This document shows positions 1 through 32,000 of a stretch of 32,000 bases of DNA, piece by piece (within the stretch, counting starts at the first letter, position 1; each line of letters starts with the position of its first letter). A program made the translations under genes and the position numbers. The DNA is from Nostoc sp. PCC 7120 = FACHB-418 (GTDB lineage: Bacteria; Cyanobacteriota; Cyanobacteriia; Cyanobacteriales; Nostocaceae): positions 2,430,001-2,462,000 of the forward strand of contig NC_003272.1 of NCBI RefSeq assembly GCF_000009705.1. The letters run 5' to 3'. The notes under the pieces are model-generated. The model made no database searches. It saw nothing but the letters and a program-made list of their open reading frames with translations, and was not told the origin of the DNA.

Positions 1-936
1 CATTGCTTGCGATCGCTGGGACAGTAAAGACGCAATTACTCGGTAAAATCTTGATGCAAATCCCACATCTTGTTGTAACTTTGCGGCTAGTTGCTGTCGG
101 GGAATTGCTAAGACTACAGAATTTTCAATTGCCTTAACAGTTGCAGGGGGTAAACTACCATCTATAAAGGGTGTTTCGCCGATGATTTCACCTTTAGATA
201 ATTTGGCTATTTCTCTACCAGGAATTTCATGACCCTCAATAGCTGCAAAAGCACGCGCTAAAGGATTCTGTTCATCTGGGGAAATAGACAAGGACATTTT
301 TCCATAGAGGAGAATATACAGTGCGTCTACAGTTCCTTGTTCATGGATGAGTATGGTATTAGCTGGGATTTTTTGGGGAGTACCAGAAGCCATCATCCAA
401 TCTATGTCACTATCGTGTAATTCTCCCAGGATAAACAGCACATCTCGTAGATGTTGACTTTGTGCTAGGTTACGACGACCAAGTTGATGGATGGTATTTT
501 GTATTCTATCGGAAATAATGATGGCGATCGCTCGATAAAAATGCGCCGCAAAACCCACATCTTGCTGTAATTTCGCCGCTAATTCTCCAACCGGAATTGA
601 CATCACCAGGGACTTTTCCACAGCTTTAATCGTAGTAGCTGGTGGACGTGTCCCAATTAAGGGACTTTCTCCCATTATCTCACCCCTAGATAATCTCCCA
701 ATCTCCTTACCGAAGATTTCGTTCCCCTCAATAGCTGCAAAAGCACGAGTTAGGGGATTATCTTCTGGTTGCGGGATAGTAACGCTGAATGTACCATCTA
801 ATAAAATATGTAAAAAATCAGCAGCTTTTCCTGGTTGAATAAGTGTAGTACCAGCCGCTATTTCTCTTTGATGACCTATCGCAACCATCCAGTCAATATC
901 ACTTTTAGTTAGTTCTTTGAGTAAAACTTCTGTCAT
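1..936 (-). CDS. Tandem cyclic-nucleotide-binding (CAP effector-like) domain protein; C-terminus runs off the window edge
   Basis: My own translation of the reverse strand from ATG (complement of 934-936) is open all the way to nt 1 (312 codons). It reads MTEVLLKELTKSDIDWMVAIGHQREIAAGTTLIQPGKAADFLHILLDGTF...GEIMGESPLIGTRPPATTIKAVEKSLVMSIP... and then repeats as ...DIDWMMASGTPQKIPANTILIHEQGTVDALYILLYGKM...GEIIGETPFIDGSLPPATVKAIENSVVLAIP. The pattern fits a cNMP-binding beta-barrel plus phosphate-binding-cassette-like GE..P...PPAT.KA. It is missing from the ORF track because there is no stop inside the window. Confidence 0.75.
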   Translation of the reverse strand, partial: MTEVLLKELTKSDIDWMVAIGHQREIAAGTTLIQPGKAADFLHILLDGTFSVTIPQPEDNPLTRAFAAIEGNEIFGKEIGRLSRGEIMGESPLIGTRPPATTIKAVEKSLVMSIPVGELAAKLQQDVGFAAHFYRAIAIIISDRIQNTIHQLGRRNLAQSQHLRDVLFILGELHDSDIDWMMASGTPQKIPANTILIHEQGTVDALYILLYGKMSLSISPDEQNPLARAFAAIEGHEIPGREIAKLSKGEIIGETPFIDGSLPPATVKAIENSVVLAIPRQQLAAKLQQDVGFASRFYRVIASLLSQRSQAM

Positions 937-973
937 AACTAAGACCAATTATTTATCTACGTTGATACAAAAT

Positions 974-2146
974 CTATGACGCTGGTGTAAGTCCCAAGCA
1001 ATTACTCTGTAATCTGTCTAAAGTGTTCTGGATGAAAAAGTGTGCTTCTTGGGTAGCCAATTCTTCTAATGTCAAATATGTCAAAGTGATTAACATTAGG
1101 ATTTGCATATTAGTATCTGTTAGCTTTTGGGCGTATTGAGCATGGAAACGCTGTAAGTTTTCGGCGGCGGCTTTTACCAATGCTTGTAAAATTACAAAAG
1201 CTCCATCAGAAAGTGGCGGTTTACCGCGATAGTTTTGCAGTCTACCTCCTTCTCGATATTGAGGAAATGATTCTAAGCCTAAAAATCGTAAGAACCAGTT
1301 TGCTTGGTAATAACCAGTAGCAGCAATAATGCCTCTATAGTCGGCAATTAATTCGTCAAATATATTATTTCGCATAGAGTTAAATAGACGATATGTTAAA
1401 TAGTGAGTACATTCATGTTCTAGACGAATTGTGAGTGACAATTTTTGCCATTGTGATGCTTTTAGTCCTATTTCTTCGGCTGAAATATTGCTATATGGGA
1501 TATTACTTAAAATAATAAATGTATCTTGATAGAGATGTTTCTGTAGGATTAATCGTTGAAACTCTGTATTCCAATTAGAGGCAAAATGCTCTACTTCCCA
1601 TTTTTGGCGATATTGACGAATCCTGTCCCAATTGTTGAACCCACGAACTATACAAGCTCCCATTGATTGAGGAATAGGTTGGGGTTCGTTATGCTTTGTT
1701 AAGGCTTGCACTAGAGACACAAAATCTTCTCTGTTTTCAGTTAGTAATACGGGGATTGTTCCCGCCAAACTTTGATGGAGGATTAATTGGAGTTTTTGGG
1801 GTTGCTGTAAGACTAAACCAGATGCTTCTAACATCCCATTTGTTGATACACCCTTACGAGTGGCTTTTCTATAGGCTTCTGTCTGAGAGATCCCTTTTTG
1901 GATGGGAAATTGTAACTGTACTAACTTCTGTTTGAGTACTGCAAATGCGCCTATCATTTTGGCTGTAACTGCATATTTTTCCCAAGCTTCTATATGGAGT
2001 TCTGGGGATAAGGGAAATTGTAGGGGATGGATTAAGCTATTGTGAGCAAAAACATTTTGGTTATATATCAATAGTTCCTCAACCTCTAAAGCTGTTGCGC
2101 CAAAGTTGGTCAAAACTTGAGTGTGAAATGATTGTTGATTGCTCAT
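974..2146 (-). CDS. Conserved hypothetical protein with an HExxH motif (possible zinc-dependent hydrolase); family not recognised
   Basis: 390-aa ORF, 37 bp upstream of the cNMP gene and 7 bp downstream of the MinD-like gene on the same strand. HECTH is at residues 244-248 (nt 1403-1417) and a downstream acidic DELIADY is at residues 264-270. I recognise no other motif. Confidence 0.6.
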   Translation of the reverse strand: MSNQQSFHTQVLTNFGATALEVEELLIYNQNVFAHNSLIHPLQFPLSPELHIEAWEKYAVTAKMIGAFAVLKQKLVQLQFPIQKGISQTEAYRKATRKGVSTNGMLEASGLVLQQPQKLQLILHQSLAGTIPVLLTENREDFVSLVQALTKHNEPQPIPQSMGACIVRGFNNWDRIRQYRQKWEVEHFASNWNTEFQRLILQKHLYQDTFIILSNIPYSNISAEEIGLKASQWQKLSLTIRLEHECTHYLTYRLFNSMRNNIFDELIADYRGIIAATGYYQANWFLRFLGLESFPQYREGGRLQNYRGKPPLSDGAFVILQALVKAAAENLQRFHAQYAQKLTDTNMQILMLITLTYLTLEELATQEAHFFIQNTLDRLQSNCLGLTPAS

Positions 2147-2153
2147 ATTGCTA

Positions 2154-2942
2154 TTAGTGACTCACAACTAAACCAGCAATCTGCTCAGTAATTTCTTGAA
2201 TGATTTGCGTAATGGTATGTTGGGAGTAACGCAGACAAAACAGACCTTTACTTCCTAGCTGTACCATATCTTCCGCCAGGGGTAAAATCCCGGCTACAGG
2301 TACGTCATAGATTTGTTCTACTTGTTGTTTTAAATCAGAGAAATTCAAGGATGGTAATGCTTTGTTGAGGACTAGGAGGATTTTTGCTGCTTTCAATTTA
2401 CGAGCGACATCCACTGTTACTGCTGTTCCTTGGAAGTCTTGACTGTCTGGACGGAGGATAATTAATAATACGTTAGAAATTCCAATAGAAACTAAAGTTT
2501 CTTCATTTAAACCGGGGTGGGTATCTATTAATAAATAGTCCAATTTCAAACTACGGATCAGTTCTTGGAAACCATCATTAAGCCTGACTACATCATATCC
2601 TTCCCGGAGAATCCTGGCGATTTCTGCTGCTTTAATGCTGGAAGGAATTAGATAAAGGCTACCTTTAACTTTAGTTGTATTTCCTGGTTCGGTAACTAGT
2701 GTATCTGTAACATCATAGGCAGTATCTTGAATATCGCAGCGTTGCCATAGATAGTCATTGAGGGTAAGTTGAATTTTTTCTTCTTTAAGACCAAAGATAA
2801 TATGAATCCCTGGTGATTGGATATCTGTATCAATGATGCCTACACGCTGCCCTTGTAACGCCATAGTAGCCGCTATATTGGCAATTATGTTTGATTTGCC
2901 GGTTCCGCCACGAAATGAGTGAATAGCGATGATTTGGGACAT
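2154..2942 (-). CDS. MinD/ParA-family P-loop ATPase (deviant Walker A)
   Basis: N-terminus IIAIHSFRGGTGKSNIIANIA (Walker A RGGTGKS, nt 2892-2912), IIDTDIQSPG switch-like segment, and YLLIDTHPGLNE (Walker B-like hydrophobic-D). The 262-aa length is typical of MinD/ParA/CobQ-type ATPases. Confidence 0.8.
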   Translation of the reverse strand: MSQIIAIHSFRGGTGKSNIIANIAATMALQGQRVGIIDTDIQSPGIHIIFGLKEEKIQLTLNDYLWQRCDIQDTAYDVTDTLVTEPGNTTKVKGSLYLIPSSIKAAEIARILREGYDVVRLNDGFQELIRSLKLDYLLIDTHPGLNEETLVSIGISNVLLIILRPDSQDFQGTAVTVDVARKLKAAKILLVLNKALPSLNFSDLKQQVEQIYDVPVAGILPLAEDMVQLGSKGLFCLRYSQHTITQIIQEITEQIAGLVVSH

Positions 2943-2953
2943 AAATTATATTT

Positions 2954-2976
2954 GGTAATGGGTAATTGGTGATTGG
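2954..2976. repeat. Short heptamer-type (STRR-like) repeat GGTAATGGGTAATTGGTGATTGG in an intergenic spacer
   Basis: Direct reading. The same GGTAAT(G/A)GG motif family recurs at 24454-24483 and, inverted, at 24500-24522. Confidence 0.6.
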
Positions 2977-2984
2977 AAAATAAA

Positions 2985-4361
2985 TTATGTGTGTTCTGTT
3001 GGATCTGTTAAGGGCTGGTTTTTGCTGTTGTGCGATCGCTCTTTTAAGGATTGCACTTGAGTCTGCAATCGCTGGTAGTACTCTTTTTCGGTTTCATGAG
3101 TGGTTATATCCTGGTGTTTAATTTTTTGGATTGTTTGTTGTAGATGCTGAAAGTGTTCGTTTTCGGTTATTTCGGCTACATGATTGGCTCTTTTGGTTTG
3201 ATCAATCTCGATTCGCAATTCCTGAACCTGCATTTTCAGCCGTTGATCGCGTAACCTGACTTCCTCCGCCATTTCCGAAAAAACTCGGACTAATTGCCCG
3301 ATATCATCTTCTCTATGACCTAATTCCACCAAACTCTGGTGTAACTCAACTACTTGAGCATCAAACTTATCATCCTCCAAGGCTTGGGCGGCGGCGGTGA
3401 GGGCGTGAATCGGTCGGGAAATACTCAACCCTGACAGCAGAGCGATAATGGCCGTAATTCCGCCAACAATCACCACGCTGCTGCTATTGAGCCAAATCAG
3501 ACGATGCAAGGGCGCGGTAAACTCTGCTTTGGGTTGGTTAACTCCCAATACCCAAGGTTGGGTAGCTAAGGGTGCAAAGCCGACTATTTGGGAAATGTGA
3601 GATTTTGGCAAGTGATAGGTGGCGTGACCTGGTTGTGTAGTTTTCAACATCACCCCTAACTCAGGAATATTTAGGCTGTGGTTAACCACAGATGGATCAG
3701 GATGACTGATAATAGTTCCCTGTTGATCAATGACGAAGACGTAATTCTGGGAGCCTAATAGTTGCAAAGCATTGATAATTACCCAGATATCTGCTTGGCG
3801 AATTTTGATAACGGTGAGACCGATAATTTTCCCATGAGGCGAGCGTACAGGCTGGGAAAAGAACATACCCGGATTTTCACTAGTTTCACCAAGTAAAGTG
3901 CTAGACCCATAAAAGTTACCTTGGATGTGGGAATAGTTTTCACCAATAAATTTAGGATCTGTTGCAGCCAGACATTGACCATTTTTATCCATCAGTAAAA
4001 CAACATCCAAGTTGGGATGAGAACGGAGGACATTTTGGATGGTCTGTTGTAGGTTGGGGCCTTGAGCTTTATGGTTTTCTGGTGTGGTAGCTGAGAGAAA
4101 ATCTACCACATGGCGATCGCTACTAATTTGAGCAACTACCCGATGATAATCAATAATTAATTGATCAAGACGACTGGCGCTGCTGCTAGCTAGCAGCTCT
4201 AGTTTGTGATATTCCCCAGCCTCTACACTGTTTAAACTTTGTTGTAGGTTGTAGTAAGCCGTAAAAATCATCGGTACTAGCACAGCACAGACCAAGGCTA
4301 CCGAAATTTTGGCAGCGATCGGCCAAGCAGGTGGATAAAATAACCGCCGGAAATGCTTCAT
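2985..4361 (-). CDS. Membrane sensor: TM - Cache-like periplasmic domain - TM - HAMP - coiled coil, with no recognisable output domain
   Basis: ORF 2985-4394. The likely true start is MKHFRRLF at 4361, because the upstream 11 codons overlap a palindrome. TM1 is IAAKISVALVCAVLVPMIF. A roughly 250-aa extracytoplasmic region has Cache-like features (DKNGQCLAATDP..., VIDQQGTIISHPDP). TM2 is SSSVVIVGGITAIIALLSGL and is followed by a HAMP-like segment SISRPIHALTAAAQALE...LVRVFSEMAEEV. A Q/E-rich helical tail runs to the stop. No kinase, cyclase, GGDEF or MCP signalling domain is visible. Confidence 0.65.
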   Translation of the reverse strand: MKHFRRLFYPPAWPIAAKISVALVCAVLVPMIFTAYYNLQQSLNSVEAGEYHKLELLASSSASRLDQLIIDYHRVVAQISSDRHVVDFLSATTPENHKAQGPNLQQTIQNVLRSHPNLDVVLLMDKNGQCLAATDPKFIGENYSHIQGNFYGSSTLLGETSENPGMFFSQPVRSPHGKIIGLTVIKIRQADIWVIINALQLLGSQNYVFVIDQQGTIISHPDPSVVNHSLNIPELGVMLKTTQPGHATYHLPKSHISQIVGFAPLATQPWVLGVNQPKAEFTAPLHRLIWLNSSSVVIVGGITAIIALLSGLSISRPIHALTAAAQALEDDKFDAQVVELHQSLVELGHREDDIGQLVRVFSEMAEEVRLRDQRLKMQVQELRIEIDQTKRANHVAEITENEHFQHLQQTIQKIKHQDITTHETEKEYYQRLQTQVQSLKERSHNSKNQPLTDPTEHT

Positions 4362-4381
4362 TTTTACAATGCAGACAAGTT

Positions 4382-4426
4382 TGATGATGATCAACGATAA
4401 AAAGCTTTTTCGTTGATCATCATCAC
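4382..4426. promoter_or_regulatory. Long near-perfect palindrome (15-bp arms plus inner AAAAAG/CTTTTT) between the AraC-type gene and the Cache-HAMP gene
   Basis: TGATGATGATCAACG-at-AAAAAG CTTTTT-CGTTGATCATCATCA, read directly. It lies 21 bp upstream of the preferred start (4361) of the sensor gene and about 110 bp downstream of the PAS-AraC stop. Confidence 0.5.
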
Positions 4427-4537
4427 CTCTAAAACACTCTGATAAAAAGGGAGACTAATAGATATTTAGCAGGTTAGAAGACACGAGATGGGAAAACAAT
4501 GCACAATCTTTTTATCGGACTCGCAATTTTTTCGTCT

Positions 4538-5383
4538 CTATTGTGATGTCGCCACCTGACGCTGCATTTTTCGCCAAGCATGGGGCGTAGTGTCATGGTA
4601 CTGGCGAAACTGACGGAAGAAATGACCCTCGTGTTGATACCCCACAGCCTCAGCAATTTGATTCACACACTGGTCAGTTTCTAGGAGTAATGTTCGTGCA
4701 GCTACCATCCGTCGCTTAATAATCCAATGATTGACAGTTTCCCCTGTATGTCGCCGGACTAGATCAGTTAAATAAGCTGGGGAGTAACCAACTGCTTGGG
4801 CTACGTCACGTAAGCCAATGGATTGGTCGTAGTTAGACTCAATAAATTTAAAGACCTGATTGAGCTGAGAGCCAGAGGGAAATATTGATTTACAGGGTTC
4901 TGATGACTTTTTGGTTTCAACAATATCTAGTGCTGGATTTTGTTGCAACTGAAATGACTCTGGTTGACGTTTTTTAATCTCACGGATGGAGATGCAGCCG
5001 TATTCCCTACCGTCTTCTTCCATATAGGTAACAGTGGTTTGGACAGGTAAACTTAAACCTGCTTGAGTCTTATACAGAGATTCAAAATATAAAGACCCTT
5101 TTTGTTTAATAGTTTCCCAGTGCTGTAACCAAACTTCCATCAAAAATTCTAAGTTTAGGTATTGAATACTCATACAAAGCAGTTCTTCACGGGAGTAGCC
5201 TACTAAACTACACGCAGCATCATTAACGTATAAAATCCTGGTGTTTGGTTTTACCCAGAACACCGCATCTGTGACACAATCCATCAGCAAATTAGTAAGG
5301 CGCAACTCTTTTTCTAGCTGCTGTGTAACTTGATAAGTATGTTGCTCGGAAATACAGCTGTCAAAAACCATAGTTCTACTCAC
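4538..5383 (-). CDS. PAS-domain AraC/XylS-family transcriptional regulator
   Basis: The N-terminal half is PAS-like (AVFWVKPNTRILYVNDAACSLVGYSREELL...). The C-terminal roughly 100 aa carry the AraC HTH signature (LRDVAQAVGYSPAYLTDLVRRHTGETVNHWIIKRRMVAARTLLLETDQCVNQIAEAVGYQHEGHFFRQFRQYHDTTPHAWR). Confidence 0.85.
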   Translation of the reverse strand: MSRTMVFDSCISEQHTYQVTQQLEKELRLTNLLMDCVTDAVFWVKPNTRILYVNDAACSLVGYSREELLCMSIQYLNLEFLMEVWLQHWETIKQKGSLYFESLYKTQAGLSLPVQTTVTYMEEDGREYGCISIREIKKRQPESFQLQQNPALDIVETKKSSEPCKSIFPSGSQLNQVFKFIESNYDQSIGLRDVAQAVGYSPAYLTDLVRRHTGETVNHWIIKRRMVAARTLLLETDQCVNQIAEAVGYQHEGHFFRQFRQYHDTTPHAWRKMQRQVATSQ

Positions 5384-5913
5384 TGTAATTACTGAATTTC
5401 TAAGTGAACCTAATGAGCCTTAAGGTTATTTAACTGTAGAATTCAGGGTTTTACGTGAATATATGTATCTATTAGATTACATTTTAGTAATTAAATTTAC
5501 TAAAAAATACACATTAAAAATCTACCCTCTCCAGGGAAAAGAGATATCTTTAGCAGTTAGCGGCATTCATTTAGCGTTTTTCTTGGGAGCAAAGATGTTG
5601 TGCAGCTTCCCATAAGAAAAGCATCAGACCCAATCCAGAAAAACCGTCAGCTGATAAATGGCACCTACAGCCAAGTAAAATTTAATTGATTATTGTCTAT
5701 AAAAGTTTATATTTTTAGCCAATTCCTACTAATAGCAAAGACTAAATTTAATAATCATCCTAAAAAGATTCATCAAAGTATACACAAAGTTTCCTACTTT
5801 GGTGCATTGAAAATTTATAGAGAAAAAGAGTAGAGGTTAGGGGTGCTGAAACTGTTACAGAGCAACATAAATCAGCCACCCACCGGGAGTATCTGACGAC
5901 CCCGCAAAACATA

Positions 5914-7014
5914 CTAGCTTTTTTTTAGGGTATGACAAATTACGTTTCTAACTTCTATTTTAACCTCAGCATAAACTGCTAAAGTTTGTTGATTCACACG
6001 CCCAACCGTCAGTAATTCTAAATTTTGTTGTGCTTGATCTTGCCAATGTTTGAGCAGATGAGGTTGACTAAGTAATTTTGCTAGGGCATCTGCCAAAGCA
6101 GAGCTATCTTTTGGGGGAACTAAAACACCAGCTTTGCCATTGTCTAATGCTTCTGGAATGCCATCTACGCTGGTAGCGACGATCGCACAGCCGGCTTCAC
6201 GGGCTTCTGGAATTACCAGGGGAGAAGGATCACGGTGAGAAGCAAGTACAAATATATCTGCGGCTAATAAGTAGCGTTGTGGTTCTGGTTGGAAGCCTTC
6301 AAAATGAATGCGTGTATTGCTCAAACCTGTAGCTTGGGCTTTTTCCTCAAAAATCTGCCTTTCCGGGCCGTCTCCAACTAGATAAAGATGAACTTGGGGG
6401 AAATCTTGGGCAATCTGTGCAAAAGCAGCGATTAACTCACCAATGCCTTTACGCTGATACATCCCGGCTACAGTGGCGATCGCTGGTCGTTGTAATTCTA
6501 CTGGTGAGTACTCTTTAATATTACGAGTACGGACGCTGCCTAATGTCCCATTGGGTACTACTCGCAATTTATGCTCAGGAATACCACGCCTAGCCATTGA
6601 TTTAGCAACAGCATGACTCACCGCAATTACTCTATCTGCTAATCCCATGAGTACAGCACTGCGTTGAAATTCATTGTGTACTGTAGCCACCAAAGCATAT
6701 TCAGAATCAGCTTTAAGACATCTTCCCAGCACAACTCCCGTCATCATGTGAGCATGGACAATATCCGGTTGAAATTCTCGGATAATTGCGCGATAACGCC
6801 TAGCCGCATTAATTAAATTTAGGGGTGTCCGACTTTGGTTTAACTCAAAGTGTTTAACACCATATTGAGCAAATAATGTTTCATATTCTCCGCCAGCAGA
6901 TGCTACAGCTACATCATGATTGTTTTTGGCTTGCAGACAAGCTAAATCTACAGCCACATTCACGATGCCATTACCAATTTCGCGGACGTGATTCAAAATA
7001 TGTAGTATACGCAT
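5914..7014 (-). CDS. Glycosyltransferase family 4 (GT-B, group 1)
   Basis: MRILHILNHVREIGNGIVNVAVDLA is a typical GT4 N-terminus. The C-terminal segment is EX7E-like: LVIPEAREAGCAIVATSVDGIPEAL. The track ORF starts at 7065, but the conserved N-terminus begins at the ATG at 7012-7014. Confidence 0.85.
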   Translation of the reverse strand: MRILHILNHVREIGNGIVNVAVDLACLQAKNNHDVAVASAGGEYETLFAQYGVKHFELNQSRTPLNLINAARRYRAIIREFQPDIVHAHMMTGVVLGRCLKADSEYALVATVHNEFQRSAVLMGLADRVIAVSHAVAKSMARRGIPEHKLRVVPNGTLGSVRTRNIKEYSPVELQRPAIATVAGMYQRKGIGELIAAFAQIAQDFPQVHLYLVGDGPERQIFEEKAQATGLSNTRIHFEGFQPEPQRYLLAADIFVLASHRDPSPLVIPEAREAGCAIVATSVDGIPEALDNGKAGVLVPPKDSSALADALAKLLSQPHLLKHWQDQAQQNLELLTVGRVNQQTLAVYAEVKIEVRNVICHTLKKS

Positions 7015-7083
7015 AAAAATAATTTTTATTCTAGTTCCACAAAAGAAATCTTTAGTTTGTGACAATGATCCGGAAGTTCTTTT

Positions 7084-7116
7084 AGATCCCCGACTTCTTG
7101 AAGAAGTCGGGGATCT
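7084..7116 (-). terminator. Strong GC-rich stem-loop downstream of the NHL-repeat gene (possible terminator or RNA-stability element; no U-tract)
   Basis: AGATCCCCGACTTC-TTGAA-GAAGTCGGGGATCT is a perfect 14-bp stem. It lies 12 bp after the stop of the 7128-9371 gene. The flanks are not U-rich on either strand, so it is not a canonical intrinsic terminator. Confidence 0.4.
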
Positions 7117-7127
7117 ATCTGGTTAAT

Positions 7128-9371
7128 TCACCCAGGTAATCGATACATCAACACCTTTCCTTTAGCGTTCTCTTCCACAAATACTAAATACTCACCATTG
7201 GCACGACGAAAAGCGCGAATGCCGTAGGGGATATCAATCCAGCCGCTTTCGCCTCCTACTTCTGCACCTGGTGTTAACATTTGCAATGCTTCCCCTGTGG
7301 TGGCTTTATAGACATAAACTTCCGCTTTTTTACTAGCAACGGCAAAAACTCTATCTCCTGCCACATCAATTGATTTGATATGTAATTTGGGGTCTGTTTG
7401 ATGATTATAAGGAAGCACTATTCGCCACCGGAGGTTTCTTTTTTTACTCCAGTTGTCGTAACGAACTATTTCTGTACCAACTAATCCCCAATCACCATCA
7501 AGGTTAGGATGTTCATTGGTGTAGCCTCCAAGATACATAACATCTTGTTTGGGGAAGTATTTGATTCTTGTCAAAGTTTTGAAAGGTGCTGGCATGGGTA
7601 TTCTGCCCCCAACAGCTTGTCCATAAATGGGACAGCCATGATTATCTAATTTTTGATAGGGATAGTGTTTAATGTAGCCAGCTTCGGCCGCTTGCCAAAT
7701 ATCTCCTTTGCTGTCTATTTCCCAACCCCAGACAGAACCATCTTCTTCACCCAAGGTTTTGTATTCGTTGTTTTGGATGGAACCATCACCATTCACATCC
7801 CGCCATAACCAGCTACCGTCTTTTGGTTGGTTAGGAGGCCAACTGAGATGATTTTTGCCAAAAATGCCGCAGGGAACAGCTATCTCACCATCAAAACGGT
7901 ATATCAACAGCCGTTCTGCCATCATTTCTGAGGAGAGATAGAGTAGGCGTTTTCCACCCAAGCGACGGACAAAAGCTGATGTGGGTGTGGTGTGGAGTCG
8001 TCCATCATCTGGGTAGCGGAACTTATCTAAGGTATATCCTTTATATGTCCACTCTTTGCCGTTGTTTTTGCTGTAGTCCATGACGAAGTGTTCGTTTTTG
8101 GTGAACACGTCTCTACCATCGCTATCAGGATCAGCATCGGCGTTATCTATGAATTGCAAACCGAGTAAGCGCCACTGGAGTTTTCCCGATGACGAGAATT
8201 TTCTCAAGTCAGCACCAGTACTATTAAAACCATGATTGCTAACGTAGATATTGCCGCTTTTATCTGTGCCGACTCCGGTAATACCATACAGTTTCCCGTC
8301 TTTGACTTCGCCAGAAGTACCCCCATAGATACCGCCTTTATCACCGAGAGTGCCTACCTGTTTTGGTTTATTGGCGATGTTATAAATTAGTACTTGCTGA
8401 CGTTTCCCATTATCAGCTACCAGTAATCTACCTTGAGGATCAAAGGCGATCGCACTTGGGTTGGCAACATCGGTGATTTGTTGGGCTAATTGCTTACCTT
8501 GAGGCGAATATCGGACTATTTTTTTCTTTTGCACAACCCATAAGTTATTTTGCCGATCAACGGCGATCGCACCAGGATTAGGAACGCTAAAGCTGCGTAG
8601 TTCCTGCATGGTATCTGTATTGTAAACGCGGAGGCGATCGTTGGCAGGATCACTTACATATAACTCTTTGTCTTTAGTTGCTAGTCCAGTAACGTCATTT
8701 TTACTATTGACAATGAGCATACTTTTATCCCAACCACGCCCTCCAGCAAAGGGCGCAGGTTTTCCAGACAAGTCATAGCGTCGGACATTGTACCAAGTGG
8801 TTCCCTTGGGCGGGTAATCATCTTCTGGTTTGCCTTCGTGGGATTGCCGCATAGCTACATAGAGGTACTTTTGATTGGCTGTAATTGCTTTACCTCCCAA
8901 CCTTCCCCAACCATGTAAGTCATCAGCTTTACCAATCACATCCCCATCTTTATAAATACCTACTTCTCTACCAGCTTCATCCCAATGACTATTTACATAA
9001 ACTGTGCCATTGGGAGTAACATATATACCCTCCATTTGAATTTGTACCCACTTTTTACCACCAAAAGTGTTACCTATCCAAGAGGTTTTATACGCTGCTT
9101 TATTTGAGGTTTTATGCGATTGTTTATCAGTTTGCTGTGCAGATGATTTATGAGTTATTTTCTCAGTAGTTGTTGGTAGTATATTAACAATTCCAGATAT
9201 ATTACTGCTTAAGGGATTAATAATTACCACCATAACTATAGTAAGTATCAAAAGGTATACTTTCAAACTCCGAAAGTTTTTATTGCGAGACAGTTTTTGG
9301 AAATACCGTCTACAGCTTTGGTAAAAATTATCAAACTGTGGAGCTAATTTTTTTTCCATAAAATTATGCAA
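7128..9371 (-). CDS. Secreted or membrane-anchored NHL-repeat beta-propeller protein (unknown function)
   Basis: 747-aa ORF with an N-terminal hydrophobic anchor (LKVYLLILTIVMVVIINPL). Repeated NHL-like blades are GAIAVDRQNNLWVV, SAIAFDPQGRLLVADNG and GVGTDKSGNIYVSNHG. A Ca-binding-like DVNGDGS loop is also present. Confidence 0.6.
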   Translation of the reverse strand: MHNFMEKKLAPQFDNFYQSCRRYFQKLSRNKNFRSLKVYLLILTIVMVVIINPLSSNISGIVNILPTTTEKITHKSSAQQTDKQSHKTSNKAAYKTSWIGNTFGGKKWVQIQMEGIYVTPNGTVYVNSHWDEAGREVGIYKDGDVIGKADDLHGWGRLGGKAITANQKYLYVAMRQSHEGKPEDDYPPKGTTWYNVRRYDLSGKPAPFAGGRGWDKSMLIVNSKNDVTGLATKDKELYVSDPANDRLRVYNTDTMQELRSFSVPNPGAIAVDRQNNLWVVQKKKIVRYSPQGKQLAQQITDVANPSAIAFDPQGRLLVADNGKRQQVLIYNIANKPKQVGTLGDKGGIYGGTSGEVKDGKLYGITGVGTDKSGNIYVSNHGFNSTGADLRKFSSSGKLQWRLLGLQFIDNADADPDSDGRDVFTKNEHFVMDYSKNNGKEWTYKGYTLDKFRYPDDGRLHTTPTSAFVRRLGGKRLLYLSSEMMAERLLIYRFDGEIAVPCGIFGKNHLSWPPNQPKDGSWLWRDVNGDGSIQNNEYKTLGEEDGSVWGWEIDSKGDIWQAAEAGYIKHYPYQKLDNHGCPIYGQAVGGRIPMPAPFKTLTRIKYFPKQDVMYLGGYTNEHPNLDGDWGLVGTEIVRYDNWSKKRNLRWRIVLPYNHQTDPKLHIKSIDVAGDRVFAVASKKAEVYVYKATTGEALQMLTPGAEVGGESGWIDIPYGIRAFRRANGEYLVFVEENAKGKVLMYRLPG

Positions 9372-9692
9372 ATTTTTAATTAGTACGATGTTTTATGTAG
9401 CAAGATAAAGCACCTACTTGAATTTTCGGTATATCATGGCTAATTACTACAACGAACTCTAATAGACTCTAATGAACGTCTATGTAAATGATTTTTACGT
9501 TAAGCTTAATGTTATATCAGCACAATATGAAATTTTCTTGGTAATTTGTAGAGAACCCATTGTTTTGTAGCTGAATCTTTCAATTATGTATAGCAAATAG
9601 TTAAGGTTATTTTTTTTGATTTCACAAAAAATTTATTAAAATCACATAATTATTTTTTATCTGCCAGAGGGCAGAACGGAAGAAAAAAGTTA

Positions 9693-9756
9693 GTAGGGTG
9701 CGTCAGTATGAATAATTTCTTGGTACAGCTAGGTTTCCTCACACTGACGCACCCTA
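9693..9756. mobile_element. 64-nt hairpin repeat (MITE-like), copy 1
   Basis: GTAGGGTGCGTCAGT...ACTGACGCACCCTA has 14-nt terminal inverted repeats. The first 26 nt are identical to the copy at 27883-27947, and overall similarity is high. Confidence 0.7.
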
Positions 9757-9823
9757 AATTTTGGATATTTTTTTATCTCGAATTCCCTTAGTTAAAAATA
9801 CTATATACAACTGGGACAACATC

Positions 9824-10363
9824 TCATAGCCTAATTATAAAACTATCCCTGATGTGAAAGTCAGCTTCTTTACCTGGATGAACTAAAGCCCAGTAAGTTA
9901 TCTTGCCATCTTTTTGTTTGATAACTGTAGTAATTGCGACATCAATAAGTTGTTCAGGAGAAATAATTCTTTCTAAATCGACATTCAATGACATTTCCAA
10001 ACTATCTGAGTAATTTTCAATACTAAAAGGTAGTGCAGTAAAAGCTGTTTCTTCCTGCATTCCTTGGCGATATCCATGAAAGCGGTATATATTCCAATTT
10101 CGAGAGGGAGAGAGGTTGAATTCCCAATACTGTTGAGAATCTTTAATACCAATAAAGAACTCAAAACAAGTATCTTGCCATAGTTCATGTTTTCTTGTTG
10201 GTATGTCTACAGACGAAGGAATCTCAACTGGTGCTAATTCACCAACAACCTGATAATTAATAGTGAGTTGATTATTATGGCGGCTAATATTACCAGCAAT
10301 TTTGAGATCAACTAAAGATTCCTCCGAGGGGAATGGTTGTAGAGAAAATATCTGGTGACTCAT
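9824..10363 (-). CDS. DOMON-like / CBM9-like small beta-sandwich protein (tentative)
   Basis: 179-aa ORF. Its start overlaps the upstream kinase stop by 4 nt (ATGA). The motif region HELWQDTCFEFFIG...YWEFNLSPSRNWNIYRFHGYR resembles the cyanobacterial DOMON-like family, recognised from memory rather than by search. Confidence 0.5.
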   Translation of the reverse strand: MSHQIFSLQPFPSEESLVDLKIAGNISRHNNQLTINYQVVGELAPVEIPSSVDIPTRKHELWQDTCFEFFIGIKDSQQYWEFNLSPSRNWNIYRFHGYRQGMQEETAFTALPFSIENYSDSLEMSLNVDLERIISPEQLIDVAITTVIKQKDGKITYWALVHPGKEADFHIRDSFIIRL

Positions 10364-11478
10364 TTTATATCTTGAATAATTTTACGAATCTTGACTTCTT
10401 GAGATTCGATACTTTCTGTCAGTTTAAATTGCACAAGCGCCCTGGCTAAATTATGTTCTGGGTACTTGATTTTAAAGTAAACATTCCCCCCTAAGTAGTC
10501 AGCAAAGAATCTCAGTCCTAACTCAAAGGCGATGAGGCGTATAGCATCATACATATATGCGTAATCGTTATCGGTGAGAAATTCCTTTGCTACCGACAGA
10601 TAACCTTGTAAAATTCCTTGACATAAATCAGTGTCAAAAGCAACGCTTTCCCAATGTTCTGTTTCTTCCCCAGCAGGGTTACAGCCCGATCGCAAACAAT
10701 CACCAATGTCATAATGTACTAGACCGGGTTTAACCGTGTCGAGGTCGATAACGCTGACGGCTTTGTGAGTAAAAGTATCAAACATAATATTGTTAATTTT
10801 AGGATCGCCGTGCATGAGACGTAACGGCAACTCACCCGCAGCTTTAGCATTTTCTAGGATACAGGCATAACTTTGGCGATCGCTCACAAATTGCAAGCAA
10901 TAATCTAATTCTGGGGATGGTTGCGGTTTAGCTGTTGCCAAAACCTGTTCATAGTGACGCAAGTAAAGCGGCGTAATATGGAATCCTGGCAAAGTATCAG
11001 CCAGTTTTTCTGGTGATAAGTCGCTGATTAAGTTGTGAAACATCCCCAAGGCATAGCCGATTTCTTGAGCTTGTGCCAAATCTTGCATGGTGTCGAAAGA
11101 TTGCGACCCAGAAATAAAGCTAATCGCTCGCCAGAAATTCCCTTGAGTATCTGTGCAGTAATCGTGATTATCTTTGGTGGAAAGTACGCGCGGAACTTCC
11201 CAACGACGGTTCGGGGGGGCGTATTGTAGACGTTGATGAACATGATCACTAAAGATACGCATATTCTGCATGATCAGTTCAGGTTGACGAAACACTTGAG
11301 TGTTTATCCGTTGCAGAACAAAATGCTGTGCTTCTAAGGAATCAACAGTTACTAAAAAAGTATCGTTAATATTGCCACTACCAAAGGCTTGAACATTTGT
11401 TACTGTACCTGGAAACTTGAATTTCCCGGCAATGGCAGCTAAATCTACTACAGACTGCGTGCTGATAACTTCTGTCAT
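10360..11478 (-). CDS. APH/protein-kinase-fold phosphotransferase (NahK-like sugar or small-molecule kinase)
   Basis: The catalytic-loop motif LMHGDPKINNIMFD is followed by VIDLDTVKPGLVHYDIGD (the DxD metal-binding segment of the aminoglycoside/choline-kinase fold). Length is 372 aa. Confidence 0.75.
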   Translation of the reverse strand: MTEVISTQSVVDLAAIAGKFKFPGTVTNVQAFGSGNINDTFLVTVDSLEAQHFVLQRINTQVFRQPELIMQNMRIFSDHVHQRLQYAPPNRRWEVPRVLSTKDNHDYCTDTQGNFWRAISFISGSQSFDTMQDLAQAQEIGYALGMFHNLISDLSPEKLADTLPGFHITPLYLRHYEQVLATAKPQPSPELDYCLQFVSDRQSYACILENAKAAGELPLRLMHGDPKINNIMFDTFTHKAVSVIDLDTVKPGLVHYDIGDCLRSGCNPAGEETEHWESVAFDTDLCQGILQGYLSVAKEFLTDNDYAYMYDAIRLIAFELGLRFFADYLGGNVYFKIKYPEHNLARALVQFKLTESIESQEVKIRKIIQDIK

Positions 11479-11828
11479 ATTTAACTTTTACTACTCCCCA
11501 CAAAAACTGCACAATGGCAATTAGGAGACATAGTAACTCAAGTTTTACGCCGCATTATTCCTTTTAGTTGAAATACTGTGAAGATTAATGGAAACCTTAT
11601 CGTAAATTCAAGGGTTAAAGACCCCTCTCTTACAAAGTTCTGAGGGACGGAAGCCGGGATCTTGCTACAAACTTTGCGCTACATCTACACGTAGTATCAG
11701 TTGAGTTGGGGTAAAACATCCCCGACTCCAACTGTCTTTAATTTTGTTCGCCTTTGAAATATGCGTAGGGTGGGCAAAGCTAGCCAATCTTCTTGTTGAG
11801 ATAGTATTTGCGGATCAGTATTGTCAGG

Positions 11829-11865
11829 TCAATACAGTTGTTATAGTCAGCTATGACTGTATTGA
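11829..11865. other. 10-bp-arm inverted repeat inside a roughly 960-bp gene-free region
   Basis: TCAATACAGT-(17 nt)-ACTGTATTGA, read directly. No adjacent U-tract. Confidence 0.3.
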
Positions 11866-12436
11866 ATGTGATTGCTATACTTGCGATCGCTTCATCAATA
11901 ATTCTGATTCATTCCATAGATAGATTTAGCAAAACCCATCGGCAGAAAGTTTTTACACTTAGAAGCTTAGTATAAAATTTTTCTTAAGATATTTGCTTGA
12001 TGGAGGCGATCGCCTAATCTAAGTCTTGACTCGTCTCATCATGAATTGTGCTGATTATTGGACTATATAATAATCATTAACGATTTTGGAATGAGTAGAT
12101 TTACCACCAATAAAATATGCAAAATAAAAAATGTTAATTTCTTGCTAAACATTGATGATAATGGATCACAGGATGTATGCTTCATGCCATAGTACATTAT
12201 TAAGCCAAAATTTATAATCTAAATTTTATTTTTTATATTGTTATGATTACGTAGACATAAGGCATTTAATATAGGAAATATTTCTAAGAAAATTTTAAGC
12301 ATATTTATAAATATTATTTAAACTTACGCAAATCCACTGAACACTATAGAGACGTGACATTCCTAAATTGTCTAGTTAATATATAACTTGATATATCACT
12401 TATTACATTCCTCCAGTTAATGGGTTAGGAAGTCGA

Positions 12437-12679
12437 ATGTCTCGCCAAAAGAAAATAATATTTGCACAACCAAAAATCGGTCAATTCATTCAAGAAATTA
12501 GGCTGGTTATGGGTTTAACCCAAGAAGAGTTTGCGGTAATTCTTGGTGTAACTTTTCCTACTGTAAATCGTTGGGAAAATGGGCATACTAAACCTTCAAA
12601 ACTCGCTATTCAACAAATAGAAGCTTTGGTAGATAAGCTTGGTGAAGATGGTCAAAATATTTTGGCTAAATATCACTGA
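12437..12679 (+). CDS. XRE-family helix-turn-helix transcriptional regulator (80 aa)
   Basis: IQEIRLVMGLTQEEFAVILGVTFPTVNRWENGHTKPS is a classic Cro/C1-type HTH_3 pattern. GGAAG sits 6-10 nt upstream of the ATG. Confidence 0.85.
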   Translation: MSRQKKIIFAQPKIGQFIQEIRLVMGLTQEEFAVILGVTFPTVNRWENGHTKPSKLAIQQIEALVDKLGEDGQNILAKYH

Positions 12680-12744
12680 AAATAGATTCATTACCCATTA
12701 ATTTCCAGAAAAAGTCATAAATTTATGACTGGAGACATCTATCC

Positions 12745-14571
12745 ATGAATTTTAATTACTTGAGATATTTTTTGAAATTTACTTCAATACCCAGTATTTG
12801 TCTCTTGTTGATATTATCAATTTCTCATTTTTCTAGGGTATTGGCTCAAAATCCCAAAGGTGGAATTGACTGGATTGTAGTAGTAGATACTTCTGCTTCC
12901 ATGCGCGGTGTTGGCGGGACAAGAAATATCTTTACTCAAGTCAAAAATTCTATTAATGAATTTGTTAATACTGCCAGAGTAGGGGATACAGTTACTATTT
13001 ATAATTTCGATAGTGATGTAACTTTGCAAGCTCAAGAAATTCCTATTGCCAGCAATCCAGACCGGGGTAAACTCAAACAAATAATTAATAACCTCAAAGC
13101 TGATGGTGTGCGTACTCACACAGGGAAAGCAGTACAACAAGCGCTCTCTACTTCTGCAAAATTGAATCAACGTCCTAATACTGCGGATAGGACTGTGAGT
13201 ATAGTTTTCCTAACAGATGGATTGGAAGATGTCCAAGGTATTCCTAATCCTGTGCCGATTCCTCAAAGTACGCAACTTTTACGGGAACAAGAATGTAAAC
13301 CTTATGTATTTTTCGTATCTTTAGGATTGAAAGAACACGAAAAACAATTAAATGAATTTGCCAGTAATCCCGCACTTTGTGGCAAAGGGCGCGTTTTGCG
13401 TGACCCTGGAGGAGTGCAATTAAACAAGTTGGCTCAAAATATTAGGCCAAGACTCATTAAACCCCAGATTGATGTTAGTTTATCTACTGTTGATTTGCCG
13501 CCTGTATTGCCAGGTACAACTACAAAAGCACTAAATATTAATAGCATCAGTAATGTCAATGCTAAAGTGAGGTTGCAACTAAAAGACATAGAAAAAAGTG
13601 GTATTCGCCTAGTTTTGCCTAGCACAATTGACTTAGCAGCTAATCAACAAAAAGTTATTCCTATAAGTTTACAAATTCCAGCAAATGCACAGGGAGGTAA
13701 TCGAAAATTGCGGTTTTTGTTAACAGCAACTGATAAAGCTATTGCCCCACAAGCTATTGATTTATCTTTAACGATTAAACCACAATTGTCAATGCAACCA
13801 AATAGCCTAAACTTCGATTCTGTAGAAGCAGGAAAAACTAGCCAAAAGCAAACTTTAGTAATTCGCAGCAATATATCTGGAACAGCTAGTTTACAACTGC
13901 AAGGCAAGACTAAAGATGTTTCTTTAAAGGAGCCTTCAACACCTGTATCTTTGGCAGTCGGAGAAACCAAAATCCCTATACAGCTTGAAGTTGCTGATAG
14001 TAGTTTTGATGGTAAGCGTACATTCAATGTAGTTGTTACTCCAGATCACCCCCTGACGAATCCCCTCAGTGCCGAAGTTCAGGTACGGATCTTAATGCCA
14101 CTGGGACGGAAAATCGTTATTTGGTTGCTATTGATATTACTGCTTTTCTTAATTACCTTAACCATAATTTGCTTGATTCAACGTAAAACTCCTTGGGAAT
14201 TAGCCCAAGATATTGGCACTCGCAACCATTTAGAAGGGGAACTAGAACTATTAGAACCAGTCCCCATATCACCAGAAGAACAATATATTAGCCTTACTCA
14301 CCAGCACAAGCAAAAAGTCAACTTGAGTGCATTAGTTCCAGCGATCGCCTCTACAAATAGTGATGCAGAATTAGTCATCAATTGGCAGTCTGGTAAAAAA
14401 TATGTATATGTACGGAGTTTAAGCGGTATTACTTTTGTCAATAATGAAAAGATAACTACATATCAACTTTACGATGAAGACACAATCCAGGTTGATAACG
14501 TAAAGCTGCGATTTAACTGGATTGGTAATCAACGGCCCTATGAACAAAACAGTGGGCTGACAGATTTTTAA
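12745..14571 (+). CDS. Transmembrane protein: signal peptide - vWA domain with complete MIDAS - beta-rich (Ig-like) repeats - TM helix - C-terminal FHA-like domain
   Basis: Signal-like N-terminus ICLLLILSISHFSRVLA/QNP. MIDAS DTSAS at residues 48-52 (nt 12886-12900), with downstream THTG and FLTDGLED. Two similar beta-rich segments span about residues 240-450. The TM helix is IVIWLLLILLLFLITLTIICLI (nt ~14113-14178). The C-terminal FHA-like strands are YVYVRSLSGITFVNNEKITTYQLYDEDTIQVDNVKLRF. Confidence 0.8.
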   Translation: MNFNYLRYFLKFTSIPSICLLLILSISHFSRVLAQNPKGGIDWIVVVDTSASMRGVGGTRNIFTQVKNSINEFVNTARVGDTVTIYNFDSDVTLQAQEIPIASNPDRGKLKQIINNLKADGVRTHTGKAVQQALSTSAKLNQRPNTADRTVSIVFLTDGLEDVQGIPNPVPIPQSTQLLREQECKPYVFFVSLGLKEHEKQLNEFASNPALCGKGRVLRDPGGVQLNKLAQNIRPRLIKPQIDVSLSTVDLPPVLPGTTTKALNINSISNVNAKVRLQLKDIEKSGIRLVLPSTIDLAANQQKVIPISLQIPANAQGGNRKLRFLLTATDKAIAPQAIDLSLTIKPQLSMQPNSLNFDSVEAGKTSQKQTLVIRSNISGTASLQLQGKTKDVSLKEPSTPVSLAVGETKIPIQLEVADSSFDGKRTFNVVVTPDHPLTNPLSAEVQVRILMPLGRKIVIWLLLILLLFLITLTIICLIQRKTPWELAQDIGTRNHLEGELELLEPVPISPEEQYISLTHQHKQKVNLSALVPAIASTNSDAELVINWQSGKKYVYVRSLSGITFVNNEKITTYQLYDEDTIQVDNVKLRFNWIGNQRPYEQNSGLTDF

Positions 14572-14591
14572 AAAATATTAGAGGAAATTAA

Positions 14592-17324
14592 ATGTCACGT
14601 CCCACAGTTGTTTTTCGCCCTACTGTTGTCATCGGTTTAGGAGGTACGGGTTATGAAGTTGCACTCAAGTTGAAAAAGCGCTTCATCGATGTTTATGGCG
14701 ACGTACCAGACATTATTCGCTTTCTCTCTATTGATACCACTGAAAATATTCAAAGCCGGGAAAAATCACCTGATGGTACTAAGGTTGTTTTAGAACCTAA
14801 TGAACTTTATGCGATTTCCGTCGCTAATCCATTACCTTTAACGCGGAACGATCATATTGATGAATGGTGGCCGAGAAATATTCCCACATCCAGCTTGATT
14901 AGTGGTGCAGGTCAGATTCGCGCCCGTGGACGGTTGGCTTTCTTTGCAAAAGTAGGCGATATTAACGGTTTAATTAGTCAGGCGATTAATACTGTCCGCG
15001 AAATTCGCAGTAGTAAACAAGCATTCTTAGACAAATTTCAAGTATCTAATCGTGATGGTGTGGAAGTTTTTATTGTTGGTAGTTTAGCTGGAGGAACGGG
15101 TAGCGGTACTTTTCTAGATGTGGCATTTTTAGCCAGACAATATCTTAATAGCTTTTCCAATGTTACGGGATTATTTGTATTACCTAGAGTATTTGCCAAT
15201 CTTCCCCAAACTCATCTAGTAAAATCCAATGCTTATGGCGCTCTCAAAGAAATTGAACACTTTTGGAATTTGTCACCATCTAATCCTTTAGAGATTGATT
15301 ATGGTATTACCAAAGTCAAAGCCGATCGCCCTCCTTTCGATGCAGTATTTTTGATGGATGGTGTGAACAAAAATGGTACTGTAGTTAGCCGTCCTAACGA
15401 CTTACAAAATTTAATCGCCGATGGTTTGTATATTCAAATTGGCTCTCAAATTGGTCTAGATGCTGCCAACGTTGCTGATAATATTCGTGCTTATTTGGCA
15501 GTTGGAGAGAAAGTCCGAGGACGAAATATAAATTATTGTAGTTTTGGCTTTGCTACTTTGGCTTTGCCAGTACAGCAGTACGAGCGAATGAAACTAGAAG
15601 ACACGCAGAACTTATTGAAAAACGAGTTGATGGCTGCTACTGCAAATATTGATATAGCCAGCGAAATTGAGCGTTTTTTACAAGATTGCAAATTAGCAGA
15701 AGCTACTACCGTATTAGATAGTTTGACAGAGAGCGATCGCGGTGGACAAGTCAAACCAGAATTCAGAATCGGGGAAATGAAATATGACCGCGCATCTTTA
15801 CCGACTATCAAAGAACTTTACAAGCGACAGTTGGATCAAATGGAGCAAAGGACGGCTAAAGATTTGGCGATGAATTTTTATCGCTTAGAACAGACTGCAA
15901 CTACTACTATTGAGGCTTGGTTGGAGCGTAGTCTGAATCGTCCCAATGGTCTAGCTTCTACTCTAAAATTCGTGAGTAGTCTTTATCAAAAGATAGATGA
16001 GTTACAGCAGAATGTACAGCGCAAATCTAAAGAAGCTCAATCTAATTTTTCCACTTTAAAATTAGAACCCCAAGAAGAAAAAATTAAAGAAGCCGCCGAA
16101 GCTTGGTTTCCCAATAAGAATACTATTCAAGCAGCTTGTCAGAGATATAAAGAACGGGCTGACCAAAAGTGGCGGATATACTTACACTGGAAACGCTGTG
16201 ATAAGGCGGCGGAACTCTGCGGTATGCTGCGGACTAGAATAGAAAAAATTCAGGAACAATGTCAACGCATACACAGCAACCTAGATAAAGTTTATCGAGA
16301 TGTAGAACAAAGTTACGCCGAAGTTAGCCGCCAAGGAAATTCTGATAATCCGTTTATCCATACTATTCAACGCGTTGATTTAGAATCGAAACGCCCCAAA
16401 GTTAGTGGTGAAGACTTTATCCGTTGGTATCGAGAAAAGTCTCAAAGTTTAACTAATTGGTCTGAGAAAAAGGCAGAAGATGTGAAAGATGAAATCTTAG
16501 CCTTTATGGATGAAACTTATCGTCCACTCACTAGTATGAATATTGAGCAAGTATTAGCAGATAGTAACCCAGAAGATGCGGGAGAGGATTTACAGCAACT
16601 TGGTAAACTTGCAGTTCCTTTGTGGCAATATCAAGATTCCGAAATTCCTGCTAAACAGCAACACGTCATTACAGAATTTTATTACTACGGAGTCGAAAGT
16701 AACAACACTATTTTTAGTAATCCCCCGCTTTCTAATCGTCTACCTAAAGGCAAAGGTAATGTTTCTTTTGTACCAACAGGTGAACCTCATAAACTCACAC
16801 TGTTTCGTATAGAAATAGGTGTACCTTTGTTTACTCTGAATGGGATGAAAGATATGGAGATGGCTTATCTAGATCCAGATAAGGTCTTCAAACATTTGCA
16901 CCGTAATTGGACGAATTTAGCAAATTTAATTCCTCCAGAAGATGACGGCGGAGCGCTGCGTTGGTTTGCTTTAGCTTTAGCACCTAATCCATATTCATTA
17001 ATTGTCAATGAGAGGAAGCAATATTTTGTCCATACAGACCAAGCAAGAAAATTAGAAGGTGGAACTTTGTTGTTGGGAGATGACCGCAAATCAGCATTTA
17101 AAGCTTTCAAAAACAATGTTTCTTTAGTTAAAGAAATTGCTCAGAAAGTCGATAAAATTACCCACCAAGACAAAGAAAAAGCGAGATTTTCTCTAGAGAG
17201 CTATATTAAGCAAGTTAATGAGCTTTTAAAGAATAATAGAGTCGGTCTGCCAATCAAAGAACAGGTGGAAATGGAAATTCAAGAAATTGATGCCTATTTA
17301 GAAGATTTGGATGTGATTAGCTAA
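14592..17324 (+). CDS. Large tubulin/FtsZ-superfamily GTPase ('tubulin-like', Tubulin_2-type) with a helical C-terminal extension
   Basis: T1-like loop VVIGLGGTGYEV (G15-G20, nt 14634-14651). Tubulin signature T4 loop IVGSLAGGTGSGTFLDVA (GGTGSG = residues 167-172, nt 15090-15107). A GAGG-containing RBS lies 9 nt upstream, and the gene starts 20 bp after the vWA gene. At 910 aa it is far longer than FtsZ or TubZ. Confidence 0.8.
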   Translation: MSRPTVVFRPTVVIGLGGTGYEVALKLKKRFIDVYGDVPDIIRFLSIDTTENIQSREKSPDGTKVVLEPNELYAISVANPLPLTRNDHIDEWWPRNIPTSSLISGAGQIRARGRLAFFAKVGDINGLISQAINTVREIRSSKQAFLDKFQVSNRDGVEVFIVGSLAGGTGSGTFLDVAFLARQYLNSFSNVTGLFVLPRVFANLPQTHLVKSNAYGALKEIEHFWNLSPSNPLEIDYGITKVKADRPPFDAVFLMDGVNKNGTVVSRPNDLQNLIADGLYIQIGSQIGLDAANVADNIRAYLAVGEKVRGRNINYCSFGFATLALPVQQYERMKLEDTQNLLKNELMAATANIDIASEIERFLQDCKLAEATTVLDSLTESDRGGQVKPEFRIGEMKYDRASLPTIKELYKRQLDQMEQRTAKDLAMNFYRLEQTATTTIEAWLERSLNRPNGLASTLKFVSSLYQKIDELQQNVQRKSKEAQSNFSTLKLEPQEEKIKEAAEAWFPNKNTIQAACQRYKERADQKWRIYLHWKRCDKAAELCGMLRTRIEKIQEQCQRIHSNLDKVYRDVEQSYAEVSRQGNSDNPFIHTIQRVDLESKRPKVSGEDFIRWYREKSQSLTNWSEKKAEDVKDEILAFMDETYRPLTSMNIEQVLADSNPEDAGEDLQQLGKLAVPLWQYQDSEIPAKQQHVITEFYYYGVESNNTIFSNPPLSNRLPKGKGNVSFVPTGEPHKLTLFRIEIGVPLFTLNGMKDMEMAYLDPDKVFKHLHRNWTNLANLIPPEDDGGALRWFALALAPNPYSLIVNERKQYFVHTDQARKLEGGTLLLGDDRKSAFKAFKNNVSLVKEIAQKVDKITHQDKEKARFSLESYIKQVNELLKNNRVGLPIKEQVEMEIQEIDAYLEDLDVIS

Positions 17325-17410
17325 TACATAACGGTGTAAATCAAGCAAATATTTTCACTGTTACTCAGCCAAAACCAGCATTTAAAATTCCGCGTAGTGG
17401 TACTAGCCTC

Positions 17411-20400
17411 ATGCCAAAACCAACTATCTTACTTGCACTCGATCCTCACAGTACGGCTTTATGTGCAGCTATCAAGCGGCAACTCCCACAACTTCCTAAC
17501 CCCCAAAGTCGCTTAATTCAGGCTTACACTCTGACTTGGGACGGTCAAACTTTTGGGTTTAGTAATGAGTTAGATTCTTTTGCCGATGCGAGTTTTGACC
17601 TCACACTCACCAACCCTAGACAAACTGCTGTCTCCCAACTGCGTCACCAGTTTAAAGAAGGGGCTAAAGACCTGCAAACTACCTTAATTGATTTAATTAA
17701 ATCAGTTAACCAATCTCCAGAAGCGATCGCCGCGAAAAATGCTGGAGTTGATATCAGTTCTTGGTATAGAATCTATATCATGTTCTCAGCCAACGACCAT
17801 CGGGCGCGAGAACTGGTATTTGAACTATCCCGCTTGATTCATTGGCTATTTAATGTCTACTTTGCTGACGTTCCCCATAGTTTGGAAGCTTTATTACTCT
17901 TACCAGGATTATTTGCTCAAGCCAGAACTGAGGATTATAGTGCGGCTTATCAACTCCTGAAGGAATTAGACGACAAAATGACTAAAGGAGTTGTCATTAG
18001 GGGTACTCAAAAAAGACCTCCTTTTGATAATTGTTGGCTGATTGACGAACGAATTGGGGAACTAGGAGTCAATTTAGATAGTTATGCTGATGCTTTTGCA
18101 GGTTTCTTGACTGTCGAACCGGAGACAGGTGGATTGTTGATTGGGGCGCATACAATCCGGGGAAAACTTCCTGCTTACAGTACCTTTGGCTATGGGGAGT
18201 TATTTTTTCCTGCACAGACAGTTGTAGATCGTTTGAGTACAGCGTTAGCAGCCGATATTATCACCCAGGAGTTTCTCCCCTCAGCAAAACTCACTCCTGA
18301 AGCAAATCGCCAATTACTATTAGATGCTAAAGAATTTGTCCTCAGCGAAGATTATAACGATGCTTTGCAGCAATTAGAACGAGACAACGGTAAACCAGTT
18401 TGGCAAGATTTCAGCCCCCGTCTTGATATTCGTCCCGGCCAGACACAAGAATATGGGATGGAATTGCAATGTGCTTATAAGCAATTTGAAAATAAAGAAC
18501 TGATTTCATCTAAGCGCACTCTAGAAATTTGTGGTAAACAAGCACAAGCCACCTTAACCAAACTCTTAGACCAGAAGATTAATCAATATGCGGATGCTGC
18601 AACTAGTGGCTTACATGAAGCTGTTAGATTATCTACTGTTTTGAATAATCCTTATTTGGAATTGCAAACAGAGTCTATTAGCGATCACCCAGAAAATCTG
18701 ATTACAGAACTACGCGCCGCCGAATCATTTTTAGATACTCGGTTGCAGATCACAATCAACAAAGAAAATAGTCAAAAGCTACTCAATCAATTCTTCACAC
18801 TCAAATCCCAAAGACAACAATTACAAGACACGATAGCTGAGACTAATTCGGAAGCACTCACCCAAGAGTTACAGAAAATTCAAGAACAATTAAAAGTAGC
18901 TGTTTCCGACTATCACCAAGCTATAAATGCAGAACTCGAACAAACTAGACAAACCCGCTTATTAGCAATTGAAGATGCTCGTTCCAAGGCACAAACAGCG
19001 ATTAGTCAGGCACAAAAACAGTTAAATTATTTAGAAAATCAACATGAAATAGCTACAGATCAATTAAATGAATTGATAGCAGAAGAAAACCGTTTTCGTT
19101 CTCTATATCTCATAGTTTTTCCTGCTGTCGTTGCTATTGCCTTAATTGGGATTTTGCTGCTCACCGGGCTTTTCAGCCAATCAACCCTTTGGATATTATT
19201 ACAACAGATAGGGGTCAACTTATTGAATTACATACTTTGGGGTTTAGTTAGTGTACTCAGTTACTTAGGTATAGTTTGGCTGAAGTACAGTACCAGTATC
19301 CGCGATCGCATTCAAAAAGTTCAGAAGCAAATCAAACGCCTAGAAAGTAGTTTAAAAGCTACTGGTGTGGAATTACGCCGTAATTATAATGACCAATTAA
19401 AGTTAGAATATGACCTCTATGCTCAAAATATCCGCGTTGAAGTAGCGAATCATTTGATTAAAACATCTAAACAAAAGACTGAGATTTTACGGCAAAGTTT
19501 ATCTAATTTTTCTCAAATATATGATATTTTAATTGCTCAACATGATAAAGCCTCGACAAATTATTCGGAAACTAGATTAGCTATTTTAACAAACTCAGAT
19601 ATCGATATTTATTATCATCAAAATATTCTCAAAACTCTACCCATTAATAAATTTACCCAAGAAGAAGTTAGTCGTTCTCAATCATGGCAAATTTCGTCCA
19701 CAGAATTTCAGAACAAACTGGATTTGTTTGCCAGAAAGCAGTTTGAACATTTAAGTAAGTTATCCATTGGAGACGTTTTAAAATCAGATTTGATCGCAGA
19801 AAATACAGCTAGTATTAGATTAAATCAACTTTATAACAGTGCGAAGCTCTTGTTGCGTCTTCAAGATAGTGATGCTCACTTAAACCCAACTTCTCAACCA
19901 GAAATTACACTTTGGGTAGGAGCAAAAGATAAAGAAGAAATACTCCGACTTTATAGTCGCTTTAGCCGTTCTTTAACTCCCTATGTCGCGGAAGACGAAA
20001 GTAGTTTATGCGTTTTGGTACGTTCTTTAGGTTTTCCGATTTACTTTCTCAGTCAAATAGAGTTTTATCGAGACTGTTATGAACGTACTCAGAAAGAACA
20101 AGAGGAAAATATTCCCGACTTAATTCCTGAAGAAATTAGTTCTAGTCGAGAATTAATTTGGGCTTATGATACTCTGTTGCTAGCGATCGCTCTGGAATTA
20201 TTGTCTCAAGACACTCACGGTAACTATCAATTCAATGGTCAATTACTTGGTCAAGAACGAGAAAAAATTGCCTCGGCTCTTGCAAATGAGTTCAGCCATC
20301 AAGAATTATATGGAGAACTCAAAGAACGTATAGAGGCGTTTGAACAAGATTTAATTTACCAGCAATTAGAAAAATCTGAAAAATCTGTCCCAGGTTTAAC

Positions 20401-20458
20401 GCATTACGAACGCAAGCGTTTAAATCATCTATTGTCAAAGTATAGTCCTCTAAACTAG
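17411..20458 (+). CDS. Degenerate (GTP-loop-less) paralog of the upstream tubulin-like protein, with a long coiled coil and a two-helix membrane hairpin
   Basis: It aligns by eye with the 910-aa protein along its whole length. The pairs are ILLALDPHSTALC vs VVIGLGGTGYEVA, IYIMFSANDHRARELVFELSRL vs VFIVGSLAGGTGSGTFLDVAFL, RPPFDNCWLIDE vs RPPFDAVFLMDG, YSTFGYGELFFPAQ vs YCSFGFATLALPVQ, and LCVLVRSLGFPIYFL vs LTLFRIEIGVPLFTL. TM helices are LYLIVFPAVVAIALIGILLLTGLF and NYILWGLVSVLSYLGIVWL (nt ~19103-19285), flanked by Q/E/L-rich heptad-like sequence. Confidence 0.75.
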   Translation: MPKPTILLALDPHSTALCAAIKRQLPQLPNPQSRLIQAYTLTWDGQTFGFSNELDSFADASFDLTLTNPRQTAVSQLRHQFKEGAKDLQTTLIDLIKSVNQSPEAIAAKNAGVDISSWYRIYIMFSANDHRARELVFELSRLIHWLFNVYFADVPHSLEALLLLPGLFAQARTEDYSAAYQLLKELDDKMTKGVVIRGTQKRPPFDNCWLIDERIGELGVNLDSYADAFAGFLTVEPETGGLLIGAHTIRGKLPAYSTFGYGELFFPAQTVVDRLSTALAADIITQEFLPSAKLTPEANRQLLLDAKEFVLSEDYNDALQQLERDNGKPVWQDFSPRLDIRPGQTQEYGMELQCAYKQFENKELISSKRTLEICGKQAQATLTKLLDQKINQYADAATSGLHEAVRLSTVLNNPYLELQTESISDHPENLITELRAAESFLDTRLQITINKENSQKLLNQFFTLKSQRQQLQDTIAETNSEALTQELQKIQEQLKVAVSDYHQAINAELEQTRQTRLLAIEDARSKAQTAISQAQKQLNYLENQHEIATDQLNELIAEENRFRSLYLIVFPAVVAIALIGILLLTGLFSQSTLWILLQQIGVNLLNYILWGLVSVLSYLGIVWLKYSTSIRDRIQKVQKQIKRLESSLKATGVELRRNYNDQLKLEYDLYAQNIRVEVANHLIKTSKQKTEILRQSLSNFSQIYDILIAQHDKASTNYSETRLAILTNSDIDIYYHQNILKTLPINKFTQEEVSRSQSWQISSTEFQNKLDLFARKQFEHLSKLSIGDVLKSDLIAENTASIRLNQLYNSAKLLLRLQDSDAHLNPTSQPEITLWVGAKDKEEILRLYSRFSRSLTPYVAEDESSLCVLVRSLGFPIYFLSQIEFYRDCYERTQKEQEENIPDLIPEEISSSRELIWAYDTLLLAIALELLSQDTHGNYQFNGQLLGQEREKIASALANEFSHQELYGELKERIEAFEQDLIYQQLEKSEKSVPGLTHYERKRLNHLLSKYSPLN

Positions 20459-20561
20459 TTATCTTCGGGAAGTGTTGACTAAATAAAACCCTCAAGGCTA
20501 GTAAAAAAGATAGAGTAATTATCCTGGAACGATTAATCATAAATAATTTCTCAGTTTCTAT

Positions 20562-20598
20562 TTGTAGAGAGGTTTAACTTCTCTACAATGGTTTTGTT
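20562..20598 (+). terminator. Candidate rho-independent terminator of the 12437-20458 cluster
   Basis: TTGTAGAGA-(9 nt)-TCTCTACAA is a 9-bp stem followed by TGGTTTTGTT. It lies about 100 bp after the stop at 20458. Confidence 0.5.
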
Positions 20599-20626
20599 GA
20601 GAAAAAATCCCAGATAATTCAATGTA

Positions 20627-21388
20627 ATGAAGACCAACACATCAAGTTACAACTCTTGGGTAATTTGTCCCAAGCCAAATCCTGTAGCGGCTTTGCGTTT
20701 ATTTTGCTTTCCTTATGCGGGTGGTAGTTCTTTTATCTTTCGCACTTGGTCAAATTATCTACCTGCATCTGTAGAGGTGTGTGCTATTGAACTTCCTGGG
20801 CGAGGAAGACAAATGCAGTTAGCGCCTTTTCACAAGATGGAACCGCTTGTGGATGCGATCGCCTCCGCTATCTACCCATATTTAGACAAGCCATTCGCCT
20901 TCCTGGGACATAGCATGGGTGGCTTGGTCAGCTTTGAAGTGGCGCGTTTCCTGCACAAACAGTATGATATTCACCCGGTTCACTTGTTTATATCCGGTCG
21001 TCGCCCCCCACACATTCCCGATTTACATCCACCTATTCATAATCTACCCGAACCAGCTTTTATAGAAGAACTACGCCATCTCAACGGTACACCATCGACA
21101 GTATTAGAAAATGCAGAACTAATGCAGCTATTTTTGCCGATTTTACGAGCTGATTTTGCAGTTTTAGAAACTTATATTTATACTCCTGAATTACCTTTAG
21201 AATGTCCCCTTACAGTTTTTGGCGGATTACAAGATTCGGAAGTTAGTTGTGATGAGTTGCAAGCATGGCGAGAGCAGACAAAGGCTGACTTTAACTTACA
21301 TATATTCCCCGGCGACCACTTTTTTCTGCACTCGGCTCAATCTCTTGTACTCGAACAATTGGCTAAATATTTGTCTATGAATGTTTAA
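20627..21388 (+). CDS. Type II (external, editing) thioesterase of the NRPS/PKS-associated family
   Basis: LFCFPYAGGSSFIFRTW, nucleophile elbow GHSMGG and C-terminal FPGDHFFL are hallmarks of the GrsT/TEII alpha/beta-hydrolase family. Length is 253 aa. Confidence 0.85.
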   Translation: MKTNTSSYNSWVICPKPNPVAALRLFCFPYAGGSSFIFRTWSNYLPASVEVCAIELPGRGRQMQLAPFHKMEPLVDAIASAIYPYLDKPFAFLGHSMGGLVSFEVARFLHKQYDIHPVHLFISGRRPPHIPDLHPPIHNLPEPAFIEELRHLNGTPSTVLENAELMQLFLPILRADFAVLETYIYTPELPLECPLTVFGGLQDSEVSCDELQAWREQTKADFNLHIFPGDHFFLHSAQSLVLEQLAKYLSMNV

Positions 21389-21390
21389 AA

Positions 21391-21444
21391 CCCTTACACC
21401 CCTATACACCCCTACACCCCTACACCCCTAAACACCCACACCCA
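21391..21444. repeat. Degenerate tandem octamer array (CCCCTACA)n
   Basis: CCCTTACA CCCCTATACA CCCCTACA CCCCTACA CCCCTAAACA CCCACA CCC, read directly. It begins 2 nt after the thioesterase stop. Confidence 0.8.
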
Positions 21445-21587
21445 ATCTCAACAAAAAATCTGCGTGCATAAGTCCTAACTTTAAAAAAATACATAAATTT
21501 TGTTGTCCTGGTACAGTTCCCTTCCCCCAGATAGTTAAAAATTTGTATTCTAAAGTTAATAGGTCTTAATGGTTCTTAGAAAAACTG

Positions 21588-23909
21588 GTGCAAGAAGATT
21601 TTAGATTAATTGTTGATTTAGTGTCAGTTCTCGCCGTTGCTGCCTGTGGTGGATTGTTTGCGGCGTTGCTCAAACAACCTGTGCTGCTGGGCTATCTCAT
21701 CGGCGGGATGGTAGTGGGGCCGGCTGGGCTGGGGCTGATTAAAGAAGTTATTCAAGTAGAAACTCTGGCACAGTTTGGCGTTGCTTTCTTGTTGTTTGCC
21801 TTGGGTGTGGAATTTTCCTTTGCTGAATTGAAAAAAGTAAAGGCGATCGCCCTTGGTGGTGGTGGGCTGCAAATTGCCCTGACAATCTTAACTACAGTGC
21901 TGGTTTGTGGGTTAACGGGAGCCTGGGGAGCCTTACCTGCTAAGGGCGTGTTTCTAGGGTCGATTCTCTCCCTATCATCTACAGCCGTTGTTCTCAAGTG
22001 CTTGATGGAGCGTAACGAAACGGAAACGCCCCACGGTCAAGTAATGCTGGGGATTTTGGTAGTCCAGGACTTGGCGCTGGGATTAATGCTAGCGGTGTTA
22101 CCTGCTTTGCATGAACCGGGGGAAGTTATTGTTGTGGCCGTCCTCACAGCCTTGGTCAGGATTGGTCTATTTGCGGCTGGGGCGGTGGCGGCTGGGATTT
22201 GGGTCATACCGCCTTTATTGCGACTGTTAGCCCGCACAGAAAGCCGAGAACTATTCTTATTAGGTGTGGTGGCGCTGTGTTTGGGTATTGCCCTGCTGAC
22301 AGAATCTTTAGGCCTGTCAATTGAAATGGGGGCTTTCGTCGCTGGGTTAATGATATCTGAGGTGGAGTATGCCGACCAAACCCTGACCTATGTAGAACCC
22401 CTACGAGATATTTTTGCTAGTTTATTCTTTGCAGCGATTGGGATGCTCATTGACCCAGTGTTTTTGTTGCAGAACATAGAACTAATTCTGGGGTTGGTAG
22501 CTTTAGTTTTCTTGGGCAAGTTCTTGATTATTACTCCCTTGGTCAAACTATTCCGCTACCCATTAAAAACAGCCTTAATCGCTGGTTTGGGATTGGCGCA
22601 GATTGGGGAGTTTTCCTTTGTGTTAGCCAGTGAGGGACAGGCACTGGGGTTGGTTTCCCGACGCGTATATTTACTGATATTGGGGACTACAGCTGTAACA
22701 CTCATGCTTACCCCATTTGTGTTACGTGTACTGCCAGCAGTATTTAACTTTGCCGAATCCATACCTTGGCTCAAACCCTACATAGCTGGAGAAGGTCAAG
22801 CATTAGATATATCAGAAGACCTACCATTTCAAGATCATGTAGTAGTGTGCGGTTATGGGCGAGTAGGTAAGAATTTGGTGAAGTTGTTGCAGCAACACAA
22901 TATGCCTGTAGTCGTTATCGACCAATCAGAAAGCCGGATTCAACAGTTACGAGACGCGGAAATACCTTATGTATACGGTAATTGCGTCAGCCTCCACGTT
23001 CTAGAAACAGCAGGGGTAAGTCATGCCAAAGGTATGGCGATCGCTCTTCCTGACCCTATGAGTACCCGTTTGTGTGTGAAACGCGCCCTGGAACTCTGTC
23101 CTGAACTAGATTTGGTGGTTCGCGCCACCCAGGACAAAAACATTGAGTTGCTGTATCAACTGGGAGCGAGGGAAGTCGTGCAACCAGAGTTTGAAGCCAG
23201 TATCGAAATGGCGACTCACTTATTAACCGATGTAGGCTGGACATCAGGTTTATTACAACAAGAAATGCAGCAAATCCGCAGCGATCATTACTTAGATTTT
23301 CGCCCAGAACGGAACGCTGATGAAGTTTCCCGCCACTTACAGCAAGCTACTCAAGATTTAAATCGCCGTTGGTATGCTCTACCAGCCGATTCTCCCCTAA
23401 TTGGGATGAATTTAGAAGAAGCGGATATGCGCTATTTAACAGGCGTAAGCTTAATGGCAATCCGCCGCGCCAACGGTGAAGAAATCGATTATCCCAGCAA
23501 TCAAACCAAATTAGCAGCAGGCGATCGCTTGTTGATTGTCGGCGCTAAAGAAGAACTAGCAGCATTAGAGGAATTTGCCCAAGGTAAGGTAGGTGTTCCA
23601 GGGCAAAACAGCGCTTGTCAGTGGGTAGCCGTCGATGCTAACTCCGCCGTTTTGGGTAAAACCCTCAAGGATTTGGCACTGGATATACAAAGCGGTATCA
23701 AAGTACAAGCGATACGCCGAGACGGTAAATTTATTCGCTCTCCCAATGACAACATTGACCTCCGGACTGGCGACCAAGTTCTACTATGCGGAAGCCTCCC
23801 AAGTCTGAATCAAATACAGCCTCTATTTGCCGTAGTCAACGAAATACCTCTAGCGATTCCCATAGTAAAAGCCAAGGAGACGGAAGTAGTTAAAGAGATG
23901 CGGGGTTAA
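21588..23909 (+). CDS. CPA2-family cation:proton antiporter (KefB/KefC-like) with an RCK N-domain and two TrkA-C domains
   Basis: GTG start. About 400 aa of polytopic membrane domain (LGYLIGGMVVGPAGLGLI...). Rossmann motif VVVCGYGRVGKNLVKLL (TrkA-N). Two C-terminal repeats have TrkA-C character (LIGMNLEEADMRYLTGVSLMAIRR..., VLGKTLKDLALDIQSGIKVQAIRR...). Confidence 0.85.
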   Translation: MQEDFRLIVDLVSVLAVAACGGLFAALLKQPVLLGYLIGGMVVGPAGLGLIKEVIQVETLAQFGVAFLLFALGVEFSFAELKKVKAIALGGGGLQIALTILTTVLVCGLTGAWGALPAKGVFLGSILSLSSTAVVLKCLMERNETETPHGQVMLGILVVQDLALGLMLAVLPALHEPGEVIVVAVLTALVRIGLFAAGAVAAGIWVIPPLLRLLARTESRELFLLGVVALCLGIALLTESLGLSIEMGAFVAGLMISEVEYADQTLTYVEPLRDIFASLFFAAIGMLIDPVFLLQNIELILGLVALVFLGKFLIITPLVKLFRYPLKTALIAGLGLAQIGEFSFVLASEGQALGLVSRRVYLLILGTTAVTLMLTPFVLRVLPAVFNFAESIPWLKPYIAGEGQALDISEDLPFQDHVVVCGYGRVGKNLVKLLQQHNMPVVVIDQSESRIQQLRDAEIPYVYGNCVSLHVLETAGVSHAKGMAIALPDPMSTRLCVKRALELCPELDLVVRATQDKNIELLYQLGAREVVQPEFEASIEMATHLLTDVGWTSGLLQQEMQQIRSDHYLDFRPERNADEVSRHLQQATQDLNRRWYALPADSPLIGMNLEEADMRYLTGVSLMAIRRANGEEIDYPSNQTKLAAGDRLLIVGAKEELAALEEFAQGKVGVPGQNSACQWVAVDANSAVLGKTLKDLALDIQSGIKVQAIRRDGKFIRSPNDNIDLRTGDQVLLCGSLPSLNQIQPLFAVVNEIPLAIPIVKAKETEVVKEMRG

Positions 23910-23910
23910 C

Positions 23911-24180
23911 AATTCAAAATTCAAAATTCAAAATTCAAAATACCCTGCGGGTTCGCGTAGCGTTCTCGTTCGCGTTAGCGTCTCCGAAGGAGAAGAGTAG
24001 GCTACGCCAACAAAATTCAAAATTAAGAAAGCCGAACAGAATCAAGGTATGTTCGTTTCTTTCCTAATTCCCTTTCGGGTGACGCTCTCTACGAGACGCT
24101 AAAAGCGAACGCAAGCTCGCTAACGCCAGTTCCCAGGGCGCGGGAAACCCGCCTTCCCTACGGGACGATACGGGAACAGG
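23911..24180. repeat. Composite dispersed-repeat region: (AATTCAA)4 heptamer array plus GC-rich Nostoc-type short repeat cores
   Basis: AATTCAAAATTCAAAATTCAAAATTCAAAATACCCT... is followed by CGCGTAGCG/GCGTTAGCG/CTACGAGACGC-type cores. The heptamer array and the AAAATACCCT junction recur, in inverted orientation, at 31148-31257. Confidence 0.7.
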
Positions 24181-24197
24181 ACTGGTCTCACCAATCC

Positions 24198-24416
24198 CTA
24201 GCCTTTGGGTTGTAAATAGGCGATCGCTTGTTTCCAAATAGTAGTTTGGCGGCTATTTTCGTCGGCGATACACACACAGGTAGGGTCTTGCCATAAAACC
24301 CTACCTGTAATTGCATCTCCTGTCACCAGTTTGATTTCTACTGGTGCTGCTTGTTTAATCAGGTTTTGTAGTTGACGAATACTAGGTAGTGAAGTGTCAA
24401 ATTCAGTTATAGCCAT
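24198..24416 (-). CDS. hfq: Cyanobacterial Hfq homolog (Sm-like protein)
   Basis: 72 aa. LPSIRQLQNLIKQAAPVEIKLVTGDAITGRVLWQDPTCVCIADENSRQTTIWKQAIAYLQPK matches the characteristic cyanobacterial Hfq pattern (LPS.RQ.Q.LIK...PVEIKL.TGD...G...WQD). It sits divergently next to dapF, as I recall for other cyanobacteria. Confidence 0.85.
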   Translation of the reverse strand: MAITEFDTSLPSIRQLQNLIKQAAPVEIKLVTGDAITGRVLWQDPTCVCIADENSRQTTIWKQAIAYLQPKG

Positions 24417-24453
24417 TTTTGATAATGATGGAATAATTGAGGGATTAAGTCAT

Positions 24454-24522
24454 AGGTAATAGGTAATGGGTAATGGGTAGTGGATGAAAATTTATTCTCA
24501 ATTACCAATCACCAATACCTAA
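24454..24522. repeat. Heptamer-type STRR-like repeats in inverted arrangement within the hfq-dapF divergent spacer
   Basis: GGTAATAGGTAATGGGTAATGGGTAGTGG (24454-24483) faces CAATTACCAATCACCAATACCTA (24500-24522). Confidence 0.6.
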
Positions 24523-24547
24523 TCATTGATAATTCATCATGGGAAAA

Positions 24548-25387
24548 ATGGCAATCGAATTTACTAAGTATCACGGTCTAGGCAACGATTTTATTCTCAT
24601 CGATAATCGCGCTTCTAAAACGCCGGCAATCACTCCAGAGAAAGCGGTGGAGATGTGCGATCGCCACTTTGGTATCGGGGCTGATGGTGTAATTTTTGCC
24701 TTACCTGGAGAAAACGGTACTGATTACACCATGCGGATTTTTAATTCCGATGGTTCAGAACCGGAAATGTGTGGTAATGGTATTCGCTGTTTAGCTGCAT
24801 TTCTGGCTGATTTGGAAGGGCTTTCTCGTAATAAAGATACCTATCGTATTCATACCTTGGCTGGTGTGATTACCCCCCAACTCACCCCTGATGGACAAAT
24901 CAAGGTGGATATGGGTTTACCTCGGTTACTAGCTGGGGAAATTCCGACAACTCTTGGTGCTGCTGATGGGAAAGTCATTAACCAACCCCTAGAAGTAGAA
25001 GGGCAAACTTGGGAAGTTACTTGTGTCAGCATGGGGAATCCCCACTGTATTACTTTTGTCGAAGACGTGGCGGCGATTCCTTTAGAAATCATCGGCCCTA
25101 AATTTGAACATCACCCAGCATTTCCCCAACGGACAAACACCGAATTTATTCAAGTTGTCAGCCGTGACTATTTAAAGATGCGTGTTTGGGAACGTGGTGC
25201 AGGAATTACTTTAGCTTGCGGTACAGGGGCTTGTGCTTCCTTGGTAGCGGCGGTATTGACTGGAAGAAGCGATCGCCTCGCCACTGTAGAATTACCTGGT
25301 GGCCCCTTGGAAATTGAATGGTCAGAAGTAGACCAAAGAATTTATATGACCGGCCCGGCTGATAGGGTATTCACAGGTAAACTTTGA
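24548..25387 (+). CDS. dapF: Diaminopimelate epimerase
   Basis: [20 protein letters not shown], catalytic-Cys motifs EMCGNGIRC and ACGTGACA, about 279 aa. The track ORF starts 9 nt earlier (24539, MGKM...); the MAIEF start is preferred on homology grounds. Confidence 0.9.
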
Positions 25388-25483
25388 GCAAGATTCCTTT
25401 CACCCTTCCCATAGGTGTGCCTTTGTTGGAGACTCACATTAAATCAACCAACCCCAGGTTGTGGTAGTTTGATTTACAGATGT

Positions 25484-25519
25484 ATACCAAAGGGCTAGAG
25501 GTCACTAGCCCTTTGGTAT
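25484..25519 (+). terminator. Perfect 15-bp stem-loop between dapF and the receiver gene (candidate terminator or structured RNA)
   Basis: ATACCAAAGGGCTAG-AGGTCA-CTAGCCCTTTGGTAT, read directly. It lies about 100 nt after the dapF stop. No clear U-tract follows. Confidence 0.45.
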
Positions 25520-25565
25520 GACTTCCTCCGTAATTGGTTTAGGCAACTAGGGAGGCTATAATAGC

Positions 25566-26030
25566 ATGGCGAATAACCCGGAAGAACTGCATCCACAAGA
25601 CGTTACAAATTATTTTCAGTCTTTAGATGGGTTGCAAATTTTAGCAGTAGATGATAATGCTGACAGTCTGTTTTTAACTGCCTGCGTTTTAGAAAGCTAT
25701 GGTGTTCAAGTAACAACAGCTACATCAGCATCGGAAGCATTAGAAACAATCAAACAACTAAAGTTTGATATTTTGATTTTTGACATTGCCATGCCCGATA
25801 TGGATGGATATACATTAGTATACGAAATTAGAAACAATGCCCTATTAGAAAACAGGAATATTCCGGCGATCGCTCTCACTGCGTTAGGCTCAGAAGACAG
25901 CTTGAATATGGCTTTCATGTCTGGATTCCAAGGCTATGTTAATAAACCTTTAGACCCTAATATTCTCGTAGCAGAAATTCTCAAGCTCATAAGGAGTTCC
26001 GTATTAGAAAATGGGACTAATAGTCATTAG
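25566..26030 (+). CDS. Stand-alone CheY-like response-regulator receiver domain protein
   Basis: ILAVDDNADS (acidic pair), ILIFDIAMPDMDGYTL (phospho-acceptor Asp), IALTA and VNKPL (conserved T/K). 154 aa with no output domain. Confidence 0.85.
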   Translation: MANNPEELHPQDVTNYFQSLDGLQILAVDDNADSLFLTACVLESYGVQVTTATSASEALETIKQLKFDILIFDIAMPDMDGYTLVYEIRNNALLENRNIPAIALTALGSEDSLNMAFMSGFQGYVNKPLDPNILVAEILKLIRSSVLENGTNSH

Positions 26031-26067
26031 TCAGAGACCCGATTAATCATGTCTGTACGGTTGTTAG

Positions 26068-26087
26068 AGACGCGATTAATCGCGTCT
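26068..26087. terminator. Palindromic hairpin AGACGCGATTAATCGCGTCT between convergent genes (possible bidirectional terminator; member of a dispersed repeat type)
   Basis: Perfect 20-nt palindrome followed by TTTA. A degenerate copy (AGACCCGATTAATCATGTCT) sits immediately upstream at 26034-26053. Confidence 0.45.
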
Positions 26088-26090
26088 TTA

Positions 26091-27728
26091 CTATTGTTTA
26101 CCTATGGGAATAGCTTGTGGGGGGATTTCTGTAACTATGCGAAAAGGAAATGACTGGGTTGAAGCCAACTGAGCGTAATCTGGGGTGAGGAAGACCGCAT
26201 ATTTTTCGGCTTCTGGCGTGAGTTGTGCCGCCATTGCTAGAGCGATCGCCTTGACAAATTGGCGAACATCGGTAGCCTGTTCTCCGACTATTTCACCACC
26301 AGTTAGGGGTGTATTGGGTTTGTCTACCTGATCTAATGTGGCACTGGGGTCTTTCACACTCAAATGTGTACCGCCAATGATTCCCACCAACCATTTCGGA
26401 GATGGAATTTTGCTAAATCCCACAATTTGTTCGGTTAAAGCGGGAGTAGTTTTATCTGCGGAAGCAGCGACAATTAAAGTCGGGATTTGCACCTTTGTTA
26501 AACCAGTTTCGCCAAACATTAATGAAGTCGTGGGAGTTAAAGCTATTGCTTGTTTAATTCTGTTATCCCGCAGTTGATAAGTTTTTTCTGGCAATTCTTG
26601 AGCAACACATTGGATAGTTTCTCCCAGGCTTAAAATAGTTAATTTATTCTGACAGCGTTCTCTGATTCCGGTTATTTGTAACTCGGCTCCAGCCAAGGAT
26701 AAAGCTGTACCCCCGCCAAAAGAATAGCCAATCACCATCGTGTTATCAGTTGCCAGTTTCCCTTGTAGGGGATTACCTGTTGCTTGGTTGAGTTTTTCTA
26801 ATACATCTAAAACAAAACTGACATCTTGAGGACGATTTAAAAACTCTTGGGGTTGTAAAAGTCGCACTTTGCCTTTGCTTGCTAAATCTGTATTTGCCTG
26901 ATTACTTCCCGGATGTTCTAAGGCGACGAATATATAACCGTGGGAGGCAAAATGTTCAGCTAAATAGTGTAAATCTGTGCGGACTGATCCCATCCCGTGG
27001 GAGTAGATAATTACAGGTTTTTCTTGAGTTGCAGATGTTGACCAGTATATATCCACCGGAATTTGGCGATCGCGTTTTTGATCGTTCAAGTTCAATTTCA
27101 GTACTTGTACTTGGGCGTTTCCTGGTTGGCTAGGGTCAAAAGGTAAGGAAATCTGCGGTTTGGTGGGATCAAGTTGAGGACTAATCGCCAGCATAAATTG
27201 TTGTGTACGCCAGAAAGCATTGTTTAAACTCCCCGCCACTTGGAAAGCTTGGGGTAGGTTAATTTCTAGGCTCTGACTGGGGTAAGCAGCAATAAAGCTG
27301 AGAATAGAAAGACCCTGTGGTGCAGTAGAACCCAACACCAAACTAGCTCTTAAAGCTTTTGCACCAGATTGATCTTTGCGAACTACGGCCGTGGATAAGT
27401 CATTGAGAATAGTTGTCCCAATTTGAGTATTTAGTAACCTACTGATGGTTACCACATTCAACGGTACTCTCATCCTCAGCGCTCCAATGATAGTGCGGCG
27501 CTGTTGTTCTGATAATCGTCTTGTGAATAGGTTTAAACTGCTAGGAAATTCGCCAGTCTCCGCCGCTTTCTGTAAGTCAGCCACAGGAATAGATTCGGCA
27601 AATAACCCAAATCTCACTACGACTGTCTCAGCTGCTTGGACAGGAGTATTTGTAGCAAAAAACTGTGTGAGGCTAAATGTGCAGACAAGACCTGCAAAAA
27701 TTTTTATACTTTTCCAAGTGATTCTCAT
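26091..27728 (-). CDS. Secreted DUF1400-domain alpha/beta hydrolase (dienelactone hydrolase / PAF-acetylhydrolase-like)
   Basis: Signal peptide MRITWKSIKIFAGLVCTFSLTQFFATNTPVQA. The N-terminal region VVVRFGLFAESIPVADLQKAAETGE... is typical of cyanobacterial DUF1400. The nucleophile elbow is GYSFGG, and the C-terminal segment GGTH is His-containing. Confidence 0.75.
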   Translation of the reverse strand: MRITWKSIKIFAGLVCTFSLTQFFATNTPVQAAETVVVRFGLFAESIPVADLQKAAETGEFPSSLNLFTRRLSEQQRRTIIGALRMRVPLNVVTISRLLNTQIGTTILNDLSTAVVRKDQSGAKALRASLVLGSTAPQGLSILSFIAAYPSQSLEINLPQAFQVAGSLNNAFWRTQQFMLAISPQLDPTKPQISLPFDPSQPGNAQVQVLKLNLNDQKRDRQIPVDIYWSTSATQEKPVIIYSHGMGSVRTDLHYLAEHFASHGYIFVALEHPGSNQANTDLASKGKVRLLQPQEFLNRPQDVSFVLDVLEKLNQATGNPLQGKLATDNTMVIGYSFGGGTALSLAGAELQITGIRERCQNKLTILSLGETIQCVAQELPEKTYQLRDNRIKQAIALTPTTSLMFGETGLTKVQIPTLIVAASADKTTPALTEQIVGFSKIPSPKWLVGIIGGTHLSVKDPSATLDQVDKPNTPLTGGEIVGEQATDVRQFVKAIALAMAAQLTPEAEKYAVFLTPDYAQLASTQSFPFRIVTEIPPQAIPIGKQ

Positions 27729-27882
27729 AAGAATATTTTTAATATAGTACTTACGGGAATATAGCGAATATCAGTGTATTTAGCTACTATAATCTACAAA
27801 AAATCGCAGGCAATCGGGAATAGAAGATAGTAAAACTAGGTTGCACAACATAAGAGACTGCTAGATAAAAAATTATCGAAAT

Positions 27883-27947
27883 GTAGGGTGCGTCAGTATG
27901 AATAATTTATGAGTATAGCTAGGTTTTATCCCACTGACGCACCCTAC
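27883..27947. mobile_element. 64-nt hairpin repeat (MITE-like), copy 2
   Basis: GTAGGGTGCGTCAGTATGAATAATTT...ACTGACGCACCCTAC. It is flanked by a further imperfect inverted pair (GATAAAAAATTATCGAAAT / ATTTCGGATAATTTATTTTTT). It lies in the divergent spacer between the hydrolase and ggt genes. Confidence 0.7.
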
Positions 27948-28104
27948 TAAACCATCAATTTCGGATAATTTATTTTTTGGTGTTCCCTGATCTCAGATGA
28001 TGTCATTTATGCCATTGCTAGATGTAGGCTAGTAAACAAGTACCTGAACCTAATCAATTATACCCATAGTGTTTCTGTCCTCTTTCCCTGGAAAAAGTAT
28101 AAAA

Positions 28105-29898
28105 ATGCCTATGTTTACTAAGTCAAAGCGGGTTGTATGTACAGTTTTTTCCCTTGGGGTTCTTTGTTACACCCAACTAGCCTCAGCCACTATTACCTTA
28201 CCTCTGCGTAGTAAAAAAGGTATGGTAGTATCTGCCCATCCTTTGGCAAGTGAGACTGGTGTGGCAATGTTACGCAAAGGTGGTAATGCAGTCGATGCAG
28301 CAGTAGCCACAACTTTGGCAATTTCCGTAGTTGAGCCATTTTCTGCCGGAATTGGTGGCGGGGGATTTTTGCTGATGCGTTCCCAGAAAACAGGAGAAAT
28401 CAAAGCGTTAGATTTTCGGGAACGCGCACCCCTCAAAGCCACGAGAAAGATGTATTTGGATGATGCAGGTAAGGTGCGTCCAAATGCAAGTGTCAACGGT
28501 TATTTGGCGGTAGCTACACCAGGAACGATCGCCGGGATGTATGAAGTGCATCGTCGTTATGGTAAATTACCCTGGCATGAGGTGGTAAAACCTGCGATCG
28601 CACTAGCGAAAGATGGTTTTGTTCTTGATCAAAAACCCACTTGGCGATCAATCCAAGTTTATGAAACCCGCAAACAAGCAATTCTCAGCAACCAAGCAGC
28701 ACGGGAAATCTTCACTCGCAACGGTGAATTTTATCAGCCTGGGGAAAAGTTGGTGCAGCGTGATTTGGCAGGTACTTTGGAAGCGATCGCCCAAAATCCC
28801 CAAAGCTTTTACACTGGTAATATTGCCCGTGCGATCGCGGCTGATATGGCGAAAAATGGCGGTTTAATTACCTTAGCAGACCTGAAAGCCTACAAACCCA
28901 TCTGGCGTAATCCTGTCTGTGGCAATTTCCGTCAAGCTAAAATCTGCTCAATGCCACCACCTTCATCAGGCGGTGTGTTGCTATTGCAGATGTTAAATAT
29001 TATTGGTGACACAGATTTAAAATCCTGGGGTTGGCATCATCCCGATGCGTTGCATTTATTCACAGAAGCAATGAAAATTACCTACAGCGATCGCTCACAA
29101 TATTTAGGCGACCCCGATTTTGTCAAAATTCCTCTACAAGCACTGATTAGTCCAGCCTACGGCAAAAAGCGTCGTGCAGAAATTGATTTACACAGAGCCA
29201 CACCCTCAACCCAAGTCAAACCCATTGCCCCAGAAATTTTACAACAATTGGAGAAAGCAGAGATTCCCCAGAGAATATATGCAAATCGCTATGAATCTCC
29301 CGAAACCAGCCATATAAATGTCGTCGATGAAGAACGTAATGCAGTCAGCCTCACTTTTACCGTTAATTATGGTTTTGGTTCTGGAGTGGTTGCATCGGGG
29401 ACTGGTATTTTGCTCAACGATGAAATGGACGATTTTGCTGCTGCGCCAGGGGTTCCCAATGTATTTGGGTTAGTAGGCAGCGAAGCCAATGCGATTTCAC
29501 CCCGCAAAACTCCCTTATCGAGTATGACACCAACTATCATCACCGAGAACGAACGCCTCCGTATGGTAGTAGGTGCGCCTGGTGGTAGCACCATCATTAC
29601 TCAAGTTTTGCAAATTATTCTCAATGTTTTAGAATACAATATGAATGTTGGTGCAGCCGTATCTGTCCCACGCATACATCACCAGTGGCTACCCGATGAA
29701 TTACGAGTAGAAACTTGGGGATTAGACGCGCTTACCCTACAAGACTTACGCCGACGCGGACATAACATCAAAGAAACTAATCCTTGGGGTAATATTAATG
29801 CGATCGTTGTCACCAAAGAAGGCGACTTAGAAGGCGCAGCCGACCCACGCGGCGAAGGTTCTCCCAGAGGAGATATGAAACTAATAACTAATGACTAA
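28105..29898 (+). CDS. ggt: Gamma-glutamyltranspeptidase
   Basis: Typical GGT motifs: GGNAVDAAVA, SGIGGGGF, the autoprocessing/catalytic Thr in PETSHINVVD, DDEMDDF and GAPGGSTII. The track ORF begins at a GTG at 28069. The ATG at 28105 (MPMFTKSKR..., signal-like) is preferred. Confidence 0.9.
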   Translation: MPMFTKSKRVVCTVFSLGVLCYTQLASATITLPLRSKKGMVVSAHPLASETGVAMLRKGGNAVDAAVATTLAISVVEPFSAGIGGGGFLLMRSQKTGEIKALDFRERAPLKATRKMYLDDAGKVRPNASVNGYLAVATPGTIAGMYEVHRRYGKLPWHEVVKPAIALAKDGFVLDQKPTWRSIQVYETRKQAILSNQAAREIFTRNGEFYQPGEKLVQRDLAGTLEAIAQNPQSFYTGNIARAIAADMAKNGGLITLADLKAYKPIWRNPVCGNFRQAKICSMPPPSSGGVLLLQMLNIIGDTDLKSWGWHHPDALHLFTEAMKITYSDRSQYLGDPDFVKIPLQALISPAYGKKRRAEIDLHRATPSTQVKPIAPEILQQLEKAEIPQRIYANRYESPETSHINVVDEERNAVSLTFTVNYGFGSGVVASGTGILLNDEMDDFAAAPGVPNVFGLVGSEANAISPRKTPLSSMTPTIITENERLRMVVGAPGGSTIITQVLQIILNVLEYNMNVGAAVSVPRIHHQWLPDELRVETWGLDALTLQDLRRRGHNIKETNPWGNINAIVVTKEGDLEGAADPRGEGSPRGDMKLITND

Positions 29899-29901
29899 TG
29901 A

Positions 29902-30198
29902 CTACTGTCCATTAACCATAGACTCTGCATGAACACTGCTACCAAATTCGTTGGCACGGGCGCTGGGAACTAATGTCCAGCCTGCTTTTAGTAACTTCTG
30001 ATAGGTTGCCCAACCTTTTGAGCCACCTGGAATCTGATAATCTGGTACTGAATATTGGGGAAAAGCTGTGTATGGTCGCCAGGGCTGGCTGGGAGCAGTT
30101 TGCAGATATAAAATCTTGTCCCCATCTCCGCTAGTCTTAGATATCCAGCACATTTGTCGATACATGGCAGACTCCTTTGCATTAAGTGCATATTGCAT
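29902..30198 (-). CDS. Small hypothetical protein (98 aa; family not recognised)
   Basis: The ORF is convergent with ggt, with the two stops only 3 nt apart. The composition is protein-like (W/Y/P-rich, ...PWRPYTAFPQYSVPDYQIPGGSKGWATYQKLLKAGWTLVP...). The start is uncertain (M1 or M12). Confidence 0.4.
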   Translation of the reverse strand: MQYALNAKESAMYRQMCWISKTSGDGDKILYLQTAPSQPWRPYTAFPQYSVPDYQIPGGSKGWATYQKLLKAGWTLVPSARANEFGSSVHAESMVNGQ

Positions 30199-30572
30199 AT
30201 TGACAGAATTTTGTCAACGGTTACATCACCCTTGTGGGATAATTTGAGTGTTCTTAGGGTATGTCAACTTATGTACAATCTAAAATCGTACAATTACGTA
30301 AATAAATATGAGATATTTAGATTGCTTATCATCAGCTAATTAGGGAAAAAAGCCGAAGAAGCTTCATACCTGCCTTTAATCTAGGATTAAGATTTTTTCA
30401 ATGGTATATGCGGTTTTCATAAGCGTATGTATCAAGAGTTACTTTTTTAGAAAATATTTAAAGTTTTATTTCAAAAAAAGAGTTTTGACGGTGCGACTAG
30501 GGAATAGAAAAGGTGAGTTCCCTGTGGGGATGAAGGGGTAATGGGGAAGGAATAATGACCAATTACCCATGA

Positions 30573-31160
30573 CTACACGATCGCCCGAATTTCTTCTACA
30601 ATCTGCCCATAGTCAGAGTCAGACAAAACTGGCTGAGAATCTTGTAGTTGTATGGGTGAGGTGATATCAATCCATGATTTGCAGCCGCCATATTCTGCAC
30701 GGTAGGGAATTTCCTGCTCTTGGGGTAGTTTGTAAGTCCGCAGGAGGAGAATAAATATTGGCTGTTGTGGTTTCCATTTTAGGCGATCGCTAATAAAATT
30801 CTCGTTCCAAATATGGAAAGGTAATAAAGCGTTGACGCTTACCTCATCACTGATTGGCAGAATATCGGTAATTTGCGCCCAACTTCCTATCCTCACCGTT
30901 TCTGGATGCCAACCAGATGTTACTGGCTGTACAAGACCTGCATATTCAGTCTTGAGTAAGGAAGGCTGTTGATGTTCATAGGTGGGATAGAGCAGAACCT
31001 GTTCATGAGCTACTTGGAAGCGTCCCTTGTTTTCATGAATACCGCCTTTCCGCAGTAACATGATTGTTTTGCCGCCTTCTAAGGCATTTATCGCCACTGC
31101 CCATTCTTTGAGGGTATGCACCGTTGTAGTCAAGTCGCTTCGCTCCAATTCAAAATTCAA
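30573..31160 (-). CDS. DUF1802-family protein
   Basis: LKEWAVAINALEGGKTIMLLRKGGIHE is the characteristic DUF1802 N-terminal motif. The track start is a TTG lying inside the AATTCAA heptamer array. An alternative GTG start at 31121 is possible. Confidence 0.65.
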   Translation of the reverse strand: MNFELERSDLTTTVHTLKEWAVAINALEGGKTIMLLRKGGIHENKGRFQVAHEQVLLYPTYEHQQPSLLKTEYAGLVQPVTSGWHPETVRIGSWAQITDILPISDEVSVNALLPFHIWNENFISDRLKWKPQQPIFILLLRTYKLPQEQEIPYRAEYGGCKSWIDITSPIQLQDSQPVLSDSDYGQIVEEIRAIV

Positions 31161-31257
31161 AATTCAAAATTCAAAATTAAAGACAATGTTGGAGAAGCCT
31201 TCGCGGTAGCGTTGCGTAGCAAAGGGTATTTTGCATTTTGAATTCTATTAGCATCGG
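31148..31257. repeat. Second copy of the AATTCAA-heptamer / GC-core dispersed repeat, with inverted termini
   Basis: AATTCAAAATTCAAAATTCAAAATTCAAAATT...GAAGCCTTCGCGGTAGCGTTGCGTAGCAAAGGGTATTTTGCATTTTGAATTC. The right end is the inverse of the left heptamers. It is related to 23911-24025. Confidence 0.65.
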
Positions 31258-31340
31258 CATTTACTGTAACTCTGATTTAATTTGAAGCAAAGACCGTTAA
31301 AGTATGAAACTATCCAGGGAAGTGAATTTAGAGAACTTTT

Positions 31341-32000
31341 ATGGAAAAGCGAACATTAGGCACATCTGATGTCAAAATCTCACCCATTCTCATGGGAACT
31401 TGGCAAGCCGGGAAGAAAATGTGGGTGGGAATTGAAGATGCTGACTCGATTAAAACCATTCGGGCGGCTTTTGAGGCAGGAATTACCACCATTGACACAG
31501 CCGAAGTTTATGGCGAAGGACATTCTGAACAGATTGTGGCTGAGGCTTTGTCTGATGTGCGTGGCCAAGTGGAATATGCAACAAAAGTTTTCGCCAACCA
31601 TCTCAAGTATGATCAAGTGATTGAAGCTTGCGATCGCTCCCTGAAAAATCTCCAGACTGATTACATAGACTTGTATCAAATTCATTGGCCTGCTGGTGCT
31701 TTCAATAGTGCGATAGTACCAATTGAGGAAACCATGAACGCCCTGAACTACCTGAAAGAGCAGGGAAAAATTCGCGCCATTGGTGTTTCTAACTTTTCCC
31801 GCACCCAATTAGCAGAAGCCTCACAATATGGCAGAATTGACAGCTTACAGCCTCCCTATTCTCTATTTTGGCGACAAGTAGAAAAGGATGCAGCACCCTA
31901 CTGTGTGGAAAATCATATTTCTATCTTGGCCTATTCGCCCTTAGCTCAGGGATTGTTGACAGGGAAATTTACTCGCGGACAGGAATTTGATCCAGCCGAT
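31341..32000 (+). CDS. Aldo/keto reductase family oxidoreductase; C-terminus runs off the window edge
   Basis: My translation from the ATG at 31341 is open to nt 32000 (220 codons): MEKRTLGTSDVKISPILMGTWQAG...GITTIDTAEVYGEGHSEQIV...YIDLYQIHWP...IRAIGVSNF...LAYSPLAQGLLTGKF. These are canonical AKR motifs with catalytic D/Y/K/H positions. It is missing from the ORF track for lack of a stop. Confidence 0.85.
   Translation, partial: MEKRTLGTSDVKISPILMGTWQAGKKMWVGIEDADSIKTIRAAFEAGITTIDTAEVYGEGHSEQIVAEALSDVRGQVEYATKVFANHLKYDQVIEACDRSLKNLQTDYIDLYQIHWPAGAFNSAIVPIEETMNALNYLKEQGKIRAIGVSNFSRTQLAEASQYGRIDSLQPPYSLFWRQVEKDAAPYCVENHISILAYSPLAQGLLTGKFTRGQEFDPAD

Follow-up and report, generated by a model that had tools for sequence, protein, structure and literature searches.

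A conserved gene triad for a predicted vWA receptor, a tubulin-like GTPase, and its loop-deficient membrane-anchored paralog at the asr2041–alr2044 locus of Nostoc sp. PCC 7120

We identified the four-gene set in the window (the whole stretch of DNA analyzed, 32,000 nucleotides) as the asr2041–alr2044 locus of Nostoc/Anabaena sp. PCC 7120, in which three genes, encoding a vWA protein (Alr2042), a tubulin-like protein (Alr2043, Tub), and a paralog of the latter (Alr2044, Par), make up the conserved, obligate unit vWA-Tub-Par, with asr2041 excluded. The reading we favor, with a probability of roughly 45%, is that the triad performs receptor-gated assembly of the tubulin-like GTPase on a membrane anchor, with remodeling as the output. 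The strain was recognized because the gene coordinates and a FurC box equal chromosome coordinates minus 2,430,000, the window being chromosome positions 2,430,001–2,462,000 of Nostoc sp. PCC 7120 (chromosome coordinate = window coordinate + 2,430,000).

All four ORFs lie on the + strand, as do the features below unless stated, with spacers of 65, 20, and 86 bp in order, exactly as an earlier note on this DNA had placed them. They comprise asr2041 (12437-12679), encoding an XRE-family HTH protein of 80 aa; alr2042 (12745-14571), a predicted type-I membrane receptor of 608 aa; alr2043 (14592-17324), a predicted FtsZl1/Tubulin_2 GTPase of 910 aa; and alr2044 (17411-20458), a membrane-anchored nucleotide-loop-deficient Alr2043 paralog of 1015 aa (predicted). 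The single terminator, 3' of the last gene alr2044, is an intrinsic-terminator-like hairpin plus T-tract (20562-20598) situated 104 nt past the stop codon, and the 12-bp stem of this closing element, also described in the earlier note, was seen. The hairpin proper (20562-20588) has a 3-nt loop, with TGGTTTTGTT directly 3' of the stem. RNA-seq figures for alr2043 and alr2044 were discordant, at low read depth. The window contained no mobile-element genes and no defense island around asr2041–alr2044.

Alr2043 is predicted to be a soluble tubulin-superfamily protein with intact T1 and T4 GTP-binding loops, a stalk, and a C-terminal alpha/beta domain. The tubulin-like GTPase domain (aa 12-332, 14625-15587) matched Pfam Tubulin_2 at 1.9e-63, and the T1 loop GLGGTG (aa 15-20, 14634-14651) and the T4 loop AGGTGSG (aa 166-172, 15087-15107), both read in translation, were invariant over 22 homologs, in line with the tubulin/FtsZ-type assignment previously made from these 2 loops. 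A tubulin fold for 14592-17324 had been set beforehand as a refutation test, and it was recovered both by Tubulin_2 and by Foldseek with the AF2 model (pLDDT 82.5), for which the best eight PDB matches were to CetZ2 (1.2e-5), gamma-tubulin, CetZ1, Asgard AtubA/B, TubZ, and OdinTubulin. A sequence-profile search of the PDB with Alr2043 retrieved no tubulin, and no TM segment was predicted in this protein. The AF2 secondary structure revealed a long helical, coiled-coil-like stalk (aa ~402-580, 15795-16331) composed of helices at aa 402-448, 453-488, 492-503, and 509-580 (pLDDT ~90), followed by a mixed alpha/beta C-terminal domain (aa 563-858, 16278-17165) that hhalign found to be common to Alr2044 and within which the acidobacterial orthologs had a RecA_C-like Pfam match (PF21096). 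The QIGxDxxNxxDN loop (aa 282-297) is invariant, comes after a long helix (aa 268-285), and would occupy the place expected of a T7-like loop.

Alr2044 is an ancient paralog of Alr2043 that kept both globular scaffolds and lost the nucleotide-binding loops, as the claim of a 1015-aa paralog with destroyed G-loops had anticipated. Its C-terminal domain (aa 692-982, 19484-20356) is homologous to Alr2043 aa 563-858, with an hhalign probability of 98.2% (E 3.3e-14, 262 aligned columns), and its degenerate tubulin-like N-domain (aa 1-270, 17411-18220) aligned to that of Alr2043 with a probability of 96.3% (E 1.9e-9). In the N-domain, ALDPHST stands in place of T1 and SANDHRA in place of T4, and both a segment of ~50 aa (GAGQVRARGRL) and the QIGxDxxNxxDN loop are deleted; a MAFFT alignment across phyla showed the same loop losses in the Alr2044 orthologs of every clade. 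Two orthologs reached Pfam Tubulin_2 (3.7e-5), and the Alr2044-family profile retrieved genuine Tubulin_2 proteins at 6e-22 to 9e-9 from a library of 1.84 billion proteins. The TM hairpin foreseen for this protein was located at aa 567-585 and 604-622 (19109-19276; Kyte-Doolittle peaks 2.9 and 1.84). It sits within the helical middle region, which would place both large domains in the cytoplasm; no N-terminal signal sequence was found in Alr2044.

The domain order of Alr2042 is signal peptide, MIDAS vWA, two Ig-like domains, TM helix, and FHA-like tail, and each of the elements proposed for the 608-aa protein was recovered close to its expected place. The vWA domain, sought at ~40-230, was found at aa 44-220 (12874-13404; Pfam VWA_2 3.7e-15, VWA 1e-13) with an intact MIDAS (DTSAS, THTG, LTDG), and, lying behind an N-terminus that resembles a signal peptide (aa 1-35, ...VLA/Q), is predicted to be extracytoplasmic. 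The aligned vWA partners from Nostocales, Pseudanabaena, and Acidobacteriota retained the MIDAS positions DxSxS, T, and D. Two Ig-like beta-sandwich spacer domains (aa ~240-450, 13462-14094) gave sub-threshold FixG_C, Cep192_D4, and choice-of-anchor-D matches, and their number varied between clades from 0 to 2, appearing as domain-sized indels in the family alignment. A single TM helix (aa 457-479, 14113-14181; Kyte-Doolittle peak 3.27), kept in all clades, leads into the cytoplasmic tail (aa 480-608, 14182-14568), suggested earlier to be FHA-like at ~500-600. This tail is predicted to adopt an FHA fold: in its AF2 model (pLDDT 80.9, pTM 0.73), every one of the 50 PDB matches that Foldseek listed was an FHA domain or a protein containing one (best E 1.4e-3, TM(target) 0.6-0.7). 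MU2_FHA was matched by 12 of 16 members, and the tail HMM matched the vWA partner in every distant locus (1e-8 to 1e-33).

The FHA fold is shared with GarA/OdhI, FhaA, EmbR, Rv1747, and DgcB, as well as with the phospho-independent YscD/PrgH (T3SS) and EssC/EccC (Esx), and the bacterial FHA envelope machines have in common with Alr2042 a cytoplasmic domain joined to a membrane protein. Unlike those domains, the Alr2042 tail scored under the Pfam FHA cut-off (16.9 against 20.7 bits), and the canonical phosphothreonine-binding Arg, Ser, and His were not evident in the tail sequence, with ISLT standing for GR and SDAEL for SRxHA. With respect to FHA/Ser-Thr-kinase signaling, other FtsZl1 operons often include Ser/Thr kinases, whereas the triad encodes no kinase.

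We recovered vWA-Tub-Par loci from Nostocales, Pseudanabaena, Pyrinomonadaceae/Blastocatellia, and Thermoanaerobaculia (Acidobacteriota), and wherever a retrieved locus extended far enough, its genes were arranged in the identical order and orientation. The triad loci from the two phyla fall into three deeply separated clades at roughly equal distances (42-47% identity), across which the vWA partner kept its MIDAS, signal sequence, TM helix, and tail, and identity within Nostocales was 73-93%. The vWA-to-Tub spacer was 20 nt in most Nostocales loci, with a 4-nt overlap elsewhere. Flanking genes varied from locus to locus, even among close Nostocales, and most neighbors in distant loci were housekeeping genes. 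Immediately 5' of the triad lay a TIR-domain gene in one locus (L002) and a NACHT-HEAT STAND NTPase gene in another (L075). Synteny beyond close relatives, claimed for the four-gene set, thus held across phyla for vWA-Tub-Par but not for all four genes, as an asr2041 homolog adjoined the triad in only 6 of ~64 Nostocales loci (L005, L031, L033, L036, L042, and L069) and an asr2041-type XRE gene in 0 Pseudanabaena and 0 Acidobacteriota loci. In all probability, asr2041 is a lineage-specific accessory gene outside the conserved core.

The FtsZl1 family and its vWA link, with a putative function, were already known, since Makarova & Koonin 2010 list all four genes in Additional file 5, with alr2043 as FtsZl1, alr2042 as the COG2304 vWA partner, asr2041 as the XRE gene, and alr2044 as a neighbor (PMC2875224). 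The system had been called uncharacterized in the earlier note, which stands insofar as no functional characterization of FtsZl1 proteins (GTPase assay, polymer, or phenotype) was found in the literature but not insofar as the locus was already catalogued as an FtsZl1 neighborhood; the family, its co-occurrence with vWA proteins, and the membrane-remodeling hypothesis, which that note had mentioned, are all in the 2010 work (PMC2875224). FtsZl1 (PF13809, Tubulin_2)/vWA operons resemble the present locus in the N-terminal tubulin-like domain, coiled coil, and C-terminal domain, the intact MIDAS, and the membrane-associated partners. However, alr2044 appears there as a coiled-coil protein, "same as Ava_4731," its paralogy to FtsZl1 without GTP loops being unrecognized, the FHA-like tail of the vWA partner is not described, and Acidobacteriota are missing from the supplementary files (PMC2875224). 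The commoner cyanobacterial FtsZl1 subtype (Ava_1848 type) has other partners, a B7 family and an OmpA/MotB-like protein (PMC2875224). What appears to be new is the recognition of Alr2044 as a pseudo-GTPase paralog, of a conserved FHA-like tail, and of a triad that spans phyla.

In the assembly reading, Alr2044 would act as a GTP-independent membrane anchor or nucleator, pairing with Alr2043 via the common N- and C-terminal domains, and GTP binding or hydrolysis by Alr2043 would drive assembly or switching on this anchor at the cytoplasmic membrane face. Through its FHA-like tail, Alr2042 would tie the Alr2043/Alr2044 assembly to the outer vWA domain, which would bind a ligand or adhere in a metal-dependent manner. 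The envelope and the tubulin-like assembly would thereby be coupled as in integrins, outside-in (or inside-out), with membrane or envelope remodeling as output. Integrins combine an extracellular MIDAS vWA/I-domain and a single TM helix with a short tail that connects to the cytoskeleton inside the cell. The likeness is a functional analogy (outer vWA, one TM, small inner module, and a gene adjoining cytoskeleton-type genes), the vWA fold being the sole homology, whereas the inner module of Alr2042 is FHA-like, its partner is of the tubulin rather than the actin class, and its signaling is putative. Alpha/beta-tubulin and BtubA/BtubB bind GTP in both subunits, and neither is a membrane protein. 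They share with the present pair adjacent or co-expressed tubulin paralogs, presumed to pair, with asymmetric nucleotide roles; Alr2044 differs in lacking T1, T4, and the T7-like loop and in its TM-hairpin anchor, and the heterodimer is putative. BDLP/DynA offer a further analogy in a GTPase head followed by a long helical stalk, broken by a hydrophobic hairpin in Alr2044, and in predicted membrane action, but their GTPase has the dynamin/TRAFAC fold and that of Alr2043 the tubulin fold, with insignificant Foldseek matches to BDLP (probability 0.12-0.13). We infer, as the earlier note did, that a GTP-dependent filament or remodeling machine gated by an extracytoplasmic ligand is a reasonable interpretation.

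The main rival, which we regard as doubtful, is a conflict system of the defense or abortive-infection type, in which the surface vWA/Ig receptor would detect damage to the envelope or the presence of an invader or epibiont, the FHA-like tail would relay the signal, and GTP-dependent Alr2043 multimers on Alr2044 would set a threshold leading to membrane perturbation or growth arrest via the TM hairpin and stalk. According to Kaur et al. 2020, Firmicutes/Actinobacteria neighborhoods of tubulin, vWA, and GAP1-N2 GTPase genes are conflict systems enriched in multicellular prokaryotes (PMC7159879), and they belong to the same FtsZl1 lineage as treated by Makarova & Koonin. As outlined there, these systems share with the present locus tubulin-superfamily proteins fused to coiled-coil/alpha-helical C-terminal regions, two tubulin-domain genes per locus in Firmicutes, and a membrane protein with an extracellular vWA domain, and the systems as a whole are predicted to act near the membrane (PMC7159879). 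A conflict role is also consistent with the rarity of the Alr2044 family (190 clusters at 50% identity among 1.84 billion representatives), the three deep, equidistant clades, the changing flanks, the TIR and NACHT-HEAT genes adjoining the triad upstream, the XRE regulator in some loci, and a weak Foldseek likeness of the Alr2043 helical region to the tripartite alpha-pore-forming toxins AhlB, AhlC, and SmhB (E ~1e-2). However, the GAP1 TRAFAC GTPase with zinc ribbons and the FNIII-repeat protein that define GAP1-N2 systems are both missing from the conserved triad, and the section consulted describes neither an FHA-tailed vWA protein nor a loop-deficient TM-anchored tubulin paralog (PMC7159879). 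The three large proteins had 0 PADLOC and 0 PHROG matches, no recognizable toxin or nuclease effector was found, the surroundings in the window resemble neither a defense island nor a mobile element, neighbors of distant loci are mostly housekeeping genes, and the triad seems stably inherited within Nostocales. For the patchy cross-phylum spread, an accessory or conflict role is no worse an explanation than a structural role, and may be a better one.

It is unlikely that Alr2043 is instead a non-polymerizing tubulin-fold GTPase switch or heterodimer partner of Alr2044 that relays the state of Alr2042, with no cytoskeleton-like structure or remodeling. Regulatory systems commonly pair an active NTPase with an inactive paralog, which agrees with such a switch, as do the score of canonical Pfam Tubulin (PF00091) on Alr2043, 14.9 bits against a 33-bit cut-off, and the moderate TM-scores of the model to real tubulins (0.34-0.48, normalized by target length). 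Makarova & Koonin likewise could not confidently align the T6-H7-T7 and C-terminal tubulin elements in FtsZl1 and thought that filaments might not form (PMC2875224). Against this, Foldseek aligned Alr2043 with CetZ, tubulin, and TubZ over 330-390 columns, extending beyond the nucleotide-binding half, the invariant QIGxDxxNxxDN loop probably lies where a T7-like loop is expected, and long stalks with a membrane anchor are commoner in assemblies than in simple switches. Chance adjacency of unrelated genes, for which one could point to possible promoters in the 86-bp and 65-bp spacers, is extremely improbable, given that gene order is kept over two phyla while flanks change, Tub and Par are paralogs, every vWA partner keeps the FHA-like tail, and the vWA-to-Tub spacer is 20 nt or an overlap; it is effectively refuted for the three core genes only, asr2041 being usually absent beside the triad.

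The DNA upstream of asr2041, described earlier as ~960 bp, gene-free, and AT-rich, is a presumed promoter region of 958 bp (11479-12436, unstranded) between asr2041 and the divergent minus-strand neighbor all2040, an APH-type kinase gene. Its GC content is 0.38 and then 0.28, compared with ~0.41 across the window, and within it we found no ORF of at least 60 aa and no Rfam family match, and promoter-like hexamers were no more frequent than in shuffled sequence. The asr2041 product matched HTH_3 at 2.5e-11 (Pfam). A FurC (PerR) box, CGTAATCATAACAATATAA, lies on the - strand at 12233-12251, 185 nt upstream of the asr2041 ATG, as the one exact match in the window, where 0 are expected by chance. 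This box is listed at chromosome 2442233-2442251, and the asr2041 promoter was bound by FurC in EMSA (PMC10406281). It may be only in the PCC 7120 lineage that the XRE repressor and the FurC/PerR-bound promoter region came to lie in front of the triad, and their presence suggests stress-linked transcriptional control.

We identified four genes on the + strand at exactly the ORF positions given in the earlier note, which had been made from the sequence alone: asr2041 (12437-12679; 80 aa, HTH_3/XRE), alr2042 (12745-14571; 608 aa, vWA), alr2043 (14592-17324; 910 aa, FtsZl1/Tubulin_2), and alr2044 (17411-20458; 1015 aa, a paralog of Alr2043), with spacers of 65, 20, and 86 bp between them. Also as described there, gene-free and AT-rich DNA precedes asr2041, extending over 958 bp (11479-12436) with a GC content down to 0.28 compared with ~0.41 for the window and no ORF of at least 60 aa, and a hairpin with a 12-bp stem followed by a T-tract was found at 20562-20598, 3' of alr2044. 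A small-ORF screen of the gap gave nothing convincing, and an Rfam scan of the whole window returned no match. No promoter is named for the 958-bp region because a consensus scan was no richer there than in shuffled sequence.

The neighborhood from asr2041 to alr2044 has been on record as a predicted FtsZl1-vWA operon since 2010. Additional file 5 of Makarova and Koonin 2010 (PMC2875224) lists, under 'Nostoc sp', asr2041 (2442437..2442679, 80 aa, XRE), alr2042 (2442745..2444571, 608 aa, vWA), alr2043 (2444592..2447324, 910 aa, FtsZl1), and alr2044 (2447411..2450458, 1015 aa), with the gene names of strain PCC 7120; every coordinate is the window position plus 2,430,000, which makes the window 2,430,001-2,462,000 of the PCC 7120 chromosome. 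The same study defined FtsZl1, noted vWA partners with an intact MIDAS (the vWA metal site), proposed a role in membrane remodeling, and described FtsZl1 operons as often including Ser/Thr kinases, divergent GTPases, and OmpA-like proteins; its tables leave alr2044 unassigned, mention no FHA domain, and include no Acidobacteria. The earlier description of an uncharacterized system thus stands with regard to function but not with regard to the catalogued neighborhood: a literature search on alr2042/2043/2044, FtsZl1, PF13809, and tubulin with vWA and defense found no experimental study of alr2042-2044 or of FtsZl1, which sixteen years after its description is without an assigned activity, structure, or phenotype in the literature. 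PHROGs gave no match for Alr2042, Alr2043, or Alr2044. The kind of system (FtsZl1/vWA) is therefore already known, with the locus itself in the 2010 supplement, and three points appear to be new, namely that the last gene encodes a pseudo-GTPase related to the tubulin-like protein by paralogy, that the receptor ends in a conserved tail with an FHA fold, and that a compact vWA-Tub-Par triad (alr2042-alr2044 and counterparts) is common to Cyanobacteria and Acidobacteriota.

Alr2043 matched Pfam Tubulin_2 (PF13809) over aa 12-332 with 215.3 bits (cut-off 27; E 1.9e-63), has no TM segment, and carries the nucleotide-site loops T1 (GLGGTG, aa 15-20) and T4 (AGGTGSG, aa 166-172), both invariant in 22 homologs including those of Acidobacteriota. 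The canonical family PF00091 reached 14.9 bits (cut-off 33) at aa 151-199 only, FtsZ_C and Tubulin_C gave no match in Pfam, and the Alr2043-family profile retrieved no tubulin among PDB sequences, only coiled-coil noise. The failure of PF00091 and of the PDB profile is expected because FtsZl1 counts, according to its discoverers, as one of the tubulin superfamily's most divergent branches (PMC2875224), and the fold was therefore tested by structure prediction. In the AF2 model (pLDDT 82.5), an alpha/beta domain spans aa 11-346, long helices occupy aa 402-580, and aa 589-830 form a mixed alpha/beta domain followed by helices, in agreement with the domain layout of FtsZl1. Its best eight Foldseek matches in the PDB were CetZ2 (1.2e-5), gamma-tubulin, CetZ1, Asgard AtubA/B, TubZ, and OdinTubulin, with E values from 1.2e-5 to 8e-3, probabilities of 0.99-1.0, and moderate TM-scores. 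The predicted structure thus places the product of 14592-17324 in the tubulin/FtsZ fold, the placement on which the earlier note had staked its claim.

The motif RPPFDxxxLxD, common to Alr2043 and Alr2044, was considered as a T7-like loop and rejected, as AF2 puts it at the beta-strand of aa 251-256. A better candidate, QIGxDxxNxxDN (aa 282-297; window 15435-15482), lies in a region of low pLDDT after the helix of aa 268-285; its invariance in the active protein and its position after a long helix suggest that it may be the T7-like loop not found in FtsZl1 by Makarova and Koonin. The helical stalk at aa ~402-580 (window 15795-16331) gave weak Foldseek matches to the tripartite alpha-pore-forming toxins AhlB/AhlC, SmhB, and MakE (E ~1e-2, probability up to 0.97), and the equivalent region of Alr2044 bears a TM hairpin; this likeness, seen in a predicted model, could be generic helical-bundle similarity. 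RecA_C (PF21096) matched many non-cyanobacterial Tub orthologs in the C-terminal domain common with Par (aa 807-860 at 3.1e-8 in one ortholog, P0131), and Alr2043 itself missed the PF21096 threshold.

Alr2044 had no Pfam, NCBIfam, PADLOC, or PHROG match of its own, and because BLASTP between Alr2043 and Alr2044 was marginal (E 9e-4), profile methods were required to relate them. With hhalign, the C-terminal domains (Alr2044 aa 692-982 and Alr2043 aa 563-858) aligned at 98.2% probability (E 3.3e-14) and the N-terminal domains (aa 121-269 and aa 159-328) at 96.3% (E 1.9e-9), and the Alr2044-family profile recovered true members of Tubulin_2 (E 6e-22 to 9e-9) from 1.84 billion representatives. 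Pfam Tubulin_2 did not match Alr2044 and matched 2 of 22 orthologs, both under the gathering score (3.7e-5, 23.6 vs 27 bits). As judged from these profile alignments, the paralogy is real, and the scaffold motifs LLLPxLF, AYxLLKELD, PPFDxxWLID, and RGKxPxYSxFGYxELxFP are common to Tub and Par. In a cross-phylum alignment, Par of every clade has T1 replaced by ALDP[HFY][SA]A and T4 by a variable stretch without glycine, and lacks both a ~50-aa segment with GAGQVRARGRL and the QIGxDxxNxxDN loop, at whose deletion the Par family has a conserved EPE motif instead. Since T1 and T4 are lost in every clade, the sequences identify Alr2044 as a pseudo-GTPase relative of FtsZl1 and not a functional member of the family. 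Two TM segments (aa 567-585 and 604-622) form a hairpin within the helical middle, so both globular domains should face the cytoplasm. The prediction of a 1015-aa paralog with destroyed G-loops and a TM hairpin was thus borne out.

Alr2042, whose gene stops 20 nt 5' of alr2043, is the partner expected of an FtsZl1 gene. Its N-terminus is signal-peptide-like, and aa 44-220 form a vWA domain (Pfam VWA_2, 3.7e-15), close to the ~40-230 predicted beforehand, with an intact MIDAS (DTSAS...THTG...LTDG) of which DxSxS, T, and D are kept in all clades. The next segment of ~210 aa gave sub-threshold Ig-like matches, with a domain number of 0 to 2 depending on the clade, and a single strong TM helix at aa 457-479 joins the vWA side to the cytoplasmic side, again as anticipated. 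We modeled the cytoplasmic tail (aa 480-608, 129 aa) by AF2 alone from a 16-sequence alignment (pLDDT 80.9, pTM 0.73). All 50 of the 50 Foldseek matches listed from the PDB were FHA domains or FHA-domain proteins, including OdhI/GarA, Ki67, FhaA, DgcB, EmbR, MDC1, and TIFA, with a best E of 1.4e-3 and TM(target) of 0.6-0.7, up to 0.70, and the modeled tail thereby shows the FHA beta-sandwich fold. An FHA domain at ~500-600 had been proposed from the sequence; the fold is found in the tail model, but the isolated tail remained below the gathering score of Pfam FHA (PF00498; 16.9 vs 20.7 bits, E 0.0086). Within the tail family, PF00498 matched 7 of the 16 members, each below threshold, and MU2_FHA 12 of them, and the tail profile against PDB sequences yielded FHA proteins only sub-threshold (Rv1747 E 0.2, Mu2 E 1.3) amid HisF noise. 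FHA domains bind phosphothreonine through a Gly-Arg after beta3, a Ser-x-x-His before beta5, and an Asn in beta6-beta7. By eye, and with putative mapping of positions, the family consensus has ISLT and (S)DAEL at the expected GR and SRxHA sites. Given these residues and the sub-threshold Pfam score, FHA-like is a fair description of the tail, which probably acts independently of phosphorylation. Alr2042 thus combines a predicted surface-exposed, metal-dependent binding domain, one membrane-crossing helix, and a cytoplasmic protein-interaction fold.

We collected 84 loci through exact-protein look-ups and by scanning a single genome for each GTDB species, with annotation by phmmer. The vWA, Tub, and Par genes were in the same order and orientation wherever the locus extended far enough, in Nostocales, in Pseudanabaena and related Oscillatoriales, and in Acidobacteriota (Pyrinomonadaceae, Blastocatellia, and Thermoanaerobaculia), and the FHA-like tail HMM matched the vWA partner in every distant locus. 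The spacer from vWA to Tub was 20 nt in most Nostocales, with a 4-nt overlap in several other loci. Across all 84 loci, only these three genes were conserved and the flanks varied; those in PCC 7120 (APH kinase, thioesterase, and Kef-type antiporter) differ even in close relatives. Synteny therefore reaches well beyond very close relatives, and of the four-gene unit first proposed, the three large genes hold together across two phyla, whereas the XRE gene, present in only 6 loci, is a lineage-specific addition outside the system. The three triad genes are obligately co-inherited. Tub fell into three deep clades with 42-47% mutual identity (neighbor-joining, no bootstrap), and because Pseudanabaena stands no nearer to Nostocales than Acidobacteriota do, the sequences hint at old horizontal transfer. 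Members of the Par family are scarce: at 50% identity they form 190 clusters among all 1.84 billion representatives searched.

Several flanking genes in these loci were recorded. A gene for a retropepsin-like + TIR_2 protein lies directly 5' of the triad on a non-cyanobacterial metagenome contig (L002, 4666-6132), and the same Iso_dh/TonB-receptor context was found in a close relative (L068) without the TIR gene. In a Blastocatellia MAG (L075, 3640-7155), a NACHT-HEAT STAND NTPase gene is directly 5' of the triad. In 31 Nostoc loci without XRE (L006-L030 and similar), a conserved same-strand ORF of ~975 aa, with a GAF-type-sensor-like start, lies ~0.7-4 kb 5' of the vWA gene, which may be merely local synteny within Nostoc.

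Asr2041 belongs to the XRE family (HTH_3, PF01381, 2.5e-11). A box for FurC (PerR), CGTAATCATAACAATATAA, is reported at chromosome positions 2442233-2442251, and EMSA showed in vitro binding of FurC to the promoter fragment of asr2041 (PMC10406281), which is the sole experimental datum for the locus in the literature found. The box has a single match in the window, at 12233-12251 on the - strand (again an offset of 2,430,000), in the AT-rich gap and 185 nt 5' of asr2041, and it connects the locus with the regulon for peroxide and iron stress in PCC 7120. In RNA-seq of nitrogen step-down at 6, 12, and 21 h (Flaherty et al. 2011, Additional file 8), the RPKM change was 2.2, 9.2, and 8.6 for alr2043 and 1.3, 0, and 1.1 for alr2044, with placeholder values for asr2041 and alr2042 not listed; these low-depth data are too thin for operon structure and hint that expression may rise during heterocyst development.

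Taken jointly, the parts comprise an outward-facing sensor whose metal site is intact, a cytoplasmic adaptor fold, a tubulin-fold subunit with GTP-competent loops (Alr2043), and a membrane-anchored, GTP-loop-deficient pseudo-subunit (Alr2044). We propose, with a probability of roughly 0.45, that Alr2044 would tether or nucleate Alr2043 at the membrane via their common domains, that GTP would set the assembly state of Alr2043, that the Alr2042 tail would couple assembly to events outside the cell in either direction, and that in PCC 7120 the XRE protein and FurC would be placed over transcription. A more specific form, improbable as a whole, would be a bacterial integrin-like device in which the periplasmic MIDAS receptor and its phospho-independent FHA-like tail steer GTP-dependent co-assembly of the tubulin-superfamily GTPase with a membrane-embedded, nucleotide-free paralog, the output on an outside cue being membrane or envelope remodeling or a membrane-directed immune effector; if true, this would make the first case in prokaryotes of an active and a pseudo tubulin jointly building a polymer directly on the membrane.

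Among the alternatives, a conflict or defense role for the triad is doubtful. It has a precedent in Kaur et al. 2020 (PMC7159879), where firmicute and actinobacterial tubulin + vWA neighborhoods centered on a GAP1-N2 GTPase and FNIII proteins are reread as conflict systems, and it would accord with the rarity and patchiness of the triad, its changing genomic contexts, the TIR and NACHT-STAND genes adjoining it in two loci, and the weak alpha-pore-forming-toxin-like signal of the Alr2043 stalk. However, PADLOC-DB 2.0 gave no match for Alr2042, Alr2043, or Alr2044 and generic HTH matches only for Asr2041, the window holds no defense island, and no recognizable effector was found. The GAP1-type TRAFAC GTPase with N-terminal zinc ribbons and the FNIII-repeat component of those systems were absent from Pfam scans of the neighbors of the triad (84 loci). 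That Alr2043 acts instead as a non-polymerizing GTPase switch is unlikely; in its favor, Makarova and Koonin found T6-H7-T7 unalignable in FtsZl1 and questioned filament formation (PMC2875224). Chance adjacency of vWA, Tub, and Par is excluded for these three core genes.

The compact three-protein version in the genetically tractable Anabaena PCC 7120 offers an entry point to an uncharacterized branch of the tubulin superfamily, and under the proposed membrane-assembly reading its explicit parts make the vague idea of membrane remodeling testable through polymerization, nucleation or capping by the paralog, tail partners, and structural versus defensive output, either of which would be a new functional class in the superfamily. 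Such an answer would also bear on the origin of active/inactive paralog pairs, as in alpha/beta-tubulin.

Elsewhere in the window, a stand-alone type-II thioesterase gene (20627-21388, + strand; Thioesterase 1.8e-51) starts 29 nt past the terminator T-tract, in a window with no NRPS or PKS gene, and is not kept beside the triad in other loci. Divergent from the asr2041 promoter region, an APH-family phosphotransferase gene (10360-11478, - strand) has a 4-nt overlap with a downstream 179-aa ORF of no assigned function (9824-10363, - strand). Three tightly spaced - strand genes at 974-4394, encoding a dCache_1 + HAMP protein without a recognizable output domain (2985-4394), a ParA/MinD-like P-loop protein (2154-2942), and a DUF7005 protein (974-2146; E 7.5e-173), could form a separate small signaling module.

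Follow-up and report, generated by a model that had tools for sequence, protein, structure and literature searches.

A vWA protein of Nostoc sp. PCC 7120 with a predicted pocket-less FHA-fold tail, encoded beside two tubulin-like proteins

Operons combining vWA proteins with FtsZl1, the alr2042 locus of Nostoc sp. PCC 7120 included, have been known since 2010, when Makarova and Koonin (Biol Direct 5:33; PMC2875224) listed asr2041-alr2042-alr2043-alr2044 in their Additional file 5, with coordinates identical to ours. Signal peptides or transmembrane (TM) segments, as well as an intact MIDAS, were in their observation frequent among the linked vWA proteins, and they proposed a role in membrane remodelling; alr2042 was labelled there solely as a COG2304 vWA protein and alr2044 solely as 'coiled-coil'. 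A second related set of systems, centered on GAP1-N2 GTPases, pairs two tubulin-domain plus coiled-coil genes with a membrane protein bearing an extracellular vWA domain (Kaur, Burroughs, Iyer and Aravind 2020; PMC7159879). The GAP1-N2 GTPase and FNIII repeats that define those systems are both missing from the alr2042 cassette, and no FHA-like tail was described for their vWA proteins. The FtsZl1/Tubulin_2 proteins themselves are the FtsZ-tubulin superfamily's most divergent branch, and among PMC open-access papers and bioRxiv preprints we found no experimentally established function for them since 2010. To the description in PMC2875224 we add an FHA-fold tail in alr2042, the degeneration of its ligand pocket, the recognition of a three-gene cassette as a distinct subtype, and the prediction that alr2044 is a pseudo-GTPase.

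The window, by which we mean the entire stretch of 32,000 nucleotides analysed, contains alr2042 as an ORF of 608 codons at 12745..14571 on the + strand, in agreement with the published coordinates 2442745..2444571, and the AF2 model of the full-length vWA-Ig-Ig-TM-FHA-like protein has a mean pLDDT of 85.9. It is preceded at a distance of 65 nt by asr2041 (12437..12679, +), which encodes an 80-aa XRE-family HTH protein (Pfam HTH_3, E=2.5e-11); genes of this type precede the cassette in Nostocales loci, and there in a subset only. Upstream of asr2041 lies a FurC (PerR) box (12233..12251, -) that exactly matches the published box CGTAATCATAACAATATAA, for which 0 matches are expected by chance, and FurC binding in vitro has been reported for this box (PMC10406281). 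Downstream, alr2043 (14592..17324, +) begins 20 nt after alr2042 in the same orientation and encodes an FtsZl1/Tubulin_2 GTPase with a coiled-coil C-terminal region (Pfam Tubulin_2, 1.9e-63), predicted to be cytoplasmic. This is followed by alr2044 (17411..20458, +), encoding a degenerate FtsZl1 paralogue, predicted to be anchored in the membrane by a TM hairpin at aa ~565-625, and by a terminator-like hairpin with a 12-bp stem (20562..20588, +), at which the operon is likely to end. A gene for an APH-family phosphotransferase (10360-11478, -) is a non-conserved neighbor of the cassette.

The vWA domain of alr2042 (aa 41-237; 12865..13455, +) matches Pfam VWA_2 (E=3.7e-15) and VWA (E=1e-13) over aa 44-220 and models as a Rossmann-like alpha/beta fold with pLDDT 85-94 in AF2. 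Its MIDAS comprises DTSAS at aa 48-52 (nt 12886-12900), THTG at aa 124-127 (13114-13125) and TDG at aa 157-159 (13213-13221), and the residues D48, S50, S52, T124 and D158 are invariant in an alignment of 26 family members. Structures matching the fold of this part include TEM8 (TMt 0.71), ArnB, vWA2, integrin beta3 and ITIH1. The vWA domain is succeeded by two Ig-like domains, the first at aa 242-344 (13468..13776, +), with a weak match to Pfam FixG_C and an all-beta model, and the second at aa 348-450 (13786..14094, +; pLDDT 93-96), with weak matches to Cadherin-like, Cep192_D4 and choice-of-anchor D. Both assume a beta-sandwich in the AF2 model (pLDDT 83-96 across the two), and they share 27% identity over 88 aa (E=2e-5). 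The second sandwich occurs in most relatives; the first is an extra copy that Nostocales share with a few further cyanobacterial relatives, and it is missing from most relatives outside Nostocales.

The N-terminus of alr2042 (aa 1-35; 12745..12849, +) is built like a Sec signal peptide, with a basic n-region, an 11-residue hydrophobic core (aa 17-27; Kyte-Doolittle 2.6) and the sequence VLA|QN, for which cleavage is predicted after VLA34; aa 31-36 have low pLDDT in the AF2 model. Nearly all relatives share this layout, with an A|Q-type site 10-15 residues ahead of the vWA domain's first strand. The only TM helix (aa 453-479; 14101..14181, +) is continuous in the AF2 model with Kyte-Doolittle values of up to 3.27; the most hydrophobic segment, aa 457-479 (nt 14113-14181; 3.2-3.3), leaves 129 residues on its C-terminal side. 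A preliminary description of this DNA, made from the letters alone, had proposed a signal-peptide-like N-terminus, a complete MIDAS formed by DTSAS, THTG and TDG, two similar beta-rich segments and a single TM helix at nt ~14113-14178 followed by a tail of about 130 residues, and these features agree with the positions, the recurring n-h-c layout, the internal similarity and the models given above. The domain order it proposed, from an exported MIDAS-vWA through two Ig-like domains and one TM helix to a cytoplasmic tail, likewise stands, with the orientation across the membrane predicted from the signal-peptide pattern.

The opposite orientation, with a cytoplasmic vWA domain, a tail that faces outward and a hydrophobic N-terminal stretch that does not serve as a signal sequence, appears very unlikely indeed. 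The tail side of the TM helix does show no enrichment of positive charge and, as Lys and Arg flank the helix in about equal numbers (3 before, 2 after), the positive-inside rule gives no independent confirmation of the topology; furthermore, a cytoplasmic vWA protein partnering an FHA protein has a precedent in ArnA-ArnB. Against these points, nearly all relatives have the n-h-c layout with its A|Q cleavage-type site directly ahead of the vWA domain, Ig-like stalks of the choice-of-anchor or cadherin-like kind are typical of exported proteins, and the likely partners of the tail have no signal peptide. All known FHA domains are, to our knowledge, intracellular.

A juxtamembrane helix (aa 483-493) leads into the domain at aa 496-591 (14230..14517, +), which AF2, Foldseek and hhalign together identify as a degenerate FHA fold. 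It includes SDAEL (aa 539-543), TFVNNEKI (aa 563-570) and LYDEDTIQVDNVKLRF (aa 575-590). The AF2 model of the tail (pLDDT 83.1, pTM 0.75) displays the FHA beta-sandwich topology of about 11 strands, and two AF2 models built from different alignments share the strand pattern, with pLDDT 82-97. When this model was searched against the PDB with Foldseek, all 50 of the 50 best matches were FHA domains (probability 0.97-1.00), with target-normalised TM-scores reaching 0.6-0.68 for the best of them. Profile searches of the PDB gave the same answer once the profile was sufficiently diverse: that of the tail family placed FHA domains in all the top 10 positions (best E=0.0038), and single-sequence or Nostocales-only profiles gave marginal FHA matches (E 0.05-0.7) along with HisF matches, which we regard as spurious. 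The tail-family profile also retrieved two canonical FHA proteins (P0164 and P0171) from 1.84 billion sequences, with E-values of 7e-7 and 1.6e-4; one of their genes adjoins a Ser/Thr kinase gene and the other lies on a 1.9-kb contig, so that their surroundings are uninformative on linkage to FtsZl1 and the cassette. In hhalign the tail family aligns with canonical FHA domains at 96% probability (E 4e-9) in its C-terminal half only.

Thus, the FHA-like fold suggested in the preliminary description is borne out by the models and structure searches, whereas the Pfam profile search which it had recommended stays below the curated threshold: the alr2042 tail scores 16.9 bits (E=0.0086) with Pfam FHA (PF00498), where the cutoff is 20.7 bits, and covers model positions 24-66 only, and just one of 31 tail-family members reaches E<0.1. 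Every full-length protein with a tail of this type also carries the signal peptide-vWA-TM architecture. Pfam annotation stops at VWA in all 120 homologues listed; the FHA-fold tail is a previously unannotated domain, and the label 'VWA domain-containing protein' overlooks it entirely.

The residues with which FHA domains contact phosphothreonine are not conserved in this tail. In alr2042 the Gly-Arg of the beta3-beta4 loop is replaced by S528-A529, the Ser and His of the beta4-beta5 loop correspond to S539 and E542, and the Asn of the beta6-beta7 loop to S560. Among 43 relatives the Arg-equivalent position is A, S, E or T (R in a single sequence), the His-equivalent position is E in 27, R in 13 and H in none, and the Asn-equivalent position is K, S or Q and never N; the canonical GR, SxxH and N pocket is absent from alr2042 and throughout the family. 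As the N-terminal half of the tail has no sequence alignment to FHA domains, the mapping there rests on the predicted structure; a forced global hhalign of this half, which carries no confidence and served solely as a test of register, yielded an alternative in which the pocket residues are missing too. The absence of the GR and SxxH residues, already noted in the preliminary description, thus persists after proper alignment. Its reading of S539 in SDAEL as a surviving pocket serine does not, the position being S in only 24 of the 43, and the conserved part is instead D-A-[E/R]-L. As modelled, then, the tail is an FHA domain which has lost its phosphate-binding residues.

What the family conserves in their place is LS, DA[E/R]L and a C-terminal FNW-G-ERP motif, which in alr2042 directly follows the last FHA strand as F-N-W-I-G-N-Q-R-P (aa 590-598; 14512..14538, +) and in which F is retained in 38, N in 28, R in 34 and P in 33 of the 43 relatives. 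Positions on the canonical ligand loops are also highly conserved (S528 in 39, D540 in 41 and G561 in 42 of 43), and the tail may for this reason bind a different, specific and possibly modified ligand. The same conservation, together with an Arg at the His-equivalent position in about a third of the family (13/43), could be taken to mean that the tail still reads phosphorylation by way of a non-canonical pocket, in which case the kinase gene would lie at another place in the genome and the module would be regulated by Ser/Thr phosphorylation as other FHA systems are; FtsZl1 operons of other phyla do hold Ser/Thr kinases (8 neighborhoods) and canonical FHA proteins (3 neighborhoods). We consider such a reader improbable: essentially all 43 members lack the Asn and the GR-motif Arg that contacts phosphate, the conserved replacements are acidic (D540 and mostly E542) and would repel phosphate, and neither kinase nor PP2C co-occurs with the cassette in the lineages examined. 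Here the preliminary description, which had reported a cluster devoid of Ser/Thr kinases and PP2C phosphatases, agrees with Pfam and NCBIfam scans, which detected no Hanks-type kinase or PP2C encoded in the window, and with distant loci, where none was found among the 10 nearest neighbors of the cassette. This absence is weak evidence in itself, because the genome of Nostoc PCC 7120 has many Ser/Thr kinase genes at other loci.

A search of contigs with the full-length alignment (A4) revealed that the order vWA-TM-tail gene, FtsZl1 gene, alr2044-like gene recurs unchanged in Nostocales, Pseudanabaena, Oscillatoriales, Acidobacteriota and Thermoanaerobaculia, with differing genes on the flanks. 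In the fetched loci the FtsZl1 gene always lies directly 3' of the vWA gene where the cassette is intact and the contig long enough, and an alr2044-like gene is the third wherever an intact cassette is reached by the contig; some Nostocales have deletion remnants. The alr2043 family conserves the T1 loop GGTG and the T4 loop GGTGSG in all lineages examined, apart from one GGSG variant (locus L076), and no TM segment was found in it. The alr2044 protein aligns with the Tubulin_2 profile in hhalign (97.1%, E 5.4e-11, 190 columns), and in all lineages examined it has lost both the T1 and the T4 loop; it is thus predicted to be a pseudo-GTPase, an FtsZl1 paralogue stripped of the GTP-binding loops. 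That both downstream products are tubulin-like, as first suggested from the translations, holds at the level of the superfamily, the second being the degenerate one.

This strict linkage points to the tubulin-like proteins as probable binding partners of the tail, as the preliminary description had imagined, though linkage fits alr2043, alr2044, self-association or an unlinked partner alike. In Planctomycetes FtsZl1 shows linkage to canonical FHA proteins and also fusion to Ser/Thr kinases, which therefore furnishes an independent functional connection between FHA domains and FtsZl1. If the tail instead made no contact with tubulin-like proteins, it could serve the homo-oligomerisation, clustering or stability of alr2042, in the manner of divergent eukaryotic FHA domains that dimerise; dimerisation through FHA domains is documented, as are non-canonical FHA interactions mediated by the domain surface, and the sequence data do not single out a partner. 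This seems doubtful given that the tail occurs only together with the same FtsZl1 subfamily and an alr2044-like gene, and the additional conserved FNW-G-ERP motif suggests a specific heterologous ligand.

The resemblance to the Firmicutes GAP1-N2 systems of Kaur et al. (2020), which pair tubulin-plus-coiled-coil genes with an extracellular-vWA TM protein, raises the possibility that the whole cassette is a biological-conflict system of the defence or abortive-infection type. The extracellular vWA domain would then sense an invader or a perturbation of the surface, the tubulin-like proteins would act as an NTP-dependent effector or thresholding scaffold, and the tail would be an adaptor passing on the trigger. 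Such a role would suit the patchy distribution of the cassette with its remnants in some Nostocales, the XRE-type HTH gene upstream at some loci, and a caspase-like Peptidase_C14 gene directly 3' of the cassette at one soil-metagenome locus. We nevertheless hold it to be unlikely. PADLOC-DB 2.0 (E<=0.01) returned no match for alr2042, alr2043 or alr2044 and generic HTH matches only for asr2041; Pfam and NCBIfam scans covering the window genes as well as 10 neighbors in distant loci found neither the GAP1-N2 TRAFAC GTPase nor FNIII repeats; no effector gene is conserved beside the cassette; and the locus is chromosomal, as judged from a plasmid megablast without match, with housekeeping-type genes on its flanks in Nostoc PCC 7120.

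Based on these observations we propose that alr2042 is the membrane-spanning subunit of a self-contained module, which would couple a binding site outside the cell to a cytoplasmic tubulin-like scaffold, and we assign this model as a whole a probability of roughly 50%. The module would consist of alr2042, the FtsZl1 GTPase alr2043 and the membrane-anchored pseudo-GTPase alr2044. The N-terminal two thirds of alr2042 would be exported as a MIDAS-vWA head carried on one or two Ig-like stalk domains, in which the head would use a divalent cation to bind an acidic residue on a ligand outside the cytoplasm, and the single TM helix would join it to the cytoplasmic FHA-fold domain. Because the phosphothreonine-binding residues are lost, we suggest that this domain is a constitutive, phosphorylation-independent interaction module, acting like the PrgH/YscD-type FHA domains of type III secretion, whose likeliest partner is the FtsZl1 polymer, its membrane-anchored inactive paralogue or both. 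If so, alr2042 would be the physical connection between a binding site outside the cytoplasm and a cytoplasmic filament or scaffold, dependent on GTP, at the membrane. Information may flow from outside to inside, as the preliminary description favored, or from inside to outside, or the protein may be a static anchor.

The model thereby turns a vague prediction of membrane remodelling into three components with specific, testable interactions. It rests on a bitopic vWA protein with a pocket-less FHA tail and on a membrane-anchored, inactive FtsZl1 paralogue, traveling together with FtsZl1 across two phyla, and the underlying architecture, folds, MIDAS conservation, pocket loss and strict three-gene linkage are results of the present analysis. 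The interaction tests are feasible because Nostoc PCC 7120 is genetically tractable. Furthermore, the short list of FHA domains that have given up phosphothreonine recognition gains a widespread bacterial family.

The organization of alr2042 also recalls integrin beta, by functional analogy only: an extracellular head of the MIDAS vWA type, an Ig-like or hybrid stalk, one TM helix and a short tail to the cytoskeleton. The structures that match the alr2042 head include integrin beta3 headpieces, with evidence for common descent limited to the ubiquitous vWA fold. The integrin tail reaches actin via NPxY motifs and talin, whereas that of alr2042 is a folded FHA domain with a presumed partner of the tubulin family, and integrin-type bidirectional signalling is likewise an analogy. 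A fuller parallel, a prokaryotic counterpart of adhesion receptors coupled to the cytoskeleton, in which a MIDAS head on Ig-like legs is mechanically or allosterically coupled, by way of a phospho-independent FHA tail, to a heteromeric assembly of active FtsZl1 and the membrane-anchored pseudo-GTPase, is speculative and rather unlikely; if it were true, GTP-dependent polymerisation inside the cell would be controlled by ligand binding outside, or control would run the other way, and the outcome in this multicellular cyanobacterium would be remodelling of the membrane at a local scale, the formation of vesicles or the repair of the envelope.

FHA domains that act independently of phosphorylation are already a recognised class. 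In PrgH the residues of phosphopeptide recognition are not conserved and the domain binds cytoplasmic OrgA without phosphorylation (PMC9907115); we dropped a further candidate precedent, the mycobacterial membrane FHA protein FipA (Rv0019c) described as binding FtsZ, as its primary paper has been retracted. Like alr2042, PrgH, YscD and MxiG are bitopic inner-membrane proteins with an FHA fold adjoining a single TM helix. They differ in having the FHA domain N-terminal and periplasmic ring-building domains C-terminal, the reverse of alr2042, in having no vWA domain, and in engaging a secretion sorting platform rather than a tubulin-family protein; Pfam Yop-YscD_cpl did not match the alr2042 tail, so that no specific sequence relationship is detectable. 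The pairing of an FHA domain with a MIDAS vWA plus beta-sandwich protein is shared with ArnA (FHA) and ArnB (vWA) of Sulfolobus, and the best structural matches to the vWA and sandwich part of alr2042 include ArnB and vWA2. A Deinococcus operon with vWA, kinase, FHA and PP2C has also been described (2026 preprint). In ArnA-ArnB and in the bacterial vWA-STPK-FHA-PP2C operons a canonical, phospho-dependent FHA domain is at work, the two proteins are both cytoplasmic, and the system includes kinases and phosphatases. In alr2042, by contrast, the two domains are united in one polypeptide and predicted to lie on opposite sides of the membrane, the phosphothreonine pocket has been lost, and kinases and phosphatases are unlinked.

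The four consecutive open reading frames at positions 12437-12679, 12745-14571, 14592-17324 and 17411-20458 of the window (all on the forward strand; window coordinates equal Nostoc (Anabaena) sp. PCC 7120 genome coordinates minus 2,430,000) agree exactly in coordinates, lengths and order with asr2041, an XRE-type HTH gene, alr2042, alr2043 and alr2044, which are tabulated in Additional file 5 of Makarova and Koonin 2010 (PMC2875224). Because of this match, and because the FurC (PerR) box of the asr2041 promoter is present (12233-12251, reverse strand, 186 nt upstream of asr2041, with 0 mismatches to the published box; PMC10406281), the findings described here concern alr2042. The successive genes are separated by 65, 20 and 86 nt. 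About 100 nt past the alr2044 stop codon, and before a thioesterase gene at 20627, lies a terminator-like hairpin (20562-20588, forward strand; 12-bp stem, then a T-rich tract), which is likely to mark the 3' end of an operon. The gaps and the hairpin are consistent with asr2041-alr2044 being a single operon, in which case the FurC box suggests that the three-gene cassette alr2042-alr2044 may answer peroxide or redox stress. About 1 kb upstream of asr2041, and oriented divergently, an APH-family phosphotransferase gene (Pfam APH, 6.9e-28) shares a 4-nt overlap with a 179-aa ORF lacking any Pfam match (together 9824-11478, reverse strand); this pair is not conserved beside the cassette in other genomes.

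The vWA domain of alr2042 spans aa 44-220 (Pfam: VWA_2, E=3.7e-15; VWA, E=1e-13). The motifs recorded in a preliminary description of this gene, namely DTSAS (aa 48-52, nt 12886-12900), THTG (aa 124-127) and TDG (aa 157-159), along with the hydrophobic segment, SDAEL (aa 539-543) and the C-terminal strands (aa 563-590), were all recovered where it had placed them. The MIDAS that it regarded as complete is indeed so: D48, S50, S52, T124 and D158 do not vary among 26 aligned relatives (26-66% identical to alr2042). The approximately 200 residues that follow comprise two segments, likewise correctly perceived as similar and beta-rich, which show 27% mutual identity over 88 residues (E=2e-5), are modeled by AlphaFold2 as all-beta domains (aa 242-344 and 348-450, pLDDT 83-96) and give weak matches to Ig-like families (FixG_C, Cadherin-like, Cep192 domains and choice-of-anchor D). 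In the full-length model (mean pLDDT 85.9) they are preceded by a low-confidence N-terminal helix and an alpha/beta domain (aa 41-237), and followed by a long helix (453-479), a short helix (483-493) and a beta-sandwich (499-591). Foldseek searches with this model recovered vWA-plus-sandwich proteins, including ArnB/vWA2, 4FX5, integrin beta3 headpieces, ITIH1 and TEM8. The first Ig-like domain (13468-13776) is an extra, duplicated copy relative to the second (13786-14094). Relatives outside the Nostocales mostly have a single Ig-like domain and a few (P0126 and P0143) have none; hence the length of the extracytoplasmic stalk varies by lineage, perhaps matching envelope thickness.

The N-terminus of alr2042 displays two basic residues, a hydrophobic core at aa 17-27 (KD 2.6) and then VLA/QN, and a basic n-region, hydrophobic core and A/Q-type site, 10-15 residues ahead of the first vWA strand, recur in nearly all relatives. 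Given this recurrent signal-peptide-like layout, it is likely (a probability of about 0.85) that the vWA and Ig-like part is exported while the C-terminal tail, past the very hydrophobic segment at aa 457-479, resides in the cytoplasm. Lys and Arg residues beside the TM helix are about equal in number (3 before versus 2 after), and therefore the positive-inside rule offers this topology no independent support.

Pfam searches with the whole alr2042 protein found no FHA domain at E<=1, and the isolated tail reached only 16.9 bits (E=0.0086) against the FHA model, under the 20.7-bit cutoff and covering just its second half. A profile built from 15 Nostocales tails and searched against 1.84 billion representative proteins retrieved 52 proteins (40 at E<=1e-10), of which the full-length matches are 380-610 residues long and share a hydrophobic N-terminus, DxSxS, a TM helix about 130 residues before the end and the tail. 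The same profile also retrieved two ordinary FHA proteins (E=7e-7 and 1.6e-4) with intact GR, SxxH and NGT motifs. Modeled alone (pLDDT 83.1, pTM 0.75), the tail had FHA domains as all 50 of its best 50 Foldseek matches in the PDB (probabilities 0.97-1.00; target-normalised TM-scores for the best up to 0.6-0.68), among them Ki67, GarA, OdhI, Rv0020c, EmbR, MDC1, DgcB and CT664. A 31-sequence family profile compared with PDB sequences placed FHA domains at ranks 1-10 (best E=0.0038), and hhalign of the tail family against six canonical FHA domains gave 96% probability (E=4e-9), with only beta6-beta11 aligned. As these approaches agree, the assignment of the FHA fold is sound, and the tail previously described as FHA-like does model as an FHA sandwich despite its sub-threshold Pfam score. 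The half of the domain that normally bears the GR and SxxH motifs has diverged past sequence recognition.

We mapped the phosphothreonine pocket by combining the strand pattern of the AlphaFold2 models with the anchored C-terminal hhalign alignment. In this register the canonical GR would correspond to S528-A529, inside a conserved "LS", SxxH to S539-D-A-E542 and the Asn of NGT to S560. Among 43 family members the Arg-equivalent position is A15 S9 E6 T5 Q3 D2 G1 R1; the Ser-equivalent is S in only 24; the His-equivalent is predominantly E (27) or R (13) and never H; and the Asn-equivalent is K, S, Q or R and never N. A forced global profile alignment yields another register (GR to Q522-K523, S to T537, H to D540), which also lacks a conserved Arg, Ser or His. 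The earlier proposal of a divergent FHA domain devoid of this pocket is thus supported in both registers; the SDAEL stretch that it aligned to the pocket does lack SxxH, but its Ser is not what has been conserved. Family-wide conservation is seen instead for L-E-G-E at the first strand, P505, L517, S528 (39/43), D540-A541-x-L543 (40-41/43), G561 (42/43), V-N, LYDxD-I-x-G and, after the FHA-like domain, F-N-W-x-G-x-E-R-P. In the loops, the residues that are conserved are neutral or acidic, which argues against phosphate binding, and this pattern of conservation also shows that selection continues to act on the canonical ligand face.

Both downstream genes encode tubulin-like proteins, as the preliminary description held. 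alr2043 is a Tubulin_2/FtsZl1 protein (Pfam E=1.9e-63) with no TM segment, whose T1 (GGTG) and T4 (GGTGSG) loops are kept in each of the lineages examined (a single variant, GGSG, occurs in locus L076). alr2044 has no Pfam match; over its N-terminal ~300 residues, however, it shows homology to the GTPase domain of FtsZl1 (family-profile hhalign: 97.1%, E=5.4e-11, 190 columns). In every lineage both of its nucleotide-binding loops, glycine-rich in FtsZl1, have non-glycine, variable sequence instead, and a hydrophobic TM hairpin occurs at about aa 565-625; alr2044 is accordingly a membrane-anchored pseudo-GTPase, an inactive FtsZl1 paralogue.

The comparison covered 80 loci of species-representative genomes, plus two taken from metagenome and sequencing-run assemblies. 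Provided that the contig reaches far enough and the cassette is intact, the order vWA-TM-tail, Tubulin_2, alr2044-like is constant across Nostocales, Pseudanabaena and Oscillatoriales (vWA proteins of the latter two at 32-34% identity), Acidobacteriota (including Pyrinomonadaceae) and Thermoanaerobaculia. The few exceptions are deletion remnants in some Nostocales (L062, 690-7057; L063, 4278-6077; L075, 10001-10657), in which the FtsZl1 gene is missing and the vWA gene keeps its N-terminal part, with the C-terminal part of an alr2044 homologue directly behind it; the module can therefore be dispensed with and is sometimes deleted. The upstream HTH gene is restricted to some Nostocales, and the genes that flank the cassette in the window lack conservation in these other loci. 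Ten nearest same-strand neighbors examined in distant loci are unrelated (an HD-GYP-type signaling protein, DUF4126, AAA ATPase, nuclease, nitroreductase, EPSP synthase, radical SAM enzyme and others) and include no kinase or PP2C. In one soil-metagenome contig (L002) a caspase-like Peptidase_C14 gene (9239-10978, forward strand) directly follows the cassette. This is the sole effector-like neighbor observed, and it hints that in some lineages the cassette may act in conflict or cell death.

We favor a model in which alr2042 would be the transmembrane adaptor of a three-protein module: its exported MIDAS head, carried by Ig-like stalks, would engage a ligand outside the cytoplasm, and its FHA-fold domain, on the cytoplasmic side, would attach at the membrane to FtsZl1, to the inactive paralogue or to both, with no need for phosphorylation. 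This proposal is based on the strict linkage of the three genes, the exclusive occurrence of the tail with the alr2042-type architecture, the independent links of FtsZl1 to canonical FHA proteins and to fused kinases in Planctomycetes (PMC2875224), and the precedent of PrgH. Outside-in signaling, inside-out signaling and a static anchor are all candidate readings of the sequence. As for the biological role, membrane remodelling or vesicle formation has been proposed for vWA/FtsZl1 operons (PMC2875224); alternatively, the cassette may be a conflict system of the kind defined by Kaur et al. 2020 (PMC7159879).

Both this type of operon and the present locus were already described in 2010, together with the signal peptides, TM segments and intact MIDAS of the linked vWA proteins, and alr2042 and alr2044 were labeled only as vWA and coiled-coil proteins, respectively (PMC2875224). 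The literature searched (PMC open-access and bioRxiv) yielded no mention of alr2042, alr2043 or alr2044, and all 120 listed homologues carry only a VWA annotation in Pfam. New here are the finding that a bitopic vWA protein carries, on its cytoplasmic side, a degenerate FHA domain that is present family-wide and had gone unannotated, the delineation of a three-gene subtype conserved in two phyla, and the recognition of alr2044 as an inactive FtsZl1 paralogue. Together they open FtsZl1 systems, long unexplained, to experiments in a tractable cyanobacterium. Partnerships of vWA and FHA domains are already known from ArnA-ArnB and vWA-STPK-FHA-PP2C operons, and the active/inactive pair alr2043/alr2044 is reminiscent of heterodimeric tubulins. 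Phospho-independent, degenerate FHA domains are an established category, and in PrgH, as in the alr2042 tail, a pocket-less FHA domain lies near a TM helix, where that of PrgH binds OrgA (PMC9907115).

What the first reader, a model, noticed from the sequence alone, without database searches (positions are those of the whole stretch)
14592..20458. Active/inactive tubulin-like paralog pair, suggesting an obligate heteromer
Conserved blocks shared by eye between the two adjacent large proteins run in the same order across their full lengths:
- RPPFD is identical in both (KADRPPFDAVFLMDG vs TQKRPPFDNCWLIDE).
- YCSFGFATLALPVQ aligns with YSTFGYGELFFPAQ.
- LFVLPRVFAN aligns with LLLLPGLFAQ.
- AVPLWQYQDSE aligns with AKLLLRLQDSD.
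- KLTLFRIEIGVPLFTL aligns with SLCVLVRSLGFPIYFL.

At the two nucleotide-binding loops the second protein has lost every glycine:
- GLGGTGYEV (nt 14634-14651) becomes ALDPHSTAL.
- SLAGGTGSGT (nt 15090-15107) becomes SANDHRAREL (nt 17786-17806).

A tandem duplication followed by loss of GTP binding in one copy recalls catalytic/regulatory pairs in other cytoskeletal GTPases. I infer that the second protein is a non-hydrolysing partner, cap or membrane adaptor for filaments of the first.
Basis: seen in the sequence. Interest (0 to 1): 0.8.

Follow-up and report, generated by a model that had tools for sequence, protein, structure and literature searches.

The report
Membrane-anchored dead tubulin paralog pair
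Two neighbouring genes of Nostoc sp. PCC 7120 (alr2043 and alr2044) are ancient copies of one bacterial tubulin-like gene: the first keeps its GTP-binding loops, the second has lost them and gained a membrane anchor, and the two always travel together with a membrane sensor gene, which points to a two-protein machine whose function has never been tested.

Summary
The window is Nostoc/Anabaena sp. PCC 7120, genes alr2042, alr2043 and alr2044.

- **alr2043** (14592-17324) is a known FtsZ-like-1 (FtsZl1, Pfam Tubulin_2) protein. Its T1 (GLGGTG), T3 (GAGQ) and T4 (GGTGSG) loops are intact, and its predicted fold matches FtsZ, CetZ and tubulin.
- **alr2044** (17411-20458) was listed in 2010 only as a "coiled-coil" neighbour. 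It is a full-length, colinear paralog. Profile-profile E-values are 1.4e-9 for the N-terminal domains and 2.7e-8 for the C-terminal halves. Its family profile retrieves intact FtsZl1 proteins at E as low as 2e-21 in a library of 1.84 billion proteins.
- **Loss of GTP binding is ancient.** Every full-length relative inspected lacks T4 and lacks a GAG-type T3 motif. This holds in Nostocales, Pseudanabaena, Acidobacteriota and metagenomes.
- **The gene is under purifying selection** (dN/dS about 0.15).
- **New here:** all 67 near-full-length homologs of the dead copy carry a central hydrophobic hairpin, against 1 of 113 homologs of the live copy.
- **The dead copy's best-conserved part** is an acidic-Pro-acidic loop where a T7 loop would lie.
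- **The only genes conserved around it** are vWA, live copy and dead copy, in that order.

Heteromer formation and biological function remain inferred. I rate it a new variant of a known system, of moderate to high interest.

The parts
12437..12679 (+). asr2041, an 80-aa Xre-type HTH regulator upstream of the module. It is an optional neighbour, not part of the conserved core.
   Evidence: Pfam HTH_3 E=2.5e-11. A homolog lies upstream of the vWA gene in only 7 of the 80 genome loci, all of them among the loci 76-89% identical to alr2043.
12745..14571 (+). alr2042, a membrane sensor-like protein. It has an N-terminal hydrophobic leader, a vWA domain with an intact MIDAS motif (VDTSAS, 12883-12900), an Ig-like middle region, one TM helix (14107-14178) and a cytoplasmic FHA-like tail (about 14197-14568).
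   Evidence: Pfam VWA_2 E=3.7e-15 and VWA E=1e-13. Hydropathy segments at aa 6-34 and 447-483. The tail's family profile hits only FHA domains in the PDB (6cah E=0.0023, 3po8 E=0.013), and Pfam FHA gives E=0.012, below its cut-off. A vWA gene lies directly upstream of the live copy wherever the contig extends far enough.
14592..17324 (+). alr2043, the live FtsZ-like-1 (FtsZl1 / Pfam Tubulin_2) GTPase. It has a GTPase domain, a long helical stalk, an alpha/beta C-terminal domain and no TM segment.
   Evidence: Pfam Tubulin_2 E=1.9e-63. Listed as FtsZl1 by Makarova & Koonin 2010. AlphaFold2 mean pLDDT 85.8. The top 50 Foldseek PDB hits are all CetZ, FtsZ, tubulin or TubZ, E=4.4e-7 to 8e-5, probability 1.00. 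No hydrophobic segment.
14634..14651 (+). T1 loop GLGGTG of alr2043.
   Evidence: Translation. G17, G18 and G20 are invariant in 61 homologs.
14904..14933 (+). T3-like loop GAGQIRARGR of alr2043. alr2044 and its relatives lack this segment.
   Evidence: G105, A106, G107, Q108, R110, R112, G113 and R114 are invariant. The alignment shows a gap across this region in every second-copy protein.
15081..15110 (+). T4 signature SLAGGTGSGT of alr2043.
   Evidence: Translation. Invariant G167, G168, T169, G170 and G172. Pfam Tubulin/FtsZ GTPase match at aa 151-199.
15444..15482 (+). Candidate T7 loop and start of H8 of alr2043 (SQIGLDAANVADN), with invariant N293, D296 and N297.
   Evidence: The AlphaFold2 secondary structure gives H7 at 268-284, a loop at 285-293 and H8 at 294-304. 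Assigning it as T7 is an inference from the FtsZ/tubulin N-x-D-x-x-D/E pattern, which is background knowledge.
17411..20458 (+). alr2044, the nucleotide-loop-less, membrane-anchored paralog of alr2043.
   Evidence: hhalign E=1.4e-9 (N-terminal domains) and E=2.7e-8 (C-terminal halves). The profile search reaches intact FtsZl1 proteins at E=2e-21. A 67%-identical ortholog, P0017, hits Pfam Tubulin_2 at E=3.7e-5, and more conservative relatives pass the gathering score. alr2044 itself has no Pfam hit.
17435..17461 (+). Degenerate T1 site ALDPHSTAL.
   Evidence: Translation. Orthologs from Nostocales, Pseudanabaena and Acidobacteriota read ALD/AVD + x at this position.
17786..17815 (+). Degenerate T4 site SANDHRAREL.
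   Evidence: Aligned opposite GSLAGGTGSGT by hhalign. No ortholog has a G[GAS]TG[SAT]G motif. More conservative relatives read S-x-x-D-P-V-G-S here.
18116..18124 (+). EPE loop directly after the H7-equivalent helix. It is a candidate T7-equivalent acidic loop.
   Evidence: Acidic-Pro-acidic in all 20 diverse orthologs, and residues 216-300 are the best-conserved stretch of the protein. My column-by-column reading of the hhalign consensus lines puts E238 opposite D296 of alr2043. The catalytic role is inferred.
19091..19276 (+). Central hydrophobic hairpin (two TM-like segments, aa 561-622), lying at about the position of alr2043's first stalk turn.
   Evidence: Hydropathy scan. Present in 67/67 near-full-length homologs, against 1/113 homologs of alr2043. 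hhalign aligns p4 597-... with p3 440-..., around the loop NRPNGL.
19199..20356 (+). C-terminal half of alr2044 (aa 597-982), homologous to aa 447-866 of alr2043.
   Evidence: hhalign Prob 95.2%, E=2.7e-8, 354 aligned columns.
20562..20598 (+). Terminator-like hairpin (12-bp stem followed by a T-run) about 100 nt after the alr2044 stop. It is the likely 3' end of the operon.
   Evidence: The only terminator-like sites on the + strand between 12745 and 20458 are two overlapping weak 5-bp stems at 16946, inside alr2043. The total number of such sites (5) is no higher than in shuffled sequence (mean 6.6).

Best explanation
alr2042, alr2043 and alr2044 form a self-contained three-gene module.

- **alr2043** is a soluble FtsZ-like-1 GTPase.
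- **alr2044** is its ancient paralog. It has lost the nucleotide pocket: T1 is degenerate, the T3 segment is missing and T4 is replaced. It keeps the shared stalk and C-terminal domain, and it carries a membrane-inserted hairpin at about the position of the first stalk turn.
- **alr2042** is a single-pass membrane protein with an outward-facing vWA (MIDAS) domain and a cytoplasmic FHA-like tail.

The most likely mechanism is that alr2044 is a non-hydrolysing, membrane-embedded partner. It recruits alr2043, or oligomers of it, to the inner face of the membrane, pairing through the homologous stalk and C-terminal domains and/or a tubulin-type longitudinal contact. Its conserved acidic loop (E236-P-E238, at the T7-equivalent position) may insert into the GTP site of alr2043. 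In that case it would complete the active site from one side only and act as a cap, because its own nucleotide face is dead. alr2042 probably couples this assembly to an extracytoplasmic cue.

**Shown:** paralogy, family-wide loss of the loops, purifying selection, the membrane hairpin, strict three-gene linkage, and the FtsZ/tubulin fold of alr2043.

**Inferred:** physical pairing, the role of the acidic loop, polymerisation, signal coupling, and the cellular output (membrane remodelling or a conflict/defence response).
For: **Paralogy**
- hhalign E=1.4e-9 (N-terminal domains) and E=2.7e-8 (C-terminal halves).
- The alr2044-family profile retrieves GLGGTG+GGTGSG Tubulin_2 proteins at E=2e-21 to 3.5e-8 from 1.84e9 proteins.
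- Second-gene relatives P0241 and P0246 pass Pfam's Tubulin_2 gathering score.

**Loss is ancient and constrained**
- No T4 or T3 motif in any full-length relative inspected.
- dN/dS 0.14-0.17 for alr2044, 0.07-0.10 for alr2043.

**Linkage**
- vWA, live copy and dead copy lie in this order in the genome loci with enough DNA, spanning Nostocales, Pseudanabaena and Acidobacteriota. One Acidobacteriota locus (L079) needs a caveat, given under evidence against.
- The same order is seen in metagenomic trios with more conservative second copies.
- These three are the only genes conserved in the flanks.

**Complementary features**
- Hydrophobic hairpin in 67/67 homologs of the dead copy, 1/113 homologs of the live copy, and 0/8 intact FtsZl1 hits.
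- Residues 216-300, with an invariant acidic-Pro-acidic loop, are the most conserved part of alr2044.
- My reading of the hhalign consensus lines puts E238 opposite the invariant D296 of alr2043.

**Fold of alr2043**
- pLDDT 85.8 and Foldseek E=4e-7 to CetZ, FtsZ and tubulin.

**Operon**
- Gaps of 20 and 86 nt, no strong internal terminator-like site, and a strong hairpin after alr2044.

**vWA protein**
- The vWA/FtsZl1 association was already published.
- The cytoplasmic tail resembles FHA domains.
Against: - There is no direct evidence of physical interaction. No multimer prediction was available.
- The AlphaFold2 model of the alr2044 N-terminal part is confident only for residues 1-210 (mean pLDDT 61). 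Its Foldseek hits lean towards tubulin but are not significant (best E=0.04).
- The T7 assignment in both proteins rests on secondary structure and motif pattern, not on a structural superposition. The hhalign confidence line is blank in that segment. A profile-versus-E. coli FtsZ comparison aligned only the T1 region.
- Makarova & Koonin could not identify T6-H7-T7 in FtsZl1 and doubted canonical filament formation.
- In three genomes the dead copy has an internal deletion while the live copy's ORF is intact (L016, L018, L057). The live copy can therefore persist for some time without an intact partner.
- In one Acidobacteriota locus (L079) the neighbour clustering kept an opposite-strand ORF at the position where the profile survey found a dead-copy ORF of 925 aa. 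I read this as the filter preferring a longer antisense ORF in a high-GC genome, but did not check it.
- No member of the family has been studied experimentally.
Confidence: 0.6

Rival explanations
1. alr2044 does not pair with alr2043 through a tubulin-like or coiled-coil contact. It is an independent membrane effector, for example a membrane-perturbing or pore-forming two-TM protein, that merely shares ancestry with alr2043. It would be switched on downstream of alr2043 and alr2042, as an effector is in a conflict or abortive-infection system.
For: - Module-like behaviour: only the three genes are conserved and the flanks vary.
- The phyletic spread is patchy, with 40-47% identity between cyanobacterial and acidobacterial live copies.
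- One metagenomic trio lies next to an MmeI-type restriction-modification gene and an IS66 transposase.
- Some genomes show occasional internal deletions or stops.
- The TM region of an acidobacterial ortholog has a weak match to a holin family (E=9.6e-5, below the cut-off).
- vWA plus tubulin genes have been proposed as parts of conflict systems.
Against: - None of the three proteins matches PADLOC.
- The window itself is not a defence island: its neighbours are glycosyltransferase, kinase-like, thioesterase and transporter genes.
- The holin match is sub-threshold and is absent for alr2044 itself.
- The TM hairpin is the least conserved part of the protein, and the dead GTPase-like domain's H7-to-S7 face is the most conserved. 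That fits a protein-protein interface better than a free-standing pore.
- This rival does not exclude heteromer formation.
Confidence: 0.2
2. alr2044 still binds a nucleotide or another ligand in a remodelled pocket. The pair would then be two active subunits, as in alpha/beta-tubulin or BtubA/B, not a live/dead pair.
For: - More conservative second-copy relatives keep a T1-like G-L-G-x-x-G loop and a conserved D-P-V-G-S motif at the T4 position. These could in principle contact a phosphate.
- The Rossmann-like core of alr2044 (residues 1-210) is predicted with pLDDT of about 85.
Against: - In alr2044 and all its closer orthologs, T1 reads ALDPHS, no GAG-type T3 motif is present, and the T4 site is not conserved even within Nostocales (SANDHRAR, SASNQFAR, SAKEQISR).
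- No G[GAS]TG[SAT]G motif occurs in any of the second-copy proteins.
Confidence: 0.07
3. The resemblance is not homology. It would be compositional similarity of two long coiled-coil proteins plus a few chance motifs. Alternatively, alr2044 is a decaying, functionless duplicate.
For: - The single-pair BLASTP is only marginal (E=9e-4 over 93 columns with 38% gaps).
- alr2044 has no Pfam hit.
- Makarova & Koonin annotated it only as 'coiled-coil'.
Against: - The significant alignments lie in the globular N-terminal and C-terminal domains and are colinear.
- The library-wide profile search finds intact Tubulin_2 proteins at E=2e-21.
- Pfam Tubulin_2 scores above threshold in relatives.
- dN/dS is about 0.15 and full-length ORFs are kept across three distant lineages.
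Confidence: 0.02

Closest known systems
FtsZ-like 1 (FtsZl1 / Pfam PF13809 Tubulin_2) with its vWA-gene operon (Makarova & Koonin 2010, Biol Direct 5:33)
   Same: alr2043 is one of the proteins in that paper. The 2010 neighbourhood table lists alr2042 (vWA), alr2043 (FtsZl1) and alr2044 with exactly these lengths. [quoted passage not shown] The vWA association and the membrane-related prediction also match.
   Different: The paper lists alr2044 only as 'same as Ava_4731 coiled-coil', not as a family member. It does not describe a live/dead pair, the loss of the T1, T3 and T4 loops, or the membrane hairpin of the second copy. Other FtsZl1 operons, such as the Ava_1848 type, carry B7/OmpA genes and no paralog.
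alpha/beta-tubulin and BtubA/BtubB heterodimers
   Same: These are two adjacent or co-expressed paralogs of the tubulin/FtsZ fold that work as a heterotypic pair. One subunit's nucleotide is not turned over, and a T7-loop acid from one partner completes the other's active site (background knowledge). BtubA and tubulins appear among the non-significant fold hits of alr2044 and the significant hits of alr2043.
   Different: Both tubulin partners bind GTP, whereas alr2044 has no recognisable nucleotide loops at all. The pair here has long stalks, a different C-terminal domain and a TM hairpin in one partner. Heterodimer formation is not shown.
Firmicute GAP1-N2 GTPase-centric systems with two tubulin-domain genes and vWA genes (Kaur, Burroughs, Iyer & Aravind 2020, eLife 9:e52696)
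   Same: Two genes for tubulin-domain proteins fused to coiled coils lie next to vWA-domain membrane proteins. The authors interpret them as regulated assembly of cytoskeleton-like complexes at the membrane.
   Different: Those systems are defined by GAP1 and double-ZnR GTPase components, and none is conserved next to this module. They were reported from firmicutes and actinobacteria, not cyanobacteria or Acidobacteriota. The passages of that paper I read do not say that one tubulin copy is inactive or membrane-embedded.
Membrane tethers of FtsZ (FtsA, ZipA, SepF)
   Same: The proposed role is the same: holding a soluble tubulin-like GTPase at the cytoplasmic face of the membrane (background knowledge).
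   Different: Those tethers are unrelated in sequence to FtsZ and bind its C-terminal peptide. Here the proposed tether is a paralog of the GTPase itself.
Bacterial dynamin-like proteins and mitofusins (globular GTPase domain, helical stalk, membrane paddle or TM hairpin at the stalk tip; often encoded as tandem pairs)
   Same: The overall layout of alr2044 matches: an N-terminal globular domain, long antiparallel helices, a hydrophobic hairpin at about the position of a stalk turn, a return helix and a C-terminal domain. This is an analogy for how it may engage membranes.
   Different: The GTPase fold is unrelated (tubulin/FtsZ versus the dynamin P-loop). There is no sequence or fold match. 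The globular domain of alr2044 is predicted to be nucleotide-free.

Membership tests
FtsZ/tubulin superfamily (alr2043) | Glycine-rich T1 loop and T4 signature GGGTG(S/T)G | tested here: met
   GLGGTG at aa 15-20 and GGTGSG at aa 167-172, invariant in 61 homologs.
FtsZ/tubulin superfamily (alr2043) | Tubulin/FtsZ GTPase fold | tested here: met
   AlphaFold2 pLDDT 85.8. The 50 listed Foldseek PDB hits are all CetZ, FtsZ, tubulin or TubZ (E=4.4e-7 to 8e-5, probability 1.00, target-normalised TM-score 0.36-0.51), out of 115 hits at E<=1e-3.
FtsZ/tubulin superfamily (alr2043) | T7 loop with a catalytic acidic residue that activates GTP hydrolysis in the neighbouring subunit | tested here: inconclusive
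   A helix-loop-helix at aa 268-304 with invariant N293, D296 and N297 fits the pattern. No residue-level structural alignment was available, and Makarova & Koonin could not identify T7.
FtsZ/tubulin superfamily (alr2043) | GTP-dependent polymerisation into protofilaments | not testable with these tools
   Needs biochemistry or electron microscopy.
FtsZl1 / Pfam Tubulin_2 (alr2043) | Match to PF13809; N-terminal FtsZ-like domain, coiled coil and C-terminal domain; vWA gene in the operon | tested here: met
   PF13809 E=1.9e-63. Long helices at aa 402-580 and a C-terminal domain. The vWA gene lies 20 nt upstream. Listed as FtsZl1 in the 2010 paper.
FtsZl1 / Pfam Tubulin_2 (alr2044) | Sequence homology to the family | tested here: met
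   hhalign E=1.4e-9 and 2.7e-8. The profile search reaches intact members at E=2e-21. Ortholog P0017 gives PF13809 E=3.7e-5, and relatives P0241 and P0246 score above the gathering score. alr2044 itself is below Pfam's detection.
FtsZl1 / Pfam Tubulin_2 (alr2044) | GTP-binding T1, T3 and T4 loops | tested here: not met
   The T1 site reads ALDPHS, the T3 segment is absent and the T4 site reads SANDHRAREL, with the same loss in all orthologs inspected. It is therefore a divergent, catalytically dead branch and not a working member.
FtsZl1 / Pfam Tubulin_2 (alr2044) | Tubulin/FtsZ fold of the N-terminal domain | tested here: inconclusive
   The AlphaFold2 core (residues 1-210) is a confident beta-alpha-beta domain, but mean pLDDT is 61. 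Foldseek's top hits are mostly tubulins, CetZ2 and BtubA, with E>=0.04.
alpha/beta-tubulin-type obligate heterodimer | Both partners bind GTP and form a stable head-to-tail dimer | tested here: not met
   alr2044 lacks all nucleotide loops. Dimer formation is not testable here. The comparison with tubulin is an analogy only.
GAP1-N2 / double-ZnR GTPase conflict systems (Kaur et al. 2020) | Linked GAP1 and TRAFAC GTPase genes | tested here: not met
   Only the vWA, live-copy and dead-copy genes are conserved in the flanks of 20 distant loci. No such genes lie next to the module in the window.
Known anti-phage defence systems (PADLOC-DB 2.0) | Match of any component to a defence-system model | tested here: not met
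   No match for any of the three proteins at E<=0.01.
FHA domain (cytoplasmic tail of alr2042) | Match to FHA profiles and the phosphothreonine-binding residues | tested here: inconclusive
   Pfam FHA E=0.012, 16.4 bits against a cut-off of 20.7. The family profile's only PDB hits are FHA domains (E=0.0023 to 0.067). The canonical binding residues were not verified.

The most novel reading that the evidence does not exclude
The module is a previously unrecognised kind of bacterial cytoskeletal device: a heterotypic tubulin-like pair in which a membrane-embedded, nucleotide-free pseudo-tubulin (alr2044) nucleates or caps GTP-dependent assemblies of its soluble paralog (alr2043). alr2044 would supply the catalytic T7 acid in trans, so that the GTPase fires only at the membrane. 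The whole device would be gated from outside the cell by the vWA/FHA-like transmembrane protein alr2042. This would be the first tubulin-family analogue of a GTPase/pseudo-GTPase pair, and a minimal transmembrane signal-to-polymer switch used for membrane remodelling or for an abortive-infection-type response.
Probability: 0.2. Interest if true: 0.85.

Novelty: new variant of a known kind. Interest (0 to 1): 0.58.

Why it matters
FtsZl1 is the most divergent branch of the tubulin/FtsZ superfamily. It is widespread, and no experimental study of it turned up in the searched literature. Three findings turn a vague "FtsZ-like protein with a vWA neighbour" into a defined system with testable roles:
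- the third gene of one of its operons is a dead, membrane-anchored copy of the GTPase;
- this live/dead/vWA trio is conserved from Nostocales to Acidobacteriota;
- the dead copy's best-conserved surface is the one that would face the live copy's GTP site.

If confirmed, it would be a bacterial example of a theme known from eukaryotic tubulins, where paralog pairs differ in nucleotide handling, and from pseudo-enzymes that regulate their active relatives. Nostoc sp. PCC 7120 is genetically tractable (background knowledge), so the experiments are feasible.

Tried and rejected
- **Single-pair BLASTP** was only marginal, so family profiles were needed.
- **Third homolog search.** As a result the AlphaFold2 model of alr2044 had a shallow alignment and is poor beyond residue 210, and its fold search is not significant.
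- **PDB sequence searches** with both family profiles found nothing relevant.
- **PADLOC** found nothing.
- **Pfam on sub-regions.** Scans of the TM hairpin and of both C-terminal domains found nothing above noise. The weak holin-family hit in one acidobacterial ortholog was not reproduced for alr2044, so I do not rely on it.
- **Mapping T7 against E. coli FtsZ.** It aligned only the T1 region (probability 1.7%).
- **Literature searches** for the gene names, for FtsZl1 or Tubulin_2 with defence terms, and for inactive FtsZ paralogs found no study of these genes.
- **Rejected: the thioesterase (20627-21388) or the Xre regulator as part of the conserved module.** The thioesterase is in no other locus, and the regulator is upstream in only 7 of the 80 genome loci.

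Full report
**Identity of the region**

The ORF scan gives four co-directional genes:
- 12437-12679, 80 aa;
- 12745-14571, 608 aa;
- 14592-17324, 910 aa;
- 17411-20458, 1015 aa.

Their lengths and spacing match the neighbourhood table of Makarova & Koonin 2010 for Nostoc sp. PCC 7120, with a constant offset of 2,430,000. There the genes are asr2041 (Xre regulator), alr2042 (vWA protein), alr2043 ("FtsZl1") and alr2044 ("same as Ava_4731", itself annotated "coiled-coil"). The first protein of the finding is therefore a published member of the FtsZ-like-1 family. The second was noticed only as an uncharacterised neighbour. No paper in the searchable library mentions these genes by name.

**Checking the observation**

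alr2043 matches Pfam Tubulin_2 (PF13809) at E=1.9e-63. alr2044 matches nothing in Pfam. Direct BLASTP of the two proteins finds only the RPPFD...YSTFGY block, at E=9e-4. That is suggestive but weak.

With family alignments (A1 for alr2044, A2 for alr2043), profile-profile comparison is significant twice, in the same order along both proteins:
- the N-terminal domains: alr2043 152-329 against alr2044 108-270, Prob 96.4%, E=1.4e-9;
- the C-terminal halves: 447-866 against 597-982, Prob 95.2%, E=2.7e-8.

They place GSLAGGTGSGT opposite FSANDHRAREL.

An independent and stronger test used the alr2044-family profile against one representative of each 50%-identity cluster of about 15 billion proteins. 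Only 193 proteins scored E<=1e-3. Among them were bona fide FtsZl1 proteins carrying both GLGGTG and GGTGSG: P0271 at E=2.1e-21, P0287 at 2.1e-16, P0295 at 1.2e-14, P0300, P0309, P0318, P0322 and P0328.

Pfam also sees the relationship in less eroded relatives. P0241 scores 37.1 bits and P0246 29.2 bits, both above the 27-bit gathering score. The 67%-identical Fischerella ortholog P0017 scores E=3.7e-5.

Paralogy is established. The coordinates of the loops were verified by translation.

**Is the degeneration strain-specific?**

No. Seventeen cyanobacterial orthologs and twenty more diverse ones, including Pseudanabaena and Acidobacteriota sequences taken from genome loci, all read K-P-T-x-x-x-A-L-D at the T1 position. 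All have an unconserved, glycine-poor T4 position.

In a joint alignment of live and dead copies, all second-copy proteins show a gap of about 40-50 residues where the live copies have the W-W-P...G-A-G-Q-x-R-A-R-G-R segment. That segment is invariant in alr2043 homologs and resembles the FtsZ T3 loop.

The profile search also revealed a graded series. More conservative second copies of about 1020-1080 aa, such as P0241, P0246, P0251 and P0260, keep a T1-like G-L-G-x-x-G. They have D-P-V-G-S instead of G-G-T-G-S-G and share the same T3 gap. The erosion therefore began with T3 and T4 and was completed at T1 in the clade that includes alr2044.

alr2044 is not decaying. Against five close relatives its dN/dS is 0.14-0.17, compared with 0.07-0.10 for alr2043 and 0.18-0.20 for alr2042.

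**Is the dead copy always present?**

A scan of one genome per species (185,579 species) with the alr2043 family returned 80 loci. HMM searches of their ORFs show the order vWA, live copy, dead copy on one strand wherever the contig extends far enough. This holds in Nostocales, in Pseudanabaena (L068, L070, L071) and in Acidobacteriota (Pyrinomonadaceae, Blastocatellia, Thermoanaerobaculia; L059, L063-L067, L069, L072-L075, L077-L080). For L079 the neighbour clustering kept an opposite-strand ORF in place of the dead-copy ORF that one search reports. I read this as an antisense-ORF artefact of the filter but did not check it.

The more conservative second copies sit in the same arrangement in metagenomic contigs: vWA, then Tubulin_2 of about 897 aa, then a second protein of about 1050 aa.

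Clustering all neighbouring ORFs of 20 distant loci shows that these three are the only conserved genes. The Xre gene is upstream in 7 other loci, and the thioesterase downstream of alr2044 is in none.

Pairwise scores show that every dead copy is closer to other dead copies than to any live copy, and the reverse. The dead copies diverge much faster: for example 356 bits between the live copies of the window and L082, against 44-54 bits between their dead copies. This fits one ancient duplication.

There are exceptions. In three genomes the dead copy carries a large internal deletion, and in two of them the vWA gene is also truncated, while the live copy's ORF is intact (L016, L018, L057). The pairing is also clade-specific. 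The other FtsZl1 type of related cyanobacteria (Ava_1848 of Anabaena variabilis) has B7 and OmpA-like neighbours and no paralog.

**What distinguishes the two copies besides the loops?**

A hydropathy scan finds two adjacent TM-like segments in the middle of alr2044 (aa 561-622) and none in alr2043. The contrast holds across the families:
- 67 of 67 near-full-length homologs of alr2044 have such a segment;
- 1 of 113 homologs of alr2043 has one;
- 0 of 8 intact FtsZl1 proteins hit by the profile have one;
- every T4-less relative examined has one.

hhalign begins the C-terminal alignment with alr2044's second hydrophobic segment opposite alr2043 residues 440-470. In the AlphaFold2 model of alr2043 this region contains the turn (N449-R-P-N-G453) between two long helices. 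The anchor therefore sits at about the position of the first stalk turn. Two TM passes would leave both globular domains on the same side of the membrane, presumably the cytoplasmic side.

**Structure**

The full-length model of alr2043 is good: mean pLDDT 85.8, pTM 0.69. Its Foldseek search of the PDB returns only CetZ, FtsZ, tubulin, gamma-tubulin and TubZ in the 50 listed hits, with E=4.4e-7 to 8e-5 and probability 1.00.

After strand S6 (aa 251-255) the model has a helix (268-284), a loop (285-293, SQIGLDAAN) and a second helix (294-304). S285, Q286, G288, N293, D296 and N297 are invariant in 61 homologs. This is the place and the pattern of the H7-T7-H8 element of FtsZ and tubulin, whose N-x-D-x-x-D/E acid activates hydrolysis in the adjacent subunit (background knowledge). 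The 2010 paper could not identify this element. I treat the assignment as probable, not shown.

The model of alr2044 residues 1-450 is confident only for residues 1-210, which form a beta-alpha-beta core (pLDDT about 85). Mean pLDDT is 61. Its PDB hits are mostly tubulins, CetZ2 and BtubA, but the best E-value is 0.04. This is consistent with the tubulin fold and is not evidence on its own.

**The conserved face of the dead domain**

Across 20 orthologs from cyanobacteria and Acidobacteriota, the best-conserved stretch of alr2044 is residues 216-300, not the core of the former GTPase domain and not the TM hairpin. Mean majority fractions are 0.60 for residues 216-300, 0.47 for the core and 0.36 for the hairpin.

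That stretch contains the H7-equivalent helix (Y-A-D-A-F-A-G-F-L), an acidic-Pro-acidic loop (E236-P-E238) present in all 20 sequences, and R-G-K-x-P-A-Y-S-x-F-G-Y-G-E-L-x-F-P. My column-by-column reading of the hhalign consensus lines puts E238 opposite D296 of alr2043. In tubulin terms, alr2044 has lost the nucleotide-bearing face but kept the T7-bearing face.

**The third component**

alr2042 has these parts:
- an N-terminal hydrophobic leader;
- a vWA domain with an intact MIDAS motif D-T-S-A-S;
- a weakly Ig-like middle region;
- one strong TM helix at aa 455-478;
- a tail of about 125 aa, conserved as far as Acidobacteriota.

The tail's family profile hits only FHA domains in the PDB: Rv1747 at E=0.0023 and Rv0020c at 0.013-0.067. 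Pfam FHA gives E=0.012, below its cut-off. The layout suggests an outside-in sensor or adaptor.

**Operon**

The gaps between the three genes are 20 and 86 nt. The only terminator-like sites on the + strand between them are two overlapping weak 5-bp stems inside alr2043. A 12-bp hairpin with a T-run follows alr2044 at 20562-20598. The scan is a simple consensus match, and the number of sites found does not exceed that in shuffled sequence.

**Most likely mechanism**

- *Shown:* a three-gene module encodes a soluble FtsZ/tubulin-fold GTPase, its nucleotide-loop-less paralog with a hydrophobic hairpin, and a vWA membrane protein. The three are strictly linked and are under purifying selection.
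- *Inferred, confidence about 0.6:* the dead copy is a non-hydrolysing membrane partner of the live copy.
- *Inferred, confidence about 0.25:* it binds the GTP-bearing face of alr2043 through its conserved T7-side face. It would complete the active site with E238 and act as a one-sided cap or nucleator at the membrane.
- *Alternative, not exclusive:* the two pair through the homologous stalks and C-terminal domains.

The cellular output is unknown. The published proposals are membrane remodelling and, for other tubulin-vWA neighbourhoods, biological conflict systems.

Module-like mobility, patchy distribution, occasional decay and one restriction-modification/IS neighbour are compatible with the conflict proposal. 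Against it, PADLOC has no match and the Nostoc locus is not in a defence island.

**Comparison with what is known, and novelty**

The FtsZl1 family and its vWA association are known. Two tubulin-domain genes side by side were noted in firmicute GAP1-N2 systems. Those systems are defined by GAP1 and GTPase genes that are absent here.

I found no description of the following in the searchable literature:
- the third gene of the alr2042-alr2044-type operon as an FtsZl1 paralog;
- a conserved live/dead division of labour;
- the membrane hairpin of the dead copy.

This makes it a new variant of a known kind. The resemblance to alpha/beta-tubulin is functional analogy only, because the defining feature, that both partners bind GTP, is not met.

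**Verdict**

Its interpretation is supported for paralogy, designed loss of GTP binding and a membrane-adaptor role. Heteromer formation and capping remain unproven. Interest 0.58.

Noticed in passing
L016:12737-14587; L018:8925-13210; L057:8698-14450: In three genomes the dead copy has a large internal deletion: L016 lacks roughly aa 567-931, L018 aa 22-884 and L057 (Calothrix sp. PCC 7716, a complete genome) aa 237-711. In L018 and L057 the vWA gene has also lost its N-terminal part. The live copy's ORF stays intact in all three. This suggests the module occasionally decays starting from the membrane components.
   Followed up: partly
L010, L025, L049, L053, L054 (live-copy gene at about 10001-12730): The live copy's ORF is interrupted in several loci that are otherwise 76-82% identical to the window: by a stop in the same reading frame in L010, L025 and L053, and by a frame change in L049 and L054. 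In L010 the dead copy is frame-shifted as well. I could not tell whether these are assembly errors in metagenome-assembled genomes or real pseudogenes.
   Followed up: partly
L082:1-3552 and 13575-14156 (also L083): A metagenomic trio with a more conservative second copy (P0246) lies directly downstream of a 1397-aa MmeI/Eco57I-type restriction-modification gene and near an IS66-family transposase fragment. This is a defence-island-like setting, seen in one contig family only.
   Followed up: no
P0196 aa 599-707 (acidobacterial ortholog of alr2044): The TM-hairpin region gives a sub-threshold Pfam match to Phage_holin_3_6 (Holin-X; E=9.6e-5, 22.8 bits against a cut-off of 28.4). The corresponding region of alr2044 itself gives no such match, so the hit may be compositional.
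   Followed up: partly
window 14197-14568: The cytoplasmic tail of the vWA protein alr2042 looks like a divergent FHA domain: Pfam FHA E=0.012, and its family profile's only PDB hits are mycobacterial FHA domains. This hints at a phosphothreonine or Ser/Thr-kinase input, and kinases are frequent neighbours of other FtsZl1 genes according to the 2010 paper.
   Followed up: partly
window 20562-20598: A strong terminator-like hairpin (12-bp stem, loop of 3, then TGGTTTTGTT) lies between alr2044 and the unrelated thioesterase gene (20627-21388).
   Followed up: no
P0129 aa 807-860 and many other non-Nostocales homologs of alr2043: The C-terminal region of many homologs that are 40-47% identical to alr2043 carries a Pfam match to RecA_C (PF21096; E=3.2e-7 in P0129, 30.8 bits against a cut-off of 27). 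alr2043 itself does not show it. The meaning is unknown.
   Followed up: no
window 974-2146 and 2154-2942 (minus strand): A DUF7005 protein (E=7e-173) lies next to a ParA/MinD-like P-loop ATPase, about 10 kb upstream on the opposite strand. Nothing links them to the module, and they were not examined further.
   Followed up: no
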